Assembly (NCBI GenBank): GCA_038236135.1
Contig: JBBSTF010000005.1
Span: 19,227-83,226 of the forward strand
Source: Lysobacterales bacterium
GTDB lineage: Bacteria > Pseudomonadota > Gammaproteobacteria > Xanthomonadales > Rhodanobacteraceae
Direction of reading: 5' to 3'
DNA: 64,000 nt
The notes under the pieces were generated by a model. The model saw nothing but the letters and a program-made list of their open reading frames with translations, did no database searches and had not been told where the DNA came from. Position 1 is the first letter of the stretch, and the number at the start of each line of letters is the position of its first letter. This document shows, one piece after another, positions 1 to 64,000 of this stretch. The position numbers and the translations under genes are program-made.

Positions 1-178
1 GTACACCGGGATGCAGTCGCTCGAAATCCTTCAGTAGATCGCCGACCACTTCGCCTTCGCGACCCATCGTCCAGAAGCGCAAGCTGATCGAACCCTCGTT
101 CGATTTCCCGCACGCAGCCAGCAATCCAACGCACGCAGCGATCAGCGTGATGCGTCGACGCCAGCGCTGCGCCTTCAT
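1..178 (-). CDS. Sugar ABC transporter substrate-binding lipoprotein (5' part; runs off the window)
   Basis: Not in the ORF track. Manual translation from ATG at 178 gives MKAQRWRRRITLIAACVGLLAACGKSNEGSISLRFWTMGREGEVVGDLLKDFERLHPGV, with lipobox LAAC. The ATG overlaps the upstream stop (ATGA). Confidence 0.85.
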   Translation of the reverse strand, partial: MKAQRWRRRITLIAACVGLLAACGKSNEGSISLRFWTMGREGEVVGDLLKDFERLHPGV

Positions 179-1707
179 TTAGCGGTTGCTTGGATGGCGC
201 CCAATCCTGGCTTCCGATCCAGCCAGCCACCGCGAAACCCCGCGCGCTCCAGTCCGCGACGAACGTGCGGATTCTTCTTCATCACGTTCCATACAAATTC
301 ATTGCGGTAGTTTTCGATCATCAGAACGATCGGCCCTTGGTCGATCGCGATTTGATCGGAGTCGATCCAACCACGATCCTTGCCCAGTAGCGTGCCCATT
401 TTCAGCGGTATGTCGGTGTAATTGAAACTGGGGTTGAATGCATCGATGAAGCCGTATTTGCCGTAGATGACGTCGCCGTACTGATCGTGCAGGGCGTGAA
501 TGGCCGGTATGACGATCTCTGGCGCGAAGGCGATCGACCCGGCCGCGGCCGTGGGTGCGATGGTACCGTCGTCGAAATCCGCATCCAGCCCGGCACCACG
601 CGCAGAATAGTGGCGGAACGTGCGCGATGTGCCGTCGTAGGTCTGGATGGTGGACTGCGGGCCATCGCTAGCGGTCAACCCCCAGATGTCGCCGCCATAA
701 CCCTTCCAGCCCATTGGATTTGCATTGGCGTAAGCGCGCTGGGCCAGCGTCGCGCGTCGGCTGTTCTCGAAATAGTCCATTCCCTTTTCACGATTCCAAT
801 CATCGCGAATGCCGCGGAAATCAATCCACACGTGCGAGTACTGGTGGCCGAACTGTGGCCCGAATGCCAGATACGTCTGGCCATGAAATGCGCCAAAGCT
901 GGCGTCATAGGTTTTGGTCCATGCCGTCCATGCATCCGGCTGCACCGGGTGCGTCGGCGAGCCCAGCGCGAGCACATACAACAACATCGCCTCGTTGTAG
1001 CCCATCCAGTCGTGTTTGATGATGCCGTCTTCAGGAACCCAGCCCATCGAGATCAGCGGCTTGCGTGCTTGCAGCCATGGCCAGTCGACGGCCGCGTACA
1101 TGGCTTCGGCGAGCTTGCGAATTTCTGCTTCCGCCGGATCGTCACGGTCGTAGTAACTCTGCGCGAACAGAACGCCGCCGAGCAGCAAGGTGGTATCGAC
1201 GGATGAGACTTCGACCCATCGCGCGTAGCGAAGGCCGCTCGCGAGATTGAGGAAGTGATAGTAGAACCCGTGGTAACCCGCATCGGCGCCTATGCTTGGC
1301 CCCATTGGCAGGCCTCGTAGAAAGCGCAAGGCTTTCAGCGTGCGACCGCGCGCCTGTTCTCGGCTGATCCAGCCGTGCTCCACGCCGACTGTGTATACGG
1401 TGAACGCGAAGCCCATCCCGGCAATGCTGGAAAAAGGCTCCTGGTAAGGAAAGCGATCCGGAATCAGGCCGTTGTCCTGAGTGTGATCCCAGAACCAGCG
1501 AAACGTCCGTTCCTGCAGTTCGTTGACCAGCGGCGTGATCGCGGGACGCGCACGCGCGGCTTCCGATTGCGCCGTGGCGGCAATAGCACCGGGCAACGCT
1601 CCGGGTCTGACTTCCGCATGCATGCACGCGGTCAACATCAGCGCGGTGCATATCAGAGCGCATCGAAATAGCGACCGGATCGACGTACGGGACAGATCTG
1701 TGGACAT
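175..1707 (-). CDS. Glucoamylase-like (alpha/alpha)6 glycoside hydrolase, probably GH144 endo-beta-1,2-glucanase; lipoprotein
   Basis: Motifs LQERTFRWFWD, NGLIPDR, SIAGMGF, WMGYNEAMLLY, QFGHQYSHVW, GKYGFIDAFN, IAIDQGP. Start moved to MSTDL (1707); lipobox LTAC. Confidence 0.8.
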   Translation of the reverse strand: MSTDLSRTSIRSLFRCALICTALMLTACMHAEVRPGALPGAIAATAQSEAARARPAITPLVNELQERTFRWFWDHTQDNGLIPDRFPYQEPFSSIAGMGFAFTVYTVGVEHGWISREQARGRTLKALRFLRGLPMGPSIGADAGYHGFYYHFLNLASGLRYARWVEVSSVDTTLLLGGVLFAQSYYDRDDPAEAEIRKLAEAMYAAVDWPWLQARKPLISMGWVPEDGIIKHDWMGYNEAMLLYVLALGSPTHPVQPDAWTAWTKTYDASFGAFHGQTYLAFGPQFGHQYSHVWIDFRGIRDDWNREKGMDYFENSRRATLAQRAYANANPMGWKGYGGDIWGLTASDGPQSTIQTYDGTSRTFRHYSARGAGLDADFDDGTIAPTAAAGSIAFAPEIVIPAIHALHDQYGDVIYGKYGFIDAFNPSFNYTDIPLKMGTLLGKDRGWIDSDQIAIDQGPIVLMIENYRNEFVWNVMKKNPHVRRGLERAGFRGGWLDRKPGLGAIQATAK

Positions 1708-1869
1708 CAAGTGCGCTCGGTTGCGAAAAAATCGGCCGCCGTGCCGAGACACGGCGGCCGCAGTAGGGAGCGATGGATTGCAGACTTCGTTACGACCACA
1801 CAGACGGTGCGTCGTTCCCGCAACGCCGGATCGTCCATCCACGATCAGGCGCGCGAGTTTTCAATCGCC

Positions 1870-4866
1870 TCAGAACGTGGCACGCACGGACAACTTCACC
1901 GTTCGAACCGGATCGAGGATGCCGTTGCCATTGATATTTCCGAAGTTCGGATTGGCGTCGCCGGGACCACCGCGCCACGTGTCGTAGTCGGTGTAGTTGC
2001 GATAGTTGAACACGTTGAGGATGTCGAGACGGAAGCCCAAGCCGAGACCTTGTCCCAAGTCGATGTTCTTCGACGCCGCCAAGTCGATTTGGCGCTGACC
2101 GAACGTTCCCGAGGGAACCAGCGGGTCGAAGCGGCAGTGATTGAAGTCGGCACCATCAAAGCAGTTGACGGCATCTTTGGCGAACGGGCTCGCATACGTT
2201 GCCTTGCCCGAATAGACAACTCCCCACGGCCCATCCCAGTTGCCTGTCAACACGATACGATTCCGGGGAATGTTGAGTGCTCGCAGGAAGCCCTGCCCGC
2301 TGGGATCGGGATAGTCGAACACATAGTGCTCATCGCCGTTTGCCGCATTCAATCGGTTTTCCTTGGCTTGGGTGTAGGTGTAGGCCAGGGTCATCGCCCA
2401 ACCCGATTCCTCGGTGTAAGGCTTTTCCAGCGACAGCAACACCTGGTTGGTTTTGGACTCGATACCATTGTTGGCGATCAGCAAGGTGCCGAATCCCGGG
2501 ATCGGCTGGCCGAACGGCTGGTTGCCCCAGGTAAAGTTCGGATTGTTGCGGAAGCTTCCATCCGGATAACGATTGCCGAGCGCGAAGTAGATGCCGTCCC
2601 GTGCGTTGATTCGCGAAAGCGTTGCCGACGTGTTCCAGTCGTTGTCGAGCAGCGTGACGGTATTACGCATGCCGATGCTGAACTGGTCGGAATACGGCGT
2701 CTTCAGATCGTTGTTGATCAGGTTGATCTCGCCACCCAGGTTCGGATTGGCTGCGACCAGCGGAGCAAGATTGGTGGGATCGTAATAGCGCGGGTCGAAC
2801 GCAAGGCAAGTGCCGGTGCCTACAGCGCAAGGATGGTTTGGCGTGTTGAACTGGAATTCGTAGCGCGGGAAGATTCCCTTTGATTGTTCCAGTGCAAGAT
2901 AGTCGAACAGATTGCGATCGTAGGAACGGCCGGCACCGCCAAAGATCACGTGGCGCTGGTCCTCGAAGAGGTCATAAGAGAAACCCAGACGCGGCGCGAA
3001 GGCATCCTTGAACGCGCTGCGGTTGCTGCCATTGCCAATGTAGTCCTCGATGTTGTAGTCGGTGTTCTGGATATTCGGCCAGGCACGCAGCGCGGCAACC
3101 AGTTCCGGTCGAGGCTTGAAGTTCAAATAGCTGGGCGTACGTTCGTAATCCCAGCGGATGCCGAGGTTCAAGGTGAGCTTCTGGTTGACCTCCCAGTCAT
3201 CCTGGATATACAGGCCAAGTTGCGAGTTGGCGCTCTGGATGTCGAGCGTGCGCGCACCCGGCACCAGATTGCCGAACTGGACGCGGTTGGGCAGCGAGAA
3301 ACCTTCGCCAATGTCGTAGAAAAACTGCGGGTTGCGCGGATTCTGCTCAAATGCGCTGATGTCGATCCTCTTGTACTTCACACCCATCTTGATGATGTGG
3401 CTGCCGGCCCAGTTGAGGCCGAACCACGACAGGTCATCCTGGAAGCTCTCGCCCTTCTGGCCCTTGCGCTGGAAGTTCTCGCCGGCGCCGTAGTTCAGCA
3501 CCGCGTCGCGCGTATTCCCGTTGTTGGAGCGTTCCAGACGAATGCCGTATCCCACGTTGTTGATCGACGCAGGGCTGTAGAACGAATCCTCATACGTGAG
3601 ATGCGCGTCGTTGAGCCAGTCCCCGAACGTGTACTGGTAGCGCAGGTCTGCGCGTCTTTCGTTGTTCTTCTTGTCGTTGCCGAAGTCCAACGTATTGATG
3701 CCACCGATGCCGTCGATCTGATGTTCGGCACGCCATTTCGCGGTGAACTCGATCAAGTGGTCCTGGCCGGGTGTCCAGGTGATCTTGCCGAAGTAGAGAT
3801 CTTCATTGAAAGGCAGGCTGTTGGGACCAATGAATCCTTGGGCTGCCAGGGGCAACTGTGATACCAAAGCGTTTGCGCCCGGGTTGACATCCGCCGGACG
3901 CAGAATGTCTTTCGCTTCGTACGAGAAGAAATAGTGCAGCACGTCCTTGATGATCGGTCCGCCAAACGTCAGTCCGTACTGCTTGGTCAAGGAATCCGCC
4001 TTCTCCTTGCCGTCTTCCGACGGCCTGCCTGCGCGGTAGTCCTGATCGGTATAGTCAAGAAACACATCGCCATGAAATTCGTTGGTGCCCGACTTGGTCA
4101 ACGCGACGACGCCAGCGCTGCTCAACTGGTCGTACTCGGCTTTGTAGTTCTGGGTGACGACCTTGTATTCAGCGATGGCACCCTGCGGAAACGGATTGCC
4201 GGGCGACGTGTCCTGTCCACTGATGCCGCCCTTGAGGACGTAGTTTTTCTGGCCGACGCCATCGATGAAAACGTTGACGCCGTTGGAACTCTGGCCACCG
4301 GCACGCAACTGGCTGCTGCCATCGGAGCGCGTCTCGAACACGACGCCGGGCACGGTATCGGCAAAGGCGAGGAAATTGCGTGAGTTCTGTGGCAAAGACT
4401 CTATCTGGCGCTGGCTGACGTAACTGCCAACCTCGGACGTTTTGGTTTCGATCAGCGGGCCGGACGTCACCGTGACTGCCTCAAGGGTGGTTGAGCCCGT
4501 GCTGGGTGATGCGGCCCCTCCGACGTCGAGGTTGAGCGTCGCCGTTTGCGATACCTGCAAGGTGACCGCGGTGGTTTTACTGGCACCACCCGATGCGGCG
4601 ACATCCACCCGATAGGAACCTGGCGGAACGCCGAGCACGATGTAGCTGCCGTCTTCATTCGCCAACGTCTGGCGCGTGTAGCCGGTGTTGATGTTGGTCA
4701 GGGTTACCTCAGCGCCGGCAGCGGCGCCGCCGATAACCTGGCCTTTCAATGTTGCGGCGGTCGACTGTGCGTACACGCTGCCGGTGGCTATCGCCATGCA
4801 GGTGGCGAGCGCACAGACCAGCAGCTTGCGCTGCGGACGATGGAAGGTGTTGGTGGAATGCTTCAT
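1870..4866 (-). CDS. TonB-dependent receptor (carbohydrate uptake, Oar-like with N-terminal carboxypeptidase-regulatory-like domain)
   Basis: Signal peptide from MKHST (4866) with a GAGGG RBS; plug-like LPQNSRNF; YIQDDW..NLGIRWDY; C-terminal F. Confidence 0.92.
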   Translation of the reverse strand: MKHSTNTFHRPQRKLLVCALATCMAIATGSVYAQSTAATLKGQVIGGAAAGAEVTLTNINTGYTRQTLANEDGSYIVLGVPPGSYRVDVAASGGASKTTAVTLQVSQTATLNLDVGGAASPSTGSTTLEAVTVTSGPLIETKTSEVGSYVSQRQIESLPQNSRNFLAFADTVPGVVFETRSDGSSQLRAGGQSSNGVNVFIDGVGQKNYVLKGGISGQDTSPGNPFPQGAIAEYKVVTQNYKAEYDQLSSAGVVALTKSGTNEFHGDVFLDYTDQDYRAGRPSEDGKEKADSLTKQYGLTFGGPIIKDVLHYFFSYEAKDILRPADVNPGANALVSQLPLAAQGFIGPNSLPFNEDLYFGKITWTPGQDHLIEFTAKWRAEHQIDGIGGINTLDFGNDKKNNERRADLRYQYTFGDWLNDAHLTYEDSFYSPASINNVGYGIRLERSNNGNTRDAVLNYGAGENFQRKGQKGESFQDDLSWFGLNWAGSHIIKMGVKYKRIDISAFEQNPRNPQFFYDIGEGFSLPNRVQFGNLVPGARTLDIQSANSQLGLYIQDDWEVNQKLTLNLGIRWDYERTPSYLNFKPRPELVAALRAWPNIQNTDYNIEDYIGNGSNRSAFKDAFAPRLGFSYDLFEDQRHVIFGGAGRSYDRNLFDYLALEQSKGIFPRYEFQFNTPNHPCAVGTGTCLAFDPRYYDPTNLAPLVAANPNLGGEINLINNDLKTPYSDQFSIGMRNTVTLLDNDWNTSATLSRINARDGIYFALGNRYPDGSFRNNPNFTWGNQPFGQPIPGFGTLLIANNGIESKTNQVLLSLEKPYTEESGWAMTLAYTYTQAKENRLNAANGDEHYVFDYPDPSGQGFLRALNIPRNRIVLTGNWDGPWGVVYSGKATYASPFAKDAVNCFDGADFNHCRFDPLVPSGTFGQRQIDLAASKNIDLGQGLGLGFRLDILNVFNYRNYTDYDTWRGGPGDANPNFGNINGNGILDPVRTVKLSVRATF

Positions 4867-4957
4867 GGTCGTGCCCTCCCGGGGGCGATGAACGTGGGTG
4901 TAGGTGAGTTGGATCTGTTCGGAATGGAGCGGATGCCATGTTGGATAGCCGATAGGC

Positions 4958-5977
4958 TCACGAGCTGTCCTCGTGTGATTTGCTGGCTTGGCCGGTGGAA
5001 TCACGCACAACCAGCTGCGGTGACAAAATCTGATGCGTTGCTGCGGCGTGCGGATTGCCGATGCTCGCAATCAGTGCGCGGGCGGCGTCGCCGCCCAGTT
5101 CGGCGATATTGACCCGCATTGTGGTCAGGCCCGGCGCGACGAAACGCGCAATTGGGATGTCATCAAAGCCAGCGACGGCGATGTCGCTGGGTATGTGTAG
5201 CCCAGCGTCACGCAAGGCACGCAGGCAGCCGACTGCCATCATGTCGTTGGCAGCAAACACGGCATCGGGACGCGGTGACATCACCGCGATTTCAACTCCA
5301 GCCGCATGGCCAGACTCTTCGCTGAAGTCGCCTTCGAGCACCTGCGCGAAGGTCCCTGTGGCGAAATCCGCCAAGGCCTCGGCGTAGCCACGCAGGCGCT
5401 CCTGCGCATCAAAGTTGTCGGCCGGTCCGCCAATCAGTGCGATACGTCGAAAACCGACACCGAGCAGATAGTCGACCATCTTCAAGGCACCACCGTGATT
5501 GTCGATGGCCAGCGACAGATAATCGTTGCCAAGACTGCGCGTATTCATCAGCACGACGGGCGTGGACGTCGGCAAGTCGTCAGCGAGGTGTGTGGTGCCC
5601 GCATGGGGCGACATGATCAGAATGCCGTCGACGCGACCGCTCAGCGAACGCAGTGCCGCTCCGGTCTCCGACGCGGAACCATGCGAACTCGACACGAGGA
5701 GATGCAAACCCTGTTCCCGGGCGACGCCATCGATGCCACGAATCAGCTCTGAAAAGAATTCGCCATACAGGTCGGGCAGCACGACTCCCAACGTATCCGT
5801 GCGACGAGTGATCAGGCTGCGTGCGGCAGCATGCGGGACATAGCGAAGGCGCTTGGCAATCGCGACGACGTGTTCACGTGTAGCTCTCGTGACACTATCG
5901 TGACCGTTCAGCGCGCGCGACACCGTAGCCACTGAAACAGCGGCTTCGCGCGCGACGTCTTTAATGGTGACGCCCAT
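4958..5977 (-). CDS. LacI-family transcriptional regulator
   Basis: MGVTIKDVAREAAVSVATVSRALN helix-turn-helix; YVPHAAARSL hinge; sugar-binding domain (AGFDDI). Start moved to 5977. Confidence 0.95.
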   Translation of the reverse strand: MGVTIKDVAREAAVSVATVSRALNGHDSVTRATREHVVAIAKRLRYVPHAAARSLITRRTDTLGVVLPDLYGEFFSELIRGIDGVAREQGLHLLVSSSHGSASETGAALRSLSGRVDGILIMSPHAGTTHLADDLPTSTPVVLMNTRSLGNDYLSLAIDNHGGALKMVDYLLGVGFRRIALIGGPADNFDAQERLRGYAEALADFATGTFAQVLEGDFSEESGHAAGVEIAVMSPRPDAVFAANDMMAVGCLRALRDAGLHIPSDIAVAGFDDIPIARFVAPGLTTMRVNIAELGGDAARALIASIGNPHAAATHQILSPQLVVRDSTGQASKSHEDSS

Positions 5978-6000
5978 GACCTGAAAGTCAGCCCCTGCAA

Positions 6001-6020
6001 CGATGTAAACGTTTTCATCG
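6001..6020. promoter_or_regulatory. LacI-type operator upstream of lacI
   Basis: CGATGTAAACGTTTTCATCG is a near-perfect palindrome with a central CG and fits the LacI-family TGWAANCGNTTWCA pattern. Confidence 0.75.
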
Positions 6021-6119
6021 TGCCGTGTTAACGATTTTTTGTCATGCTGCGCCACAGCAGGTCTTTGTTCAGTTTCACGGCCCATCGATGAAGTCCGTTG
6101 CGCTCGCCACTTATAGAAT

Positions 6120-7997
6120 GTGCGGATGAAATCCGAGTTCGAACCTGACGCCGTCATCGGGCCTGCCAACGATGTCGATACCTCGCCCGCGGAACAGTTC
6201 GATGGCAAGGCGTTCGTTCGAACCCTTAGCAACGGTCCGGGCGTCTATCGGATGTTTGGCGCCGATGGAAAACTGCTCTATGTCGGCAAGGCCGGCAGCT
6301 TGAAAAAGCGCGTCGGTAGCTACTTTCTCAAGCCGCGACTGGAGCCGCGCATTGCGTCGATGGTGTCGCAGATCGCAGCGATGGAAACCACGCTGACGCG
6401 CACCGAAGCCGAAGCGCTGCTGCTCGAATCGCAGCTGATCAAATCCTTGCGGCCGCGTTACAACATCCTGCTGCGCGACGACAAGAGTTACCCGTACATC
6501 CACGTCACCGCTGGTGAGTTTCCGAGACTGGCATTTCATCGCGGAACGCGAGGTGCGAAAGGTCGCTACTTTGGACCGTTCCCCAGTGCAGCGGCAGTAC
6601 GCGGAAGCCTTGACCTGTTGCAGAAGCTCTTTCGCATCCGCAACTGCGAAGACAGCTATTTTCGCAATCGATCTCGACCGTGCCTGCAGTATCAGATCCA
6701 GCGCTGCACCGCGCCGTGTGTCGGCTTGATCGAAGCCAGCGAATACGCGAACAGCGTGCGACATGCATCGATGTTCCTGGAGGGCCGCAGCAATGCGGTT
6801 GTCGACGAATTGGTGGCGTCGATGGAGCAGGCGAGTGCCGATCTTGCGTTCGAGCGCGCCGCAATGGTTCGCGACCGCATCGCCGCACTCAAGCGGGTAC
6901 AGGCGAACCATTACGTACAAGGCGCCAGCGCCGACATGGATGTGATCGCCTGCGCGATGTCGAATGGCATTGCCTGCGTCAGTGTGCTGTTCTTCCGTAA
7001 TGGCGTCAGCCTCGGCTCGCGCGATTTTTTCCCGCGCCTGCCCGGCGATGCTGAAGGCGGCGACGTGGTCGCATCGTTCATCGCCCAGTACTACCTGGAG
7101 CGCCCGGTACCCAATGAGTTGATCGTTTCCGACGTACCGCCGGAGCTGGACTTGCTCGCAGAAGCGTTGGCCACGCAGTCGGGGCATGCGGTCGCAATAA
7201 AACCGAATGTGCGATCCGAACGTGCACGTTTCCTTGAGCTGGCTTGCAAGAACGCACAAGGCGCATTGGCAACCCGCCTGGCCAGTCGCAGCACGCAATT
7301 GCGCAGGTTCGAATCGCTACGTGACTTGCTTGGCCTTGCACAAACGCCGCAACGGATCGAGTGCTTCGACATCAGCCACACGATGGGTGAGGCGACGGTG
7401 GCGTCGTGCGTCGTCTATGGCCCGGAAGGTCCGGAAAAATCCCAGTACCGCCGTTTCAATATCACGGGCATCGAACCCGGCGACGACTACGCCGCCATGC
7501 GCCAAGCATTGCTTCGTCGGTATCAGCGCGTGAAAGCAGGCGAAGTCGCGTTGCCCGACCTTTTACTGATTGATGGTGGCAAAGGGCAGCTCAAGCAGGC
7601 CATGGATGTTTTGAAGGAACTAGGAGTCGACGTGCCCTGCGTGGTCGGCGTCGCCAAGGGCGAGGCACGAAAAGCAGGTGACGAAAACCTCATCATCGGC
7701 GGCAGCGGCAAGATATTGTTTCCGGGCCCGGAATCTCCCGCCTCGCACCTGGTGCAAGCCGTACGTGACGAAGCCCATCGATTTGCCATCACCGGCCATC
7801 GCGGTCGTCGCGAGAAGGCGCGTGAGACCAGCACGCTGGAAGAAATTGTCGGCGTCGGCGCAAAACGCCGCTCCGCGCTCCTGAAGCATTTCGGTGGCAG
7901 GGCTGGCCTTGCACAAGCCGGTGTCGACGAACTCATCCGCGTCGATGGCATCAATCGCGAGTTGGCTGAACGCATCTACGCGAGCTTTCACTCCTGA
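6120..7997 (+). CDS. uvrC: Excinuclease ABC subunit C
   Basis: GIY-YIG (PGVYRM..LLYVGKA), LRDDKSYPYI, RIECFDISH, DLLLIDGGKGQL, C-terminal HhH. Confidence 0.98.
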   Translation: MRMKSEFEPDAVIGPANDVDTSPAEQFDGKAFVRTLSNGPGVYRMFGADGKLLYVGKAGSLKKRVGSYFLKPRLEPRIASMVSQIAAMETTLTRTEAEALLLESQLIKSLRPRYNILLRDDKSYPYIHVTAGEFPRLAFHRGTRGAKGRYFGPFPSAAAVRGSLDLLQKLFRIRNCEDSYFRNRSRPCLQYQIQRCTAPCVGLIEASEYANSVRHASMFLEGRSNAVVDELVASMEQASADLAFERAAMVRDRIAALKRVQANHYVQGASADMDVIACAMSNGIACVSVLFFRNGVSLGSRDFFPRLPGDAEGGDVVASFIAQYYLERPVPNELIVSDVPPELDLLAEALATQSGHAVAIKPNVRSERARFLELACKNAQGALATRLASRSTQLRRFESLRDLLGLAQTPQRIECFDISHTMGEATVASCVVYGPEGPEKSQYRRFNITGIEPGDDYAAMRQALLRRYQRVKAGEVALPDLLLIDGGKGQLKQAMDVLKELGVDVPCVVGVAKGEARKAGDENLIIGGSGKILFPGPESPASHLVQAVRDEAHRFAITGHRGRREKARETSTLEEIVGVGAKRRSALLKHFGGRAGLAQAGVDELIRVDGINRELAERIYASFHS

Positions 7998-8123
7998 CCG
8001 CAGCAACAACCTGGCTTTCAACACGGCACGGCCAATCCAGACCCTGCGCTACACTTCCCGACGATGCGATCGCCCACCCATGCGAATTTTCCGCACTGTC
8101 TTCCCCGAATCAGCCCGCACCGA

Positions 8124-8702
8124 ATGACCCTGACCGTTCCGACCATCATCACCCTGTTCCGAATCGGACTACTGCCGGTCATCATCATCGTGTTCTACCT
8201 GCCCGAGTTCTATCCGGCCACGGCGCGCTGGTCGAACGTGGCGGCCGCCGGCATCTTCATCGCCGCTGCCTTGACCGACTGGCTCGACGGCTGGATCGCG
8301 CGACGCTGGAACCTGGCCTCGGCATTCGGTGCATTCCTCGATCCAGTCGCCGACAAGTTGATGGTGGCAGTCGCGCTGTTCTTGATCGTGCAGCAGAATC
8401 CGACGCCGCTGCTGGCCATCACCAGCGCGGTGATCGTTGGGCGCGAAATCAGCATTTCCGCTCTGCGCGAGTGGATGGCCGAGATTGGCCGCAGCAAGCA
8501 TGTCCGCGTCGCCTTCGTCGGCAAGCTGAAGACAGTGATGCAAATTGTCGCGATCGTCGTCTGCCTGTACCAGCGCGATTTCCCGGAACTCAAGCCCTAT
8601 CGTGTCGGCGAAGCCCTGCTGGTGATCGCAGCGGTGCTGACCATCTGGTCGGGTTTCGTCTACGTGCGCGCCGCGTGGCCGGTCCTGCGCGAGCGCGGCT
8701 GA
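8124..8702 (+). CDS. pgsA: CDP-diacylglycerol--glycerol-3-phosphate 3-phosphatidyltransferase
   Basis: DWLDGWIARR..FGAFLDPVADK motif; usual position after uvrC. Start moved to MTLTVP. Confidence 0.96.
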   Translation: MTLTVPTIITLFRIGLLPVIIIVFYLPEFYPATARWSNVAAAGIFIAAALTDWLDGWIARRWNLASAFGAFLDPVADKLMVAVALFLIVQQNPTPLLAITSAVIVGREISISALREWMAEIGRSKHVRVAFVGKLKTVMQIVAIVVCLYQRDFPELKPYRVGEALLVIAAVLTIWSGFVYVRAAWPVLRERG

Positions 8703-8784
8703 AAGCGGGCCAGATCAAGGGCTAAGCGCCTTGCGTAGCCGGGCAAAACTCGCGAAAACTACGTCCAATGTCGTTCAAAGTGGT

Positions 8785-8812
8785 TTGACAGTCGTCCTGG
8801 AATCGGCATAAT
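8785..8812 (+). promoter_or_regulatory. Sigma70 promoter of the tRNA-Gly/tRNA-Cys operon
   Basis: TTGACA (8785-8790), 16-nt spacer, CATAAT (8807-8812), followed by a GC-rich discriminator. Confidence 0.75.
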
Positions 8813-8825
8813 GCGCGGCTCCCGA

Positions 8826-8901
<76 letters not shown>

Positions 8902-8973
8902 GATTTTGCCCAGACCTCGGTTCGCCGGGGTCTTGTTTTATCGGAAGCAGGCATTCGCATGTTTCCCGCTACC

Positions 8974-9047
8974 GGCCTGGTGGCAGAGTGGTCATGCAGC
9001 GGCCTGCAAAGCCGCGTACGCCGGTTCGATTCCGACCCAGGCCTCCA
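8974..9047 (+). tRNA. tRNA-Cys (GCA)
   Basis: GGCCTGGTGGCAGAGTGGTCATGCAGCGGCCTGCAAAGCCGCGTACGCCGGTTCGATTCCGACCCAGGCCTCCA. Confidence 0.98.
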
Positions 9048-9063
9048 GCGAAATCAACCAGTT

Positions 9064-9089
9064 GACCCGCGCTCGCGGGTTTTCTTTTG
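9064..9089 (+). terminator. Rho-independent terminator after tRNA-Cys
   Basis: ACCCGCG-CT-CGCGGGT followed by TTTCTTTT. Confidence 0.75.
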
Positions 9090-9288
9090 CCTAGATCTCA
9101 TCGATTGCGGGGCCAAACCCGTCGTCTGACGCGCATTAGCAGAAAACCCGTTGAAGGTGTGGTGGCGTGCACTTCCACGAGTTTTTCAAATCGGCGCGGC
9201 GTCCCTGGTTGGGCAGCGAGCCCCGGTCGTGAGACGGTCAGGCTTAAGCGCGTAGAGTTCCGCCAACACTGATGATCGGCTACCGAAC

Positions 9289-9486
9289 ATGCATCGACTT
9301 CCCAACAGATTTTTCGCAGCTGCCGGCGGTCCCGGCAAGTCCGGCGGCTATGCCGAACCCAAGCCCGACCCTAATCGAGGCGACGACGCAGAAGATTCGT
9401 TCCAGCCTGAATATGACCAAGGTCGGGAGCCGAAGAAGTCTCCATCGGAACCCGATCACGAGAAGGCGCCGCACGACAAGTCGTGA
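9289..9486 (+). CDS. Small acidic/Pro-rich hypothetical protein
   Basis: 65-aa ORF with low-complexity EPKPDP/EPDHEK composition; no family recognised. Confidence 0.35.
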   Translation: MHRLPNRFFAAAGGPGKSGGYAEPKPDPNRGDDAEDSFQPEYDQGREPKKSPSEPDHEKAPHDKS

Positions 9487-9669
9487 CGCTTTTTGGTTGA
9501 GGGCGGTCCAACAACCGATGTGCTCGTCGCCCCTTCGTCGGAACATCCGCGTCCAAGCGTTGGCAACAGGACCGCGCAGCGACCCATACCCCTACAGAGT
9601 ATCCGCCGCAAAGCGGCAGCTTTACGCAGCGCGCTGCGCTGCGTGCCTTTGACCTACCTACCGATTCGG

Positions 9670-9890
9670 GGAGGCGAGTTGGCGCAGGAAATCCCGCAGG
9701 GTGGCCGAATGGATTCGGCCAGTTCGCTGCAGGCGCAGGGATGCGCCTTCAGCGAACCCCGTAGTCATCTCGCGTAGTCGTGCAGCTTCATCGCACGACC
9801 GACCCGCCACGGGCGCATCTTTGGCCCACGTTTCTCTGCGAGGAGAAAGGTGGGTCGCTCGCCGGCAGGCGAGAGAAACGCTTGACCAGT
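9670..9890. repeat. Multi-hairpin intergenic repeat element (long extragenic palindromic type)
   Basis: Consecutive inverted repeats at 9703-9720, 9723-9756, 9777-9799, 9831-9848 and 9858-9873. The layout resembles dispersed intergenic elements I recall from Xanthomonadales. Only one copy is in the window. Confidence 0.55.
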
Positions 9891-10013
9891 CCGGCGACAG
9901 CCGATATCAAGAGTGAAGCGGCAGCCCAGCGAAAAGATTGACCATTCTGGCTACAGAAAACACAGCCTAGGCGACGCCTTGGACACAATCACGCCTCAGC
10001 GCCAGACAAACGA

Positions 10014-11114
10014 TCAGCGTGGAAGGCGCAAACCGGTCGTCGGATCAAACGCGTGCAAGCGTTGCGGGTCGCAGGCGACGCGCAAGGTCGAGCCCACTTC
10101 GGGCAACTGACGAGGCGGCGTGCGCGCGCTGAGGTGTTGATCGCCAACGCGCAGGTTGAGAAAAATCTCGTTGCCAACCGGCTCGACCAGTTCAACTTCG
10201 GTATCGATGCCCGTCTCGCTCGCTGCAACCGGGCGCAGGTCTTCCGGCCGGATGCCAATGATGAGTTCCTTCCCCGAAAACGCACGCCACGATTCGGGCG
10301 CTGGCGACCCTTGCGACGCCAGTGGCCAGTTCATGCCAGTGCACTTGAGATGCATTCCAGCGTCGCTATCAACCACGGTGCCCCGCAGCAGGTTCATCGC
10401 GGGGCTGCCGAGGAAACCGGCGACGAACAAGTTGATCGGTCGCTCGTATAGCGCCATGGGCGTGTCGATCTGCTGTATCTCACCAGCATCTAGCACCACG
10501 ATGCGCTGGCCCAGCGTCATCGCTTCGGTCTGGTCGTGGGTAACGTAAACCATCGTGGTTTTAAGGCGGCGGTGCAGGCGCGCGATTTCGGTGCGCATGC
10601 CAAGGCGCAACTTTGCGTCGAGATTCGACAAGGGTTCGTCGAGCAGGAACACCGATGGCTTTCGTACCAGCGCGCGACCCAATGCGACACGTTGACGTTG
10701 TCCGCCGGAAAGCTGGCCGGGCTTGCGTGAAAGCAGTGGCGTCAATTCCAGCCATGTCGCTGCCTCCGCTACGCGCTGCTTCACTTCTGCTTCTGGCGTG
10801 TCGCGCAGCTTTAGACCGAAGGCAAGGTTTTCAGCGACGCTCATGTGCGGATACAGCGCGTAGTTCTGGAACACCATAGCAATATCGCGCTGCTTGGGCT
10901 CAACATCGTTGACGATGTGATCGCCAATCTTGAGTGTTCCCGACGTAATCGTTTCCAGGCCGGCGATCATTCGCAGCAAGGTCGACTTGCCACAGCCAGA
11001 CGGCCCGACCAACACCAGAAACTCGCCATCGGCAATCTCGAACGTGGCGTCAGCAACACCGATCGTGCCGTTGTCGTAGACCTTGCGGATGCTGTCGAGG
11101 GTGACTGAGGCCAT
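10014..11114 (-). CDS. Sugar ABC transporter ATP-binding protein (MalK/UgpC/MsmX type)
   Basis: GPSGCGKST, LSGGQRQRVALGRA, LLDEPLSNLDAKLR, YVTHDQTEAMT, C-terminal TOBE domain. Confidence 0.95.
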   Translation of the reverse strand: MASVTLDSIRKVYDNGTIGVADATFEIADGEFLVLVGPSGCGKSTLLRMIAGLETITSGTLKIGDHIVNDVEPKQRDIAMVFQNYALYPHMSVAENLAFGLKLRDTPEAEVKQRVAEAATWLELTPLLSRKPGQLSGGQRQRVALGRALVRKPSVFLLDEPLSNLDAKLRLGMRTEIARLHRRLKTTMVYVTHDQTEAMTLGQRIVVLDAGEIQQIDTPMALYERPINLFVAGFLGSPAMNLLRGTVVDSDAGMHLKCTGMNWPLASQGSPAPESWRAFSGKELIIGIRPEDLRPVAASETGIDTEVELVEPVGNEIFLNLRVGDQHLSARTPPRQLPEVGSTLRVACDPQRLHAFDPTTGLRLPR

Positions 11115-11205
11115 CTAGCGAAAGCTCCGGAAAGGTTGGGCGATCTGCATGCTCCCGGCGAGGCTGGGGCGCTGCGCAACACTGAGCCATTAGGTTAATC
11201 TTCGC

Positions 11206-11223
11206 AATGTAATCGTTTTCATT
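11206..11223. promoter_or_regulatory. LacI-type operator in the ATPase/beta-glucosidase divergent region
   Basis: AATGTAATCGTTTTCATT; the core ATGTAAWCGTTTTCAT matches the 6001-6020 site at 15 of 16 positions. Confidence 0.75.
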
Positions 11224-11270
11224 CCTTGCCTCCAGCCACTGACAGATCCATCGCGAACAATAAAAATCCA

Positions 11271-12620
11271 ATGAGTCAGCGCTTCAAATTTCCCGAAGGA
11301 TTCCTCTGGGGCAGTGCCACCTCCGCCTATCAGATCGAGGGTTCACCGCTCGCGGATGGTGCCGGCGTCAGCAACTGGCATCGCTTCGTGCACACGCCGG
11401 GCAATGTCACCAATGGCGACACCGGGGACATCGCGTGCGACCACTACGTCCGCTACAAGGACGACGTGAAGCTGATGCGCGAGCTTGGTATGCAGGCGTA
11501 CCGGTTTTCCATTGCCTGGTCGCGCGTGCTGCCCGATGGCACCGGCAAAGTGAACAGCAAAGGTCTCGACTTCTACGATCGGCTGGTGGACGAGCTGCTC
11601 GAGAACGGCATCCAGCCGTTGGCAACCCTCTTTCATTGGGATTTGCCAGCCGCGCTCGACGATCGCGGCGGCTGGTTGAATCCCGATATCGCCAGTTGGT
11701 TCGCCGATTACGCCAGCGTGCTCTATCGCAAGCTGGACGGCCGTGTAAAACGTTGGGCGACTTTGAACGAGCCTTGGGTGGTCAGCGACGGCGGCTACCT
11801 GCATGGGCTGCTCGCGCCCGGTCACCGCAGTGCCTACGAAGCAGCGATCGTGTCGCATCAGTTGTTGCGTGCGCATGGCAAGGGTGTGCAGGCGTATCGT
11901 GCAGAGGGCAAGCACGAGATCGGCATCGTCGTGAACCTGGAGCCGAAGTATCCCGCCAGCGACAGTGACGAAGATAAGGCAGCGGTTCGGCGCGGCGACG
12001 CCCACATGAATCGGCAGTACCTGGATCCGATTTTCTTCGGCAAGTACCCGCCCGAGATGAAGGAAATATTTGGCGACGCATGGCCGGACTGGCCTCAGAA
12101 GGATTTCGATCTGATCAAGCAGCCAATCGACTGGCTTGGCGTCAACTACTACACCCGCAGCGTCACCCGGCACGACGACACCCATTGGCCATTAAAGGCT
12201 GCGGCGGTGAAGCAGCACGCCACGTACAGCGAGACCAACTGGGAAGTGTTTCCGCAAGGCCTCACCGACGTGCTGGCATGGGTTCGTGATCGTTATGGCA
12301 ATCCGCCAGTGATGATCACCGAGAACGGCTCGGCGTTCTACGACAGCCCAGTCGCAGAGACTGACGTCGTTGAAGATCCGCAGCGTGTCGCCTATCAACG
12401 CAAGCATTTGCGCGCTGTGCACGACGCGATTTCTGCGGGCTGCGATGTGCGCGGCTACATGGCCTGGTCGCTACTGGACAATCTGGAGTGGTCGCACGGC
12501 TTCAGCAAGCGCTTCGGGATTGTCCATGTGGATTTCGCGACGCAGAAGCGAACGAAGAAGAAGAGTGCGCTGCACTACGCCAAAGTCATCGCAAGCAATG
12601 GTGTTTCACTCGACGATTGA
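11271..12620 (+). CDS. GH1 beta-glucosidase
   Basis: FLWGSATSAYQIEG, TLNEP acid/base, ITENG nucleophile, WSLLDNLEW..G..KRFG. Confidence 0.96.
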   Translation: MSQRFKFPEGFLWGSATSAYQIEGSPLADGAGVSNWHRFVHTPGNVTNGDTGDIACDHYVRYKDDVKLMRELGMQAYRFSIAWSRVLPDGTGKVNSKGLDFYDRLVDELLENGIQPLATLFHWDLPAALDDRGGWLNPDIASWFADYASVLYRKLDGRVKRWATLNEPWVVSDGGYLHGLLAPGHRSAYEAAIVSHQLLRAHGKGVQAYRAEGKHEIGIVVNLEPKYPASDSDEDKAAVRRGDAHMNRQYLDPIFFGKYPPEMKEIFGDAWPDWPQKDFDLIKQPIDWLGVNYYTRSVTRHDDTHWPLKAAAVKQHATYSETNWEVFPQGLTDVLAWVRDRYGNPPVMITENGSAFYDSPVAETDVVEDPQRVAYQRKHLRAVHDAISAGCDVRGYMAWSLLDNLEWSHGFSKRFGIVHVDFATQKRTKKKSALHYAKVIASNGVSLDD

Positions 12621-12727
12621 TCGCGGGGTTGTAGTCGGAGAGTGCCGCCCAGCGAGTTTTTTTGGCGCGAGTAGGGGGGAAAAAGAAACCCGCACTCGGC
12701 GGGTTTCTGGCGAAACTTTGAATTGTT

Positions 12728-12804
<77 letters not shown>

Positions 12805-13015
12805 AAATCCCGCGTTGTGGCGGGGGCGCGAATGATAGCGATGCGGTCGGCCAAGTGCAATGGTGAAGCGGTGGATTAGGCGAGCAGCGACGGCCGCACG
12901 ACATCGAGCATCAGCGGTCCATCGGAGCAGTTCTGCTAACCTTTCCGGCCTTGCGATACTCCGATCACCAACGCTCATCGCGCGCAAGCGTGAGGCGAAC
13001 CTACAGGTTGTAATC

Positions 13016-14395
13016 ATGGCTTTGACTTCCGCCCGAACGCCGCCCGGTGTGCTCGAACTTTTGCCGCTGGATCAGGTGGCGTTCCAGGGCATGCTGGACA
13101 CGATCCGCCGCAACTTCGAGCGGTTTGGCTATTTGCCGATCGAGACACCGGTGATGGAATTTTCCGACGTGCTGCTGACCAAAACCGGCGGCGAAACCGA
13201 GCGCCAGGTCTATTTCGTGCAGTCAACGGGTTCGTTGGAACAGGGCGGTCGGCCGGAGATCGCTTTGCGATTCGACCTGACCGTGCCGCTCGCGCGCTAC
13301 GTGGCCGAGCATGAGCATGATCTGTCCTTCCCGTTTCGTCGCTACCAGATGCAGCGCGTTTATCGCGGGGAGCGCGCGCAGCGCGGACGCTTTCGCGAGT
13401 TCTATCAATGCGACATCGACGTGATCGGCAAGGACTCGCTGGCGGTGCGCTACGACGCGGAAATTCCGGCGACCATCTACAGCGTCTTCCGTGATCTCGC
13501 GATTGGCCCGTTCACCATCCAACTCAACAATCGCAAGTTGATGCGTGGCTATTTCGAGAACCTGGGCATGGCCGACGGCGAGCAGCAGATGCTGGTGCTG
13601 CGCGAGGTCGACAAGCTCGACAAGCGTGGTGCCGACGCTGTTCGTGCAACGTTGGCAGCGGAACCGTTCTCGCTGTCAGACGATGTGATCGCACGCATCC
13701 TCGCCTTCGTTGAAGTGCGCTCGACATCGCTGGCCGACGCGTTGGAGAAACTCGATGCGCTCGGCAGTGGCAGCGAAACCTTTGAGCAAGGCCGCAGCGA
13801 ATTGAAGGACGTGCTGGGAATGCTCGATGCGCTCGGCGTTCCCGAGTCGCACTACGCCTTGAACCTGTCCATCGCGCGCGGCCTCGATTACTACACCGGC
13901 ACCGTCTACGAGACGACCTTGAACGAGCATCCGCAGATCGGTTCGATCTGCTCGGGCGGCCGTTACGAGAATCTCGCTGGCACATACACCAAATCAAAAC
14001 TGCCGGGCGTCGGTATTTCGATTGGCGCGACGCGGCTCTACTGGCAGTTGCGTGAGGCGGGATTGATCGGCCGGGCAACCAGCACCGTGAAAGCACTGGT
14101 CACGCAAATGGACGAAGCCCTGCTGCCAAACTATCTCGCCATCGCCAACGAACTGCGCCTGGGTGGCATCAATACCGAAGTAGTGATGGAAGCGTCCAAG
14201 CTGGGTAAGCAGTTCAAGTACGCCGACAAGTCCGGCATCCGTTTCGTGATCGTGGTCGGTGAGGATGAGCTGGCCAAGGGAACAGTTACCGTGAAGGACT
14301 TGCGCCGCGAAGATCAATTCGAAGTGCCGCGCGGCGAGCTTGTCAAAACCCTGCGCGTCGAGATTGCCCAGACCGAGGCGCTGCCACAGACATGA
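13016..14395 (+). CDS. hisS: Histidine--tRNA ligase
   Basis: [40 protein letters not shown], anticodon-binding domain. Start moved to MALTS. Confidence 0.97.
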
Positions 14396-15315
14396 AGCTT
14401 TCGTGGCAAATGCGTGTCGGCATGGCTGTCGCGTCGGTGTTGCTTATTGCGACGCTGGACCCAGCGCGCGCTGCCGATGCCGTCGCAGACTTGCCCTTGC
14501 TTGCCGATCGTCAATTGCCGATGGTCGAGGCGATGTTTGATCGCGGCAAGCGCATGCCATGCATGATCGATTTGGGTGCGCAGTTCAACACGATGCCCAT
14601 CAGCTTGGGTCGCAGCGTTGGCGTCGAGCGCGAAGGAGCATTCACCGACGACGGGGCAGGTTGGACGCGATACACGCGGCGCGTTTCCGCAAAAGTCCGG
14701 TTGAGTGATGCAACGCTGCGGAAGCAGGAATTCTTTCTGCGCGACGTGCTTTTGAACAGCACGGATGGACCGTTGTCGGTCTGCATACTAGGCCAGCCTT
14801 TCATTCGCGAGTTCACTGTCGATCTCGATGGTATCGCTGGTCGACTTCGACTCTTTCCCGTGAAATCTCCCGCTGGCGCAGTGTCCGGGACAACGACAGA
14901 ATTCAGCAAGCGGGACGGTTTCATGGTGGTGCCGGTGGTGCTGGACGGCATTCAGGCGCAGGCGTTCATCGATAGCGGTGCCGCTATCAGCGAGCTCAAT
15001 CGTCGTCTGCAGGATGGCCTGAAGATTGGCGAAGACGATCCGCGCCTGGGCGATTCGCAGTCAATCGTCACCTTGCACGGCGCAGTGCGTGGATCGAAAA
15101 CCGTGCGGCTCGACGAGATTCTTATTGCCGGGCAGCGCATCGCGAGCCCTCAAGCCATGCTTCAGCACAGCGATTCGATGCTGGCGCGATTTTTCGGTCG
15201 TGGCACGCCAGCCATGATGGTTGGCTGGGACATTCTTCAACACAGTCGATTCGTGATCGACTGGACTGGCGGCACCTACTCGGTCAGTGTCGAGCAACCG
15301 CAGCCGAGCAACTAG
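14392..15315 (+). CDS. Secreted double retropepsin-like aspartyl protease
   Basis: Signal peptide and two retropepsin-like repeats (MIDLGA..ILGQPF and FIDSGA..MVGWDIL). Confidence 0.75.
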
Positions 15316-15938
15316 GCACGATCAATTGTGCAGCGCGCCAGCATGCCGCGGGCGAGCATGGCGTACTGGCTGCGTCGCAGCAGCAAAGTCAATTGTCCAC
15401 CGCCTACCTGTCGCCAGAGCACGGCGGCGCGGGTCGCTGCGAGTAGCAAAGCGCGAATTTGTTCGACGCGCGTTTCCTGACTCAGTTGCTGAGGATTGCC
15501 GTGCACGGTGATGCGTGGGCGCAGCGTCGACAGGGTCTCGCTGTAGACGCCGGCAAGTCCGCTGACGATGGCCGGTGAAGTCGGCGGCAGTTCACTGCGG
15601 CTCGCTTGCACACGCTCGATGCCACTGCGCAATTTCCCGAGCATGTCGTGCTTCGCACTCAACTTGCGTTCGGTGCGCAGCACCGAGACAACCAGTTGGG
15701 ATAGATGAAGGTCGCGTTCGGTCTGGTTATCGAGTTGGGCGAGCAGGGCGATCAAACCCTGTCTGAGATTGGGCAAGCCGCCAAATACGTCGGCTGCAGA
15801 GTCCGCGTCGAAACGAAACACGCTGGCGAGGCTGGTCTCGACTTCCATCGGCTCAAAGCGACCGTTGGTAGCCGCCTGGCGAACCAGTTGGCAGGCCTGA
15901 AACACACCGGCCAAGGCGATTACGTGCGACTCAAGCAT
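15312..15938 (-). CDS. hflD: High-frequency lysogenization protein HflD
   Basis: [29 protein letters not shown]; follows mnmA. Start moved to 15938. Confidence 0.92.
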
Positions 15939-17085
15939 GCGCGACTTCTCCACATCGTTGTTCGCCAACGCAAAGTACCGCTTCGCCCAGTTGCGATCCG
16001 GGCGCATTGGAGTGGGTGATGGTGGCGCCGCCGAGGCAGACGTGATCTTGATAGAAAACCACCGACTGTCCCGGCGTCACAGCGCGCTGCGGAGTGTCGA
16101 ATCGAACTTCGCAACGCGATCCGCTGACCGTCACGAGGCAGTCCTGATCGGGCTGTCGGTAACGTGTCTTCGTCGTGCAACGAAACTCGGTCGCAGGCGC
16201 GGCTCCTGAAACCCAACTGCATTCGTCAGCATCTAGATTGGTTGAAAGCAGCCAGTCGTTCGAATTGCCCTGAACGGCATAGACAATGTTGCTCCCCACG
16301 TCTTTTCCCACCACATACCAAGGCTCGGCCGGCATGTCATTTCGTCCGCCGATGCCCAGGCCACTGCGCTGCCCCAGCGTGTAGTACATCGCACCGTCGT
16401 GCTCGCCAACGCAGACACCGTCGGGCGTCAATATCGCGCCCGGACAGGCAGGAATGTAATGGCCGAGGAACTCGCGGAAATCGCGTTCGCCAATGAAGCA
16501 AATGCCGGTCGAATCCTTTTTGTCGTGAACGCCAATTCCGGCGGCCTGCGCGATTCTGCGCACTTCGGGCTTGGCCAGTTCGCCGATTGGGAACAGCGTC
16601 GACGCTAGCTGGTGTTGTCCGAGCGTGTGCAGGAAGTAGCTTTGGTCCTTGTCGCGATCAACGCCGCGAAGCAGCGTCCACGTGTCCCCGTCGCGCCCGA
16701 CACGCGCGTAATGACCCGTCGCGATATGGCTGAAGCCAAGTGAGTGCGCGGTATCGAGGAAGGTCTTGAACTTGATCTCGCGATTGCACAGCACATCAGG
16801 GTTGGGCGTGCGGCCGGCGCGATATTCGTCGAGGAAGTGCGCGAACACCTGATCCCAGTATTCGTTTGAGAAATTGCGGGTATGAAAAGGGATGCCCAGT
16901 TTGGCGGCGATCGCGACGGCATCTTTGCGATCTTCTTCGGCGCGGCACGGCCCGTTACGCTCGTCTTCTTCCCAATTATTCATGAACAAGCCGGCGATCT
17001 GCTCGCCTTGTTCCTGCAAGCGTAATGCGGCGACTGACGAGTCCACGCCACCGGACAAACCGACAAGAATGTTAGTCGCGGACAT
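15931..17085 (-). CDS. mnmA: tRNA 2-thiouridine(34) synthase
   Basis: SGGVDSS PP-loop, [35 protein letters not shown]. Confidence 0.98.
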
Positions 17086-17088
17086 GGA

Positions 17089-17598
17089 TCAACTCGCGGC
17101 GCGAGTCGGTAGCCAGCGGATCGCGTCCAGTGGCAGTCGTACGCCACCGAGAAAGTCGTCGACGCTTGCGAGCACCATCGGGCTGCGCAGGCGGTTGGTA
17201 GAAGCAAGGATGTCCTCACGACTCAACCAAAGCGCACGCACGATGCCGTCGTCCAAAATCCGTTCGGGATGGTGAAGCAGCGGCGTTGCGGCAAACGTGA
17301 AGCGAATGAACTGGTCGCCCGAAGAGACGCTGGTCCATTGCTGCACGGCGAGCAAACCGGTCAGTTCGACGTCCCAGCCGGTCTCTTCCAGCGTTTCTCG
17401 GACTGCGGCATTTTGCAGCGTTTCGTCGGGATCGAGATGCCCAGCGGGCTGGTTCAGCACCAATTGGCTGCGCACGGTTTCCTCGACCAGCAGGAACTTG
17501 CCCTCGCGCGGCACGACGGTTGCGACAGTGACGTGCGGGCACCAGATCACGTTATTGGTGAATTGAGGGGCGTCGGTAGCGGTGAACTCGTTCTTCAT
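17089..17598 (-). CDS. NUDIX hydrolase (NudJ-like)
   Basis: [21 protein letters not shown] Nudix box; sits upstream of mnmA. Confidence 0.9.
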
Positions 17599-17744
17599 GC
17601 CGGGCAGTTTAACCGAGCACTCCCGGCGACCTGTACGCAGCGGAATCGATCACGCAGGAGGGCGCTTGAATAGGGGAAGTTCGGCGCCCATGTCGCAGTA
17701 CTTCACGGCGCTATACTCGATCAACGAGATGACTTTCCCACGAT

Positions 17745-17780
17745 CAATGACACAACCGCAGGCAATGACACAACCGCAGG
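17745..17780 (+). repeat. Exact 18-bp tandem duplication at the clpS start
   Basis: CAATGACACAACCGCAGG twice (17745-17762 and 17763-17780). Confidence 0.95.
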
Positions 17781-18091
17781 AACCAGCTCACCAACATGAA
17801 CACGGCGTTGCGGTCGAAGAAGCGCGGCCCGAGGTTACGCGGCCGCCTTTGTATCAGGTCGTCTTGCTTAACGACGACTACACGCCGATGGATTTTGTCA
17901 TTGTCGTACTGGAAAGTTTTTTCGGCCTTAATCGAGAGCGCGCCACCCAGGTCATGTTGCACGTGCATACTCGCGGCAAGGGAGTATGCGGCGTGTTCAC
18001 TCGCGAAATTGCGGAGACGAAGGTTACCCACGTCAACGAATTCGCACGTAGCCATCAACACCCGTTGATGTGCTCGATGGAGCAGGCTTGA
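17765..18091 (+). CDS. clpS: ATP-dependent Clp protease adaptor
   Basis: [37 protein letters not shown]. Start is 17747 or 17765 because the ATG is duplicated. Confidence 0.96.
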
Positions 18092-18127
18092 TCGTCATCA
18101 ACGCGTACGTATTCCGGAGTACAGTCC

Positions 18128-20407
18128 ATGTTTAGCAAGGATCTCGAAGCCACCATCAGCCAGTGCTACAAGTCGGCACGCGAGATGCGCCACGAGTTCA
18201 TGACGGTCGAACACTTGTTGCTGGCCCTGCTTGACAACCCGTCGGCGCTCGCCGTGTTGCGCGCCAACACCGCCAATGTCGACAAGCTCAATCGCGACCT
18301 GCAGGCCATCATCAACGAGACCGTGCCGGTCCTCCCGACCAGCGACGAGCGCGATACCCAGCCGACGCTGGGTTTTCAGCGGGTGTTGCAACGGGCGGTT
18401 TACCACGTGCAATCGTCCGGCCGAAAAGAAGTCACCGGCGCCAACGTGCTGGTCGCGATCTTTGGTGAAAAGGATTCGCATGCCGTTTATTTCCTCGGCG
18501 TGCAGGAGATCAGTCGCCTCGACGTGGTCAACTATCTTTCGCATGGTGTTGCCAAGCTGGGTGACGAAAGCGGCGAGCCAGGCAAGTCCTCGGCCGACGC
18601 TTCACGCGAAGGCGAGGCGGGTGAAGAACGCAGCAATCCGCTGACGGATTTCGCCAGCAACCTCAACGAACTGGCCAAGGCCGGCAAGATCGATCCCTTG
18701 ATCGGCCGCACCGAAGAAATCGAACGCACCATCCAGGTGCTGTGCCGGCGTCGCAAGAACAATCCGCTCTACGTCGGTGAAGCCGGTGTCGGCAAGACGG
18801 CCATCGCCGAAGGCTTGGCCAAACGCATCGTCGAAGGCGACGTGCCGGCAATTCTTGAAGACGCCACTATTTACGCGCTGGATCTCGGCGCGCTTGTTGC
18901 TGGTACCAAGTATCGAGGCGATTTCGAGAAGCGACTCAAGGCCGTCATCAACCAGCTGAAGAAGGAGCCGGGATCGATCCTTTTCATTGACGAAATCCAC
19001 ACCATCATTGGTGCAGGCTCCGCCTCCGGCGGAACCATGGATGCGTCGAATCTGATCAAGCCCATCCTCGCATCAGGCGAGATGCGCTGCATCGGCTCGA
19101 CCACTTACCAAGAATACCGCGGCATCTTCGAAAAGGATCGCGCGTTGGCGCGGCGTTTCCAGAAGATCGACATCGTTGAACCGTCGATTGCCGAAAGCGT
19201 GGAAATTCTGAAGGGATTGAAGTCGCGCTTCGAGGAACATCATCAAGTCGAATACAGCAATGATGCCTTGCAGGCCGCAGTCGATTTGTCGGTCAAGCAC
19301 ATTGCTGATCGCTTGCTGCCGGACAAGGCGATTGATGTCATTGATGAAGCCGGCGCTCGCCAGCGTTTGATGCCGCCTGACGAACGTACGGGCCAGGTCG
19401 GCGTCAGCGAAGTCGAGTACATTGTTGCGCGAATGGCGCGGATTCCGACCAAGCAGGTTTCGGCATCGGACAAAGACGTGCTGCGCAATCTCGAACGCAA
19501 TCTCAACATGGTTGTGTTCGGGCAGGACGCGGCAATCCAGACATTGACCAGTGCTATCAAAATGGCGCGTTCGGGCCTGGGTAATCCGGACAAGCCGATC
19601 GGCAATTTCCTGCTGGCCGGCCCGACTGGCGTCGGCAAGACCGAAGTCACCAGGCAACTCGCTTTGCAACTTGGCGTCGAGCTGGTTCGCTTTGACATGT
19701 CCGAATACATGGAAGCGCATTCGGTGTCGCGCCTGATTGGCGCACCGCCGGGATACGTCGGCTTCGATCAGGGCGGCTTGCTGACCGAGCAGATCGTCAA
19801 GCATCCACATTGCGTGTTGCTACTGGATGAAATCGAGAAGGCGCATCCTGATGTCTACAACGTGCTGCTGCAGATCATGGATCGGGGCGCGCTCACTGAT
19901 ACCAACGGCCGCGAGGCTAACTTCCGCAACGTGATCCTGGTGATGACCACCAATGCCGGTGCTCAAGCTGCCGCGCGACGGACGATCGGTTTTGTCGAAC
20001 AGAATCATGCGACCGATGCGATGGAAGTGATCCGCAAGGCGTTCACGCCGGAGTTCCGCAATCGCCTCGACGCCATCGTGCAGTTCAACGCGCTCGACTT
20101 CGAGCACATCCTGCGCGTCGTCGACAAGTTCCTGATCGAACTGGAAACACAGTTGCAGGAGAAGCACGTCAGCCTGGATGTCGATCCGGACGCACGACGC
20201 TGGCTGGCGGAACACGGGTTTGATGCGCATATGGGTGCGCGGCCGATGGCTCGCGTTATCCAGGACAAGGTGAAGCGCGCGTTGGCGGACGAGTTACTGT
20301 TCGGAAAGCTGTCCGACGGCGGCAAGGTCAGCCTTTCGGTACGAGAGGGCGAGCTTGCGGTGGACAGCGAGGCAGCGGAACCGCTGCCGGCGGAAGTGGA
20401 AAGCTGA
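18128..20407 (+). CDS. clpA: ATP-dependent Clp protease ATP-binding subunit
   Basis: Two AAA+ modules (GEAGVGKT and GPTGVGKT), IDPLIGR, RFDMSEYME; follows clpS. Confidence 0.98.
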   Translation: MFSKDLEATISQCYKSAREMRHEFMTVEHLLLALLDNPSALAVLRANTANVDKLNRDLQAIINETVPVLPTSDERDTQPTLGFQRVLQRAVYHVQSSGRKEVTGANVLVAIFGEKDSHAVYFLGVQEISRLDVVNYLSHGVAKLGDESGEPGKSSADASREGEAGEERSNPLTDFASNLNELAKAGKIDPLIGRTEEIERTIQVLCRRRKNNPLYVGEAGVGKTAIAEGLAKRIVEGDVPAILEDATIYALDLGALVAGTKYRGDFEKRLKAVINQLKKEPGSILFIDEIHTIIGAGSASGGTMDASNLIKPILASGEMRCIGSTTYQEYRGIFEKDRALARRFQKIDIVEPSIAESVEILKGLKSRFEEHHQVEYSNDALQAAVDLSVKHIADRLLPDKAIDVIDEAGARQRLMPPDERTGQVGVSEVEYIVARMARIPTKQVSASDKDVLRNLERNLNMVVFGQDAAIQTLTSAIKMARSGLGNPDKPIGNFLLAGPTGVGKTEVTRQLALQLGVELVRFDMSEYMEAHSVSRLIGAPPGYVGFDQGGLLTEQIVKHPHCVLLLDEIEKAHPDVYNVLLQIMDRGALTDTNGREANFRNVILVMTTNAGAQAAARRTIGFVEQNHATDAMEVIRKAFTPEFRNRLDAIVQFNALDFEHILRVVDKFLIELETQLQEKHVSLDVDPDARRWLAEHGFDAHMGARPMARVIQDKVKRALADELLFGKLSDGGKVSLSVREGELAVDSEAAEPLPAEVES

Positions 20408-20461
20408 GTTTCCAAAGTGTCGCGGCAGTTGCTGCCGTGACAATCAGCTTCTGATGCAGCC

Positions 20462-20680
20462 CTACTTCATGCGATAGGTGATGCGACCTTTGGTCAGATC
20501 ATAAGGCGTCATTTCCACCTTGACCTTGTCGCCGGTGAGGATGCGGATGTAGTTCTTGCGCATGCGGCCGGAAATGTGGGCGGTCACGACATGGCCGTTT
20601 TCCAGCTTCACGCGGAACATGGTGTTGGGCAGCGTTTCCAGCACTGCGCCTTCCATTTCGATGACATCATCTTTTGACAT
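20462..20680 (-). CDS. infA: Translation initiation factor IF-1
   Basis: [37 protein letters not shown]. Confidence 0.99.
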
Positions 20681-20927
20681 TCAATAAAAACCTTTGAGTA
20701 AAACAATAGAACAGCTCTCGGGATCGCGCCGCCGCAGCAAATGCTGCGGCGCTACGGTGCTCTTCAACTTTCGATAGCCCCGCCCCAGCCGGGTATTGTG
20801 CCACGACAACCCGGATGTCGGAACGAAATATTCACAAGCGCTCTTTGGCTGTTCATATAGGCCGGATTGCAGCGAGAAGGGACCATCGCTATCCTTCGCG
20901 GCCCTCGCACAATCTGGCAGGAATTAC

Positions 20928-21677
20928 ATGCGCCGCATGATGGTGGCAGGCAACTGGAAAATGCACGGTACGCGCGCGATGGCGGGCGAGCTGGTGGATG
21001 CCATTGCTTCGGCCGATCATGATTCGATTGATGTGGCCGTATTTCCACCAGCCGTTTACCTGGCGAAATTGGTTTCTACGCACGGTTCAACGGGCGTGCT
21101 GATCGGCGCGCAAGACGTCAGCGCGCACGCCGAAGGTGCGTATACCGGCGAAATTTCCGCAGCCATGCTCTGCGACGTTGGCTGTACCCATGTGCTGGTT
21201 GGTCACTCGGAACGTCGCCAATACCATTCCGAATCCAATCAGCTGGTCGCCGAGAAGTTCGTCGCGGCACAGTCAGCTGGCCTGATTCCCGTGTTGTGCG
21301 TCGGCGAAAGTCTGGATCAGCGTGACTCTGGTGACACCGAGCAGGTGATCGCCGAGCAACTTCGCGCCGTCATCGACCATGCCGGCAGTGCCACCTTTGC
21401 CAATGCGGTTGTTGCCTACGAGCCGATCTGGGCGATCGGCAGCGGACGCACCGCGACACCGGATCAGGCGCAGCAGGTTCATGCCTTCATCCGCGACATT
21501 TTCGCGAACGAAGATGTTAAACTTTCCAGCTTACTGCGGATTCTGTACGGCGGCAGCGTCAAGGCGTCCAACGCCAGCGAACTGTTCGCCCAGGCCGATG
21601 TGGATGGTGGTCTGGTAGGCGGCGCCTCCCTGATCGCCACCGACTTCGTCGCCATCTGCGCCGCCGCCAGACGATAA
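20928..21677 (+). CDS. tpiA: Triosephosphate isomerase
   Basis: VAGNWKMHG, GHSERR, AYEPIWAIG, YGGSVK, GGLVGGASL. Confidence 0.98.
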   Translation: MRRMMVAGNWKMHGTRAMAGELVDAIASADHDSIDVAVFPPAVYLAKLVSTHGSTGVLIGAQDVSAHAEGAYTGEISAAMLCDVGCTHVLVGHSERRQYHSESNQLVAEKFVAAQSAGLIPVLCVGESLDQRDSGDTEQVIAEQLRAVIDHAGSATFANAVVAYEPIWAIGSGRTATPDQAQQVHAFIRDIFANEDVKLSSLLRILYGGSVKASNASELFAQADVDGGLVGGASLIATDFVAICAAARR

Positions 21678-21683
21678 AGATCA

Positions 21684-22196
21684 ATGCTGACCATAATTGC
21701 TTCTGTTTTCTACGTGATCATCGCCGTTGCGATGACCGTCCTTATTCTGCTCCAACGTGGCGCGGGCGCCGCAGCCGGCTCCGGCTTTGGCGGTGGCGCT
21801 TCGGCGACGGTTTTCGGTTCGCAGGGCTCGGCCAACTTCATGTCGCGCAGCACCGCGGTTCTGGCCGGCCTGTTCTTCCTGCTCAGCCTTGGCATGGCGA
21901 TTTACCACGACAAGCCCGGCATCCAGCAAGGATCGGCCGACGACCTCGGCATCATGGGTGGCGCAGCCGTTCCAACGGCGAGTGAAACACCCGCTCCCGT
22001 GGGTGATGTGCCGCAGGCCACTCCAGCGGCGACGAATAAGGAGGCGCCTGCTGCAACGGGAGCGCCGGTTGATGCAGCCGTGCCGGTTTCGGCCGCGCCG
22101 ATGGGTGAAACGAAGCCGGCGGTTGAACCGCTCAAGCCTGGCTCGGCGAAGCCAGAACCAGCCAAGGAGCGGGCGAAGGACGCGCAGAAAAAGTAG
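21684..22196 (+). CDS. secG: Preprotein translocase subunit SecG with long Ala/Pro tail
   Basis: LILLQRGAGA..GSGFGGGASATVFGSQGSANFMSRSTAVLA; lies between tpiA and tRNA-Leu. Confidence 0.96.
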   Translation: MLTIIASVFYVIIAVAMTVLILLQRGAGAAAGSGFGGGASATVFGSQGSANFMSRSTAVLAGLFFLLSLGMAIYHDKPGIQQGSADDLGIMGGAAVPTASETPAPVGDVPQATPAATNKEAPAATGAPVDAAVPVSAAPMGETKPAVEPLKPGSAKPEPAKERAKDAQKK

Positions 22197-22215
22197 ATCT
22201 ACGGAGAAAGTTTTA

Positions 22216-22300
22216 GCCCAGGTGGCGGAATTGGTAGACGCACTACCTTGAGGTGGTAGCGGTGAAAGCTGTAGGGGTTCGAGTCCCCTCTTGGGCACCA
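22216..22300 (+). tRNA. tRNA-Leu (GAG), integration target
   Basis: GCCCAGGTGGCGGAATTGGTAGACGCACTACCTTGAGGTGGTAGCGGTGAAAGCTGTAGGGGTTCGAGTCCCCTCTTGGGCACCA. Confidence 0.98.
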
Positions 22301-22303
22301 ATC
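22285..22303 (+). repeat. attL core (tRNA-Leu 3' end)
   Basis: 19-bp exact match to 51278-51296. Confidence 0.95.
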
Positions 22304-22425
22304 AAAGGTTTAAGGACATCCAACGAAGTCCAAAAAACACACCAAACCCCGCGTAGCAGCGGGGTTTTTTGTGCCTTTCTTGTTCTAGGCCGTCCAGCGC
22401 CGTCTATTGCAATCCACGCATGTTC

Positions 22426-22444
22426 GGGGGCATATTTGGGGGCA
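22426..22444 (+). repeat. Putative integrase arm-binding site (left)
   Basis: GGGGGCATATTTGGGGGCA, identical to 51210-51228. Confidence 0.75.
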
Positions 22445-22484
22445 TGCGAGGCATCTGGCCCGCCTCCCTGAAGGAAATGCCCCC

Positions 22485-23717
22485 ATGCCGCTGACCGACA
22501 CCGCAGTCCGAAAGGCTGCCGCACGCACCAAACCCTACAAGCTGGCCGATGGCGGGGGCATGTATCTGGAAGTGTCGCCGACCGGCGCGAAATACTGGCG
22601 CTTGAAGTACCGGCACAGCGGCAAGGAAAAGCGGCTAGCGCTTGGCGTCTATGATCGCGTCACGCTGGCAGACGCACGGACCAAGCGTGAGGATGCCCGT
22701 CGCTTGCTGGCCAAGGGCGTCGACCCCGGCGCCGCCCGCAAGCAAGCCAAACAAGACACCGCGGAAGCCGCCGCCGTCGCGTTCGATACGTTCGAAGTCA
22801 TCGCGCGCGAATGGATGGCCCGTCAGGACGTCGCGGAAGTCACCGCCAAAAAGACAAGCTGGATTTTTGAGACGTTCCTGTTCCCCGAAATTGGCAGCCG
22901 TCCCATTGCCGACATCACGGCGCGCGAGTTGCTGGACGCGCTGCGCAAGGTGGAAGAAACCGGCAAGCTGGAAACAGCCAAGCGCGCGAAGATCAAGGCG
23001 GGACAGGTGTTCCGGTTCGCCGTGGTGGAAGGCAAGGCAGCAAGCGACCCGACGGCATCGCTACGTAACGCCTTGAAGGCTCCCAAGGGCAAGCATCACG
23101 CGGCGATCACTGATCCCGCCAAGATGGGCGCGCTGCTGCGTGCCATCGACGGTTACACCGGCCAATACGTCACGCTCTCGGCGTTGAAGCTGGCACCGCT
23201 GGTATTCGTCCGACCTGGCGAATTGCGGCAAGCTGAGTGGTCGGAGTTTGATCTCGATGATGCAATCTGGCGCATACCCGGCGTGCGCATGAAAATGAAG
23301 GCCGCGCACTTGGTGCCGCTGTCGGCGCAAGCCGTCGTGATCTTGCGCGAGCTGTCCTCACTGACTGGCGATGGCCGTTTCGTATTCCCAAGCGTGCGCA
23401 CTGCATCGCGCCCGATGAGTGAAAACACCGTGACAGCCGCATTGCGCCGGCTGGGCTACACCGGCGACGAGATGACTGGCCATGGTTTCCGAAGCATGGC
23501 TGCAACTCGATTGAATGAGATGGGCTGGAATGCAGACGCCATCGAACGCCAGCTTGCCCACGCCGAAAGCAACAAGGTCCGCGACGCCTACACGTCTGCC
23601 GCGCAGTACCTGGACGAGCGCACCCGCATGATGTCCGCATGGGCGAACTATCTGGACGCTCTCAAATTAGGTGGGAACGTAGTCTCCATCGGCCGCAGCG
23701 CAACCAAACAGCGGTAG
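22485..23717 (+). CDS. P4-family tyrosine integrase
   Basis: Arm-binding N-terminus (KPYKLADGGGMYLEV..G.KYWRLKYR), FVRPGELR, HGFRSMAAT, IERQLAH, Y in AYTSAAQY. Confidence 0.96.
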   Translation: MPLTDTAVRKAAARTKPYKLADGGGMYLEVSPTGAKYWRLKYRHSGKEKRLALGVYDRVTLADARTKREDARRLLAKGVDPGAARKQAKQDTAEAAAVAFDTFEVIAREWMARQDVAEVTAKKTSWIFETFLFPEIGSRPIADITARELLDALRKVEETGKLETAKRAKIKAGQVFRFAVVEGKAASDPTASLRNALKAPKGKHHAAITDPAKMGALLRAIDGYTGQYVTLSALKLAPLVFVRPGELRQAEWSEFDLDDAIWRIPGVRMKMKAAHLVPLSAQAVVILRELSSLTGDGRFVFPSVRTASRPMSENTVTAALRRLGYTGDEMTGHGFRSMAATRLNEMGWNADAIERQLAHAESNKVRDAYTSAAQYLDERTRMMSAWANYLDALKLGGNVVSIGRSATKQR

Positions 23718-23854
23718 AAGGCGAACTTGCTGCGTAGTTGAGCGAGGCGCGAGCTTTCCCTCTCAGGTCGTCCCGGCTATAAAGAGTTGTCCGATACCGT
23801 GCAATGCGGTTCGGAAAGTGCAATGCCAGCCATCGAAAGGACTGCCCCCGCGCC

Positions 23855-24010
23855 ATGACAACAGCCCTCACGCGACTGCTCGACGCCTACCGCCAGGCAG
23901 CGAAAACCGAGCGTGAAAAAGGCAGCTACTTTGAAGAGCTGATCGCGTGCTAACTGCGCAATGAAGCCAGCTATCGTGACCTCTACAGTGATGTCTGGTC
24001 CTTCGCCGAC
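23855..24010 (+). pseudogene. 5' remnant of a type ISP-like restriction-modification/helicase gene
   Basis: Manual translation MTTALTRLLDAYRQAAKTEREKGSYFEELIAC*LRNEASYRDLYSDVWSFAD, with an in-frame TAA at 23951 and an AAGGA RBS. Resembles the EREKG.YFE.L...Y..L...VW N-terminus of that family (from memory). Confidence 0.65.
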
Positions 24011-24170
24011 TGTGCAAGGTCTCAAGCCGCGCTGGACATCGCAGACCAAACGCCCTAGCAACGCCAATGTTGAATCGCAACCGTTTCGGACAGCGTCTAG
24101 GCTGATCCCCAAATACCGGGCGCCTTCCGGCTGGCGCGCATTTCCATCGAGGGATGCATAAGGATGCAGG

Positions 24171-25028
24171 ATGGACAAGCAACCTAAGTGGGTTCCCGAA
24201 TGGGTCTGGACTGAGTACTTGGAGTTCGTCCAAGTTTGTGGCCATATGTCTGCCGATTGGGTTGTTGAGCTCAATCGCGCCAGCGAGCGGCCTGCTGAAC
24301 GCGTCGCGAGAGAGATCGTATTTGATAAAGACTTGGCGTCACTGTGGCGGGCGATGGAACGTCGAGACAAGTCACACGAGATGGTTTGGGAAAAGGATCA
24401 ACAGCGCACCCATGAGCATGTTTCCAGCAGTGGCCGACCAAAGACGTGGGGCTTGTTCATGCACGTGCTCGGGACGATGCATGGACCTTCACCCCATGAT
24501 CTCGTTGGGCACGATGATCGACAGGCGCGAGGGGCGAGTATCGCGAAGCTCGCAAGAAGACTTCGCCGCGAACTGGCCAGATGCCAGATCCGGCATTCGC
24601 ATCTTCCCGAGCCTATCGAGACGCACGTATACGCCGCCGCAGCTGCGCTTGCGAAGAATCTCGTCCAAAGTAGTGTCCAAACTCGTATCACTGCCGGCAT
24701 CGCAAGTTCCGTTGCGTCGGCGCGAGTTGAAGATGCCTTTCTTATGGGCGCAATGGCGGCATTCTGCTACGGAACTTCTCAGGATGAACCTCTCGGATTT
24801 CCGATCCTGGAAGGCTTGGAAGCAGGGGGCGATGCTTGGGCAAAATCAGAACCGGTCGTGTATCGCCCTAGGGACAAGACTGCCGTTCGTACGTACTTCG
24901 TCCGATCAATCACTGCGTACTTTAGGCATTGGTACGGCGCACCACTAAGGAAGGAGGCCGCGTCACTGACTCGAAAGTTTTTCGATGGCGATATGGACGC
25001 CTCATTCGTGCTGAAACTTGCGCCCTGA
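24171..25028 (+). CDS. Hypothetical protein upstream of alpA
   Basis: 285-aa ORF with an AGGA RBS; no family recognised. Confidence 0.7.
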   Translation: MDKQPKWVPEWVWTEYLEFVQVCGHMSADWVVELNRASERPAERVAREIVFDKDLASLWRAMERRDKSHEMVWEKDQQRTHEHVSSSGRPKTWGLFMHVLGTMHGPSPHDLVGHDDRQARGASIAKLARRLRRELARCQIRHSHLPEPIETHVYAAAAALAKNLVQSSVQTRITAGIASSVASARVEDAFLMGAMAAFCYGTSQDEPLGFPILEGLEAGGDAWAKSEPVVYRPRDKTAVRTYFVRSITAYFRHWYGAPLRKEAASLTRKFFDGDMDASFVLKLAP

Positions 25029-25160
25029 GTGAAGCGAACCCAAGTGGTGCCTTTCGGTACATGGAGTGAAGCCATCTAAATTGCAGTTCTTGGCGGGCTA
25101 ATATTTTCGCGAGCCCCAGAGCAACCTTTCCCTGTCCTACATCACACAGGGAAACACCGC

Positions 25161-25388
25161 ATGACATCTATCCCCGAAACTGGCTATCTGCGCCTCTCGC
25201 AGATCGTCGGCAAACCCGCTACAGCCTCCAGCCCGGGCATCCCAGCCATCATCCCGGTAAGCAAATCCACATGGTGGGCAGGCGTCCGATCTGGACGATA
25301 TCCAAAAGGTGTGTGCTTAAATCAGCGGATCACAGGGTGGCGCGTCGAAGATATTCGTGCGCTGATCGACCAGCTTGGTGCGTCATGA
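25161..25388 (+). CDS. AlpA-family regulator / recombination directionality factor
   Basis: GYLRLSQI..IIPVSKSTWWAGVRSGRYPKGV..RITGWRVEDI. Confidence 0.92.
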   Translation: MTSIPETGYLRLSQIVGKPATASSPGIPAIIPVSKSTWWAGVRSGRYPKGVCLNQRITGWRVEDIRALIDQLGAS

Positions 25389-25852
25389 ATGCCTTGTCGC
25401 CTCACCCAGCATCCGTCGATCCGGTAGGGCTGCTATTGCCTCGCCTGGAGCGTGTCCGCCAATACGGTAGAGGCTGGCGTGCCGACTGCCCGCTAGGTCA
25501 CTCATCGCGCGGGACATTGTCGGTAGCCGTCAGTGACGCTGGCCACGTGCTAATGACGTGCTTCGCCGGCTGCAATCTCGCCGAGATCACCGGTGCTCTC
25601 GGCATCGTCGTGGCAGACCTTTTCCCGCAGCGGAAGCAGTTTGATCTTTCGCGGGCCAACCGTGTGCAGCGTCGCGAGCTGGTCGGCATGTCGCACTGGC
25701 GCGCGGCCCTTGGAGTGCTGGCCACCGAGTCAACCGTAATAGAGGTCGCCGCATCGATGATGGAGCGGGGCGACGAGCTGGGGGTCGCCGATATCGAGCG
25801 TGTGCGCCTCGCAGCGCATCGCATCCATGCCGCCCGTGAAGTGTTGCAATGA
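25385..25852 (+). CDS. Primase zinc-binding-domain (CHC2-like) protein
   Basis: GWRADCPLGH..TLSV..VLMTCFAGC..EI..ALG...DLFP; ATGA overlap with alpA and with the DUF927 gene. Confidence 0.75.
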   Translation: MNALSPHPASVDPVGLLLPRLERVRQYGRGWRADCPLGHSSRGTLSVAVSDAGHVLMTCFAGCNLAEITGALGIVVADLFPQRKQFDLSRANRVQRRELVGMSHWRAALGVLATESTVIEVAASMMERGDELGVADIERVRLAAHRIHAAREVLQ

Positions 25853-27789
25853 ACGCACTGCCTGAACTTCCGCGCAGTATCACTGGCGTAGAGCAGCTTG
25901 CCGAAAGCAATCTAACAATGTTGGAAGGCCGCGCAGGCCGCAGACTCCGTAAACCACCTGTTCCTCGTGGGGACAGTGGGGACATGGGGGCAACCAAGCA
26001 GGACGACGGTTCTCCAGTCCCCACGACCGATGCGCAGCGCGGGGACAGTGGGAACAAAGTTGCCGGGCCGACGCCGCGATTTATCCTGATTCGCCGCCGC
26101 CGTGGATTTGTTGATGGCGTTTACTGGATCGGCGTCGCACATGACAAGGAAACGGGCGCAGACATCGAAAAGGAGCCCGTTTGGATCTGTTCCGTGCTGA
26201 ACGTCGACGCATACACACGTGACGCGCAAGGGAATGCGTGGGGTCGCCTGCTGACGTGGCAGGACGCTGACGGCCGCAAACACGTCTGGGCCATGCCGAT
26301 GGCGATGTTGGCCGGCAGTGGTGAAGAGCTGCGCGCCGAACTGCTGCGACAGGGGCTGGAAATTGCCCAACATGCTGATCGACGCAGAATGCTTGGTGAG
26401 TACCTGCAACGAGAGCGCCCCACTGTGACTGCTCGCTGCGTTGAGCGCACGGGATGGCACGGGGACGCCTTCGTGCTGCCTACAGAGACAATCGGCGACA
26501 CCGCTGCCGAGCCAATCATTTTTCAAACCGCGGCACCGGACGGCATCACGCTCGGCTGCGCCGGCACGCTGAAAGGCTGGCGCGAAAACGTTGCCGCACC
26601 ATGCGCAGGCAACTCGCGTTTGGTACTCGCCCTGTCGGTCGGCTTCGCTGGCCTGTGCATCGGCCTGATCGGAACGGAAGGTGGCGGAATCCACCTCAAG
26701 GGTGCCAGTAGCGCCGGCAAGACAACCGGGCTTGCGCTGGCCGCCTCAATGTTTGGCCTACCTTCTTTCGCACGGACTTGGCGGCAAACCGACAATGCGC
26801 TGGAGGGTGTTGCGTCCCTCCACTCCGACCTTTTGCTGATCCTGGACGAGATCGGGCAACTCGACCCAAAGCACGCGGGCGCGGTCGCATACCTGTTGGC
26901 GAACGGACAGGGTAAGGGACGGGCTCGTCGGGACGGCTCGCCCCGCGCAGCAGCCGCTTTCCGCCTGTTGTTCCTGAGTGCTGGCGAGATCGGGTTGGGC
27001 GACTTGGTAACAGCCGGCGGCGGCAAGCAGCGCGCTGGTATGGACGTTCGCGTAATTGACGTTCCCGCAGATGCAGGTACGGGTCACGGCATGTTCGACC
27101 TGGTTCCAGATGGCATTCCCGCTGGCGCATTTGCCGAACGGCTGAAAGCTGCAGCTGCAACGCACTATGGGCACGCGATGCCGGCGTTTCTGCGTGCCGT
27201 GGTTGCCGACGTTGCAGCTAAGCGCATCGACTTGCGCGAGATGCGCGATAAGCTCGCCAACGGGATGGTGGGGCCTGATGATTCCGGACAGGTTCGCCGC
27301 GTCGCTCAGCGATTCGCTTTGATTGCTGCAGCCGGCGAACTGGCGACTACGTTCGGCCTCACTGGCTGGCTACCGCAGGAGGCTGAGCGCGCTGCTCGGC
27401 GCTGCTTCGCCGACTGGCTTGGCGCCCGAGGAACGACCGGGCAAGCCGAGCCTGCCGCGATGCTGGCGCAGGTTCGAGCCTTCCTTGGTGCACATGGTGA
27501 GAGCCGCTTCAGCGCCTGGGTGCCCGACGAACGGGAACGTGTGACCATCAATCGCGCCGGCTTTCGTCGTGAGAGCACCGACGGCCCGGAATTCTTCGTC
27601 GAAACCGAGGCGTTCCGCCGCGAAGTCTGTCTAGGCTTTGACTATCAACAGGTAGCGATTGCGTTACGGGACCGCGGTGCCTTAATGCCCGAGAGCGCCA
27701 GCCGCCTGACACGCAAAGAGCGCTTGCCAGACTGCCGCAATGCCCGCGTGTACCGCATCACGCCGGCCATCTGGGAAGATGGACAATGA
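25849..27789 (+). CDS. DUF927 domain replicative helicase
   Basis: GNAWGRLLTW, RCVERTGWH, Walker A GASSAGKTT, LILDEI, YLLANGQGKGR, QVRRVAQRFALI..AGELA. Confidence 0.9.
   Translation: MNALPELPRSITGVEQLAESNLTMLEGRAGRRLRKPPVPRGDSGDMGATKQDDGSPVPTTDAQRGDSGNKVAGPTPRFILIRRRRGFVDGVYWIGVAHDKETGADIEKEPVWICSVLNVDAYTRDAQGNAWGRLLTWQDADGRKHVWAMPMAMLAGSGEELRAELLRQGLEIAQHADRRRMLGEYLQRERPTVTARCVERTGWHGDAFVLPTETIGDTAAEPIIFQTAAPDGITLGCAGTLKGWRENVAAPCAGNSRLVLALSVGFAGLCIGLIGTEGGGIHLKGASSAGKTTGLALAASMFGLPSFARTWRQTDNALEGVASLHSDLLLILDEIGQLDPKHAGAVAYLLANGQGKGRARRDGSPRAAAAFRLLFLSAGEIGLGDLVTAGGGKQRAGMDVRVIDVPADAGTGHGMFDLVPDGIPAGAFAERLKAAAATHYGHAMPAFLRAVVADVAAKRIDLREMRDKLANGMVGPDDSGQVRRVAQRFALIAAAGELATTFGLTGWLPQEAERAARRCFADWLGARGTTGQAEPAAMLAQVRAFLGAHGESRFSAWVPDERERVTINRAGFRRESTDGPEFFVETEAFRREVCLGFDYQQVAIALRDRGALMPESASRLTRKERLPDCRNARVYRITPAIWEDGQ
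25959..26056. repeat. Iteron-like GGGGAC repeat cluster 1 (inside the DUF927 gene)
   Basis: GGGGACAGTGGGGAC at 25969-25983, GGGGACAGTGGGAAC at 26041-26055, inverted GTCCCC at ~26017. Confidence 0.6.
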
Positions 27790-27822
27790 GACTCGTCGAA
27801 CTCTGGAACCTCACTGCGCCGA

Positions 27823-28275
27823 CTACCCGTGCGCCGCTATCGTCGTCGCGGGATGCTGCGATGCTTCGTCGACGTACAGCGTGCCGTCACGCATGGTGAC
27901 GCCATTAAAGTCTATTCCGCTTTGCTCGCCATTGAGGTTTCGGATGATGTCGACGCGGTTGCCGGTGAATCGCTCAAACTCGGCAATGGCGCCAGATAGG
28001 GCGTCAGGCAATGAATCCTTCTTGATAGTCCTAAAGCGCGGCGATTCTCCACCGTCTTTCGCAAATCGTCGAAGTCCAGATTCGAGCTTGAGGCTTCTGG
28101 CGTTGATCTCTCCTGGCAATCCTTTTGGGACTCCGCTTGCGGTTTCGGATCGGTTGTCAATGCGTCTACTCCGGCGTGACTCAGGAACCGGCGTGATCGT
28201 ATCACCACCCACAAGCTGCGGCTGCGCCGGCGCACTACCGGCGTGTATCGCATCACCCAAGCCGTCTGTAAACAT
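27823..28275 (-). pseudogene. Possible fragment of a large phage polyvalent (metallopeptidase-containing) protein
   Basis: RVDIIRNL..DFNGVTMRDGTLYVDEASQHPATTIAAHG* resembles the segment before an HExxH motif in giant phage proteins. Recognition is from memory only. Confidence 0.35.
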
Positions 28276-28335
28276 GGAGAATGACGCTCGCCGACCTCAT
28301 GGAGCCTCACCGCGCAGACTAAACGTGCGCCGATC

Positions 28336-28425
28336 TGTCCCCCTTGTTCCCAGCTATCGAAAGCGGGTGGGGACAGCGGAGCGCCCCGCCACGCTTGGTT
28401 GCCCCCACTGTCCCCACCGTCCCCG
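28336..28425. repeat. Iteron-like GTCCCC repeat cluster 2 (candidate origin)
   Basis: TGTCCCC 28336, TGTTCCC 28345, inverted GGGGACAG ~28369, CCCACTGTCCCCACCGTCCCC ~28404-28424. Confidence 0.6.
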
Positions 28426-28645
28426 TCGAAATAAACGTAGTGATCAACGTTGGAATCGCGCCAGCGTCAATTGCAAAGGCCATCGCCAAATTCAAGCTGC
28501 ATCGCTGTTGGTTGAACTGGTGTGGTTTTCAGGGATTGGAACCGATCCCCCTAAATCCGTAACGCCGGTCAGAACTCGCAATTCACGAAAACGCGCGCAA
28601 ATAGGGACTTAGCCTGATGATTTCGTATTCCGTGGCATTCCAGCG

Positions 28646-29200
28646 ATGAGTCGTGGCGGCATGCGAACAGGCGCCGGAAGACCCGCAACCCACGTTAAGA
28701 CAAGTGGTCACATACGGGTGGACGTGCGCGCCTTGGCACGTCGTGGGCCGCTGTCAGTGGGCACGATGTTCTCGTGGTCAGCGCGACGCGGTGGTAGGCC
28801 AGCGGGTATGGTTGACGTGCGAATCGAGGATGCCGGCGTTGTCCGCTTGGACTATTGGGGCGCTGGCCAGAAAGAGCATCTGGAATTGATGCTGCAATAC
28901 ACCGCCTGCAACTTCGGCAACCACCGCCCATGGTTTGCCTGCCCGCGCTGCACACGTCGGGTGGCCGTCGTGTATCTGGCGCCCATTGCTGGCTGCCGCC
29001 GATGCCTCCAGCTGCGCTATCAGTCCCAATCAGAGGACGCGCTCGGGCGAAGCTGGCGACGGTCGCAAAAAACCGCTGCCAAGTTGCGCGTTGAGTCGGG
29101 ACACTACCCGCGACGGCCGAAAGGAATGCGGCGTGCGACCTTCGAACGGCTCCTACAGGCGTGGCGGAGAGAAGAAAATTTCCGCGAGTCCGCGCTCTAA
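28646..29200 (+). CDS. Conserved mobile-element hypothetical protein with two CxxC pairs
   Basis: CNFGNHRPWFACPRC.RRVAVVY...GCRRCLQLRYQSQSE..RPKGMRRATFERL, a pattern I recall from satellite-like islands. Confidence 0.75.
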   Translation: MSRGGMRTGAGRPATHVKTSGHIRVDVRALARRGPLSVGTMFSWSARRGGRPAGMVDVRIEDAGVVRLDYWGAGQKEHLELMLQYTACNFGNHRPWFACPRCTRRVAVVYLAPIAGCRRCLQLRYQSQSEDALGRSWRRSQKTAAKLRVESGHYPRRPKGMRRATFERLLQAWRREENFRESAL

Positions 29201-29255
29201 GGTATTTTCGAGCGCAATGGCGCACTCTAGGCGCTGGTCAAACGGACTTTGCCCC

Positions 29256-29462
29256 ATGCCTAATTCTCGCGCCACGCGGCTAACTCTTTAAGCCGACCCG
29301 TCACCGCTGGTCACGCGCCAGTGGCTTCGTGCTGCTGACCAGTATTTGACGGATTGGACGGCTACTCTGATTCACTCACCGGACAATAAAGAACTTTCCG
29401 CCATCCTGATCATGGTCAAGGGCTGCGTTGACCGCGAGCGACGACGGCTCGCGGCTAACTGA
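29256..29462 (+). pseudogene. Small 69-codon ORF with one internal stop
   Basis: MPNSRATRLTL*ADPSPLVTRQWLRAADQYLTDW...RERRRLAAN*; TAA at 29289. No family recognised. Confidence 0.3.
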
Positions 29463-29584
29463 TCGCGAACGTCAATACACGGCTAGCTGCCCCATGCGCC
29501 GCCGAATTGGGGATGCGCACAAAAACGCAATCGCTCGGCTTCCGACTGCGACCGCGCCAGACTTATGACCTGCCCCCGCCAACG

Positions 29585-29925
29585 CTATTGGCCGACCCGT
29601 TCAATCAATTGCGGACCCTGATTGCGCGCGTTGCCCACAGCCTTGCCGACCGGGTGCCATGCAAGGTCAGGGAGCGGCGATGCGTGTGCGATGGCAGTCG
29701 CTAGATCGGCGTCGCCTTCCATCCAATCCCGCAACACTTCCGGCGATAGCATCAACGGCGTGCGGTCGTGAATGTCCAGCAGTCCGCCGACAGCATCCAT
29801 TGTCAAGATGGTTTACGTCTCGACTGGCTCACCGTTGCCTTGCCACCGCTCCCACATGCCGGCGAACATCAATACCGGACCGCAAGCCTCGCGCATGCAC
29901 CGCGGCTACTTCTTTCCATGGAACG
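29585..29925 (-). pseudogene. SRAP (SOS response-associated peptidase, YedK/HMCES) C-terminal remnant
   Basis: One frame reads GKK*P...PVLMFAGMWERW..EPVET*TILT..DIHDRTPLML..LAWHPVGKAVGNARNQGPQLIE; stops at 29906-29908 and 29813-29815. Confidence 0.85.
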
Positions 29926-30003
29926 GAGGCGCGACAATGTCGATATCGGATTGAGCGATTCCATTATGGAAAGGCGACCGTCGCCAAGTTAAGGCAGAAC
30001 ACC

Positions 30004-32154
30004 GTGGTCGAGGAAGTCAAGCCAGTTCGTTCCGAGGAGCAGGTGTTCCAAGCGATCCGCTTGCTCTGCGCAAGGCCAGGGTTCGTGCACGCCTTGGCAT
30101 ACATTTCTTGGACGGACAACACACTAGTGTTGGCCGACTCGGTCGACGCTAATGCGCTGGAGCTCACGTACTCGCGCGAGCGGTTGTTGAGGACTGAAGC
30201 CGCAGTCCTTCTCGGGCTGCTTGTCCAGCAACCTATTGACCTCGAACCCATCGACATCCCGACGCTGGAGTCGTACGTAGCCGAGGCCTACGGACTGATG
30301 GAGGAAGCCCACAGCACGATCAGCGCGCAGATGACCTTGGCAATGCAAGCCATGATGAGTGGGAAGAAGGCCACACATCCGTCGCAAGGCGACATGCTGC
30401 GCGAGGCTATTTTCTACGGGCCGCCCTCTGCTTACCACTTCCAATTCCTCGACTTCGCCCCTCGTCGTTACGCGAAGGATCGCGACTGGCTTGCAGCGAA
30501 CAGAGGCGTAACCATCGACCAAGGCGCAATAGTCGTTGGCGCGATTCACACTGCGCTAAACGCCCAGGTGACGGAGGCGACGAGGCTTCTCGCTGAATCG
30601 CGCGATCCCACAAGCCTGCTGCAAGCATTCATTGTGCGGCCGGCACAAATAGCCGAACGAGCGGGGTTGCATCTAGCGGAAGTCTCTGCGGTCTTCGATG
30701 CGTTCGCGCTTAAGACACGCAATGACGACTTCCAAGCCATCGACGACTACAACGACGTGTCGGTGTTCCCGCTCATACCGTTGGGCGAGGACCGATTCCT
30801 CATTTTCGATCCGATTGCGCTCAGCCAATCGCTGTATGAGTCTCCGATATTCTGGATGCGCCACACGGAATACGAAGTCGCCGCCCGCGAGCACCGAGGA
30901 GCGTTCACCGAAGAGCTGTCCTTCGATTTGCTGCGTCGCGTGTTCGGCGCCGAGCACGTGTACGCCAACGTCAAGCTAAAGCAAGGCAATACCGACGTCG
31001 ACGAGATTGATGTTCTCGTCCTTTACGGGGATCGCGCCATCGTCCTCCAAGCCAAGTCCAAAAGCCTGACCATTGCTGCACGTAAGGGCGACAGCCAGCG
31101 ACTGCAGATGGATTTTCAGGGAGCGGTGGAAGACGCGTACTCGCAAGCGTTGAGTTGCGCGGAGCATCTCGTGGCGCGCGACTGCGCTTTCGTGCTCAGC
31201 AACGGAAGCACGTTGGAGCTGTCGACGCCGATCACAGAGATCTTTCCCTTCTGCGTCATCGCTGACCACTACCCCTCGCTGAGCTTCCAAACGCGATCGA
31301 TCCTTCAGCCGAAGACGACTGACGTAATCCGCGAGCCGTTTGTCATGGATGTCTTCCTACTTGACGCTATGACCGAGATGCTGCCCACCGCGCTGCGCCT
31401 GCTCGCGTACGTCAAGCAGCGCGCAGCTTTGTTCGACCGCATTTCATCTGGGCACGAGCTGACTGTTTTGTCCTACCACCTGACCCAGAACTTAGTCTTG
31501 CCGTTAGGCGTTGATTTCATCCAACTGGCTGACGACATCGGGGTCGATCTCGATGCGGCCATGATGGTTCGCCGGATGGGCGTACATGGCCCGAATACAC
31601 CGCCGGGCATTCTTACCCGGTTCCAGGGCATGCCATTCGAGCAATTGGTTAAAACACTTGAGTACTCGGACAACGCCCCGGCGCTCGAGATTGGGTTTGT
31701 GCTGCTTTCGATGGGATCACGCACCGCCGAAACCATCGACCATTTTCTCGCGAAGTCGACCAAAGGCGCTCGTGAACAGGGCAACCTATATAACTTTAGC
31801 GTAGGCCACGAGCACTTGGGTTTGACGATACAAGTCGGTGACGCAGACGACGACGTCGGGATAGGGCAGATGAAAAGTCACTGCGTTCTCAACAAGTACG
31901 AGCGCCGGGCCGCGCAGTGGCTAGGGGCTTGGCTCGACCACTCCGGCGCACTTCGCGCCACCATCGTGCTGGACGAGCCTTGGATGAGCTCAGCGCAGTT
32001 GGAAGATGCTGTCCGTTGGCGGCAGGCCGCGCGTGCTCGGGACCGGCCTGCGAAACCTTCCGACGTTTTCGGTTCGCGCAAGCAAAGCGTCAACGAGATA
32101 TGCGCATGCGGCAGCGGAAATAAGTACAAGAAGTGCTGCATGTGGAAACGATGA
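30004..32154 (+). CDS. SEC-C motif protein with NERD/PD-(D/E)xK-like nuclease region
   Basis: C-terminal NEICACGSGNKYKKCC; central DEIDVLVLY..IVLQAKSK. Start moved to GTG 30004 because the first ~115 codons of the tracked ORF overlap the antisense SRAP remnant. Confidence 0.75.
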   Translation: MVEEVKPVRSEEQVFQAIRLLCARPGFVHALAYISWTDNTLVLADSVDANALELTYSRERLLRTEAAVLLGLLVQQPIDLEPIDIPTLESYVAEAYGLMEEAHSTISAQMTLAMQAMMSGKKATHPSQGDMLREAIFYGPPSAYHFQFLDFAPRRYAKDRDWLAANRGVTIDQGAIVVGAIHTALNAQVTEATRLLAESRDPTSLLQAFIVRPAQIAERAGLHLAEVSAVFDAFALKTRNDDFQAIDDYNDVSVFPLIPLGEDRFLIFDPIALSQSLYESPIFWMRHTEYEVAAREHRGAFTEELSFDLLRRVFGAEHVYANVKLKQGNTDVDEIDVLVLYGDRAIVLQAKSKSLTIAARKGDSQRLQMDFQGAVEDAYSQALSCAEHLVARDCAFVLSNGSTLELSTPITEIFPFCVIADHYPSLSFQTRSILQPKTTDVIREPFVMDVFLLDAMTEMLPTALRLLAYVKQRAALFDRISSGHELTVLSYHLTQNLVLPLGVDFIQLADDIGVDLDAAMMVRRMGVHGPNTPPGILTRFQGMPFEQLVKTLEYSDNAPALEIGFVLLSMGSRTAETIDHFLAKSTKGAREQGNLYNFSVGHEHLGLTIQVGDADDDVGIGQMKSHCVLNKYERRAAQWLGAWLDHSGALRATIVLDEPWMSSAQLEDAVRWRQAARARDRPAKPSDVFGSRKQSVNEICACGSGNKYKKCCMWKR

Positions 32155-32219
32155 AGCGGTGGCAGCGTACGCAGAACAACACATCAGCGCCGGGTCGAAC
32201 TCGGTTGCTCTCAATGCTG

Positions 32220-32403
32220 GGTGAAGCCGCATAAGCGGCGGCCTTGCCTCGCCGTCACTATCGGAAGCGATGACCCTGCCGGATTGAGTCGGAGCAACGT
32301 TGAACGCGGGGTCGGGATTCTCGATTGGCGTCTGATTGGCGATGTCGCGCGAGAACGCATGAACCTCGCGCCAGGTATAGGATCGGGAGTAGCGGCCACA
32401 CAT
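32220..32403 (-). pseudogene. SRAP N-terminal remnant
   Basis: MCGRY (catalytic Cys2)...PAFNVAPTQ; similarity is lost near the 3' end of the SEC-C gene. Confidence 0.85.
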
Positions 32404-32548
32404 GGCCCGATGCTAACGCGAGAACGCGATGACCGACCACGATCCCAAACTTGTTGCCGCACTGACGTTCTCGAATCGCGACTGCACAATGCTGGACGGC
32501 GAAGTGGTTGAGGCCGATTTCTGGCCAGCGTTGTCGTGTCGTGCGCGG

Positions 32549-32944
32549 CTAGTTGTCGTAGATGATGACGACCCCGAACTCCTCATATGATGAGGCGCGC
32601 GCTAATGTCTGGCCTTGGAACAAGAACTCGAACTCCTTATTACCGACATAGCCGCCAAAGCTGTTTTTCGCGTTGATTGTGCACATCACGCCAAACCCAT
32701 ACTTCACGGGGACGCGCGCGCCAATCTGGCTCAACCATGACTTTTTCGGAAGGCCGCATTCGTAAACCGCGGACATGGGGTCTTTCAGGTAGCTCTGCAA
32801 GTACCGCTCGATCTTCGGCATCGCGTCTGCATACAGAATCGGTTCGCCGTAGTTGGCGTTGAAGTTGACTTGCGGCCGCTGGATTGTCACGCAGCCGGAA
32901 ACAACCAAAGTAGCGACGAGTGCTGCAAGACTGATCGATCTCAT
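32549..32944 (-). CDS. Small lipoprotein (LKDP.SA / NAKNSFGGYVG type)
   Basis: Lipobox VSGC; YLKDPMSA and INAKNSFGGYVG motifs. Confidence 0.75.
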   Translation of the reverse strand: MRSISLAALVATLVVSGCVTIQRPQVNFNANYGEPILYADAMPKIERYLQSYLKDPMSAVYECGLPKKSWLSQIGARVPVKYGFGVMCTINAKNSFGGYVGNKEFEFLFQGQTLARASSYEEFGVVIIYDN

Positions 32945-33253
32945 GTTATGGCCCCCGTCCCAGTGTTGCACAAATCACTGCCGACCATGCCCAAGAATTG
33001 CTTGCTCGGTAAGCACCATCATTCTCCATCGGGTCCGATAGAAATACACCGTTCGTAGCGTCTGCGGATGCTGTGGGTTCGGCGGCGTGAGCTGCCAGCG
33101 GGCATCGATGACCCTAGCGAGGGAAGTGCGCCCGACCAGCTGACCGCCAAAATCTGTGGGGCGGCACCGCTCGGCTTGTCGGGCTGAATCAGCGTGATCT
33201 AAATTGAGTGCTTCGCCTACGGGCAAAGGGCGGGGAAGCGCGTAGGAAATTTC

Positions 33254-33529
33254 TTACTTGTCGACGCACCGAAACTTGATCTCGGCACCTTGCGGCGTCC
33301 AACCGCGTGCGCCGCTGGTCTTCGTGTCATCTAGCTCCATCGCCTTGCCCTTCTCCGCGCAAAACGCGTTCGCTCTCGTGATGACGTGGCCTTTCACCTT
33401 GGTCCAGTTCTCGCCGCCTCTGACTTGGACGCCAAGCATGTAGGTGTCTTTCCCGACGGGCATCACTTCGCCAACTGAAGCGCATCCCGTCATGCTCAGC
33501 AGTGCCGCGAACGTCAATTTGTAGCGCAT
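33254..33529 (-). CDS. Small lipoprotein
   Basis: Lipobox MTGC, CASVGEVMPVGKDTY, two further Cys (FC..FRC), GGGAA RBS. Confidence 0.75.
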   Translation of the reverse strand: MRYKLTFAALLSMTGCASVGEVMPVGKDTYMLGVQVRGGENWTKVKGHVITRANAFCAEKGKAMELDDTKTSGARGWTPQGAEIKFRCVDK

Positions 33530-34162
33530 CTTGTTCCCCTGCCGGTTTCTAGGAAGGGAAGTCTACCGGTCACCTGAAGCCCGCGCGAACTGACTCCGCT
33601 GGAGGCGACAAGCTGCAGAACGCAGCGCGATCCTTTCGGGTATGGAAAGGCCGGAGGTAGCCGACCGCTTGCTCGCCCGCTTCACGGGGAAGCGCAGTTC
33701 GCCGCGCCACTACCATTCGCTGGTGAAAAGTTTCAGTGACGAATAGTCCGCGCGGCCAGCGAAATCGAACGAACTGTGGTGCGCATCTACCAACTTGGGC
33801 GGTGCGACTGATCCCGTCGGGCAGACCCTCCTCGCGATCGGGCACCGAAACGCCGGATCGCAACCCATGGGGAAGTGGTTCTAGTGGGCGAGGATTTCTA
33901 GCTCCGCTCGAACACGCATGAAGTGCAAAGGGCCACCGCATTGCTACGAACGATGCTTAACGCAATTCGCGACGTTCGCCTCGCCCAAACCATCCACGCG
34001 TGCCCGTGGCGATTTCACTGTAAGGAATCGCCGCCGACCGCTACAGTAGGGACGGTTGGCAGTCGGGGCCGAAACGGGGATGGGCGATAGCAGTCGGGCT
34101 TCGCGTCTTCATTCGTGCTGCGTCACCAATGACGCAATAGGCCTGATCGGAGACCACAGCCC

Positions 34163-37100
34163 ATGACGGACCAGTTCTTTGAACGGCCCATCCTCAATTC
34201 TCCTTATGCGATCCCGTCGCAGCACTGGGAGCTGGACGGTGACGGTCAGCCGACCCAGGAGATTCTCCAGTCTCGGCGCAAAGCCGACTTCATCACTCCG
34301 ATACCCAAGCCGCGTAGGCGTACTGCCGGTCAGGCATCGCTGGTCTTCGACGAAGGCATAGGGCTTTCAACGAAGGAACAAGCCTACGCCCACACCGCCG
34401 TCATCAATGCGGTTCGTCAGGAAGTGGATGCTTGGCGTCGCCTCCCGGCAGGCCAGTGGCGGGTAACGCCGGAAACCGCTCGCCTGCTCGATCATTGGCG
34501 CAACTATCCGTTCACCGGCATCCGCCCCTTCTTCTGCCAGGTCGAAGCCGTCGAGACCGCGATCTGGCTGATTGAAGTTGCACCGCAACTGGGCAAGTCC
34601 GGTGAGCGCTTCCTTGAACATTTGGCCAAGTCGAACAACGACGCCAACCCGGAGCTGATGCGTCTGGCTCTCAAGCTGGCGACGGGCGCGGGCAAGACCA
34701 CCGTCATGGCCATGCTGATCGCTTGGCAAACCGTCAACGCCGTGCGGCATCCTAATAGCCGAAAATTCACCCGCGGCTTCCTCATCGTCGCTCCGGGTCT
34801 GACCATCAAGGATCGCCTGCGCGTCCTTCAGCCCAACGATCCCGACAGCTACTACGCCAGTCGCGACATCGTCCCGCGCGACATGCTCGCGGATATTGCG
34901 CGCGCCAAGATCGTCATCACCAACTATCACGCCTTCAAGCTGCGCGAATGCCTTGAGCTTTCCAAGGGCGGGCGCCGACTCCTTCAGGGTCGCGAAGGCG
35001 AAGAGCTGCAGACCCTGGAAACCGAAGGGCAGATGCTGCAACGGGTCATGCCCGAGTTGATGGGCATGAAGCACATCCTTGCCATCAACGATGAAGCCCA
35101 CCATTGCTATCGCGAGAAGCCGCTCGACGCCGACGATGAGCAAGACCTCAAGGGTGACGACAAGAAGGAAGCCGAAGAAAACAACGAAGCCGCGCGGCTT
35201 TGGATTTCTGGCCTTGAAGCGGTAAACCGCAAGCTCGGCATCTCCCGTGTCATGGACCTGTCGGCCACGCCGTTCTTCTTGAGCGGTTCCGGCTATGCCG
35301 AAGGCACCTTGTTCCCATGGACGATGAGCGATTTCTCGCTGATGGACGCCATAGAGTGCGGCATCGTCAAGCTGCCTCGCGTTCCGATCGCCGACAACGA
35401 TCCCAGTCGCGCCGACGAAATGCCAAAGTACCGCGAGCTTTGGAAACACATCGGCAAGAAGATGCCGAAGAAGGGGCGTGGGAAGGCCAGCCAACTCGAT
35501 CCACTCAGTATCCCCGGTTTGCTGCAGACCGCGCTCGACGCTCTGTACGGCCATTACGCGAAAACGTTCGAGCTATGGGAGAAGGCCGGCATCAAGGTGC
35601 CGCCGTGCTTCATCGTGGTGTGCAACAACACATCCACGTCCAAGCTGGTTTACGACTTCATCTCCGGCTTTCATCGCCAGAACGAGGACGGCAGCAGCCA
35701 GTTGGAAAACGGCCGCCTCGAACTGTTCCGCAACTTTGACGAACACGGCAATCCGCTGGCGCGTCCCAACACTCTGCTCATCGACAGCGAGCAATTGGAA
35801 TCCGGCGATGCGCTGGACAGTAATTTCCGCGCCATGGCCGACGACGAGATTGAGCGATTTCGCCGCGAGATCATCAAACGCACCAACGACCCCCAGCAGG
35901 CCGAGAACATTTCCGATCAGGAGCTGCTGCGCGAGGTGATGAACACGGTCGGCAAGCATGGCCGGCTCGGTGAATCGATTCGCTGCGTCGTTTCCGTATC
36001 AATGCTGACCGAAGGCTGGGACGCGAACACCGTCACCCATGTACTGGGTGTCCGCGCGTTTGGCACGCAGTTGCTGTGCGAGCAGGTTATCGGCCGCGCA
36101 TTGCGCCGGCAGTCCTACGAACTCAACGAAGAAGGCCTGTTCGACGTCGAGTACGCCGACGTGCTGGGCATTCCGTTCGACTTCACTGCCAAGCCGGTCG
36201 TGGCCGCGCCGCAAAAGCCGCGCGAGACTGTACAAGTGAAAGCCGTTCGTCCTGTGCGCGACGCGCTGGAAATCACCTTCCCGCGTGTGCAGGGCTATCG
36301 CGTCGAACTCCCGGAGGAACGGCTCACAGCGGAATTCAACGACGATTCCATCCTGGTGCTGACGCCTGATCTCGTCGGCCCGTCCGAAACCCGCAATGCC
36401 GGCATCATTGGTGAGAGCGCCGAGCTCACGTTGCAGCACCTAGGCGACATGCGCCCGTCATCAGTCGTTTTCCACCTAACCAAGCGGCTGATCGAAACCA
36501 AGTGGCGCGATCCGGGTGAACAACCCAAGCTGCACCTGTTCGGCCAGCTCAAGCGCATCGCCAAGGAATGGCTGGATACCTGCCTGCAATGCAAGGGCGG
36601 CACCTATCCGGCGCAATTGCTGTATCAGGAGCTGACCGACATCGCCTGCGAGCGCATCACCGCTGGCATCACCCGATCGCTGCTAGGCAAGCGCCCGGTG
36701 AAGGCCGTTCTTGATCCGTACAATCCGACCGGTTCTACCACAAACGTCAATTTCAACACTTCGCGCGAAGACCGCTGGGAAACGCTGGGACCGCCACCAA
36801 AATGCCACGTCAATTGGATCATCCTCGATAGCGGCTGGGAAGGTGAATTCTGCCGCGTCGCAGAAGCGCATCCCAAAGTGCTCGCGTACGTGAAGAACCA
36901 CAGTCTTGGGCTGGAAGTGCCGTATCGCTTCGGGTCCGTCGCGCGCCGCTACTTTCCCGACTTCATCGTTCGCATCGACGACGGCTACGGCCCCGATGAT
37001 CCGCTCAACCTGATCGTCGAGATCAAGGGCTATCGCCGCGAAGACGCCAAGGAAAAGAAGTCGACGATGGATACCTACTGGATACCCGGCGTCAACCATC

Positions 37101-37240
37101 TCGGCAGCCACGGTCGCTGGGCGTTCGTCGAGTTCGGCGACCTTTACGAAATGCAGGACGACTTCGCCAAAAAGGTCCAGGCCGAGTTCGACAAGATGGT
37201 TTGCGAAGCATCCACCGCCGAAAAGGAAGTTACCGCATGA
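34163..37240 (+). CDS. Type III restriction endonuclease Res subunit
   Basis: PFFCQVEA, KLATGAGKT, INDEAHHCY, DLSATPF, SMLTEGWDA, EQVIGRALRR, C-terminal PDFIV..VEIKG nuclease. Confidence 0.93.
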   Translation: MTDQFFERPILNSPYAIPSQHWELDGDGQPTQEILQSRRKADFITPIPKPRRRTAGQASLVFDEGIGLSTKEQAYAHTAVINAVRQEVDAWRRLPAGQWRVTPETARLLDHWRNYPFTGIRPFFCQVEAVETAIWLIEVAPQLGKSGERFLEHLAKSNNDANPELMRLALKLATGAGKTTVMAMLIAWQTVNAVRHPNSRKFTRGFLIVAPGLTIKDRLRVLQPNDPDSYYASRDIVPRDMLADIARAKIVITNYHAFKLRECLELSKGGRRLLQGREGEELQTLETEGQMLQRVMPELMGMKHILAINDEAHHCYREKPLDADDEQDLKGDDKKEAEENNEAARLWISGLEAVNRKLGISRVMDLSATPFFLSGSGYAEGTLFPWTMSDFSLMDAIECGIVKLPRVPIADNDPSRADEMPKYRELWKHIGKKMPKKGRGKASQLDPLSIPGLLQTALDALYGHYAKTFELWEKAGIKVPPCFIVVCNNTSTSKLVYDFISGFHRQNEDGSSQLENGRLELFRNFDEHGNPLARPNTLLIDSEQLESGDALDSNFRAMADDEIERFRREIIKRTNDPQQAENISDQELLREVMNTVGKHGRLGESIRCVVSVSMLTEGWDANTVTHVLGVRAFGTQLLCEQVIGRALRRQSYELNEEGLFDVEYADVLGIPFDFTAKPVVAAPQKPRETVQVKAVRPVRDALEITFPRVQGYRVELPEERLTAEFNDDSILVLTPDLVGPSETRNAGIIGESAELTLQHLGDMRPSSVVFHLTKRLIETKWRDPGEQPKLHLFGQLKRIAKEWLDTCLQCKGGTYPAQLLYQELTDIACERITAGITRSLLGKRPVKAVLDPYNPTGSTTNVNFNTSREDRWETLGPPPKCHVNWIILDSGWEGEFCRVAEAHPKVLAYVKNHSLGLEVPYRFGSVARRYFPDFIVRIDDGYGPDDPLNLIVEIKGYRREDAKEKKSTMDTYWIPGVNHLGSHGRWAFVEFGDLYEMQDDFAKKVQAEFDKMVCEASTAEKEVTA

Positions 37241-37390
37241 AAACGGAACGGATCCAGTCCTTCACTAGCACCTTTGCAGCCCACGCCGTTTTCGATCCTT
37301 TTGTTGACGTTAACAAAACCATCGGGATGCCTAAGGGCGTTCGTGGCTTTACGGACCATTTTCCCGGCGTCAGGAAAATGGTCGCTAAGA
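37237..37390 (+). pseudogene. Internally deleted dinD-like remnant
   Basis: MKTERIQSFTSTFAAHA joined directly to DPFVDVNKTIGMPKG and DHFPGVRKMV, which resemble separated DinD segments. ATGA overlap with res. Confidence 0.6.
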
Positions 37391-37480
37391 TCCGAAAAAC
37401 CGTTGATGAATCATGCGTTTGCAACGCAATTGCGTTGAAACTAGAAGCCACGGCGTCGAGCACCAACATTAGCGACACTA

Positions 37481-37509
37481 TTGAAACGGCACTCAACCCG
37501 CGCTACTGT
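37481..37509 (+). promoter_or_regulatory. Sigma70 promoter upstream of the structured RNA and NYN gene
   Basis: TTGAAA (37481-37486), 17-nt spacer, TACTGT (37504-37509). The -10 lies in the palindrome TACTG-TTTG-CAGTA (37504-37517). Confidence 0.7.
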
Positions 37510-37511
37510 TT

Positions 37512-37590
37512 GCAGTACATCCGCCCCTTGGCAGTACGCCCGCTCGATCATCCTGAGCGCTGGCCGACCCCTCGGGGCTTTCTTTTTTCT
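37512..37590 (+). ncRNA. Candidate structured RNA/leader ending in a terminator-like U tract
   Basis: CCCC(37524-27)/GGGG(37574-77), TTGGC(37528-32)/GCCGA(37563-67), CGCTC(37541-45)/GAGCG(37555-59), then CTTTCTTTTTT. GCAGTAC is repeated at 37512 and 37531. Confidence 0.55.
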
Positions 37591-37634
37591 GGCACCACAG
37601 ATTCTTTTGCGAAGCGCTCCGCTCGGAGACTCGC

Positions 37635-38510
37635 ATGAGCCATCGCCGCATCGCCATCCTCATCGACGGCGGGTTTTTCCTGAAGCGGCTGCCTCGATTG
37701 GTCAACCCGGAGCTATGCGAAACGCCCGAAGGCATTGCAGCCTACGTTCGACATCTGTGCCGCAACCACGTCAAGCATCTCACCGGATGCAGCAACACCG
37801 ACTGGGCGCAGTACGTCTACCGCATCTTCTACTACGACGCGGTTCCCTATGACGGCAAGGCACATAACCCGATCGACAATCGCTCGATCGACTTTGGAAA
37901 ATCCGATGTCGCCGTCCAACGACTCGCATTGTTCGACTGTCTCCGCCGCCAGCGCAAAGTCGCCTTGCGTCTCGGCAAGGTAAACCGGGACCACGACTGG
38001 GCGATCAAGCCGGAACTGACGAAGCTGCTCCTGCGTAGTCGCTCGGCACTCGATGTGCTCGACCGATTGACGCCCGGCGGCGGAGAAGAAACCAAGGGCG
38101 CAAGCCAGGATGCCATGTCAATGCAACTTTCGGCGGACGAGCTGCGCAGCCTTCGGGAGTTTCGCGCCATTTGGCAGCAGCTGGACCGTTCCTCCGTACA
38201 GCTGGGCCTTCGTCAAAAAGGCGTCGACATGCGAATTGGTGTCGACATCGCGTCACTCGCACTCAAGAAACAGGCCGACACGCTGATCTTGGTAGCGGGT
38301 GACAGCGATTTCGTACCGGCGGCCAAGCTGGCGCGCCGGGAAGGCATCGATTTCATCCTCGATCCACTATGGCAACACATCAACGCCGACCTGTTCGAGC
38401 ACATCGATGGCCTGCATTCGGGTATCCCCAAGCGTGCCGAACAACGTGCCGAACAACGTGCCGCCACCGCAGGCAATGGCCACCTCGCCGCCCAGATAAA
38501 GACGGAATAA
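37635..38510 (+). CDS. NYN (LabA/DUF88, PIN-fold) ribonuclease
   Basis: AILIDGGFF, YRIFYYDA, QKGVDMRIGVDI, LVAGDSDFVPAAKLARREG; acidic catalytic residues intact; GGAGA RBS. Confidence 0.92.
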   Translation: MSHRRIAILIDGGFFLKRLPRLVNPELCETPEGIAAYVRHLCRNHVKHLTGCSNTDWAQYVYRIFYYDAVPYDGKAHNPIDNRSIDFGKSDVAVQRLALFDCLRRQRKVALRLGKVNRDHDWAIKPELTKLLLRSRSALDVLDRLTPGGGEETKGASQDAMSMQLSADELRSLREFRAIWQQLDRSSVQLGLRQKGVDMRIGVDIASLALKKQADTLILVAGDSDFVPAAKLARREGIDFILDPLWQHINADLFEHIDGLHSGIPKRAEQRAEQRAATAGNGHLAAQIKTE

Positions 38511-38514
38511 TTCA

Positions 38515-41385
38515 ATGGCCAAGAAGCCAACCACCCCCAAAACCATCGCCGCGCTCAACCATGCCGAGGCGAAGCGCAAGAACATTCCCACGGTGGAACA
38601 CCAGTCGGTGATGCAGAAGGCTGACCAGGCGCCGGTGAAGGTGGCGTATGCGCGTAGCGCGCAGGGGCTGGATGACGAGAAGCAGCAGCGCAATCGCGAC
38701 CTCGACCCGCAACTGGTCTGGCGCGGCAAGGACCAGCAGGACTGGTCTGACCTGGTTGTCAACGCGCCGCCGCTCTACATCCAGGAAAAGGTGAAGCCCA
38801 AGTTCCTGATCGACGACCTGCTTCGACAGTCGAAGAAGCACCCGTCTACGGGTTCGGCGAAAGAAGACGCGGCAGGCTACAACCAACCTGACATGTTCGG
38901 CGACTTCAACGGCCTGCCTGAAGGTGCCGACAAAACCGAGTTCTACCAGCACGAGGGCCACTGGCAGAACCGCATGATCCTGGGTGATTCACTACAGGTG
39001 ATGGCCAGCCTGGCCGAGCGCGAAGGCCTGCGCGGGCAGGTGCAATGCATTTACTTCGATCCGCCCTACGGCATCAAATTCAACTCCAACTTCCAGTGGT
39101 CCACCACCAGCCGTGACGTGAAGGACGGCAACGCCGACCACATCACCCGCGAGCCGGAACAGGTCAAGGCGTTCCGCGACACCTGGCGCGACGGCATCCA
39201 TTCCTACCTGACCTACCTGCGCGATCGCTTGACCGTGGCACGCGACCTGTTGACCGAGTCCGGCTCGATATTTGTGCAGATTGGCGATGAGAACGTGCAC
39301 CGGGTGCGGGCGGTTTTGGACGAGGTATTTGGTGATGCGAATTTTGCTGCACAAATTGCTTTCATTAAGACTGCTGCTGTCAATAGTCCTCAAGCTAGAA
39401 CGAATGTAATTGGCGATACCTTCGACTACGTTCTTTGGTATGCAAAAGACCTATCAAGGGCAAAATATCGGCAACCTCTTCGGTCAAAAGTGCTCGGGGG
39501 TAACAGCGAATACAAGAGGATTGAGCTTGCGAATGGTAGCCGGCGTCCTTTGTCGGCGAGGGAGGTGGGTGGCGGAGAGCAGGAGGCCGATTCTAACGTG
39601 CGCTTTTACCGGCAAGACAATATTGTCTCCACCGGATTTTCGGAATCGCTGTCGGTCCCATTTCAAGCTTTCGGAAATTCCTATCGCCCAAACGCTAGTT
39701 CTCATTGGAAGACGACGATTCGCGGCATGGAACGCTTACGTCGTGCCTCCCGCCTTGAACCGCGAGGCAAACAACTTTCGTACGTGCGATTTTTTCATGA
39801 TTTCGCTGTCACGCCGATCGGCAACTCTTGGGACGATGTGGTTCTTAGCAGTCGCGCCGAGGACAAAGTCTATGTAGTTCAGACCAGCTCGAAAGTCGTC
39901 CAGCGCTGTATTTTGATGGCCACCGATCCCGGCGATCTCGTGCTCGACCCGACCTGCGGCTCCGGCACTACCGCCTACGTGGCAGAACAATGGGGCCGCC
40001 GCTGGATCACCCTCGACACGTCACGCGTAGCACTCGCCTTGGCCCGCGCACGCATCATGGGCGCGCGCTATCCGTACTACCTGCTCGCCGACTCGGCTGA
40101 AGGCCAGCGCAAGGAAGCCGAAGTCACCCGCAGCGTTCCCTCGTCGAAGGCTACCTACGGCAACATCGCCCACGGGTTCGTCTACGAGCGTGTGCCGCAC
40201 ATTACGCTGAAGTCGATCGCCAACAACACCGAGATCGACGTGATTTGGGACAAGTTCCAGCAGACGCTGGAGCCGTTGCGCGAGCAGATGAATAGTGCAC
40301 TCGGCAAGACGTGGGAAGAGTGGGAAATTCCCCGAGAGGCCGATGCCAAGTGGCCGGGGGAAGCTACTCGACTGCACGCCGACTGGTGGCAGCAGCGCAT
40401 CGCGCGGCAGAAAGAAATCGACGCTTCCATCGCCGCCAAAGCCGATTCCGAATACCTCTACGACAAACCCTACGACGACAAAAAGAAGGTTCGCGTCGCC
40501 GGCCCGTTCACGGTTGAAAGCCTTTCGCCGCATCGCGTGCTGGGCGTCGACGAGAACGACGAACTGATCGATGGGGTGGGCGAAGACAAGGCCGGCTATT
40601 CCGACGAACGCGATTTCGTGCAGATGATCCTGGCCACGCTGAAGGTGTCGGGCGTACAGCAGGCGCACAAGGAAGACCGCATCGAGTTCACCGCGCTCAC
40701 ACCGTGGCCGGGCGATCTGGTCTGCGCCGAAGGGCGATATCTCGAAGGCGACAAGGAACGCCACGCCGCTATCTTCATCGGCCCCGAGTTCGGCACTGTC
40801 TCCCGCGTCGACCTGGTAGCCGCCGCGCGCGAGGCCGGCGATGCCGACTTCGACGTGCTGATCACCTGCGCCTTCAACTACGACGCCATGTCATCTGAGT
40901 TCGACAAGCTCGGCCGCATCCCGGTGCTTAAGTCGCGCATGAACGCCGACCTGCACATGGCCGAAGACTTGAAGAACACCGGCAAGGGCAACCTGTTCGT
41001 GATCTTCGGGGAACCCGACATTGACATCCTCGACGCCGGCCCCGACGGCTACAGCGGGCAGGTTCGCGTGAAGGTCAACGGCGTCGACGTGTTCCACCCC
41101 AACACCGGCGAAGTACGCAGCGACGGTGCCGACGGGATCGCCTGCTGGTTCATCGACACTGACTACAACGAAGAATCGTTCTTCGTCCGCCACGCCTACT
41201 TCCTCGGCGCCAACGACCCGTACAAGGCACTCAAGACCACCCTGAAGGCCGAGATCAACGAAGAAGCCTGGGCCACCCTAAACAGCGACACCTCCCGCCC
41301 CTTCGACAAACCCACCAGCGGCCGCATCGCCGTCAAGGTGATCAACCACCTCGGCGACGAGGTGATGAAGGTGTTCCGCATTTAG
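38515..41385 (+). CDS. Type III R-M modification methyltransferase Mod
   Basis: YFDPPYG, VLDPTCGSGTT (beta-class order); lower-GC target-recognition segment at ~39330-39900. Confidence 0.93.
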   Translation: MAKKPTTPKTIAALNHAEAKRKNIPTVEHQSVMQKADQAPVKVAYARSAQGLDDEKQQRNRDLDPQLVWRGKDQQDWSDLVVNAPPLYIQEKVKPKFLIDDLLRQSKKHPSTGSAKEDAAGYNQPDMFGDFNGLPEGADKTEFYQHEGHWQNRMILGDSLQVMASLAEREGLRGQVQCIYFDPPYGIKFNSNFQWSTTSRDVKDGNADHITREPEQVKAFRDTWRDGIHSYLTYLRDRLTVARDLLTESGSIFVQIGDENVHRVRAVLDEVFGDANFAAQIAFIKTAAVNSPQARTNVIGDTFDYVLWYAKDLSRAKYRQPLRSKVLGGNSEYKRIELANGSRRPLSAREVGGGEQEADSNVRFYRQDNIVSTGFSESLSVPFQAFGNSYRPNASSHWKTTIRGMERLRRASRLEPRGKQLSYVRFFHDFAVTPIGNSWDDVVLSSRAEDKVYVVQTSSKVVQRCILMATDPGDLVLDPTCGSGTTAYVAEQWGRRWITLDTSRVALALARARIMGARYPYYLLADSAEGQRKEAEVTRSVPSSKATYGNIAHGFVYERVPHITLKSIANNTEIDVIWDKFQQTLEPLREQMNSALGKTWEEWEIPREADAKWPGEATRLHADWWQQRIARQKEIDASIAAKADSEYLYDKPYDDKKKVRVAGPFTVESLSPHRVLGVDENDELIDGVGEDKAGYSDERDFVQMILATLKVSGVQQAHKEDRIEFTALTPWPGDLVCAEGRYLEGDKERHAAIFIGPEFGTVSRVDLVAAAREAGDADFDVLITCAFNYDAMSSEFDKLGRIPVLKSRMNADLHMAEDLKNTGKGNLFVIFGEPDIDILDAGPDGYSGQVRVKVNGVDVFHPNTGEVRSDGADGIACWFIDTDYNEESFFVRHAYFLGANDPYKALKTTLKAEINEEAWATLNSDTSRPFDKPTSGRIAVKVINHLGDEVMKVFRI
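41341..41378 (+). repeat. mod 3'-end segment, copy 1
   Basis: ATCAACCACCTCGGCGACGAGGTGATGAAGGTGTTCCG; 37/38 identical to 46548-46585. Confidence 0.95.
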
Positions 41386-41405
41386 CTCACTGAAGGTTCT
41401 CTGAA

Positions 41406-43196
41406 ATGAAGATCACCCCAACCTCGCTTACGCTCAACCAGTTGTTTGGTTCATCGAACGAACAGTATGTGATCCCGTCGTACCAGCGACGCTATTCTTG
41501 GAGAGAGCGTCAGGTTTATGAGTTGCTGGACGACATCGACCTACTCGAAGGCTCGGATACCCACCTACTGGGAAACATCGTTTGTCTAACAGGAAGTCAC
41601 GCTGCAGGACTGAACAAGCTTGACCTCGTCGATGGTCAGCAGCGTCTTACCACGATATCTATTCTGTTCGAATGCATCCGCCAGCATCTAATGGAACAAG
41701 AGAACACTGAACTTGCCTCCGACCTTGGTCGATTGCTGCACGCAAAAACTATTGATGGAAAAGAGCTGCCTAAGGTTTTGTTAGATTCGATTGATTCAAA
41801 AGAATTTGCGCGTTTGGTGAAAGCCGACGATCAAGGGGATTTTGTCAACGAGAATCTATTTAACGCATTTACAATAGTACGCGATTGGATAAGTGAGCAA
41901 GAGCTGAAAGATTTAATAGAGTTCCTCTACCGACTTCAGAATCAGGCGTTGCTAATTCGTCTTGACGTAAGTGATGCGAAGGACGCGTTCAAATTGTTTG
42001 AGACAATCAACAATCGTGGTCTGCGGTTGAGTCCCAGCGATATAATAAAGAACTTTTTACTCGGAAATGCTGCTAGATTCGGTGAGGATTCGCTGAAAGA
42101 CGCGTGTGACGCTTGGGCGAAACTGGTGCTGCACCTTGATAGAACTAGCTCGGACAACTTTTTTAGACATTTTCTTACTGCGCGCACTCAACGGCGTGTA
42201 ACCGCAGCGAAAGTCGTGCCAATCTTCAAGGCGCTTTTCATGCGTGAGGTGCGCGAAGCCGTCGACCTTCCGGATAGACATTACTATTTTGACGAAGACG
42301 ATGTCGATACCGACAACGATGAGAACGATGGCGAGACTTCTCTCGATCGAGAGTCAAGTGAAGAAGAGAAGTCTGAACACCCCCAGTTAAGCTTCAAGTC
42401 ATTTCTGAAAAAGCTTGTCGAGAGCGCGAAAATCTATGGACGGCTACTCCTGGCCAGCACTGGAAATAAGTCCGCAGACAGACATTTGCGAAACCTGCAT
42501 ATGATCAAGGCAGCTCAAACCTTTGGCTATTTGATGCATTTAAAGGTCGGAGGGTGTGACGAAAAGCACTTCCTTACCATTTTGAAGTTGACCGAAGCGT
42601 TCGTACTCCGGCGTCATATTTGCCGCGAGCGCAGCAACGACACAGAGACGTTGTTCGCGAGACTCTGTGCCGTCAATCCGAAGAATCCAGTTCCCGATAC
42701 AAGAGTCGCTTACCGGGCATCTTGTCCTTCAGATGAAAAATTCCGCGAAGAATTCGCAAATGTCATGTTTACCTCAAATATTATTGATCGCGCGCGGTAC
42801 TGTTTGGAATCGATCGAGATAGCGAAGCATGGTAAATATGTTGAACTCCAGGTTCTCGGCACAGATCTAGTACATGTCGAACACATTATTCCTAAGAAGA
42901 TTAAGACGATAAAGGCGAAGGAGGAGTTCGGGGATTGGGTGACCTATTTAGGAGAGAAATCTATCCTCCATCATCCAAAATATTTGTCACGCATAGGGAA
43001 CTTGACGCTATTCTCTGGAAAGCTAAATATTAGTGCTTCAAATAATCCTTTTAGCGGAAAGCGACCAGCCTATCGAGAGTCATCAATATTGATGACGCAG
43101 GAGATAGGGAAAATGCAGAATTTCCGTTTCAAGCAAGTCGAACAAAGATCCAAAGACCTTGCTGATTCGGCGGTAGAGCTATGGCCAGTGCCTTGA
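41406..43196 (+). CDS. DUF262 + DUF1524 protein (GmrSD-type modification-dependent restriction)
   Basis: IPSYQRRYSW, VDGQQRLTT, FETINNRGLRL; C-terminal VEHIIP..IGNLTL..N. Visibly AT-rich. Confidence 0.9.
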   Translation: MKITPTSLTLNQLFGSSNEQYVIPSYQRRYSWRERQVYELLDDIDLLEGSDTHLLGNIVCLTGSHAAGLNKLDLVDGQQRLTTISILFECIRQHLMEQENTELASDLGRLLHAKTIDGKELPKVLLDSIDSKEFARLVKADDQGDFVNENLFNAFTIVRDWISEQELKDLIEFLYRLQNQALLIRLDVSDAKDAFKLFETINNRGLRLSPSDIIKNFLLGNAARFGEDSLKDACDAWAKLVLHLDRTSSDNFFRHFLTARTQRRVTAAKVVPIFKALFMREVREAVDLPDRHYYFDEDDVDTDNDENDGETSLDRESSEEEKSEHPQLSFKSFLKKLVESAKIYGRLLLASTGNKSADRHLRNLHMIKAAQTFGYLMHLKVGGCDEKHFLTILKLTEAFVLRRHICRERSNDTETLFARLCAVNPKNPVPDTRVAYRASCPSDEKFREEFANVMFTSNIIDRARYCLESIEIAKHGKYVELQVLGTDLVHVEHIIPKKIKTIKAKEEFGDWVTYLGEKSILHHPKYLSRIGNLTLFSGKLNISASNNPFSGKRPAYRESSILMTQEIGKMQNFRFKQVEQRSKDLADSAVELWPVP

Positions 43197-43243
43197 CGGT
43201 CGATGTCGCTGATCGGCGATGAGGTGATGATGATGTCTGAGAA

Positions 43244-44368
43244 GTGCAAAATTCCGTGAACAACTTGCTCGCCGCGATAGTGGCAGACTGGAGTCTGGTT
43301 GCCTGGTTCGTTGGCCTTGCGTCGACCATCGCGGTCTTGGTGATGGCGTACAGGGAGCGTCGACCGCGTCAGAGATTGAAAGCGCCGCTCGTGCTTCCTG
43401 CGCCGACAACCAAGCCTTCGGCAATGAAGCCCGTAGCAAAGCCGGTGGAAATGCTCGAACGCAAGTACATCGCGGCGGAATATGAGCGGCGGAAGCGGTC
43501 GTACGAAGTGAACCTCCAGCGTGTTCAAGATCGGATTTTCCAACTAGATGCACGACGGCTGGAGACAGCGCTTCCCGAGGATGTACTGGCTTCGGCCTCA
43601 CCCCAAGAGCTGGAAAGCTTGGCCGTAGTTCTGGGCTTGGCCTCCACGGCTTCGGCGGCTGAGGTTGTACGTTCACTGCGGGCGGCCGGCAGTAACGACA
43701 CCGCGGTCCAGATACGAAAGATGAAAGGGGATGAACCCTTCGTTTCCTATCGAGAAGTCGTGTCGGATGCAGCGAAGAAGACCAAAGCCAAAATTGCTTC
43801 CACCGATAACACGGCGGCGGAGCGAGAACGGGCGATCGTCGTGGCGGTGTTCAATACGATGCTCGACAAGGCAACGCCTGAGCAACGTGCCGCCCTGATC
43901 CGAGAACTTAGCAAGCGCGAACACAAGCTGGCACAAGGGGTTGGCGTGGCAGCGAGCGGCTTGGTGATAGCCAATCTGTCGGGTTTTGGGTTGTATGTGG
44001 CCGCATCCAGCGCTCTCGCGGCACTCACCGGGGCGTTGGGTATCACTTTGCCGTTCGCCGCCTACACCGGCTTGAGCTCAGTCATCGCGACCGTGATCGG
44101 GCCTGTTGGCTGGGTAGTGCTCATCATCGGCGGGGTAGCCATGATCGGCGGGGTCAACTACAAAAAAACAGTCCCGGCCGTTTTGGCCATCGCTGCGGTT
44201 CGCGCGCGCCTCATCGCCGAGCGCGACCATGAAATCGGCGAACTTGTCGCCGAACAGAAGGGTCACCTGACCGATGTAGCGGCCCATTTGCAGGCGCTAC
44301 GCGCGCTTCTCGATCGCATGGCTGCGGGCGGAATCGACAAGGTGCCAAAGGGCGACGTACCGCTCTAG
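43244..44368 (+). CDS. Membrane-anchored YaaW/UPF0174-like protein
   Basis: N-terminal TM segment, coiled coil, then SYREVV.DAAKK.K..., Gly/Ala-rich hairpin, GPVGW, NYKKTVPAVLAIA..R. Confidence 0.65.
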   Translation: MQNSVNNLLAAIVADWSLVAWFVGLASTIAVLVMAYRERRPRQRLKAPLVLPAPTTKPSAMKPVAKPVEMLERKYIAAEYERRKRSYEVNLQRVQDRIFQLDARRLETALPEDVLASASPQELESLAVVLGLASTASAAEVVRSLRAAGSNDTAVQIRKMKGDEPFVSYREVVSDAAKKTKAKIASTDNTAAERERAIVVAVFNTMLDKATPEQRAALIRELSKREHKLAQGVGVAASGLVIANLSGFGLYVAASSALAALTGALGITLPFAAYTGLSSVIATVIGPVGWVVLIIGGVAMIGGVNYKKTVPAVLAIAAVRARLIAERDHEIGELVAEQKGHLTDVAAHLQALRALLDRMAAGGIDKVPKGDVPL

Positions 44369-44390
44369 CTTCAAGCTTCAGGGGAATGAC

Positions 44391-45092
44391 GTGGAGGAAA
44401 AAACGATCATTTGTTTGGCGAAGTCACGCAAGCACCGTGGATCGTGCGTCGCGGGTCGACAACTTGAGGACGGCGGAATCGGCGGCTGGGTAAGGCCGGT
44501 CAGTCCATCCCGTGGTGAGGGGTTGAGACCTGGGCAGATGACCTGTAGTGATGGTTCTGAAGTCGAGCTGTTGGACATCGTCAGCATTCCCCTACTACGT
44601 GCAGTGCCGGCTGGCTATCAGAGCGAAAATTACCTTGTGGACGTGGGGGCCCGGTGGAATCGAGTGGGACGGGCGCCTTGGACGATGCTGCTTGAAGCTG
44701 CCGACGTTTATGACGACGCGTTCTGGCATGACTATGGGAACACCTTTCATGGTGTGCGGGACCGCGTACCGGAATCCGAAACCGCTACCCTCAAACGGTC
44801 ACTGCAAATGATTTCTGTCCCGCGCTTGCGGATCGTGGTGAGTTCAGAACGGCAGTACATGTCCCTGATTCCAAGGCGGAAGATCCGCGCAGAATTCATC
44901 TATGAAGGCGCACGTTTTCGATTGGCGGTTACGGACCCTGTCGTTGAAAAGAAATGCCTTTCGCAAAAAGACAGACACTACCAAGTTGAGACGGCAATGC
45001 TTTGCGTTAGCGTGGGCGAACCGTTCAAAGGCGCCGCGTATCGGCTGGTCGCCGCGGTGATTACGCCCCGTCGGTGTGAGGTGCGGACGTGA
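44391..45092 (+). CDS. Dual-OB-fold-like protein
   Basis: IICLAKSRKHRGSCVAG..GWVRPV..LLDIV.IP..QSENY; RKIRAEF.Y....LAVTDP; CVSVGEPF..YRLVAAVI. Confidence 0.7.
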   Translation: MEEKTIICLAKSRKHRGSCVAGRQLEDGGIGGWVRPVSPSRGEGLRPGQMTCSDGSEVELLDIVSIPLLRAVPAGYQSENYLVDVGARWNRVGRAPWTMLLEAADVYDDAFWHDYGNTFHGVRDRVPESETATLKRSLQMISVPRLRIVVSSERQYMSLIPRRKIRAEFIYEGARFRLAVTDPVVEKKCLSQKDRHYQVETAMLCVSVGEPFKGAAYRLVAAVITPRRCEVRT

Positions 45093-45715
45093 GCGTGCAG
45101 ATTTTCAGTGTTGGACATTCGAACTACAACGTCGAGACGTTCATTTCGATCCTTAAGGCCAACAAGATTACGGCAATTGCCGATGTCCGTTCAGCACCGT
45201 TCAGTCGGTTCAATCCTCAGTTCAACAAACACGAGATCAAGAAGTCCCTTGCGTCCAACGGGATTCGATACGTGTTCCTTGGCGCGGAGCTTGGCGCGAG
45301 GAGCAGCGATCCATCTTGCTACGTCGATGGAAAGGTGCAGTACGACCGCCTAGCCAAGACCCTGGAGTTCGCTGCCGGCATCGCGCGCGTGATGGATGGC
45401 GCGAAGACCCACCGCGTCGCACTCATGTGTGCGGAAAAAGAGCCGCTGGATTGCCACCGTACGATCTTGGTCGCTCGTGAGCTTGTTGATAGAGGAGTTG
45501 AGGTGGGGCACATACTCGCTGACGCGAGTGTAGAGCCGCATGAGCAAACGATAGCGCGGCTGTTGGACATGTTGGGCATGTCTGCGCACGACATGTTTCG
45601 CACGCCCGAACAAATTGTGGATGATGCTTACAGGCAACAAGGCATCCGTATCGCGTATCAGGAAAGCACTACCGGTGCGACTGCGGGTGACGGCGAAACT
45701 GGAGAGGTCGAATGA
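45089..45715 (+). CDS. DUF488 family protein A
   Basis: IFSVGHSN, ADVRSAPFSR, LGAELGAR, ALMCAEKEPLDCHR; GTGA overlap. Confidence 0.9.
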   Translation: MSVQIFSVGHSNYNVETFISILKANKITAIADVRSAPFSRFNPQFNKHEIKKSLASNGIRYVFLGAELGARSSDPSCYVDGKVQYDRLAKTLEFAAGIARVMDGAKTHRVALMCAEKEPLDCHRTILVARELVDRGVEVGHILADASVEPHEQTIARLLDMLGMSAHDMFRTPEQIVDDAYRQQGIRIAYQESTTGATAGDGETGEVE

Positions 45716-46143
45716 AGCTGTTCACCATAGGCTTCACCAAATCGTCGGCGGAGAACTTCTTTCGAAGGATCAAATCTTCGGGCGCAACCAAGATTGTCGA
45801 TGTCCGGTTGAACAACGTGTCCCAACTGGCGGGCTTCGCCAAACGGGACGATTTGAAATACTTTGCCCGCGAGCTGTGTGGCGCGGACTACCAGCACATC
45901 CCGGACCTCGCGCCGACAAAGCCGATGCTGGATGCCTACAAGATGAAGCAATGCGATTGGTCCAGCTACGAAAAGCAATTTCTAGGACTTATGGCCCAGC
46001 GGCACATTGAGCGCATGGAGCGCCCCCTCGTGGATGGCGCATGCCTTTTGTGCAGCGAGGACAAGCCGCATCATTGCCACAGACGGCTCGTTGCCGAGTA
46101 TCTTCAAGAGCATTGGGGTGATGTCGAGATTGTTCACCTCTAG
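45712..46143 (+). CDS. DUF488 family protein B
   Basis: LFTIGFTK, VDVRLNNVSQLAGFAK, LAPT, CLLCSEDKPHHCHRRLVAEYL; ATGA overlap. Confidence 0.9.
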   Translation: MKLFTIGFTKSSAENFFRRIKSSGATKIVDVRLNNVSQLAGFAKRDDLKYFARELCGADYQHIPDLAPTKPMLDAYKMKQCDWSSYEKQFLGLMAQRHIERMERPLVDGACLLCSEDKPHHCHRRLVAEYLQEHWGDVEIVHL

Positions 46144-46200
46144 TGTTGATGACGGTGACTGACATACTTGGTGAAATCGAACCTACGGGGGAAGACACGC

Positions 46201-46365
46201 ATGGCTAAGGTGATAGGACTTGTTGTGGCACTCGCTGTGTTTGGGATATGGATGAGTATCGTCGGCAATCCACATGTTGTTGAGACAGTGATTGGGCTCG
46301 TCCTGGCCATCATTGCTGGCGTGTGGGCGTATCGGGTCTGTCGTCGACTCGGTTCACGCCGTTGA
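46201..46365 (+). CDS. Small two-TM membrane protein (54 aa)
   Basis: MAKVIGLVVALAVFGIWMSIVGNPHVVETVIGLVLAIIAGVWAYRVCRRLGSRR; GGGGGAAG RBS. Confidence 0.55.
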   Translation: MAKVIGLVVALAVFGIWMSIVGNPHVVETVIGLVLAIIAGVWAYRVCRRLGSRR

Positions 46366-46424
46366 GAAGTCGCTGGTGAGGTTTCCCGGATCGTATTGAT
46401 TCTGAACGAGCTGGCAGGTAGAGC

Positions 46425-46514
46425 GTGGAGTTTGGCTTCGCCGAGACGTACACGGACACGCTTGCCCGGCTGGCGCGCGACGAGCAGGAGTTGGCAGAGA
46501 CGGCCACGTCGTAA
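46425..46514 (+). pseudogene. 5' remnant of a second RelE-like/UvrD helicase gene
   Basis: VEFGFAETYTDTLARLARDEQELAETATS* aligns without gaps to MEFRIADTFTDSLVRLTGDEQKSVKTTAF (48286): 13/29 identical by my count. Confidence 0.75.
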
Positions 46515-46544
46515 CAGCACAGCAGGGGCTCGTTTGGAGTTGAA

Positions 46545-46592
46545 GTCATCAACCACCTCGGCAACGAGGTGATGAAGGTGTTCCGAGTTTGA
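46545..46592 (+). pseudogene. 3' remnant of a second mod gene
   Basis: Encodes VINHLGNEVMKVFRV* versus VINHLGDEVMKVFRI* of mod. Its TGA overlaps the ATG of the next gene (TGATG). Confidence 0.9.
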
Positions 46593-47365
46593 TGTCTAAT
46601 GGCGCTATGAACGACACGTCGCTGAAACTTCTGCACCCGCCGATAGTCGAAGCCGTTCTGGATATCGACTGCATCATGCGTTCGGATTTCGAGTTGGGCG
46701 CGGCTGAAACTGCTGCTCGGGACGCGTACCGCGATGGTTACCCTGTGTTTCAATCCCGCCGTTTGACGGAACACGTGTTTGAGCAACCGCAAGGCGCGGA
46801 CGCCAAATTCTCCATCAGAGAAGGTCTTCAGGCCTACCAGTTCGTCGCGCAAGACACGAAGCAGTTGGTGCAAGTTCGTACGCAGGGCTACTCGTTCAAC
46901 CGACTTGCGCCGTACGAAGGTTTGGATAGTTATCTACCTGAGATCAAGCGTACGTGGCTTCTGTTTGTCGACGTCACCAAACCTCTGCAAGTCCGGGCTT
47001 TGCGGCTTCGGTTCATCAACAGGATTCTTTTGCCAGCGGAAGATGGACAGGTCAAACTCGAAACCTATCTCAAGATCGGGCCACGTTTGCCGGATGAGGA
47101 CCGCATGGGCTTGGAGGGCTTCATGGCAAGGAACGCAGCTTTCGACAAGGAGACGGGCGTGAGAGTTGTCACACTCATGGCATCGCAGCCTGTGGAAAAT
47201 GATCAGCTTCCGGTAATCTTGGATATCGAGGTCACAGATGACAGCATTGTCGCGCCCGACAACTGGGAGGTTATTGCCAAGCGTGTCGAAGTGCTGAGAG
47301 AACTGAAGAATCGCGTTTTCAAAGGAACGTTGGAGGAAGAATGTCTAGCCATGTTTCAGTCATGA
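46592..47365 (+). CDS. TIGR04255-family protein
   Basis: LHPPIVEAVLDI, LVQVRTQGYSFNRL.PY, LRLRFINRI, VILDIEV, LRELKNRVF. Confidence 0.8.
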   Translation: MSNGAMNDTSLKLLHPPIVEAVLDIDCIMRSDFELGAAETAARDAYRDGYPVFQSRRLTEHVFEQPQGADAKFSIREGLQAYQFVAQDTKQLVQVRTQGYSFNRLAPYEGLDSYLPEIKRTWLLFVDVTKPLQVRALRLRFINRILLPAEDGQVKLETYLKIGPRLPDEDRMGLEGFMARNAAFDKETGVRVVTLMASQPVENDQLPVILDIEVTDDSIVAPDNWEVIAKRVEVLRELKNRVFKGTLEEECLAMFQS

Positions 47366-47880
47366 CGCTTGCGATTGGATGTGCGACAGCAGCCGTTGGC
47401 AATTGGGCGGACAGTGGCATTTCTTCAGAGGCAGTGTTTCTGCGGGAATCCATGCAGAAGGTCGCACGGAGCACAGAACTATCGCAAGCGTTGTTTGGCC
47501 TCAAGGCGAGCGTAATTGAGCGCATCCATGCGCTGCGCGATGACTGCAACGAGCAGGGTTGGGACGGCTATGAAGCGTTGCCGATGTCCAAAGATGCGGT
47601 ATGTCGTGCCGAAGCATTCATGCGTGCGTTGCCGACGAATCTACCAATGCCCGAGTTGACTGCCGAGACCGATGGTTCGATCGCATTGGAATGGGGCACG
47701 TCGCCGGTTCGGTCGCTTTCATTGAGCATCGGGACGAGCGATCGCCTCCCATACGCGTGGATCGATGGTGTGGAACGCGGACACGCCGTCGCCGGATTTG
47801 ACGGCGCAGTGATCTCGCCTCAGTTGCTTGGGATGATCAAGGGAGTCGCCGAACGTGGCGCTACCGTCAGGGCTGGCTGA
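47362..47880 (+). CDS. Hypothetical protein, partner of TIGR04255
   Basis: GWDGYEALP..A..F..ALP..P...ETDGSIALEW; ATGA overlap with the upstream gene. Confidence 0.75.
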   Translation: MTLAIGCATAAVGNWADSGISSEAVFLRESMQKVARSTELSQALFGLKASVIERIHALRDDCNEQGWDGYEALPMSKDAVCRAEAFMRALPTNLPMPELTAETDGSIALEWGTSPVRSLSLSIGTSDRLPYAWIDGVERGHAVAGFDGAVISPQLLGMIKGVAERGATVRAG

Positions 47881-48271
47881 AGTTGTCCAAGGTGAAGAGT
47901 ATGTCGCCCGGTTTCTGTTCTCTTCGAACTCGTACAACGCTGCTGGGGTGAAGTGGACAGCATTTGACCCCAACCCGGTCAACGGCGAAACGTCGGTATT
48001 CCGCTCGCCATCCGAAATTCCTGAATCGCTCTGGGATGCCGGCAGGGAACTCTCGCGTGGGCGAGTGAACAGCCTGCATGGTGCCGCTCTCCTACAAGCC
48101 GAATCGGTGTTCGACGCTGGACTTCGCATTGTGCCAAGCGAACCTCCTGCCGCGCACGCCAACATCAACGGCTGGCCCGTGTCAGCGAATGATCCGGCGA
48201 TGCAGAAAGCTCGGCGCATCGAACTTGCAAAACTGCTGGCCCAGCGCGCGACGCTTGTCGTGACTCCCTGA
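47855..48271 (+). CDS. Small hypothetical protein, possible ADP-ribosyltransferase/RES-like fold
   Basis: EYVARFL, AFDP..ETSVFR, HANINGWP; GTG start with AAGGGAG RBS; overlaps the upstream gene. Confidence 0.65.
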   Translation: MALPSGLAEVVQGEEYVARFLFSSNSYNAAGVKWTAFDPNPVNGETSVFRSPSEIPESLWDAGRELSRGRVNSLHGAALLQAESVFDAGLRIVPSEPPAAHANINGWPVSANDPAMQKARRIELAKLLAQRATLVVTP

Positions 48272-48285
48272 GAGGGACGGCGATC

Positions 48286-50364
48286 ATGGAGTTCCGCATT
48301 GCCGACACTTTCACCGACAGCTTGGTAAGGCTGACCGGCGACGAGCAGAAGTCGGTGAAGACCACGGCGTTCGACCTGCAGATCAATCCTGCGAACCCAG
48401 GCATGCAGTTGCACAAGCTGGATCGAGCCAAAGACCAGAACTTCTGGTCAGTGCGGGTAAGCCGTGATATCCGCCTGATCGTGCACAAGACTGCGGCCAG
48501 CCTTTTGCTCTGTTACGTCGATCACCATGACGACGCGTACGCCTGGGCCGAGCGTCGGAAGCTGGAAACCCACCCGAAAACCGGCGCTGCGCAGTTGGTG
48601 GAGATTCGGGAGCGCGTAGAGGAAATCGCAATTCCGGTCTATGTGCAGGCCACGCTACCGGGTCTTGAGAAGCCGTTGCTGTTCACCGACTACAGCAATG
48701 ACCAGTTGCTGGGTTATGGGGTGCCGGTCGAATGGTTGAACGACGTCAAGGCAGCCAATGAAGACAGTCTGCTGGAGATCGCCGAGCACCTTCCTGCCGA
48801 GGCTGCCGAGGCGCTGTTGGAACTGGCTACGGGTGGAACGCCTGCGGTAACCGTCGCAGCGCCAAAGGGTGTCGACCCGTTCGAGCATCCCGATGCGCAG
48901 CGCCGCTTCCGCACGATGACCGATGTCGAGGAATTGCAACGCGCGCTGGAATTTCCGTGGGAGAAGTGGACGATCTTCCTGCACCCGGCGCAGCGACAGT
49001 GGGTAGAGCGCGACTACAGCGGACCAGCTCGCGTTTCGGGTTCCGCCGGCACCGGAAAGACTATCGTCGCGCTGCATCGCGCCGTGCACCTCGCAAAGAG
49101 CAACCCGGATGCTCGCGTGTTGCTAAGCACGTTTTCCAGGAACTTGGCGAACGCCCTGCGGACCAAATTGTTTCGGCTGGTTTCGAACCAGCCCACGCTG
49201 GCCGAACGCATCGATGTCGACACGATGGATGCCGTTGGCGTGCGACTCTACGAAAGGCAGTTCGGGAAACCGCAGATCGCGTCCCGCGACGAGATTGCAA
49301 CGCTGCTGAATCACGCGGCCGCAAATGTGGACGGGTTGAAGTTCAGTCCCGGCTTCCTGCTAGCCGAATGGCAGGAGGTAGTCGATCCGTGGCAGATAGA
49401 TAGTTGGGAGGAGTATCGCGATGTTCGCCGCCTCGGCCGCAAGACGCGCCTGCCTGAAGCCCAGCGTGCCTTGTTGTGGCAGGTGTTCGATACGGTGCGC
49501 GAGGCGCTACGAGCCAAAGGCAAGACCACCGTGGCGGCAATATTCACCAAACTCTGCGGAGCGATGCGCGAGAGAAAGCGGCCGCCGTACGATTTCGTAA
49601 TAGTCGACGAGGCGCAGGACATTGGTGTCGCTCAGTTGCGCTTCCTGTCCGCGCTGGGTGGAAGCGAGTCCAACGCCCTGTTTTTTGCGGGTGACTTGGG
49701 TCAGCGCATCTTCGAGCAACCATTTTCGTGGAAGTCGCAAGGCGTCGACATACGAGGTCGCTCGCGCACGCTGCACATCAACTACCGCACCTCGCATCAG
49801 ATTCGAGCGCAGGCAGATCGCCTGCTGGACCCGGAGGTTTCTGACGTTGACGGCAATGTTGAGACTCGCGCTGGCACGGTCTCGGTATTCAACGGTGAGC
49901 CACCCGTGATACGCAACTTCGCGACCCCCGAGTTGGAGTCTCAGGCCGTCGGAAGCTGGCTAGCCAAGTTGATGGAAGCGGGTATCCCCCCAAGTGAAGT
50001 GGGTGTGTTCGTACGATCGGACAACGAGATTCCGCGCGCGCTTGCGGCGGTATCGACAGCCGGCTTTCCGGCCAGGGTCTTTAGCGAGCGGACATCCGGT
50101 GAAGAAATTGGTGTCTGCGTATCCACCATGCACATGGCGAAAGGCATGGAGTTCCGCGTGGTTGCCGTCATGGCCTGCGACGACGAGGTGCTGCCACTGC
50201 AAGCACGCATCGAATCGGTCACTGACGAGTCCGAACTTGCCGAGGTGTATGCAACGGAGCGGCACCTGCTTTACGTGGCCTGCACCCGCGCCCGCGATCA
50301 CCTACACATTTCAGCCGTGGCACCAGCTTCGGAATTTCTTGACGACTTGGTCGCGACACGTTGA
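48286..50364 (+). CDS. SF1 (UvrD-like) helicase with N-terminal RelE/ParE-like domain
   Basis: N-terminal LHKL..FWSVRVSRDIRLIV; GSAGTGKT, IVDEAQD, GDLGQRI, NYRT, AKGMEF, LYVACTRAR. Confidence 0.88.
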   Translation: MEFRIADTFTDSLVRLTGDEQKSVKTTAFDLQINPANPGMQLHKLDRAKDQNFWSVRVSRDIRLIVHKTAASLLLCYVDHHDDAYAWAERRKLETHPKTGAAQLVEIRERVEEIAIPVYVQATLPGLEKPLLFTDYSNDQLLGYGVPVEWLNDVKAANEDSLLEIAEHLPAEAAEALLELATGGTPAVTVAAPKGVDPFEHPDAQRRFRTMTDVEELQRALEFPWEKWTIFLHPAQRQWVERDYSGPARVSGSAGTGKTIVALHRAVHLAKSNPDARVLLSTFSRNLANALRTKLFRLVSNQPTLAERIDVDTMDAVGVRLYERQFGKPQIASRDEIATLLNHAAANVDGLKFSPGFLLAEWQEVVDPWQIDSWEEYRDVRRLGRKTRLPEAQRALLWQVFDTVREALRAKGKTTVAAIFTKLCGAMRERKRPPYDFVIVDEAQDIGVAQLRFLSALGGSESNALFFAGDLGQRIFEQPFSWKSQGVDIRGRSRTLHINYRTSHQIRAQADRLLDPEVSDVDGNVETRAGTVSVFNGEPPVIRNFATPELESQAVGSWLAKLMEAGIPPSEVGVFVRSDNEIPRALAAVSTAGFPARVFSERTSGEEIGVCVSTMHMAKGMEFRVVAVMACDDEVLPLQARIESVTDESELAEVYATERHLLYVACTRARDHLHISAVAPASEFLDDLVATR

Positions 50365-50404
50365 TGTGGCAAAACCAACATAGAACGATGGCTTGGGTTT
50401 CGAA

Positions 50405-50749
50405 CTAGAACAAATCCTGTCTCTCGTTCTCGCGCGAGACAAAGGCGGCTCCCATGTTCAGGCGGAATGTGCCGATGCTCAGGCGCCCGTCTACCATTTC
50501 GATCGTGATCGGCTTTGTCCGAGGAAATGTCGCGAGTACTTTCGTAAAGATATTGCGGGGAACGACACAGGCGCCGGCGATCCCGACTTGGGCCGGAACA
50601 AAAGCGCTACTCTGGTTCGTCTCAAACTTGACCCCGTTAGCCGACGCTTTCATGCGCAGGTTGATATCCCTGCGCAGTCCGCTTGGGTGCTTTCGTTCGA
50701 TGGCCCGTACCGCCTTCAGTAGTGACGGCACGTCGCTGGAAAATTTCAT
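50405..50749 (-). CDS. Single-domain protein resembling domain I of the beta sliding clamp
   Basis: MKF...LLKAV..I and GACVVPRNIFTKVLATFPRTKPITIEMVDGRLSI parallel E. coli DnaN MKF...LLKPL..V and GATTVPARKFFDICRGLPEGAEIAVQLEGERMLV. Ends in RQDLF. Confidence 0.65.
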   Translation of the reverse strand: MKFSSDVPSLLKAVRAIERKHPSGLRRDINLRMKASANGVKFETNQSSAFVPAQVGIAGACVVPRNIFTKVLATFPRTKPITIEMVDGRLSIGTFRLNMGAAFVSRENERQDLF

Positions 50750-50886
50750 GTGTTCCAAGCCTTCGTTGAACTGACTGAGTCGTCCGGCAAGATGCCCGAC
50801 GACATCTACCTCGTACGCTGCAGAACTGCAAAGTCAGTTTGTTCCCGCCTGTTTCTGAAGTCCATTGGATTCGCAGCCGAGCGGAC

Positions 50887-50974
50887 TGTTCCCATGTCCC
50901 CGGAGATCGGATGCGCGTGGGGGCGGATGTACGGGCCAGCGCCATTGACGTTCCCCACCGTCCCCAGTGTCCCC
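50887..50974. repeat. Iteron-like GTCCCC repeat cluster 3 near attR
   Basis: TGTTCCCATGTCCCC (50887-50901) and GTTCCCCACCGTCCCCAGTGTCCCC (50950-50974). Confidence 0.6.
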
Positions 50975-51209
50975 GCTGAAACTTGTACGACATTTCCTCG
51001 GGTGGAGCCTGGACCAGCGTTCCGCTGTGCGAGTCACCAGTTAGAGCCGACTGTGGGTACTGACTCTATGCTTCATAGATGACCGCGGGCTTGGATGGGG
51101 TAGGCGCAACGGCACTCGTCATCGTATTCTCAGACTTGGATCGACAGAGCGAGAGCGACACCTATCGTCATCTGTCCACACCTACCCGCGTATCAAGCGC
51201 GCACCTCGT

Positions 51210-51228
51210 GGGGGCATATTTGGGGGCA
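51210..51228 (+). repeat. Putative integrase arm-binding site (right)
   Basis: GGGGGCATATTTGGGGGCA, identical to 22426-22444. Confidence 0.75.
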
Positions 51229-51277
51229 CATTCTTGGTATCGCCTCCGCAAACGGCTAAATCGTTGACGATTCGTTG

Positions 51278-51296
51278 CCCCTCTTGGGCACCAATC
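51278..51296 (+). repeat. attR core
   Basis: CCCCTCTTGGGCACCAATC, a duplicate of the tRNA-Leu 3' end. Confidence 0.95.
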
Positions 51297-51335
51297 GCAG
51301 TTCGGAAACGCGTCCAGCGGGTTTCCGGTAGCAAC

Positions 51336-51366
51336 AAAAAACCCCGCTACTTGCGGGGTTTTTTTT
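51336..51366. terminator. Bidirectional terminator (probably the original tRNA-Leu terminator)
   Basis: A-run, CCCCGC-TACTT-GCGGGG, then T-run. Confidence 0.8.
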
Positions 51367-51389
51367 GGCGAAGGTTTTGGCAGTTTCGA

Positions 51390-52136
51390 CTATTCGACAG
51401 AAAAATTCTGTAGCGTCACTGGAGTTGTCTGCCCATATAGCTGGAATGTCATTCCACCGTTGGACGCGAGGCCGCAACTGGTCGGGGCGCTCCAGTCCGT
51501 ACAGCCAGTCTCGTATCCATTACCGGGATTACGCCAGACAATGGAGTTACCGGGCATCCCCGTTTCCTGAGTCACGTAAGCGCCGCCCTCCTGATCAGCA
51601 AACGAAAGGTTTCCGGAGAAACCCATCCAGTAGTGTCCTTGCGGCAGCGCACACACTTCCGGCAAGGACAAAACGGATGTGATGAACGCTTCACTGTAAA
51701 ACAATGAGATATTCGTGTGGGCGCATCCTGGAACTACTGCGCCGGGGCGACCAGTGCCCGCATCGTAATAGAACGTGATGTTGCCGGTGGTTGAAGGACG
51801 CACCGGGGTGCCACCGCTGTGGTAGAAGCTTCCCAGCCGGACCACCGATACTGCCCAACCGCCGTCGGGTACGTCAAAGTCGTCTGCCAATTCAGTATCG
51901 AAGGCTTGCTGTCCTTGATCCAGGTTGGTCATTGCCAGGATGCCCTCGAAACGCGGAGATCCCGTCTGATTGAAAAGCAACGGCGCGCCACCGCTCGGTG
52001 CCGCTGCTTCGGCGAATGCCTTCGTTGTCTTCGCTTGCGCGGGGGCGTGTGCTGTCTCGGCTTGCGCGACACAAGCAGCGAATGCTGTTGCGATCGCGAT
52101 TGCGAGCGTTGGTTTTGATTTTAAGATAATCGACAT
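51390..52136 (-). CDS. Secreted hypothetical protein
   Basis: Signal peptide from MSIILKSK (52136) with an AGGAGAG RBS; two Cys pairs; ends TPVTLQNFSVE. Confidence 0.75.
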   Translation of the reverse strand: MSIILKSKPTLAIAIATAFAACVAQAETAHAPAQAKTTKAFAEAAAPSGGAPLLFNQTGSPRFEGILAMTNLDQGQQAFDTELADDFDVPDGGWAVSVVRLGSFYHSGGTPVRPSTTGNITFYYDAGTGRPGAVVPGCAHTNISLFYSEAFITSVLSLPEVCALPQGHYWMGFSGNLSFADQEGGAYVTQETGMPGNSIVWRNPGNGYETGCTDWSAPTSCGLASNGGMTFQLYGQTTPVTLQNFSVE

Positions 52137-52341
52137 GGGGCTCTCCTTGGTTGGCGACAAATGCCGCCTCTGGTGGCTAGTTCCTTGTTGGAGCATACGC
52201 CGAATCAGATGTTGCCGGGAGTGAGCGTATTTATGGATATTTTGTTTGCCGCGCCGTGTGACAGTGAGGTTTTTAAGATCGTCGCCAGCAACGAAAAAGC
52301 CCGCCAATCGGCGGGCCTTTCGTAACCTGACATCCAACGCG

Positions 52342-53544
52342 TCAGTGGCTGTGGGCGAGCTGATAACCCTTGAGGCGACCAGCGAAGTCGGACAGCGTGC
52401 GAATGCCACTGGCTTCAGCTTCCTGGCACCACTGCTTGAGGCTCTCCATCATCGCGTCGGCATTGCGGCCGTTGCGATCAAGCAGGCCAGCCAGTCGTGC
52501 ACGGAAATCACAAACCGTAGCCAACACCGGGCGTTCGCTGACCACGGCATCCAACTCGCGACGCGAACCAGCGTCGAGCCATCGACCACCGTTAGCCAAT
52601 CCCTTGCGCAGCTTGCGCGGCAGGGCCTTCATTCCGACGCCAGCATTGCCGACTTCATCGCGCAAGGTTGGTGCGATGACACCCTTGAAGTAGTCCGACA
52701 GCACGTGGACGCGATGCGACAGAACGGCTTTCACCGTTTCCACGTCGGGCAGCTTCACATTCGGGCGCACGTCTAGCGTTGCGGCAACGCGCAACACCTT
52801 GGCAAGGCCGATCGCTTCAAACAGGCGGATCGCGCCCCAGCCAATATCGATCTCGAACTTGCGCAGGGCAAATTTGGCGGAGCTCGGAAAAGCATGGTGA
52901 TTGTTGTGCAGTTCTTCGCCGCCGATGATCAGGCCCCAAGGGGTGAGATTGGTGGACATGTCGGCTGATTCGAAATTGCGGTAACCCCACCAGTGGCCCA
53001 AACCATTGACGACGCCTGCAGCCCAGAAGGGAATCCAGACCATTTGCAGTGCCCACAACGCAACACCGACAACCCCGAACAGTGCGATGCATATGAAAAG
53101 GAGTAAGGTCGGTCCGACCGACGGGAAGCGTCCATAGACGTTGCGCTCAACCCAATCATCCGGCGTGCCGATGCCGTACTTGATCATCGTCTCGGGATTC
53201 TTGCATTCCTGCTGGTACAGCGCGACGCCGTCGAGGACAACCTTGCGAATGCCTTTGTGCAGCGGGCTGTGCGGATCTTCTTCGGTCTCGCAACGCGCAT
53301 GGTGCTTGCGATGAATGGCGACCCATTCCTTGGTGACCATGGCCGTTGACAGCCACGCCCACAGCCGGAACACATGCGCCAGCGCCGGATGGAAATCGAC
53401 GGCACGATGGGTCTGGCTGCGATGCAGATAGAGCGTTACCGAGAAGATCGTCAATTGGGTAGCGACGATGAAATAGGTGATCCACGCAGGCCAGGAAGCC
53501 TGGGTCAAACCGCGCGCGGCGAAGTTGACGAGAGTGTCGATCAT
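52342..53544 (-). CDS. Fatty acid (acyl-CoA) desaturase, DesA-type
   Basis: His boxes HRSQTH, HRKHH, HNNHH; C-terminal helical extension. Start moved to 53544. Confidence 0.92.
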   Translation of the reverse strand: MIDTLVNFAARGLTQASWPAWITYFIVATQLTIFSVTLYLHRSQTHRAVDFHPALAHVFRLWAWLSTAMVTKEWVAIHRKHHARCETEEDPHSPLHKGIRKVVLDGVALYQQECKNPETMIKYGIGTPDDWVERNVYGRFPSVGPTLLLFICIALFGVVGVALWALQMVWIPFWAAGVVNGLGHWWGYRNFESADMSTNLTPWGLIIGGEELHNNHHAFPSSAKFALRKFEIDIGWGAIRLFEAIGLAKVLRVAATLDVRPNVKLPDVETVKAVLSHRVHVLSDYFKGVIAPTLRDEVGNAGVGMKALPRKLRKGLANGGRWLDAGSRRELDAVVSERPVLATVCDFRARLAGLLDRNGRNADAMMESLKQWCQEAEASGIRTLSDFAGRLKGYQLAHSH

Positions 53545-53811
53545 GGATATCGGGTTCCCGAATAGAGGTGGATACAACGAATCAACTATACCGGAACTGA
53601 CGTGGGTTCGTCGGGCGCGAAGTCAAGTAAACGTGTGATCTAGCTCGAAAATTTTCGTTTATTTGCAGCATTGATCAATACGTCGGCGTACGGATATCCC
53701 ACACTTTCATCGCTTTCAGTGCGTATGGGACTGGAGGCGCGGGAATGTAACGTGAAGCGCTATCGTTCTATTGCTTGCTTCCCCGAAACTGAACACGCAA
53801 CATCCTTGCAT

Positions 53812-54744
53812 ATGAGTCCTTCCCCCCTGCTTGCCGTCAGTCATGTTGGCTATCAGCTTCGCGAACGTCGCTTGGTCGACGATATCGACCTCGCCGTCAG
53901 TTGCGGTGAAGTGTTGGGATTGCTTGGCGTCAACGGAGCGGGAAAGACGACGACGCTGCGAATGATCGCCGGCGTGTTGGCTCCAACTTCTGGAAGCATT
54001 CGAATTGACGGAGCTGACCTGTACGAACAGCCCGAACTGGCGCGACGTCGGATTGGTTATCTGCCAGAAAGACCACCCCTGCACGACGAATTGACCGTTC
54101 GCGAATACTTGGCGTTCTGTGCTCGGCTGCGCGGCATTTCGCGCGACATGGTAGAAACCGCCGTCATCGATGCGATGGCATCCTGCGATTTGACCGAACA
54201 ACGGCAACGCTTGATCGGAACGCTGTCACAGGGCTTCCGGCAACGCATCGGTATCGCGCAGGCCATCGTGCATCAACCGGATCTGGTTGTTCTCGACGAA
54301 CCGGCGGCCGGTCTGGATCCGGTGCAGGCCCAAGCCTTGCGCACCCTCATCGGCGAACTCGGCAGGACGCGCGCGGTGATCCTGTCGACCCATTTGCTCA
54401 ATGATGTGACCGCGTGTTGTGATCGTATCGCGATCCTCCACCACGGTCGATTGCGATATACCAGCCGACTCGATGATTTGGCCTCACGTGATGTGCAGAG
54501 CATCGCCGTCGGGCGTGATCTGGCGATGGTCGATTGGCTCGCGCTGCCTGAAGTCGTCGCTGCGGAACCGGCACCGGGTCGACGCTGGCGCGTTCAACTA
54601 TCACCCAACGCCGACCTGGCGGCGCTCGCCAGCGCCGTCGTGACGCGCGGTTGGGGCATGACCGAACTGCGGCCCGATCACGCGGCACTTGACGCAATCT
54701 TCCTCGACATCGCCTTGAGCCCGGCAATGGACGAAGTGGCATGA
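53812..54744 (+). CDS. ABC transporter ATP-binding protein (GldA-like)
   Basis: GVNGAGKTT, LSQGFRQRIGIAQA, LDEP, STH. Confidence 0.9.
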   Translation: MSPSPLLAVSHVGYQLRERRLVDDIDLAVSCGEVLGLLGVNGAGKTTTLRMIAGVLAPTSGSIRIDGADLYEQPELARRRIGYLPERPPLHDELTVREYLAFCARLRGISRDMVETAVIDAMASCDLTEQRQRLIGTLSQGFRQRIGIAQAIVHQPDLVVLDEPAAGLDPVQAQALRTLIGELGRTRAVILSTHLLNDVTACCDRIAILHHGRLRYTSRLDDLASRDVQSIAVGRDLAMVDWLALPEVVAAEPAPGRRWRVQLSPNADLAALASAVVTRGWGMTELRPDHAALDAIFLDIALSPAMDEVA

Positions 54745-55496
54745 CCGCGCTTCTGGTCGCGATGCACGAACTTCGCCGGCAATGGGTACAGCCATTCGTT
54801 TGGATACTCGCTGGCATCTTGCTGGCCTTGATGTCCTGGCAGTTCCTGCTCGCCGTCGGCGCATACCTGCAAGTCAGTCCACGACTGGGCGCAATGCCGA
54901 ACGCACCGGGCGTTACCGACCTGGTCGCGATTCCACTACTGCGCAGTCTTGCGACGGTGTTGCTGGTTGTGATTCCGCTACTGACGATGCGCAGCTTCGC
55001 TGGCGAGCGACGGGATCACAGCTTGGTGCTGTTGCTGGCTGCGGGAATCGGCGACACGCGCATCGTCATCGGAAAATTTTTCGCCTGCTGGGCCATCGTG
55101 CTGGTGTTGATCGTGCTGGTTGCGTTGCTGCCGCTGTCGTTGCGGATGGGAACAGCCATCGACACCGGTCAATTGCTGGCAGCGATGGTTGGACTCGCGC
55201 TGTACGCCGCCGCCGTGACGGCCATCGGCATTGCGAGTTCCGCGTGTACGGCGCAACCGGCGCTTGCTGCGGCGCTGGCTTTCGTGGTCTCGGCGTTGCT
55301 CGGCATCATTGATCTGGGCGCACGGCTGGAAGGCGTCGACCGCAGCGCGATTAATTACCTTGCCTTGCCGACCCACTTCGAACCCTTCCTGCGCGGCATC
55401 GTGTCCAGTGTCGACGTGATCTATTTCGTCCTGCTGACTGGCTTGGCTTTGTTCGTGGCAACGCTGCGCGTGGCCGGACTGAGGCGGATCGCCTGA
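54741..55496 (+). CDS. ABC-2 permease (GldF-like)
   Basis: Multiple TMs; PLLTMRSFAGERR, VIGKF, DVIYF. Confidence 0.88.
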   Translation: MTALLVAMHELRRQWVQPFVWILAGILLALMSWQFLLAVGAYLQVSPRLGAMPNAPGVTDLVAIPLLRSLATVLLVVIPLLTMRSFAGERRDHSLVLLLAAGIGDTRIVIGKFFACWAIVLVLIVLVALLPLSLRMGTAIDTGQLLAAMVGLALYAAAVTAIGIASSACTAQPALAAALAFVVSALLGIIDLGARLEGVDRSAINYLALPTHFEPFLRGIVSSVDVIYFVLLTGLALFVATLRVAGLRRIA

Positions 55497-56842
55497 TGGG
55501 CCGGCTTGCGAGAGTATTGGTTGTTTTTCTGGTGATTGCAGCGGCAATCTGCGTGGCATTTCTAAGCACGCGCTATCGCATCGAGGGCGACTGGAGCGCT
55601 GGCGACCGTGCCAGCCTCAGCGTGGCGACGACCAGGTTGCTCGACGCCATGAATGATCCGGTCGACGTGACCAGCTACGCGCGACCCGAAGGCGGCTTGC
55701 GCAACGTGGTCGCCGACTTCATCGAGCGCTACCAGCATCACAAGCCCGATATTTCCCTTCGCTTCGTCGATCCGGACAGCGACCCCGAAGCGATGCGCGA
55801 CGCCGGTATACGCATTGATGGCGAAATGCAGTTGAGTTATCGCGGTCGCAGCGAGCGACTGGTGGTCTTGAGCGAAACCGAATTCACCAAATCGCTGCTG
55901 CGCTTGTCGCGCGCACGCGAGCGCGTCGTCGGCTTTCTTGATGGCGACGGCGAGCGCCATCCACTAGGCAAGGCGAATGCGGATGTTGGTCAGTTCGTCA
56001 TGGCCTTGGGTGGGCAGGGTGTGCGCAGTGTTCCACTCGCGCTCGCTGCCATAGGCAAGATTCCCGAAAACATCGACTTGATGGTGGTCGCCAATCCGCA
56101 AATCCGTTTGGCTGACAATGTCGTCGGAGAACTGATCGACTACGTTGATCGTGGCGGGCATGTGCTGTGGTTGACCGAGCCCGGCGAGAATGTCGGATTG
56201 GACGCCTTGGCTGCCGCGCTGTCGATGCGTGCGTTGCCCGGCCAAGTGGTCGATGGCAATGGCCAGGCGTTCGGATTGGGCGATCCCAGCTTCGTCGCAA
56301 TCAGCCAATACCCCAAACAGGCCATCGACAACGACTTCGGTTTGACCACGTTATTTCCTCAGGTCGCAGGGCTGGCCCAGCTTCCTGCTCCGCAGTGGAA
56401 GATGGAGTCGATCCTGAAATCGTCCAGCCAGTCTTGGAACGAAACCGGCGCGATGCCCAAGGCCGGCGAGCCGTCCGCGAATATCAGCCAGGACATCAAT
56501 GCGGGCGAAGTGCCGGGCCCGCTCGATCTTGGTTTCGCCTTGAGTCGTTCATCGCCCAGCCCGGATCGCAGCGAGCAGCGCGCCGTCGTGATCGGCGACG
56601 GCGATTTCCTGTCGAACAGCTACCTTGGTAATGCCGGCAATCGCGAGTTCGGTTTGCGGGTATTCAACTGGCTGCTGCAAGACGATTCCTTGATCGACAT
56701 CCCAGAACGTGTGGCGCCTGATCGCACCCTGAGCTTGTCTCAGGGCACACTCAATATGATCGGCTTGTTCGCGTTGGTGCTGCTGCCCGGATTGCTGATC
56801 GCCAGCGGACTTCTCATTCGCTGGCGCCGGCGCCGGCACTGA
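55496..56842 (+). CDS. GldG-like ABC auxiliary protein
   Basis: N- and C-terminal TMs; FVDPD..P, GDGER, VVIGDGDFLSN, N..F....NWL. Confidence 0.85.
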   Translation: MGRLARVLVVFLVIAAAICVAFLSTRYRIEGDWSAGDRASLSVATTRLLDAMNDPVDVTSYARPEGGLRNVVADFIERYQHHKPDISLRFVDPDSDPEAMRDAGIRIDGEMQLSYRGRSERLVVLSETEFTKSLLRLSRARERVVGFLDGDGERHPLGKANADVGQFVMALGGQGVRSVPLALAAIGKIPENIDLMVVANPQIRLADNVVGELIDYVDRGGHVLWLTEPGENVGLDALAAALSMRALPGQVVDGNGQAFGLGDPSFVAISQYPKQAIDNDFGLTTLFPQVAGLAQLPAPQWKMESILKSSSQSWNETGAMPKAGEPSANISQDINAGEVPGPLDLGFALSRSSPSPDRSEQRAVVIGDGDFLSNSYLGNAGNREFGLRVFNWLLQDDSLIDIPERVAPDRTLSLSQGTLNMIGLFALVLLPGLLIASGLLIRWRRRRH

Positions 56843-57372
56843 TGCGACGCCAGCAGCGGCACTTGCTGATCACGTTCGTCGTCGCGCTCGTGCTGGGTGC
56901 TGCTGTCCTTATCCAGATACGTCGCGAAGAAGCGCAATGGCCCCCACCGCTGACCGTGCTTTCTCCAGCGGAAATCCAACGCGTCGAACTGGAGTGCTCG
57001 TCCTGCGTGCGGCAGCGATTCGAACGTCTTGATGCTGTCTGGTGGATGCGCGAGCCAGACAATCGGCGGGCAGATGGCGAGCGTGTGGGGCATCTGACTG
57101 CAATCGCGAACGCCGCCGTGCGAAGTCGCAAAAGCTTGGTGGGATTGAGTTTGGCAAAGCTCGGACTCGATCCGGCGCAAGCGACATTGACACTGGACGG
57201 CATACGCATCGCGTTCGGTGCGTTCGACAGCATCAATGGTGATCGCTACGTGCGCATCAACGACGAAGATCAGATTGCGCTCGTGCCGGACCACTTCAGC
57301 CCGTACCTGTTCGCTGCGCCTGCTGAAGCGGACAGCGATGCAGCGCAGGTAAAACCCGGGCCAGCCGAGTAA
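56842..57372 (+). CDS. DUF4340-like protein
   Basis: N-terminal TM; KLGLDP, IAFG, RYVR; last gene of the Gld-like operon. Confidence 0.7.
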   Translation: MRRQQRHLLITFVVALVLGAAVLIQIRREEAQWPPPLTVLSPAEIQRVELECSSCVRQRFERLDAVWWMREPDNRRADGERVGHLTAIANAAVRSRKSLVGLSLAKLGLDPAQATLTLDGIRIAFGAFDSINGDRYVRINDEDQIALVPDHFSPYLFAAPAEADSDAAQVKPGPAE

Positions 57373-58194
57373 CTACAGGCGGTCGAGCACCGCCAGCGTC
57401 GGACGTGAACGATTCAAGGTGTAGAAGTGCAAGCCTGGCGCGCCACCGGCAACGAGGCGTCGACACAAGTCTGCAACCACGTCACTGCTGAACTCGCGGA
57501 TCGCATCGGCATCGTCGCCCATCGCAATCAGGTTCTTCTGCATCCAGCGTGGAATTTCCGCGCCACACAAGTCGGAAAATCGGCGCAACTGGCTGAAGTT
57601 TGCGATCGGCATGATGCCGGGAACGATCGGCACAGTAACGCCCACTTTCCGCGCGGCATCAACGAAACGAAAATAGCCATCGGCGTTGTAGAAATACTGG
57701 GTTATTGCACCATTCGCGCCAGCATCGACCTTGCGCTTGAAGTTGGCGAGATCCGAATGTGCGCTGTCGGATTGCGGATGCACTTCCGGGTAGCAAGCCA
57801 CTTCGATATGGAAGCGGTCGCCGGTTTCCAAACGGATGAAGGCGACCAATTCGCTGGCATAGCGAAAGTCGCCAATGCTGGCCATGCCCGATGGCAGGTC
57901 GCCGCGCAAAGCGACGATGCGACGCAGATCGAGATCAACGTACTGCTGGAGCAGTGCGCGAATCTCGCCGCGGCTGCCACCCATGCATGAAAGATGCGGC
58001 GCAGCATCAAGACCGTGCCGCGTGCGCAGGTCGCTGACCGCATCGACCGTGTGGCTGAGCGTCGAGCCACCGGCGCCGAACGTCATCGACACATACTCCG
58101 GCCCGCGCTGCTTCAACTTGTCGAGAGCCGCAGCTAGTCCGCTTCGCTGCTCGTCGGTTTTCGGCGGGAAAAACTCAAAGCTGATCGCGGCCAT
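57373..58194 (-). CDS. metF: 5,10-methylenetetrahydrofolate reductase
   Basis: ISFEFFPPKT, SMTFGAGGS, ALRGD, VACYPEVHP, AITQYFY, PGIMPI, HFYTLN. Confidence 0.97.
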   Translation of the reverse strand: MAAISFEFFPPKTDEQRSGLAAALDKLKQRGPEYVSMTFGAGGSTLSHTVDAVSDLRTRHGLDAAPHLSCMGGSRGEIRALLQQYVDLDLRRIVALRGDLPSGMASIGDFRYASELVAFIRLETGDRFHIEVACYPEVHPQSDSAHSDLANFKRKVDAGANGAITQYFYNADGYFRFVDAARKVGVTVPIVPGIMPIANFSQLRRFSDLCGAEIPRWMQKNLIAMGDDADAIREFSSDVVADLCRRLVAGGAPGLHFYTLNRSRPTLAVLDRL

Positions 58195-58327
58195 AACGGC
58201 TCCCTGCTGTAATTGGCCGAGTATATATCGCTTCGTCGCGATGAAGCGATAGATGAACTTGTCTCGCCCAGAAAAAAGGGGCGCATCACTGCGCCCCTTT
58301 ATCTTGCTTTGGTGTAGAAACGGTCGA

Positions 58328-59758
58328 TCAGTAGCGGTAATGCTCCGGCTTGTACGGGCCTTCGACAGCAACGCCGAGATAGTCGGCCTGGTCCTTGGTG
58401 AGCGTGGTCAGCTTTACGCCGATCTTTTCAAGGTGCAGGCGTGCGACTTCTTCGTCGAGATGCTTGGGCAGGATATAGACCTTGTTCTCGTAGGTGTCCT
58501 TGTTGGCCCACAGTTCGATCTGTGCCAGCGTCTGGTTGGCGAACGAGTTGGACATGACGAAGCTTGGATGGCCAGTGGCGCATCCGAGGTTTACCAAGCG
58601 GCCGTCAGCCAGCAGGAAGATAGCGTTGCCGCCTTCAAAAATGTACTTGTCGACCTGCGGCTTGATGTTGATCTTCTCGACATTCTTCATTTCGGACAGC
58701 GCGTCGACCTGGATCTCGTTGTCGAAATGGCCGATGTTGCAGACGATTGCCTGATCCTTCATCGCCTTCATATGTTCGACGGTGATGATGTCCTTGTTGC
58801 CGGTCGTGGTGACATAGATGTCGCCGCGGCCGAGCGTGGACTCGATCGTGTTGACTTCGTAACCTTCCATCGACGCCTGCAGCGCGCAGATCGGATCGAT
58901 CTCGGTTACCACAACGCGCGCACCGTAATTGCGCAGGGAAGCGGCGCTGCCCTTGCCGACATCGCCATAACCACAAACGACGGCGACCTTTCCAGCCAGC
59001 ATCACGTCCATCGCGCGCTTCAGGCCATCGGCCAGCGACTCGCGGCAACCGTAGAGGTTGTCGAATTTGGACTTGGTGACTGAGTCGTTGACGTTGATCG
59101 CCGGCACCAGCAACTTGCCCGCTTCGGCAATCTGGTAAAGACGATGCACGCCGGTGGTGGTCTCTTCCGAAACACCCTTCCATTCCGTGACGACGTTGGT
59201 CCAGTAGCCCGGGCGCTCCTTGGCAACGCGCTTGAGCAATTTCTTGATGACGCTTTCCTCATGCGAGGCGGCCGGCTCATCGACCCACGTCGAACCCTGT
59301 TCCAGCTCGTAGCCCTTGTGGATCAGCAGGGTGACATCGCCGCCGTCGTCAATGACCAGCTGTGGCCCCTTGCCGCCAGGAAAGCTGAGCGCTTCGAGGG
59401 TGCAGTCCCAATACTCTTCAAGCGTCTCGCCCTTCCAGGCAAAGACGGGTGTGCCAGTCGCGGCGATGGCAGCGGCGGCGTGGTCCTGCGTCGAGAAGAT
59501 GTTGCAGGACGCCCAGCGCACATCGGCGCCGATGTCTTTCATGGTTTCGATCAACACACCGGTCTGGATCGTCATGTGCAACGAGCCGGTGACACGAACG
59601 CCGGCCAGCGGCTTCGCGTCGGCGTGCTTCTTGCGGATCGACATAAGACCGGGCATTTCATGCTCGGCGATGTCGAGTTCCTTGCGGCCCCAGTCGGCTA
59701 ACGAAATGTCGGCGATCTTGAAGTCGTTGTGGGGTAAATCCTTGACTACTGCGTTCAT
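58328..59758 (-). CDS. ahcY: Adenosylhomocysteinase
   Basis: [52 protein letters not shown]-terminal YRY. Confidence 0.98.
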
Positions 59759-59817
59759 CGTGAATCTCCAGTTTTCGGCAGGGCGAATAGCCAGTGTGGC
59801 GGTCGCTCGCGGATTGG

Positions 59818-59898
59818 AGGGCGCAGTTGAATCATGGGGGAGCCGCGCCGAGCCTGATCGTCCCCGCAGTCGGCGGAACGGTTGCAGCGCCCCTCGGC
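59818..59898 (-). ncRNA. SAH riboswitch
   Basis: Minus strand GCCGAGGGGCGCTGCAAC...CAGGCTCGGC...CAACTGCGCCC matches the SAH riboswitch consensus, directly upstream of ahcY. Confidence 0.88.
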
Positions 59899-59989
59899 GG
59901 GCCAATACCCACCATTATATCGCTTGTTCGCGATGAAAGGATGAATCACCGCGTCGGCCGCCTTGAACGCGATGTTCAGGGAAGCGCAG

Positions 59990-60115
59990 CGAGCGACGAT
60001 CGCCCTTGTGCTGCGGGGCTGATCGCGGCAACAGGCGGTTCTGGGTTCGGACCGAAAGTCGAATTCTTGGCCAACGTCTGGTGCAGATATTCGACCACTG
60101 CGTTGAATGATATGT
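59990..60115 (-). pseudogene. Group 1 truncated hemoglobin C-terminal remnant
   Basis: FNAVVEYLHQTL and, after a frameshift, RTQNRLLPRSAPQHK resemble the FNALVEDLQ..M..QNRLLARLAPMH end of trHb. Confidence 0.55.
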
Positions 60116-60601
60116 CGTGCTGGCGATCAAGCCCAGCTCGACCCGTGAGGCGATAGCCGCCACACGCTCGTACGGAAACCATGCCGCGAAAACATCGCAC
60201 AATGTCTCCGCTGAGCCGTAGCTTGGCCCCCAACATTTCCTTGCGAATCGCTGCGCCGGGCATTCCGAGTGCATCTGCGATGCGTGCCCACGTGGAATCG
60301 GTTGCGAGCCAACGAGCGAGCGAGACGTCGAGACGTCAAGTCGGTTCAGCCATGTCGCCGCGATGCCGTAGCTGCCGAGTGTGTCGTCGCGAACGTTGAG
60401 GCGCGTCGCGAATACGATTGCCCGAATGCGCCATCGATCGGGTAGCGCGCCTGCACTGCCCCGGGGAAGTAATCCGCCAGCGGCACTGCCTTCCTTATGG
60501 GTGGCACCCGAGGTCGCGATCACCCGAAAATTGGCAGCGACTGCTGAGATTGACGCCGTTGCCGCGAGTGCAACATACGCGTTTGCCGCCAGTTACTTCA
60601 C
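60110..60601 (-). pseudogene. DUF3034 outer-membrane protein pseudogene
   Basis: GTG overlapping the EAL gene stop, TAA at codon 3, signal-like stretch, then ATSGATHKEGSAAGGLLP, FATRLNVRDDTLGSYGIA and DVFAAWFP..VELGLIA blocks with most of the middle missing. Confidence 0.65.
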
Positions 60602-63072
60602 GTTGCTGGCACGATCTTGAGCACACGCACAAGTTTGCGATTGGCGGCGTCCTTTTGCGCTGCCATCCATGTCGTCAGTTCGTTTGCAGGCAGCGGCCGA
60701 CTGATGAAGTAACCCTGTGCAACATCGCATTGGAAATTCTTCAGCATGCGCAAAGCCTGTTCGTCTTCGACGCCTTCCGCGACCACGGTCAGTCCCATAT
60801 TGTGGCCCAGTTCGATGGTCGAACGCACGATCACGGCGTCGTTGCCATCGCGAGTCATGTTCATGATGAACGACTTGTCGATCTTCAATTCGTCGACCGG
60901 CAGACGCTTCAAGTGCGCGAGCGAAGAGTGGCCGTTGCCGAAATCATCGATGGCCAGTTTCACCCCACAGGCCTTTAGTTGGTCGAGCACGTTGAGCGCA
61001 AGAGTGCTGTCGCGCATCACCGCGCTTTCGGTGATTTCCAGTAACAGCTTGCTCGGCGCGACCCCGTATTGGATCAAGTAGCTACGGACCACGAACGGGA
61101 GGTTGCCGGTCACCAGATCCATTGCCGAAATGTTGACGGCCACACCGATATCCAGGCCCATGTCGCTCCATTCCCGGCACTGGCGAATGACGTTTCGAAG
61201 GACCCAGTCAGTGATAAGGTGAATGCTGCCGGCGTGTTCGGCCAGCGGTATGAATTCGTCCGGCGTGATCAGACCATCACGGGGATGCTGCCAACGCACC
61301 AGCGCCTCGACGTGGTGGCTGGTGGACGTTTCAATGCAGAGCTTAGGCTGATAGTAGACGCGCAGTTCGTCGTCACTGACCGCGCGACGCAGTTCGTTGA
61401 CCAGTGACAGGCGACGCATATGGGTGGCATCGCGTCCGGTCTTGTAGAGTCCGATGGGCTGGTGCGATTGCTTGGCGTCGTACTTCGCAATGTCGGCGCG
61501 ACGCAGCAGGTCGACAGCTTCATCGCCATGCTCGGGATAGATTGCGATGCCCAGGCTGACGTCCGGAAACAAGTCCATCGATTCCAGGTGCAAGGACCGC
61601 GACACAGAGCGCACGATGTGCTCGGCGCGCCGGCGCGCCTGTTCGGCGCTGGCACCGGGTATGACGACCACGAACTCGTCGCCACCCAATCTGGCGACGG
61701 TGTCATTGGGGCACATCGCCTCGACGAGGCGCTCGCCAACGCCGATCAGCAAGAGATCGCCGACGTGGTGGCCGAGGGTATCGTTGATATCGTTGAAGCG
61801 GTTGATGTCGAGCGTCAATACAGCGAGTGGCGTACCGGTTTTTCTGCCCACCGCGATCGATTCCGCCAGCCGCGATTCCACGTTGCTGCGATTCGGTAAG
61901 CCGGTCAGCGAGTCGTGGAACGCATGGTGTTCGATGTGGCGCTCGCGAAAGGCAATGCCCTGTTGCATGTAGTTGAACACCCGCGCCAGTTCGCCCAATT
62001 CATCGTTGCGTTCAATGCTGACTTCGGCGTGGTAGTCGCCACAGCCAATGCGTTGCGCTGCGATCATCAGCCGGCGCAGCGGACGAATGACGCTGCGCGC
62101 GACGATCCACGCTCCGACGATCGACACCAGCACCGACAACAGCGTAATCAGCGAAAGGCTTTCCCGCAGGCGCGAATAAGGCTGGAGTGCTTCGACGAGC
62201 GACATCTGCAACACAGCGAGCACCGCAGCTGCCCGTGTCGTCGATGAACCGCCCGCCAGTGCGACGCTGCGAGTCAGGTAGTCAGAGTCAGAATGCTGCT
62301 GCTGCTTATCGACACGATGAGACTGGACGACAAAGTTGCTCAACTGCGCTTGTTCGGAAGGCGCCAGCGTGGAAATCCAGCGTGGCATCGATGCGGAATC
62401 GATCACGGCCAGACTCAATTGAAGCCCGGTCAGATCGTGCATTTTCATCAGCGTGGGCTGGTCGAGCGCAAAACCCATGCTCACCCAGCCAATCCGTCGC
62501 GGGGCCATGATCGGTGCCAGCACCACTTGGTAGGGTCGTCCATCTATGGCAGTAATTGCGGAGAACAAGGGGCGGCTTCCAATCTGGATGACGAGGTCGT
62601 CAAACGCCACGTCCTTGGACGACCGGTTGAGGTCGTCGGGTGTTGCGATCACGCGGCCGTCGAGACCGATCATCGCGGCAAAACTCGCGTCGATGCGGCC
62701 GCCTTGATTGGCTAGTATTGATTGCGCGGTCTGCTCGTCACCGTTGGCGACGGCTTCACGAAAGCCAATGTCACGGGCGGCCAGTTCAACGCTGTTTCCA
62801 AGCTGTTCGCCGCGAACGGCGAGCAAATTTTCGAACACTGCGACGCCACGATCCAGTTCATGACCGGCGCGATCAAGCACATCCTTGCGGACGGCGGAGT
62901 TGACCGCGAGAAGAGTCGGCAACTGGATGACGGCGACCAACGCTATCAGCAGGGTCAACAAGCGACCGTACAGGCTGTTCACTGCCGGAACCGCAGTATC
63001 GTGGCGCAGCGTAGCTGCGGCGTCGTATCGACGCGGCGTCAGGCTTGTGTCTTTGGAGATGTCAGCGCGCAT
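60598..63072 (-). CDS. Membrane sensor-HAMP-GGDEF-EAL c-di-GMP enzyme
   Basis: Two TMs, HAMP (RPL..L..AA..IG.GDY), HDSLTGLPNR, RLGGDEF, YYQPK..EALVRW, IDDFG.G.SSL..LKRLPVDELKIDKSF. Confidence 0.93.
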   Translation of the reverse strand: MRADISKDTSLTPRRYDAAATLRHDTAVPAVNSLYGRLLTLLIALVAVIQLPTLLAVNSAVRKDVLDRAGHELDRGVAVFENLLAVRGEQLGNSVELAARDIGFREAVANGDEQTAQSILANQGGRIDASFAAMIGLDGRVIATPDDLNRSSKDVAFDDLVIQIGSRPLFSAITAIDGRPYQVVLAPIMAPRRIGWVSMGFALDQPTLMKMHDLTGLQLSLAVIDSASMPRWISTLAPSEQAQLSNFVVQSHRVDKQQQHSDSDYLTRSVALAGGSSTTRAAAVLAVLQMSLVEALQPYSRLRESLSLITLLSVLVSIVGAWIVARSVIRPLRRLMIAAQRIGCGDYHAEVSIERNDELGELARVFNYMQQGIAFRERHIEHHAFHDSLTGLPNRSNVESRLAESIAVGRKTGTPLAVLTLDINRFNDINDTLGHHVGDLLLIGVGERLVEAMCPNDTVARLGGDEFVVVIPGASAEQARRRAEHIVRSVSRSLHLESMDLFPDVSLGIAIYPEHGDEAVDLLRRADIAKYDAKQSHQPIGLYKTGRDATHMRRLSLVNELRRAVSDDELRVYYQPKLCIETSTSHHVEALVRWQHPRDGLITPDEFIPLAEHAGSIHLITDWVLRNVIRQCREWSDMGLDIGVAVNISAMDLVTGNLPFVVRSYLIQYGVAPSKLLLEITESAVMRDSTLALNVLDQLKACGVKLAIDDFGNGHSSLAHLKRLPVDELKIDKSFIMNMTRDGNDAVIVRSTIELGHNMGLTVVAEGVEDEQALRMLKNFQCDVAQGYFISRPLPANELTTWMAAQKDAANRKLVRVLKIVPAT

Positions 63073-63742
63073 CCGCGGTGGTCCGGTAGCGACGGAATTT
63101 GAATTCGATTACGCTTGGAGGGGCCGGCTCTTCAACCAGTTCAACGGCCAGGGATACTGATTTTTCTACCATCTCTGGCGTCATAATCACCGGGTTACTG
63201 TCTGGTTCGGAGCCGGGCTGGCGCAGGTGATGGACATCAAGCGCATATTTGCCGGCGGGCATCCCGGCAACTTTCATGCGAGGGTCGTGGCCGATTTTCG
63301 CAAAGTAAGGCGTATCGCGCGCGACGATGTCACCCAGCATCCAATTGTGGAGGTTGCAGCCCAAACCGACGACGCCGGGAATCAAAACATCTCCCGGATC
63401 GCCGGGTCGATCCTTGTTCCTGCGCAGCTCGAAATGCTTCGCAGATGAAAACGAATGGAGGTGATGGGTAGCGTGATCGCTATGGGGCACCGACATCCTT
63501 GTGCCAACCCGGATCGGCGACACGCGCGGGATGAATTGCAAATCGCGCTGATCCATCCTGGCAGTTTTTCCATCGGTCACCGTTGGCGCATGGCCGACGG
63601 CTGGCACCAACGAAGCCATGACCTTGCCCTGCGGTTTGCCATCAGCATCGACCACTCGCAGCTTACGTTCCTGAGCCGATGCCCCGCTGCTGATGAGAAG
63701 GAGCAGGATCAAATACAGGTTGTAATGGCCCCCGTTGAGCAT
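63062..63742 (-). CDS. Cupredoxin-like secreted protein ('methylamine utilization protein' type), motifs diverged
   Basis: MDQ..LQFIP, HSD..HHLHSFS, GVVGLGCNLHNWM, DTPYFA, PAGKY. Confidence 0.7.
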   Translation of the reverse strand: MLNGGHYNLYLILLLLISSGASAQERKLRVVDADGKPQGKVMASLVPAVGHAPTVTDGKTARMDQRDLQFIPRVSPIRVGTRMSVPHSDHATHHLHSFSSAKHFELRRNKDRPGDPGDVLIPGVVGLGCNLHNWMLGDIVARDTPYFAKIGHDPRMKVAGMPAGKYALDVHHLRQPGSEPDSNPVIMTPEMVEKSVSLAVELVEEPAPPSVIEFKFRRYRTTADAR

Positions 63743-64000
63743 CGACGCCTCGTTGTCATTTCACGACCCTTCCTGTCCGAGTTGCGCTGTCGAGCACGTG
63801 TCGGCGCCACGCGGTCCCCGGGAAAGTCCGGGGCCAAGGTGTCCAGTGAAACGATCAGCACGATTTGTGCCAGCGGATGCCGGCGCGTGAAATTCAGCCG
63901 ATGCAAACCACGTCAAATCGCGCGGGATGTTTGTAGACCCGTACCCAAGTACCTATCGCGGAGGAAGATTTCAGTCCCGTCATCACGACGACACGGTCGG

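Follow-up and report, generated by a model that had tools for sequence, protein, structure and literature searches.

Comparative analysis of a 64-kb stretch of DNA (the window, 64,000 nucleotides in total) indicates that a discrete structured RNA, equipped with its own predicted promoter and intrinsic terminator, is the obligate partner of a gene for an NYN-domain protein. The RNA and the NYN gene constitute an autonomous module, which occurs by itself in unrelated chromosomal settings as well as on plasmids and in prophages; in the window, the module is embedded between the res and mod genes of a BPTD_3080-type type III restriction-modification (R-M) system. The features of the locus, all on the forward strand, are as follows.

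34163–37240 (+): Res subunit (helicase plus endonuclease, BPTD_3080 family); NCBIfam NF046055, 1370.9 bits vs. a cutoff of 800, and Pfam ResIII
37481–37486 (+): -35 box TTGAAA of the RNA promoter, read directly; same register as the TTGAC[AG]-type -35 boxes of homologous loci
37504–37509 (+): -10 box TACTGT, read directly; 3/6 consensus match, ending 13 nt 5' of helix P1
37517–37588 (+): predicted small RNA of ~72 nt (5' tail ACAUCC, long hairpin, U-tract), from covariance model, consensus structure and pair counts
37523–37531 (+): 5' strand of helix P1, GCCCCUUGG; partner 37570–37578, two central positions non-canonical
37532–37537 (+): 5' side of the internal loop, CAGUAC; AGUA near-invariant (columns A19, G20, T21 and A22 invariant or near-invariant)
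37538–37559 (+): P2/P3 helix, GC(C)CGCUC with GAGCG, and apical loop GAUCAUCCU (37546–37554); compensatory changes
37563–37578 (+): 3' strands GC (P2), loop CGACC (A invariant, G near-invariant) and CC..GGGGC (P1), from alignment columns and covariation
37579–37588 (+): U-tract UUUCUUUUUU right after P1, with P1 a predicted intrinsic terminator (GCCCC/GGGGC helix plus U-tract; conserved)
37625–37628 (+): Shine-Dalgarno sequence GGAG, read directly; 6 nt before the NYN ATG (37635)
37635–38510 (+): NYN-domain (PIN-like) gene, 291 aa; Pfam PF01936, 38.6 bits vs. a cutoff of 24.2
38515–41385 (+): type III Mod methyltransferase; PADLOC MTase_III, 1535 bits, and Pfam N6_N4_Mtase
41406–43196 (+): GmrSD-type (HEC-06-like) type IV restriction gene; Pfam GmrSD_N and GmrSD_C, PADLOC HEC-06, 248.7 bits

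Promoter, hairpin and terminator

An earlier note, made from the window sequence alone, had described a good sigma70 promoter in front of the hairpin. Both boxes are indeed present, separated by a spacer of 17 nt, and their register is kept across loci, but the -10 box agrees with the consensus at only half of its positions, which is why a promoter scan of the window gave no call at 37481–37509. The homologous loci carry a near-consensus promoter in a fixed register relative to the RNA, the best -35/-10 pair ending 10–13 nt 5' of P1 in 57 of 77 loci, and transcription of the RNA probably starts near 37516–37518. A TACTG-N4-CAGTA palindrome over the -10 box, previously suggested as an operator, turned out to be specific to the window and is not conserved in the homologues.

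The covariance model of the RNA matched positions 37515–37590 with 87.6 bits (E 4e-28), which was the sole match in the window. Its structure was evaluated in an alignment of 80 sequences. Helix P1, which includes the CCCC/GGGG part (37524–27 with 37574–77), showed changes on both sides at all 9 positions, and its two central positions are Watson-Crick pairs in ~20–31 of the 80 sequences and mismatched in the others. For each pair of P2/P3, including the CGCTC/GAGCG stem (37541–45 with 37555–59), between 11 and 36 double changes were counted. Compensatory changes were seen, for instance, at pairs 28/56 (GC 17, UA 7, AU 2) and 42/54 (UA 22, CG 7) of the consensus structure. In total, 96.2% of the base-pair cells were paired, compensatory changes occurred in 14 of 14 pairs, and 166 double-change cells were observed vs. 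41 in column shuffles and 19–27 in slid registers; these pairing counts are somewhat inflated, because the alignment was fitted by the covariance model. The fold z-score of the window RNA alone is -1.06, and the features taken from this one sequence are not beyond chance; it is the comparative data that make the RNA element real. Covariation in the regions upstream of NYN homologues, which the earlier note had proposed to look for, was found, and the structure is conserved across the loci.

The nested-stem element described before was retained in its CCCC/GGGG and CGCTC/GAGCG stems and in the unpaired AGTAC at 37533–37, but its TTGGC/GCCGA stem received no covariation support. This stem was rejected: although 80% of its cells can pair, only 2 covary, and it is incompatible with pairs 25/61 and 17/68, which do covary. 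Similarly, the two reported copies of GCAGTAC do exist at 37512–18 and 37531–37, 19 nt apart and within a 16-nt imperfect repeat pair specific to the window, but the first copy is unconserved and a functional role of the repeat is not supported. Tandem Repeats Finder detected no array in 37200–37700, and the covariance model found one RNA copy per locus. The AGUA of the internal loop, together with G and A on the 3' side, fits what we take to be the AGUA/GA bulged-G consensus (loop E, sarcin-ricin type), judging from established knowledge of this motif. Searches against Rfam 15 yielded no match at E<=1 in 36500–39000 of the window and, in 5 further loci, nothing at the position of the RNA. The hairpin is, on the strength of its alignment, a well-supported predicted structured RNA family new to Rfam.

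The U-rich tail noted earlier behind the stem is present and conserved in the homologues: the 10 nt past P1 have a mean T fraction of 0.75 vs. 0.20 in the background, and at least 6 T were counted among them in 73 of 77 loci. A simple terminator scan of the window gave no call at the hairpin because of its internal loops. No conserved helix was seen that could act as a competing antiterminator or expression platform, and only ~6 nt lie between the probable transcription start and P1. Because this 5' tail is too short for an antiterminator, folding of the RNA should equal termination. Across the loci, the NYN start codon lies a median of 27 nt past the 3' end of P1.

The NYN protein and the distribution of the module

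The earlier description of a ribosome-binding site followed by an NYN gene with intact acidic residues agrees with our data (GGAG, ATG at 37635, PF01936 match and conserved Asp). The PF01936 match is confined to residues 189–239, and D11, D198, D223 and D225 are invariant in 21 homologues with 60–72% identity to the window protein. An AF2 model reached a pLDDT of 75; a Foldseek search of the PDB with this model returned only noise (TM <0.3) and no informative neighbour, and a profile search of the PDB gave a marginal match to 2QIP (E 0.68). The protein resembles the LabA/DUF88-type NYN proteins (PDB 2QIP, VPA0982) in its C-terminal core GVD...GDSDF and in reaching the PF01936 threshold, but the relationship is very distant, and the present family differs by a variable insert of ~60 aa and by the obligate upstream RNA. 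On the basis of the partial Pfam match and the conserved Asp residues, we assign the protein as a putative nuclease. At least 7985 homologous protein clusters were counted.

The covariance model placed the RNA just 5' of the NYN gene in the window and in 76 further loci, and inspection by eye added another 3. Of the homologous loci having upstream DNA, 79 of 79 carry it before the NYN gene; they represent about ten phyla and include NYN homologues with as little as 40–46% identity, found in Chloroflexota, Bacteroidota, Planctomycetota, Acidobacteriota and Verrucomicrobiota. The RNA is always in cis and on the same strand. Screening the homologous loci for a protein partner revealed no conserved ORF beside the NYN gene, bearing out the previous claim that no protein antitoxin is adjacent, and the stand-alone loci have unrelated housekeeping genes as neighbours. 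Orphan copies of the RNA with promoter and terminator, albeit without an NYN gene, were found at L022:7006-7090, L291/L286 and L288, which suggests that the RNA can act in trans. Our literature search retrieved no account of an RNA partner for NYN proteins.

The module is associated with mobile elements and defence loci. It is present on conjugative Campylobacter plasmids and on Xanthomonas plasmids, and in the P2-like phage phiE202 it lies beside a BrnT/A toxin-antitoxin pair and an integrase, and its RNA reaches 55.9 bits. The lambdoid E. coli phage ev099 has the NYN gene between cI and N, at the position of rexAB, with a promoter, a hairpin and a T7 run in front of it. The NYN genes of the E. 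coli phages and the Campylobacter plasmids belong to distant homologues (31–34% identity), and the diverged RNAs before them were undetected by covariance model R1 and recognised only by eye. E. coli prophage versions occur in 275 of 5426 complete genomes, and related NYN genes are present in 48 records of Stx2a-converting phages, a count that refers to gene presence. A plain 14-mer scan of viral contigs produced only chance matches, as the covariance model placed the motif in 0 of 80 fetched loci; its only two matches in these loci, of 20.4 and 18.2 bits, are short low-scoring fragments. A gapped 21-base pattern gave 10 true matches.

In the R-M system of the window, mod starts 4 nt past the NYN stop codon and therefore lies downstream of the RNA terminator; the GmrSD-type gene behind it has a lower GC content (0.42–0.50). 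The res end and the mod start could both be placed in 71 of the sampled res-anchored loci, and only 2 of these contain the RNA and NYN gene. In roughly half of the sister R-M loci sampled, mod follows directly after res at a distance of 8–81 nt and no RNA element is present, and other sister systems carry Fic, GmrSD, deaminase, Bro-N/ORF6N or S8-peptidase genes at the res-mod junction instead. This junction is a hotspot for exchangeable cargo, and the RNA-NYN module is optional there. The NYN protein as an integral third R-M subunit was rejected, because most sister res-mod operons lack it. The earlier idea of a back-up to the surrounding R-M system calls for some qualification, as the module is optional cargo there and is also found without any R-M system. 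The literature search returned nothing on BPTD_3080 systems.

A similar arrangement is known from the "embedded" defence genes described by Payne et al., which include the NYN candidate HEC-09 and the GmrSD gene HEC-06 (10.1101/2024.01.29.577857). As in those cases, a small nuclease gene is nested here in a multi-gene defence operon, with a HEC-06-like gene after mod, but its host is an R-M system that resembles type III, whereas the hosts of Payne et al. are Hma, BREX, DISARM or type I R-M systems. The present NYN family gives only a weak match to the HEC-09 model (E 9e-4). HEC-09 is a different NYN protein, for which an RNA partner was not reported and which gave no phage protection in the single published test (10.1101/2024.01.29.577857).

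A candidate RNA antitoxin and its alternatives

The order of promoter, RNA, Rho-independent terminator and RNase gene on one strand, with no protein antitoxin, is shared with the ToxIN, CptIN and TenpIN systems, which combine a constitutive promoter, an antitoxin RNA and an endoribonuclease, reside on plasmids and phages as well as in defence loci, and work through abortive infection. In toxI-terminator-toxN, the succession of RNA, terminator and toxin gene sets the ratio of the components (PMC3401426, PMC5086642). The toxin candidate differs, being an NYN (PIN-like) protein rather than one of the ToxN/AbiQ fold; Pfam and PADLOC scans of the protein returned NYN models only and no ToxN/AbiQ, CptN or TenpN. 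The proposal of a type III-like layout with another toxin family consequently held up, with promoter register and U-tract kept across 77 loci. The RNA also departs from the ToxIN type, in which tandem repeats of 36–45 nt are cut by the toxin, since it is a single hairpin of ~72 nt with a loop-E-like internal loop, and it appears to double as terminator via its own closing helix, unlike in ToxIN, CptIN and TenpIN.

RNA antitoxins that lack repeats and are paired with toxins other than ToxN relatives are known from AvcID (PMC10511110) and AbiF/RCd22 (10.1101/2025.04.15.648962). In both systems, a structured ncRNA upstream of a toxic effector (the abiF RNA motif in the case of AbiF) neutralises this effector by direct RNA-protein binding, and both are carried by prophages or mobile elements and counted as type III-like (10.1101/2025.04.15.648962; PMC10511110). 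Their effectors, a HEPN Abi_2 protein and a dCMP/dCTP deaminase, respectively, are unrelated to NYN, and so are the RNAs; moreover, AvcID has no predicted terminator between RNA and toxin gene, unlike the present module. Whereas direct binding neutralises the effectors of these systems, binding of the RNA to the NYN protein is our proposal.

According to this proposal, the sigma70 promoter at 37481–37509 would start transcription ~5–6 nt before the conserved hairpin, and the closing helix and U-tract would terminate it, so that most transcripts would end as a discrete RNA of ~72 nt (37517–37588) and the NYN gene, here together with mod, would be reached only by read-through transcripts. The RNA would serve as a specific ligand of the NYN protein, read through the AGUA/GA internal loop and the AUYC-containing tail and loop, and in the bound state would keep the nuclease inactive, like a type III RNA antitoxin. 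If the supply or integrity of the RNA failed, by phage shut-off of host transcription or loss of the element, the freed NYN protein would cleave cellular or phage RNA, leading to abortive infection or addiction. We infer the RNA-NYN binding, the nuclease inhibition, the toxicity of NYN and the trigger, and it is in our judgement an even call whether RNA and NYN represent a new type III-like pair of RNA antitoxin and RNase. With slightly more reserve, just short of an even chance, we propose a widespread type III-like abortive-infection or addiction family of at least ~8000 clusters in about ten phyla, in which a loop-E hairpin, made in excess by its terminator, would cage a PIN-like RNase. More speculatively, the similarity of the AGUAC...GAC(C) loop to the sarcin-ricin loop of 23S rRNA could mean that the RNA is a substrate mimic and that NYN is a ribosome-targeting toxin, as VapC20 is.

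Some properties of the element fit an RNA antitoxin less well. Being compact and rich in GC, the hairpin may be stable and not labile, a poor fit to classical antitoxin logic, and the RNA is present in single copy and not as a repeat array processed by the toxin. Furthermore, autoregulation would equally give a conserved leader before an RNase gene.

Such a cis-acting autoregulatory leader or attenuator, which NYN would bind or cleave and in this way set its own level (and here also that of mod) with no toxin-antitoxin function, is unlikely but the best of the alternatives. It would account for the RNA lying always in cis and on the same strand, shortly before the start codon, and conserved autoregulatory leaders are common on RNase genes, such as rne, rnc and pnp. 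In R-M loci, mod moreover begins within a few nt of the NYN stop, and the element therefore necessarily gates mod transcription. Like the rne 5' UTR and the rnc and pnp leaders, which are recognised by their own gene products, the RNA is a conserved structure immediately 5' of a ribonuclease gene. However, those leaders are 5' UTRs that have neither an integral intrinsic terminator nor a dedicated promoter at the first nucleotide of the element, whereas here a near-consensus promoter lies right at the RNA 5' end, and the conserved structure itself appears to be the terminator, its short 5' tail leaving no room for an antiterminator fold. Orphan RNAs with promoter and terminator but no downstream NYN gene also argue against a leader, as does the distribution over plasmids, prophages and defence slots, which is typical of conflict systems and not of vertically inherited housekeeping genes like rne, rnc and pnp.

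Rather improbable is a ribonucleoprotein in which the RNA is a required NYN subunit, acting as scaffold, activator or decoy displaced by a phage factor. The obligate co-occurrence of RNA and NYN would suit it, as would the highly conserved unpaired nucleotides, which could form a specific interface to a protein, but the RNA cannot be a guide because its sequence is not variable, and an RNA excess produced via the terminator fits the stoichiometry of an inhibitor better. We consider it very improbable that a small molecule stabilises the P1 terminator and turns NYN off: riboswitches do share the order of promoter, conserved structure, terminator and gene as well as conserved unpaired loop nucleotides, but the element is tied to one protein family without a metabolic link, has no separate expression platform and no Rfam riboswitch match, and its AGUA/GA signature would rather represent an S-turn for docking of protein or RNA than a ligand pocket. 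Finally, the probability is close to negligible that there is no RNA element, with either the 133-codon ORF 37237–37638 being a real gene, as its open frame and its ATGA overlaps with the res stop and the NYN start might suggest, or the hairpin merely terminating res, since the ORF has no Pfam, NCBIfam or PADLOC match, its tblastn similarity is limited to residues ~90–123, which are the RNA itself, its N-terminal part is unconserved, element lengths differ by non-multiples of 3, helix substitutions are compensatory and the GC content drops to 0.49 in this stretch, while the RNA precedes NYN also where a res gene is absent and about half of the sampled sister loci pass from res to mod without the element. 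The ORF was rejected as a gene for lack of family matches and because its conservation is restricted to the RNA.

Should the RNA prove to be the antidote or regulator of NYN, the module would be a large addition to the small set of systems pairing a protein toxin with an RNA antitoxin, with a nuclease fold that is unrelated and an RNA that is minimal and lacks repeats. It would also provide a function for thousands of genes annotated merely as "NYN domain-containing protein". For one type III-like R-M family, the res-mod junction emerges as a hotspot of exchangeable defence cargo, and the immunity region of lambdoid prophages gains a candidate superinfection-exclusion gene. The E. coli prophage versions, with their 275 of 5426 complete genomes, make the hypothesis directly testable.

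The res-NYN gap in the R-M cluster

The NYN-domain gene lies between the res and mod genes of a BPTD_3080-type restriction-modification (R-M) operon, and the 394-nt gap between res and NYN holds the RNA element.

Genes of the R-M cluster and start of the island bearing it
22216-22300, tRNA-Leu, start of the island
22407-23717, integrase gene, following the tRNA-Leu
34163-37240, + strand, res, BPTD_3080-family restriction endonuclease (NCBIfam, 1370.9 bits)
37635-38510, + strand, NYN-domain gene
38515-41385, + strand, mod, type III methyltransferase
41406-43196, + strand, GmrSD gene

The tRNA-Leu-integrated island also codes for a DUF927 protein, a NERD+SEC-C protein, a DuOB+DUF488 pair and a UvrD-like helicase (segments 22216-23717, 29659-32154, 44391-45715 and 48286-50364, including tRNA-Leu and integrase), and a similar helicase is found downstream of mod in 11 related loci. 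The GC content is 0.47-0.53 in the middle of mod (39200-39800), which probably represents a swapped target-recognition domain, and 0.42-0.50 over the GmrSD gene (41400-43200), a drop that suggests separate acquisition of the latter.

The Pfam NYN match of the protein is confined to residues 189-239, and its N-terminal ILIDGG motif as well as D198, D223 and D225 are invariant in 21 homologues. An AF2 model (pLDDT 75.4) and PDB searches yielded nothing beyond a marginal match to 2QIP. The assignment as a nuclease is reasonable but indirect.

All features listed for the gap in the earlier note, namely TTGAAA-17-TACTGT, a nested hairpin, a U-rich tail, GGAG and ATG, are indeed present. Judged on the window alone they are unremarkable, with a -10 box matching the consensus in three of six positions, a fold z-score of -1.06, no Rfam match at the RNA, and neither the RNA promoter nor the terminator called by scans of the window. 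A 133-codon ORF (37237-37638) spans the gap with ATGA overlaps at both ends; no family model matched it, and its conservation is confined to the stretch of the RNA. As explanations of the element, both a coding ORF and a plain res terminator can effectively be dismissed. Three further hairpins or palindromes, none followed by a U-tract, lie between the res stop codon and the RNA promoter (37349-37388, 37293-37324 and 37419-37440). The core of the first recurs between res and the RNA in two loci from other genomes, L007 and L061 (~89% identity over 28-29 nt).

A conserved RNA upstream of NYN genes

At least 7985 clusters are homologous to the NYN protein, and a homologue scan with one genome per species gave 80 loci. 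The same res and mod genes flank NYN in about 30 of these, always with a res-NYN gap of at least 130 nt. A covariation check on the upstream regions, as proposed in the earlier note, revealed a conserved, covarying RNA: an element of ~76 nt within 150 nt 5' of the NYN ATG is strikingly conserved with compensatory changes. Aligning 31 copies resulted in a consensus of 14 pairs, six of which covary. With a covariance model built on this alignment, the element was located immediately 5' of NYN, on the + strand, in the window and 76 loci. Among them are loci of NYN homologues of 40-46% identity without res or mod nearby, from Chloroflexota, Bacteroidota, Planctomycetota, Acidobacteriota, Verrucomicrobiota and others. 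With diverged copies recognised by eye in three more loci, the RNA precedes NYN in 79 of 79 loci, the remaining one of the 80 having no upstream DNA; the linkage of NYN to the RNA is obligate. In the 80-row model alignment, 96.2% of the cells pair, all 14 pairs have changed on both sides, and double changes occur in 166 cells versus 41 after shuffling and 19-27 in slid registers; being fitted to the model, this alignment is biased toward structure, and the independent MAFFT/RNAalifold result is concordant.

Parts of the RNA in the window (+ strand)
from about 37517, 5' tail ACAUCC
37523-31 paired with 37570-78, closing helix P1
37532-37 (CAGUAC) opposite 37565-69 (CGACC), internal loop
37538-45 paired with 37555-64, P2/P3 with apical loop GAUCAUCCU
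37579-88, U-tract

The two central positions of P1 are U-U or U-C in the window and Watson-Crick pairs in some relatives, and many stand-alone relatives carry an extra hairpin at the P2/P3 apical region. Within the internal loop, A, G, U, A and G, A vary little or not at all, a pattern that we read, by comparison with established motifs, as the AGUA/GA signature of a bulged-G motif (loop E, sarcin-ricin type). The alignment gave no support for the TTGGC/GCCGA stem proposed earlier, and the TACTG-N4-CAGTA palindrome is specific to the window; from the reported GCAGTAC repeat, the second copy is the conserved loop and the first is again window-specific. Likewise, a 16-nt imperfect direct repeat (81% identity; 37509-37524, TTTGCAGTACATCCGC, and 37528-37543, TTGGCAGTACGCCCGC) is not kept in homologues; its copies cover the inferred start of transcription and the P1/loop region.

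The RNA has its own promoter and terminator. In 57 of 77 loci, 10-13 nt separate the end of the best -35/-10 pair from P1; the pair is often near consensus (TTGACA-17-TAnnnT), and the window boxes keep this register. Over the 10 nt that follow P1, the T content averages 75% versus 20% background, the hairpin measures 51-87 nt, and the median distance from P1 to the NYN start codon is 27 nt.

An autonomous module in exchangeable positions

A metagenome scan anchored on the Res C-terminus gave 80 loci of 73-80% identity, and in 71 of them the end of res and the start of mod could both be placed. Mod follows res within 8-81 nt in 34 of the 71, RNA and NYN occupy the junction in only two, and the others carry inserts of 0.1-3.7 kb coding for Fic/DOC, GmrSD, a cytidine deaminase fusion, Bro-N, ORF6N, an S8 peptidase, an IS200-like transposase or unknown genes. 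The res-mod junction of these operons (37241-38514 in the window) is a cargo hotspot, and NYN is therefore an exchangeable embedded module rather than an R-M subunit. The same slot harbours two NYN subfamilies (>50% and ~42% identity to the window protein, e.g., locus L284).

The RNA-NYN module is autonomous and mobile. Stand-alone loci have no neighbouring gene family in common and no protein partner; neighbours include SecA, a class I aminoacyl-tRNA synthetase (tRNA-synt_1), a TonB receptor, GGDEF-EAL and a PNKP RNA ligase. One stand-alone module (L013:2763-5846) lies directly 3' of a PNKP-type polynucleotide kinase-phosphatase/ligase, an RNA-repair enzyme. Plasmid homologues occur on conjugative Campylobacter plasmids, Xanthomonas plasmids and a Thermus megaplasmid. 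In the Burkholderia P2-like phage phiE202 (RNA, 55.9 bits), the module adjoins a BrnT/A toxin-antitoxin pair and an integrase. In the E. coli lambdoid phage ev099 (L202, 2871-3855), NYN lies between cI and N, the position of lambda rexAB, preceded by TTGACG-17-TAGATT, a diverged ~70-nt hairpin and a T7 run. Of 5426 complete E. coli genomes, 275 contain this segment, O121:H19 STEC among them, and 48 Stx2a-converting phage records match at the level of the protein.

The RNA motif also occurs on ten IMG/VR contigs. Four orphan RNA copies with their own promoter and terminator and no NYN ORF downstream were found at L022:7006-7090, L291:10907-10980 (same element as L286:754-827) and L288:4229-4300; those of L286, L291 and L288 adjoin prophage integrases, the L291 copy directly following an Abi_2-like gene. 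Such orphans may be remnants of decayed modules, or RNA-only mimics that phages carry. The Pseudomonas wadenswilerensis module lies ~5.5 kb from a C4 antisense RNA with a1/b1 targets of P1/P7-type phage immunity (L058:11519-11678), suggesting a prophage context.

Proposed function

The best-supported reading, which we regard as about evenly balanced between right and wrong, is a type III-like pair of RNA antitoxin and RNase. The promoter-hairpin-terminator design would provide the small RNA in excess over the NYN mRNA, and we infer that it binds and inhibits a toxic NYN protein until a trigger intervenes. The promoter-RNA-terminator-RNase layout is common to ToxIN, CptIN and TenpIN, but their defining repeat-array antitoxin and ToxN-type toxin are absent; the recently described non-repeat systems AbiF/RCd22 and AvcID are closest in spirit.

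The main rival, a purely cis-acting autoregulatory leader, appears unlikely. Because the terminator stem is the closing helix of the conserved fold, which starts ~6 nt past the inferred transcription start, an alternative antiterminator fold is impossible and folding equals termination. In the window, mod starts 4 nt past the NYN stop codon, and its transcription must therefore pass this terminator. An RNA that activates NYN as an RNP cofactor is less probable still, and a riboswitch very improbable.

We found no earlier description of the RNA-NYN pair in Rfam 15 or the literature, and its breadth and testability make it of high interest.

Follow-up and report, generated by a model that had tools for sequence, protein, structure and literature searches.

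Defence genes embedded in multi-gene defence operons have been described for Hma, BREX, DISARM and type I restriction-modification (RM) systems in a 'guilt-by-embedding' study, which leaves the origin of the embedding open (Payne et al., bioRxiv 10.1101/2024.01.29.577857). Defence hotspots are also known, including P4/P2, the E. coli leuX hotspot 37 and tRNA-anchored islands (review PMC12707154). The locus analyzed here resembles the embedded-defence operons, in that conserved genes of a defence operon flank variable cargo, much of it known or candidate defence. Its host, a scaffold of a BPTD_3080-family res, a mod and a UvrD-type helicase, does not appear in the guilt-by-embedding study. The locus is a known phenomenon, embedded defence, in a new host scaffold and with unusually legible scars, where vestigial copies of the flanking genes, unlike in that study, mark the cassette boundaries.

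The window, which denotes the whole analyzed stretch of 64 kb, contains the following features.

22216-22300: tRNA-Leu gene, adjoining the island integrase.
22285-51296, no strand: integrative island of ~29 kb at tRNA-Leu, holding the whole system, with 19-bp direct repeats at its ends.
22407-23717: P4-type tyrosine integrase of the island, the sole integrase found.
34163-37240, plus strand: res, BPTD_3080-family restriction endonuclease (ResIII helicase and putative C-terminal endonuclease), first scaffold gene.
37635-38510, plus strand: NYN-domain gene (Pfam NYN), in the res-mod interval, a second variable slot.
38515-41385, plus strand: mod, type III-like N6/N4 DNA methyltransferase of 956 aa, full length, left anchor of the mod-helicase slot.
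41341-41378, plus strand: 3' tract of the resident mod, coding for INHLGDEVMKVF, conserved.
41406-43196, plus strand: cassette 1, GmrSD-type type IV (modified-DNA) restriction enzyme (Pfam GmrSD_N and GmrSD_C; PADLOC HEC-06).
43213-43236, plus strand: third, short copy of the mod 3' end (IGDEVMM), at the boundary of cassettes 1 and 2.
43244-46143, plus strand: cassette 2, JukA-like gene and PDC-M45 A, B and C, from PADLOC matches.
43244-44368, plus strand: JukA-like protein of 374 aa (PADLOC JukA, E=1.5e-24).
44391-45092, plus strand: DuOB (dual OB) protein, PDC-M45 A (PADLOC E=4.2e-75).
45089-45715, plus strand: DUF488 protein, PDC-M45 B (PADLOC E=3.2e-89).
45712-46143, plus strand: DUF488-N3a protein, PDC-M45 C (PADLOC E=1.3e-73).
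46168-46365, plus strand: small hydrophobic two-helix putative ORF at the end of cassette 2, with weak, sub-threshold NCBIfam hits.
46425-46514, plus strand: vestigial helicase 5' end of 29 codons, VEFGFAETYTDTLARLARDEQELAETATS and a stop, decayed, detected with the helN HMM.
46521-46592, plus strand: vestigial mod 3' end of 22 codons, SRGSFGVEVINHLGNEVMKVFRV and a stop, detected with the modC HMM.
46592-48271, plus strand: cassette 3, TIGR04255 trio (a TIGR04255 protein and two uncharacterized proteins).
46592 or 46607 to 47365, plus strand: TIGR04255 protein (NCBIfam TIGR04255, E=6.8e-26).
47341-47880 and 47855-48271, plus strand: the two uncharacterized proteins of cassette 3, with no family match.
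48286-50364, plus strand: UvrD-type helicase, full length (Pfam UvrD-helicase and UvrD_C), right anchor of the slot.

The island has the structure of a tRNA-integrated element: the integrase adjoins the tRNA gene, whose 3' end is directly repeated at the far boundary (exact 19-bp repeat, 22285-22303 and 51278-51296, vs 0.00 expected).

The product of res matches NCBIfam NF046055 (BPTD_3080 restriction endonuclease equivalog) with 1371 bits and Pfam ResIII above the cut-off, with RE_endonuc below it (17.1 vs 23.4 bits). The mod product matches Pfam N6_N4_Mtase (E=1.2e-31) and, over residues 7-956, PADLOC MTase_III PDLC03632 with 1535 bits. The helicase aligns to its relatives over residues 1-692, and its N-terminal domain is conserved and weakly HigB/RelE-like. 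These family matches and full-length alignments confirm the original prediction that a full mod and a full helicase bracket the cargo. The comparison set consisted of two independent samples of 80 loci each; across these 160 related loci from many phyla, res-mod-helicase forms a conserved scaffold, with res kept upstream of mod in nearly all of them, and the mod homologues, 64-78% identical, are themselves spread over many phyla. Judged by its gene families, the scaffold is a three-gene type III-like RM operon that crosses phyla. Across 76 loci, res and mod are separated by 13 bp to 3.6 kb, and the same NYN gene occupies the matching position in L024, L032 and L130. In the window, this second slot contains no remnant of the res 3' end or the mod 5' end.

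Both anchors of the mod-helicase slot are present in 97 loci, including the window. The slot is empty in 22 of these, where the two genes are 2-17 bp apart, as they also are on plasmid p1NCPPB4222. The remaining 75 slots are occupied by 0.16-6.9 kb of cargo that is diverse, rich in defence genes and co-oriented with the operon. The 83 cargo ORFs in the 41 occupied loci of the first sample, nearly all on the plus strand, fall into 64 clusters rich in ABC-ATPase (HEC-01A/AriA/PtuA/GajA-like), SIR2, HerA, HamA and similar families. The content between mod and helicase is therefore not fixed, and the interval is a variable defence slot as had been proposed. The 6.9 kb of cargo in the window is embedded in the same sense as in the described operons: it lies between genes that adjoin in 22/97 loci, it varies among homologous hosts and is co-oriented with them, and it holds known or candidate defence genes (HEC-06 and PDC-M45A/B/C), which match the HEC-06 (GmrSD-like) and PDC-M45 models of the guilt-by-embedding study.

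Each gene that had been listed for the two predicted cargoes, A upstream and B downstream of the seam at 46366-46600, was found in its place. The GmrSD gene has a GC content of 46% vs 60% in the flanks. The JukA match of the 374-aa protein is limited to its C-terminal half (residues 151-328); the protein has no Pfam match, and no JukB match was found in the neighbouring genes among the proteins scanned, so the pair of JukA and JukB that defines a Juk system is not present there. The three components of PDC-M45, a PADLOC candidate system, are found in a row. Each cassette may be an active defence, and the cassettes, which share the orientation of the operon, are probably co-transcribed with it. 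Between the cassettes, promoter and terminator signals did not exceed the shuffle expectation, and none was seen at the seam. The ORFs tested across the seams (four on the minus strand and one on the plus strand) have no family match, and no Rfam family was found in 41000-48600. The nearest relatives in the databases searched are 78% identical for mod, 56% for the TIGR04255 protein and 51% for the DuOB protein; nothing relevant was found in the literature on BPTD_3080, TIGR04255 or DuOB/DUF488.

Units that are combined in the window occur singly in other loci. A GmrSD homologue with 54% identity is the whole slot content of L123, and a JukA-like gene, beginning 4 nt past the mod stop, is alone in L026. 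The TIGR04255 trio follows mod directly in L042, L081, L084, L112, L128 and L167, and is the only cargo in L042, L112, L128 and L167. The same pattern appears in cluster pair c1-c2 (alone in L050 and L060, stacked in L014), cluster pair c5-c6 (alone in L073, stacked in L048) and cluster c3 (alone in L005 and L037, stacked in L032).

The boundaries between the cassettes carry remnants of the anchors. The two at the seam were scored with family HMMs, one derived from 80 mod C-termini and the other from 47 helicase N-termini, in a six-frame database of 51,160 fragments. The peptide at 46425 matches positions 1-27 of the helN HMM (26 bits, E=1.3e-5), which indicates that it is homologous to the helicase N-terminus as predicted; its DNA is identical to 48286-48375 at 58/90 nt, and the two share no unbroken run of more than 11 nt. 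The mod remnant matches positions 19-40 of the modC HMM (41 bits, E=4.6e-10). In the repeat search, it forms a direct repeat of 41313-41383 with 46520-46590, where the predicted 38-bp copy was recovered as a core (41341-41378 and 46548-46585) identical at 37/38 positions, with exact runs of at most 15 and 22 nt. Only one position differs from the resident, a non-synonymous change at an invariant Asp; synonymous changes are absent. The third copy, at 43213-43236, is identical to 41351-41374 at 21/24 positions. When the 64 kb window was searched for the mod-end 21-mer with at most 3 mismatches, 3 matches were obtained vs 0.00 expected, all on the plus strand and all in the slot. The stacking of cassettes had been predicted correctly; their number had been given as two, and the third mod-end copy at the boundary of the GmrSD and JukA-like genes indicates at least three.

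Identity of 37/38 was rejected as proof of a recent duplication, as mod family members of other phyla average 32.5/38 to the 38-nt tract and unrelated family members reach 37-38/38, one of them 38/38. In the ranking of own against other loci, the resident mod is among the top 2% of matches to the mod remnant of the window. The helicase remnant lacks such likeness to its resident (54/81 nt; 22/96 other loci are equal or better) and is more diverged than normal family members. A diverged helicase remnant beside a near-identical mod tract is not explained by one recent event followed by uniform decay.

Similar scars recur in other loci. In 1.58 Mb searched in six frames, 4/4 extra mod-end peptide matches and 8/9 extra helicase-start peptide matches lie in the slot. 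Mod remnants are present in L007, L028, L048, L051, L102, L147 and L155, the last immediately preceding a TIGR04255-like trio, and extra helicase starts lie upstream of the full helicase in L048, L054, L132 and L151. In L048, a helicase start followed by a mod end forms the seam between two cassettes, as in the window, and in L086 the four-gene JukA-like/PDC-M45 module is followed by a helicase start. A metagenome scan for the seam pattern (helicase start, 105-135 nt, mod end) gave 0 matches, the pattern probably being too strict. The resident mod is the best match to the mod remnant in 5/8 cases, with 0/159 others equal or better, and the own locus is the best match for the remnants of L007, L028, L051, L147 and L155 (mod) and of L054 (helicase). 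As the remnants are usually matched best by their own locus, the donors appear to be close relatives or local duplicates and not distant alleles. The stacked loci L014, L032 and L081 have no scars, and scars are therefore not obligatory in stacking.

These observations are best explained, with a probability of about 0.75, by at least three separately acquired candidate anti-phage cassettes having been stacked by recombination between scaffold copies with different cargo. Scaffold copies carrying different cargo would recombine with one another, one junction being homologous and inside the conserved scaffold genes and the other being illegitimate or of short homology near a cargo boundary. Every such join would leave a scar, which would be a short helicase-start piece, a mod-end piece, or both. 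The original prediction of concatenated alleles is retained in so far as differing units appear to have been joined (cassettes alone elsewhere, L086, and the seam of L048), and is revised as to the number of units and the closeness of the donors. As no relative of the locus with a mod more than 78% identical was found in the databases searched, the ancestral single-cassette states of this lineage were not observed.

The recombination route, one-sided homologous recombination or tandem systems with deletion, is inferred from its end-products. The second route, according to which at least two complete res-mod-cargo-helicase systems stood in tandem and a deletion that began early in the first helicase and ended late in the second mod removed the redundant bodies of helicase, res and mod, so that only terminal fragments beside the cargo survived, is possible but rather unlikely. 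A direct intermediate of this route is seen in L029, where helicase residues 1-160 are fused to res residues 971-1016 and followed by a mod 5' start. The likeness of the remnants to resident genes also fits, as does the continuum of their lengths (mod, 8 to ~209 codons; helicase, 8 to 71 codons). However, most remnants have 8-30 codons, which random deletion ends in genes of 2-3 kb disfavour unless selection or repeated trimming is assumed. The slot of the window contains no remnant of res or of the mod 5' end, and the tandem array itself requires an extra, unobserved step.

Two further readings assign the mod 3' end a role in DNA exchange. The original prediction held that the 38-bp repeats could loop out cargo A in an integron-like manner. 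In the broader form of this idea, the mod 3' end is an attachment site at which cassettes are gained and lost as circles, by site-specific or efficient RecA-dependent recombination. A mod-end copy does precede each cassette of the window (41341-41378, 43213-43236 and 46548-46585), cassettes lie between direct repeats of one anchor in other loci too, and a remnant tract nearly equal to the resident, free of synonymous differences, would be in keeping with copies that still exchange sequence. Against this, no recombinase was found between 34163 and 50364 or among the commonest cargo families of the related loci, the only integrase is that of the island, 16 kb away, and IntI is thereby missing from the slot. 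The predicted folding of the seam at 46366-46600 does not stand out from that of shuffled sequence (z=-1.13 for the plus and -1.16 for the minus strand); the seam has no attC-like structure, and no inverted repeats were found at the cassette boundaries. The remnant boundaries vary from locus to locus, and the repeats are absent from most stacked loci. The longest exact run, 22 nt, does not exceed the minimum length that efficient RecA recombination usually requires, so the 38-bp loop-out, though conceivable, looks weak, as does integron-like gain and loss. Conservation of the mod end across the family as a recombination site was also dropped: in 77 mod genes, conservation of codons was measured where the residue is invariant, and the mod end proved average (rank 272 of 446 runs). 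Its synonymous sites are no more conserved than those elsewhere in the gene, which indicates no family-wide constraint at the DNA level. Altogether, the attachment-site reading is very improbable. It is also doubtful, slightly less so, that the last ~13 codons of mod and the first ~30 codons of the helicase serve as portable homology arms of a recombinase-free platform for cassette capture. If they did, units of mod end, cargo and helicase start would circulate, insert by short homology and loop out again, and the operon would be a self-contained, phylum-crossing analogue of the integron for defence genes.

The seam could also have a role in translation. The TGA of the mod remnant overlaps an ATG (TGATG, 46590-46594), as had been noted, and the mod remnant of L048 ends in the same type of overlap with a possible start. 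The predicted overlap is therefore present; its ATG is in doubt as the true gene start, as the alignment of homologues suggests that the TIGR04255 gene may start at the ATG at 46607. A reading compatible with the recombination between scaffold copies is that selection kept the 38-nt mod tail as an adaptor for translation initiation or coupling of the first gene of cargo B. In its favour, decay has affected the helicase remnant and the 28 nt upstream of the tract but has left the tract itself intact; the tract ends in TGATG over a possible start, like the L048 remnant; and the stop of the native mod shares an ATGA overlap with the TIGR04255 start in L081. However, its sole difference, non-synonymous at an invariant Asp with zero synonymous changes, suggests descent or gene conversion instead of selection, the likely true start at 46607 lies 15 nt past the remnant stop, and the other mod-end copy at 43213-43236 is decayed. 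The adaptor is accordingly considered unlikely. A hairpin in the mod end (CACCTCG-GCGA-CGAGGTG, an anti-SD-like/SD-like pair) was set aside as a regulator, as its Leu codon varies freely.

The stacking of cassettes between scaffold copies, as the preferred reading, bears on how embedded genes arrive. Catalogued embedding left the arrival of cargo open, and this scaffold family supplies empty, single, stacked and scarred end-products, which make the question testable. The widespread type III-like res-mod-helicase operon also adds a scaffold for guilt-by-embedding mining, where the TIGR04255 trio and the four-gene JukA-like/PDC-M45 module are candidate defences to test.

The scars can be compared with those of the orphan toxin/immunity arrays downstream of cdiA and rhs genes, in which each displaced module follows a short remnant of the conserved upstream gene, and recombination in the conserved part has given rise to a tandem array. 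In those arrays, the remnant derives from the very gene that exchanges its variable tip; here, the flanking genes remain intact, whole independent cassettes are stacked and both flanks are scarred. Integrons and the slot are alike in their tandem, co-oriented, promoter-less-looking cassettes after a fixed gene, with a repeat at the boundaries; unlike integrons, the slot has neither IntI nor attC hairpins, and the repeats at its boundaries are pieces of pseudogenes that vary in length. Like defence hotspots, the system resides in an integrase-bearing tRNA-Leu island and its content is replaced between relatives, whereas the variable slot lies inside the operon of one defence system and moves with this operon across phyla and onto plasmids. 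Classical type III RM systems (EcoP15I-like) are two-gene mod-res operons whose ATP-dependent cleavage takes place at unmethylated sites in inverse orientation. The operon shares with them an N6/N4 Mod (PADLOC MTase_III) and a Res with a helicase core and a putative C-terminal endonuclease. It differs from them in the order res then mod, in a Mod that exceeds the classical proteins by ~300 aa, and in a third conserved gene, the UvrD-type helicase with its RelE-like N-terminus, which is translationally abutted to mod in empty slots.

The slot examined here is the interval between mod and a UvrD-type helicase, the two anchors of a res-mod-helicase operon of type III-like restriction-modification. 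The features of the locus are as follows.

34163-37240: res, BPTD_3080-family restriction endonuclease, upstream of mod (NCBIfam, 1371 bits)
37635-38510: NYN-domain gene, between res and mod
38515-41385: mod, full-length N6/N4 methyltransferase, 956 aa (PADLOC MTase_III PDLC03632, matched end to end)
41406-43196: GmrSD enzyme, downstream of mod
43244-44368: JukA-like protein, 374 aa (PADLOC JukA matches the C-terminal half)
44391-45092, 45089-45715 and 45712-46143: PDC-M45, a PADLOC candidate system of three genes (DuOB, DUF488 and DUF488)
46168-46365: small hydrophobic ORF, before the seam
46425-46514 and 46521-46592: the seam, a helicase 5' remnant followed by a mod 3' remnant
46592-48271: TIGR04255-family gene and two uncharacterised partners, after the seam
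48286-50364: UvrD-type helicase, full-length

Gene calls and family matches confirmed the gene order from mod through the helicase that had been read from the sequence alone.

Homologues of the mod protein number in the thousands, at 64-78% identity. Related loci were sampled as 80 loci from a one-genome-per-species scan and 80 more from a metagenome scan (handles beginning with L), where the genome loci cover Proteobacteria, Acidobacteriota, Verrucomicrobiota, Nitrospirota, Cyanobacteria, Armatimonadota and others, and the res-mod-helicase framework is conserved in both sets. Among the 97 loci with both anchors present, the window counted, the mod-helicase spacing is 2-17 bp in 22, and the other 75 carry 0.16-6.9 kb of cargo, the largest slot being that of the window. 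With 22/97 slots empty and 75/97 filled by diverse, defence-rich cargo, the proposal that this interval is a variable defence slot was borne out. The empty form is also found on a conjugative Pseudomonas avellanae plasmid, p1NCPPB4222, where mod and helicase overlap. In the first set, 41 occupied slots hold 83 cargo ORFs, almost all in the operon's orientation, which fall into 64 sequence clusters (c1, c2 and so on). The commonest families there are defence-associated, namely HEC-01A/AriA/PtuA/GajA-like ABC ATPases, SIR2, HerA, HamA and STAND NTPases, and also two pairings, DUF4411 with Peptidase_M78 and subtilase with an AAA ATPase. The res-mod gap is a second variable slot, whose length in 76 loci varies between 13 bp and 3.6 kb; in the window (37241-38514) it holds the NYN-domain gene after about 390 nt without an assigned gene, and this gene occupies the equivalent position in L024, L032 and L130.

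For the seam, two profile HMMs were searched in all six frames of 1.58 Mb, one covering the C-terminal 40 residues of mod (80 family members) and the other the N-terminal 60 residues of the helicase (47 family members). The window mod remnant scored 41 bits (E=4.6e-10, profile positions 19-40), and the 38-bp copy of the mod end on which the original prediction relied was recovered as a direct repeat by a repeat search, with a core identity of 37/38. The peptide at 46425 is homologous to the helicase N-terminus, as had been supposed, at 26 bits (E=1.3e-5, profile positions 1-27). A third mod-end copy, 21/24 identical and encoding the peptide IGDEVMM, is located at 43213-43236, in the 47 nt that separate GmrSD from the JukA-like gene. 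With up to 3 mismatches allowed, the 21-mer GGCGACGAGGTGATGAAGGTG has three matches in the 64-kb window, all on the + strand and all in the slot, compared to 0.00 in shuffles. Because the JukA-like gene of L026 starts 4 nt past the mod stop, the copy at 43213-43236 is taken as the leftover of a mod/JukA-like junction. The slot therefore contains at least three cassettes with a mod end before each, so that the stacking of cargo stands and the proposed number of two does not. The mod tail also contains a perfect 7-bp hairpin (CACCTCG / CGAGGTG, 4-nt loop) at 41347-41364 and 46554-46571, in which an anti-Shine-Dalgarno-like sequence is paired with a Shine-Dalgarno-like one; it probably arises incidentally from the coding of the invariant HLGDEV peptide, because its Leu codon varies across the mod family.

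Such scars are a general feature of the scaffold. A search that tolerated mismatches gave four extra copies of the mod C-terminal peptide beyond the 80 true gene ends, all four in the slot and on the + strand, and for the helicase N-terminus 8 of the 9 extra copies were in the slot. In the two samples together, L007, L028, L048, L051, L102, L147 and L155 carry mod 3' remnants, and extra helicase 5' copies lie upstream of an intact helicase in L048, L054, L132 and L151. The mod remnants are between 8 and about 209 codons long and those of the helicase between 8 and 71, and every one is anchored at its cargo-facing end. The order seen in the window recurs in L048, where a cassette is followed by a helicase start (MDFRIADT), a mod end (CDEVFKVFRV*, running into TGATG), a second cassette and the helicase. 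In L155, a 54-codon mod remnant stands immediately 5' of a TIGR04255-like trio.

Cassettes stacked in one locus are found alone in others: L014 stacks the pair c1-c2, which stands alone in L050 and L060; L048 stacks the pair c5-c6, which stands alone in L073; and L032 stacks cluster c3, which stands alone in L005 and L037. Relatives with a single cargo of the window's kinds were also found, as the original prediction had suggested looking for. In L042, L112, L128 and L167 the slot contains nothing but the TIGR04255 trio; of the cargo before the seam, GmrSD is the sole occupant in L123 (54% identity to that of the window) and the JukA-like gene in L026. In L081, the trio comes first and three other genes follow. 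L086 (4550-7222) carries a four-gene JukA-like/DuOB/DUF488/DUF488 module, with the helicase start 64 nt further on. Close relatives of the window locus were absent from the databases searched, the best identities being 78% for mod, 56% for TIGR04255 and 51% for DuOB; its immediate ancestors are therefore unavailable.

PDC-M45 and the JukA-like gene thus form a four-gene module in L086 as well as in the window, with no JukB partner seen, and the JukA-like protein may be a fourth component of PDC-M45 here. The TIGR04255 gene and its two small partners recur as a trio directly 3' of mod in many unrelated genomes (L042, L081, L084, L112, L128, L167 and L155). No Pfam or PADLOC model matched the partners, and no literature on the trio was found; by its embedding, it is a candidate defence system. 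L084 (3813-10321) is a degraded system copy, in which an ISAZ013-type transposase splits mod and the helicase is cut to its first 39 and last 88 residues, with the trio intact.

The protein sequence of the mod terminus is invariant, and even between phyla the DNA that encodes it is similar: identity to the window's mod tract averages 32.5/38 in the family and reaches 38/38 in one Acidobacteriota locus. The synonymous conservation of the tract is ordinary (rank 272 of 446 relative to the rest of the gene), which indicates no family-wide constraint at the DNA level, because its synonymous sites are no more conserved than those elsewhere in the gene. The mod remnants of L007, L028, L051, L147 and L155 are closest to their own resident mod, with 0/159 other mods matching as well, and the helicase remnant of L054 is likewise best matched by its own resident helicase; the window's 42-nt mod tail is matched equally well by 2/159 other mods. 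Since the remnants are most like their own resident gene, the scars come from the resident lineage. From these sequence comparisons, either the donors would be close relatives with different cargo, or the copies would have been made locally and be homogenised. The window helicase remnant is an exception to this resident-likeness: it matches the resident helicase at 58/90 nt with a longest exact run of 11 nt, lies further from all family members than they do from one another, and is, judged from its sequence, old and decayed. The contrast with the intact mod tract beside it might be due to gene conversion acting on those 38 nt, or to selection on them for initiating translation of the next gene.

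The simplest route to stacking would be recombination between scaffold copies, with one crossover within the long homologous genes and the other join illegitimate or of short homology, close to the cargo boundary. Natural transformation offers a known example of such a process, homology-facilitated illegitimate recombination. If the join fell inside the mod end it would leave a mod remnant, inside the helicase start a helicase remnant, and in the intergenic spacer it would leave none, the state of L014, L032 and L081. A second route, tandem whole systems with an internal deletion, is shown by L029 (12672-14415), where a fusion joins residues 1-160 of the helicase to residues 971-1016 of res, and the 5' start of a mod comes next; by its sequence, this locus looks like two system copies in tandem with an internal deletion. 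The window architecture is compatible with both scaffold recombination and tandem deletion. On the integron-like gain and loss proposed originally, the arrangement failed both defining tests for an integron: no recombinase was found in the slot and the seam has no significant secondary structure. Nor did the seam give any terminator or promoter signal, any match to Rfam families or a credible opposite-strand gene. If the repeats recombined and the 5.2-kb block 41341-46548 were lost, an intact mod would stand directly before the TIGR04255 trio, and this predicted product is exactly the arrangement of L042 and L112; such loss should be rare because the exact identity is only 15 + 22 nt.

An integrative island of about 29 kb at tRNA-Leu(GAG) (22216-51296) carries the whole defence system and is bounded by the exact 19-bp direct repeat CCCCTCTTGGGCACCAATC at 22285-22303 and 51278-51296. 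Its further features are as follows.

22407-23717: P4-type integrase
25849-27789: DUF927 protein
29659-32154: NERD/SEC-C protein

GmrSD, the cassette adjoining mod most closely, is the least ameliorated one, and its GC content of 46% compared to about 60% in the flanking genes marks it as the most recently acquired or the most foreign. The first 90 aa or so of the helicase (48286-48560) form a highly conserved domain, in which residues 27-81 weakly match a HigB/RelE-like toxin (E=0.003), and the plasmid homologue of this helicase is named '3'-5' exonuclease' by PGAP.

In cdiA and rhs orphan-module arrays, a piece of the conserved gene precedes each displaced module. By analogy, the window slot resembles these arrays, as a conserved-gene fragment stands ahead of each displaced module. 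The origin of embedded defence genes was left open in an earlier study of embedding, which did not include the res-mod-helicase scaffold (bioRxiv 10.1101/2024.01.29.577857), and no literature was found on this scaffold, TIGR04255 or BPTD_3080-family enzymes in an embedding context. What is new here is a host scaffold for embedded defence genes, with scars that make the stacking readable.

Follow-up and report, generated by a model that had tools for sequence, protein, structure and literature searches.

The analysed stretch of DNA (64,000 nucleotides from a Lysobacterales bacterium, further called the window) carries at the very end of a mobile defence island a small gene encoding a 114-aa protein which, judging by profile alignments and a confident structure model, is a single clamp domain homologous specifically to domain I of DnaN, the bacterial beta clamp. 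The family to which it belongs is rare and uncharacterised; it comprises about 50 representative sequences, none of them a three-domain clamp, and recurs by R-M genes and in the cargo of mobile elements. The fold is firmly identified, while the association with R-M loci is new and rests on few loci. A conserved single-domain clamp derivative in such defence/R-M loci was undescribed in the libraries and literature searched, and its function is tentatively interpreted here as that of an accessory or adaptor protein which associates with DNA and serves restriction-type defence.

The gene and the fold of its product

The following features of the gene are used below:

50405-50749, minus strand: focal CDS, 114-aa stand-alone DnaN-domain-I-like protein (ORF, translation, dN/dS, AF2, Foldseek, hhalign)
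50408-50452, minus strand: codons for residues 100-114 (GAAFVSRENERQDLF), a predicted disordered tail with SREN and QDLF (AF2 pLDDT, tail alignment)

The gene starts with ATG at 50747-50749 and terminates with the stop codon at 50405-50407 on the minus strand (114 codons plus the stop), in full agreement with the preliminary description. The product (MKFSSDVPSLLKAVRAIERKHPSGLRRDINLRMKASANGVKFETNQSSAFVPAQVGIAGACVVPRNIFTKVLATFPRTKPITIEMVDGRLSIGTFRLNMGAAFVSRENERQDLF) begins with MKFSSDVPSLLK, ends with SRENERQDLF and has a pI of 10.9 with a net charge of +9. An in-frame TTG at 50758, three codons upstream of the ATG, represents an alternative start, but the ATG at 50749 was assigned as the start codon because all homologues begin at MKF. 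The ORF is a real, functional gene: a comparison of three homologous genes from other metagenomes (47–62% aa identity) gave dN/dS values of 0.13–0.18 with dS near saturation and with pN far below pS, which is the signature of purifying selection; independent loci share the start and, approximately, the stop, and stand-alone lengths of 104–116 aa recurred across independent contexts.

The AlphaFold2 (AF2) model, built on an alignment of 53 sequences, had a mean pLDDT of 87.2 and a pTM of 0.77, with only residues 109–114 falling below pLDDT 50. The predicted order of elements is E-H-E-E-E / E-E-H-E-E-E, with the first strand of the second half being split, and, taken together with the Foldseek results, it corresponds to the two beta-alpha-beta-beta-beta halves with pseudo-twofold symmetry that make up a clamp domain. 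In the Foldseek search against the PDB each of the top 50 matches was a bacterial beta clamp (E 2e-6 to 5e-5, TMq 0.62–0.73), and the viral library returned phage DnaN proteins, the second-best viral structural match being a single-domain protein of 123 aa (BFVD A0A6J5L0N7, TMt 0.67) annotated as 'DNA polymerase III beta chain, N-terminal'.

On the sequence level the relationship is remote. The focal protein had no Pfam match at E ≤ 1 and no NCBIfam, PADLOC, PHROG or PDB-sequence match, and a profile search of the PDB sequences missed DnaN. The homology had therefore to be established by HH alignment and structure, since direct and profile sequence searches failed to reach DnaN. With hhalign, the family profile aligned residues 1–91 to residues 1–98 of E. 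coli DnaN (probability 81%); the probability rose to 90% against domain I alone and was below 1% against domains II and III. The profile of a distant subfamily aligned to DnaN 1–124, including the 'dFP' motif of the connector between domains I and II, and the distant members thus retain a remnant of this connector. Furthermore, PHROG 947 ('DNA polymerase processivity factor') was matched by 14 of the 53 family members (best E 1.9e-8), while PF00712 gave sub-threshold matches to three relatives, each starting from profile position 1, the best of them with 20.9 bits against a cut-off of 24.4. The match to DnaN domain I originally noticed by eye is therefore borne out by four independent lines of evidence and holds down to the level of the individual domain, and the clamp-like fold, for which a Foldseek/HH comparison with DnaN had been proposed as the check, is what was predicted.

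The protein is nevertheless not a DnaN by architecture, Pfam threshold or genomic setting. It shares with DnaN domain I (PF00712) the fold and the topology of two halves, with the homology running from the common MKF N-terminus. While DnaN consists of three domains, the 114-aa product consists of one, with the stop of the neighbouring gene located 40 bp beyond its own stop instead of two further domains in tandem; as a consequence, it has no peptide pocket, which in DnaN lies between domains II and III. Known sliding clamps are built from chains of either three (DnaN) or two domains (PCNA, gp45), and the preliminary statement that one domain cannot form a normal ring on its own agrees with this lone domain-I-like unit. 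DnaN domain I is acidic, whereas the family is basic (pI about 10–11) and below the Pfam threshold; finally, the focal gene is located in mobile-element cargo and not in a dnaA-dnaN-recF locus.

Family size, architecture and charge

A word-indexed search of 5.8 billion proteins recovered two relatives only, while 50 were obtained at E ≤ 1e-3 when 1.84 billion cluster representatives were searched exhaustively with HMMER. None of the 53 family members matched any model of PADLOC-DB v2. The tblastn searches with the focal protein and with one typical distant member produced nothing in 50,697 phage and 72,556 plasmid records, the blastn search of the focal locus against phages was likewise negative, and contigs from genomes, metagenomes and viruses yielded no relative in pattern-based scans. 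Although small and lacking a Pfam or PADLOC model, the family (about 50 representatives) is now definable and testable.

The stand-alone members have 104–160 aa. In the longer ones (166–418 aa) the query aligns to residues 1–100 and the remainder differs among the members, with no Pfam domain recognized in it except for DUF6883 in two proteins (P0055 and P0020), where it is fused to the clamp-like N-terminal domain. DUF6883 is reportedly mentioned in a paper on BECR-fold ribonuclease toxins. The model of another fused relative, P0032 (pLDDT 81.5), placed the clamp domain at residues 1–103, followed by a low-confidence linker at approximately residues 105–190 and by an unrelated alpha/beta domain; the Foldseek output for this protein was dominated by its clamp domain, with no match being assigned to the C-terminal alpha/beta domain. 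Since P0032 combines one clamp domain with an unrelated one and its TMq to DnaN is only 0.24, the fused members are not degenerate three-domain clamps.

A second property common to the family is its charge. The pI of the domain exceeded 8.5 in 47 out of 49 members (median 9.75), and basic positions are conserved at K2, K12, K20, R26, R32 and K70, with such positions present on both helices, while the pI of domain I in E. coli DnaN is 5.3.

Genomic contexts of the family and the host island

Ten lineage-independent loci were read, nine of which, counting the window itself, were informative (L019 was too short); the closest subfamily is represented among the contexts by P0003, P0005 and P0008 only. 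The gene orders were as follows:

L004/L005 and L011: type III Res, Mod and the family gene with 3-bp spacing and two different downstream continuations
L008/L012: family gene, HsdM_N, HsdR, HsdM (type I)
L001/L002: integrase, DnaD_N/HTH_36 Rep-like gene, family gene, and an AspBHI_N/Mrr_cat type IV enzyme 25 bp downstream
L020: Eco57I/TaqI_C methylase (type IIG), a 117-aa gene, then a fused family gene
L006/L007: small Type_ISP_C protein, then a fused family gene
L013: family gene at the end of a small-gene operon in a P4-like element with a Toprim/DUF3987 primase and HTH_17 genes
L003: Pedosphaera chromosome, no R-M neighbour
L017: family gene convergent with a Fic protein

Components of R-M systems were encoded on the same strand and within two genes of the family gene in five of the nine informative contexts, and they belonged to types I, IIG, III and IV and to a Type ISP-related fragment. 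One of the type III settings was located on an element with a TrwB coupling protein. This recurrent same-strand adjacency is a property of the family but not of the window copy, whose neighbour is a helicase. An all-against-all comparison of the neighbours found no partner conserved across the contexts; the association is therefore with a class of systems and not with one protein, so that any coupling would be generic. In total, the recurrence of the family by R-M genes and in mobile-element cargo rests on about ten contexts, which is a small sample.

Several details of these loci are worth recording separately. L008 (7983-8463) and L012 (8001-8465) represent the same chromosomal locus in two assemblies with 100% identical flanks; the family gene is split by a frameshift in the former (112-aa product) and intact in the latter (154 aa), and in both it precedes the same type I R-M genes. 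In L001 the DnaD_N/HTH_36 Rep-like gene is separated from the family gene by an array of ACTCAGGACA-like repeats (approximately positions 1290-1370), which is likely the iteron origin of a small integrative element. A conserved pairing with the helicase was considered and rejected, since homologue P0008 has a Fic protein next to it instead of a UvrD helicase.

The island that hosts the focal gene is approximately 29 kb long, extends from tRNA-Leu(GAG) to the repeat at 51271 and includes the following features:

22216-22300: tRNA-Leu(GAG)
22278-22303, plus strand: attL core, tRNA-Leu 3' end, left island boundary
22407-23717, plus strand: P4-type tyrosine integrase (Arm-DNA-bind_3, Phage_int_M, Phage_integrase)
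25849-27789, plus strand: DUF927 protein, with iteron-like cluster 1 in the 5' part
34163-41385, plus strand: type III R-M module of Res-like helicase, NYN nuclease and Mod (MTase_III, 1535 bits)
48286-50364, plus strand: UvrD/GajB-like SF1 helicase, 692 aa, convergent neighbour of the focal gene
50893-50976, minus strand: iteron-like 'repeat cluster 3', five 9-bp-phased GGGRAC repeats
51271-51296, plus strand: attR, direct repeat of the tRNA-Leu(GAG) 3' end, 23 of 26 bases identical to 22278-22303

This is a satellite-like P4-type defence island and not a prophage. A P4-type integrase and a DUF927 protein, which we take to be a putative replication primase-helicase, are combined in it with a load of defence genes, and the neighbours in the island matched PADLOC defence models. 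The effect on phage yield that had been suggested as a read-out is not directly applicable, because the element is not a phage. Apart from the type III R-M module, the island encodes a NERD/SEC-C protein, a JukA-like protein, DuOB (PDC-M45A), two DUF488 proteins and a four-gene operon ending in the GajB-like helicase. The focal gene is the last gene of the island, located 9 kb away from the type III R-M system and not adjacent to it, although relatives of the gene lie embedded in systems of this kind. It had been described as the only gene facing inward from attR, and indeed no other sizeable ORF is found on the minus strand in the island's right half. Its stop is separated from the convergent helicase stop by 40 bp, and the approximately 520 bp between its upstream side and attR contain no convincing genes. 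A consensus scan detected no minus-strand promoter-like site for the gene, and Rfam produced terminator-like matches only, all of them sub-threshold. A search for RNA runs with the gene returned none. Fragments covering the junction between the helicase and the focal gene were present in two further metagenomes, one of them being the X2 contig that covers 50299-50556.

The defence modules themselves have a number of peculiarities. The gene for the NYN-domain nuclease (37635-38510) sits between the Res-like helicase and Mod, and a GmrSD type IV enzyme follows directly after the type III module in a region of lower G+C (47–52% at 41–43 kb). The helicase at 48286-50364 has an extra N-terminal part of about 230 aa, residues 27–81 of which weakly match the HigB/RelE-like toxin family (E 0.0033, below threshold). 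Three small ORFs which overlap and have no family assignment come before it, one of them with a weak match to PDC-M32A; together with the helicase they may form an undescribed defence operon.

Possible functions

The interpretation given at the beginning, i.e., an accessory or adaptor that associates with DNA in restriction-type defence, is the best available explanation, held with a confidence just short of calling it probable. The basic helices, which line the channel in true clamps, would bind DNA. The exposed edge strands would probably self-associate or dock onto the edge of another beta-sheet, because in DnaN two such strands, unsatisfied in an isolated domain, pair with neighbouring domains. 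The clamp domain would thereby couple or regulate neighbouring or fused effectors, and in the fused form it is tethered via a disordered linker to variable C-terminal domains. The R-M/defence contexts, the basic charge, the single-domain architecture and the variable fusions are all in favor of an adaptor, while the window copy, being outside an R-M operon and convergent with a helicase, and the close relatives without R-M neighbours (Pedosphaera in L003, the Fic neighbour in L017) speak against it, as do the small number of contexts, the missing common partner gene and the lack of a PADLOC match. Besides, the iteron-like repeats found here and the iteron-bearing Rep region in L001 are equally compatible with a replication-linked role. 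Small accessory genes are known in R-M operons, such as those of the controller C proteins, and a clamp is coupled to a methyltransferase in eukaryotes (PCNA-DNMT1). The genes of the present family are likewise small and tightly spaced by Mod, HsdM or Eco57I-type methylase genes; however, their products have no helix-turn-helix and an entirely different fold, and the likeness is an analogy only. No description of a clamp-like domain in defence or R-M contexts was found in the literature searched, including comparative genomics of BREX and phosphorothioate systems. If the domain binds DNA or forms rings, it would bear on clamp evolution and might represent a new accessory layer of restriction systems, serving, for example, to tether enzymes to DNA or to sense replication.

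An inhibitor or mimic of the replisome, as initially proposed for this protein, is considered unlikely. According to this idea, the domain would cap the domain-III face of the host beta clamp or jam the clamp loader with the QDLF end docked in the clamp pocket, so that replication would be blocked or redirected for the element. The dimer interface of DnaN is formed by domain I with domain III, and the specifically domain-I-like character of the protein fits such a role; the divergence of the family from cellular DnaN beyond HMMER detection, on the other hand, argues against mimicry of a specific host interface. The strongly basic domain, compared with the acidic domain I of DnaN, also speaks against an inhibitor. 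The C-terminal RQDLF reported previously is present in the translation, within a tail predicted to be disordered (the last two blocks had AF2 pLDDT of 56 and 44). Clamp-docking motifs have five or six residues, the first being Q and the fourth and fifth hydrophobic. The consensus for clamp binding is QL[S/D]LF or QLSLF, in which Q1, L4 and F5 are critical (PMC4549789). The D-L-F-COOH of the focal tail resembles the last three positions of this motif and fits positions 3–5 (three out of five), but the motif is incomplete, with the Q shifted by one and Q1 consequently out of register. The C-termini of the homologues were ..SRENGAYGL, ..SRENETYRRPT, ..SRENDAY, ..SRGNDVE, ..RENEFY and ..GGVRSDLA: the close subfamily has S/P-R/H-E-N in common, with an aromatic residue two or three positions further on, one relative ends with a partly similar ..RSDLA, and none ends with DLF. 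The alignment of the tails shows DLF to be a lineage-specific end and not a family feature; a clamp-binding end peculiar to this single protein is conceivable but unsupported. The conservation of DLF in homologues, on which the docking proposal had been made to depend, fails because the homologues lack it. The variable C-terminal fusions and the membership in R-M operons would also be unexpected for an inhibitor, and the contexts of the family point to R-M/defence and not to the control of replication that had been suggested for the element. Inhibitors which target clamps are known, such as the Caulobacter SocB toxin and staphylococcal phage peptides; the capping of host or phage clamps by the protein, if it occurs, would amount to a new kind of replication interference by mobile elements or defence islands.

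Lower still in probability is a dominant-negative poison of phage-encoded clamps, i.e., a defence protein descended from phage DnaN that would trap the processivity factor of the incoming phage in dead-end complexes. The best sequence-level similarity of the family is to the phage PHROG 947 and not to cellular DnaN models, the gene is located in a defence island, and a single domain cannot close a ring, all of which is compatible with poisoning. The PHROG 947 processivity factors are the closest sequence-level family for 14 of the 53 members, while the focal protein had no match to them, and the members are found in R-M/defence loci and not in phage replication modules. A poison of this type would protect only against phages encoding their own DnaN, and it leaves unexplained both the tight operon linkage with R-M methylases and the variable C-terminal domains.

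It is similarly improbable that the protein acts as a replication accessory of the element, e.g., a minimal clamp or a copy-number factor working alongside the DUF927 primase-helicase at ori/crr-like sites that carry iterons. Three clusters of 9-bp-phased GGGRAC(A/G)NT repeats are present in the window (25967-26055, 28367-28417 and 50893-50976), of which the first lies inside the 5' part of the DUF927 gene and the first two in or near the DUF927 replication module; by analogy with the ori/crr of P4, they resemble iterons, or else operators for a DNA-binding protein that the element encodes. The exact GTGGGGAC occurs in six copies in the 64 kb, all within the island and all in the first two clusters, while cluster 3 is made of one-mismatch copies. 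The latter cluster, next to which the gene had correctly been placed, is 145–225 bp upstream of the start codon, and apart from it such repeats occur only in or near the DUF927 module. In addition, the homologue in L001 adjoins the ACTCAGGACA iteron array and the DnaD_N/HTH_36 Rep-like gene, and the element in L013 has a Toprim/DUF3987 primase. Against a replication accessory, many members are found in chromosomal or R-M operon contexts without replication genes, homologous loci do not share a conserved upstream region (the non-coding sequences upstream of the gene in the window and in L001 showed no conservation), and the repeats could be mere operators.

Little weight is also given to a variant in which single-domain subunits would assemble into a head-to-tail ring of six domains around DNA, acting as a sliding platform by which R-M methylases, nucleases or fused toxin domains would stay tethered to DNA or at replication forks. 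Such a mini-clamp, if it does exist, would be an extant equivalent of the single-domain protein from which DnaN and PCNA are presumed to descend, and its role a bacterial parallel to PCNA-DNMT1. Finally, a decaying dnaN fragment or a spurious ORF in GC-rich DNA, suggested by the short length, by the absence of a Pfam match and of RNA runs with the gene, and by overlapping ORFs of similar length on the other strand, is effectively refuted by the conservation pattern (the low dN/dS, the conserved start and approximate stop) together with the confident model and the absence of any space for, or remnant of, domains II and III downstream, where the neighbour's stop is 40 bp away. The probability that is left belongs to some further function.

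Three other repeats were noticed in the island. A perfect 19-nt direct repeat, GGGGGCATATTTGGGGGCA, is present inside both island ends, at 22426-22444 (in the first part of the integrase ORF and some 120 bp away from attL) and at 51210-51228 (about 45 bp from attR), and its copies are possible arm-type sites of the integrase. A 71-nt direct repeat with 77% identity connects the 3' end of Mod (41313-41383) with the region just upstream of the helicase operon (46520-46590) and may have been left as a scar when defence modules exchanged cassettes. The terminator hairpins at 22344-22373, after the tRNA-Leu at attL, and at 51338-51367, after the attR repeat, are 73% identical, and because similar hairpins are thus found at both ends, the element carries its own copy of the terminator downstream of the tRNA.
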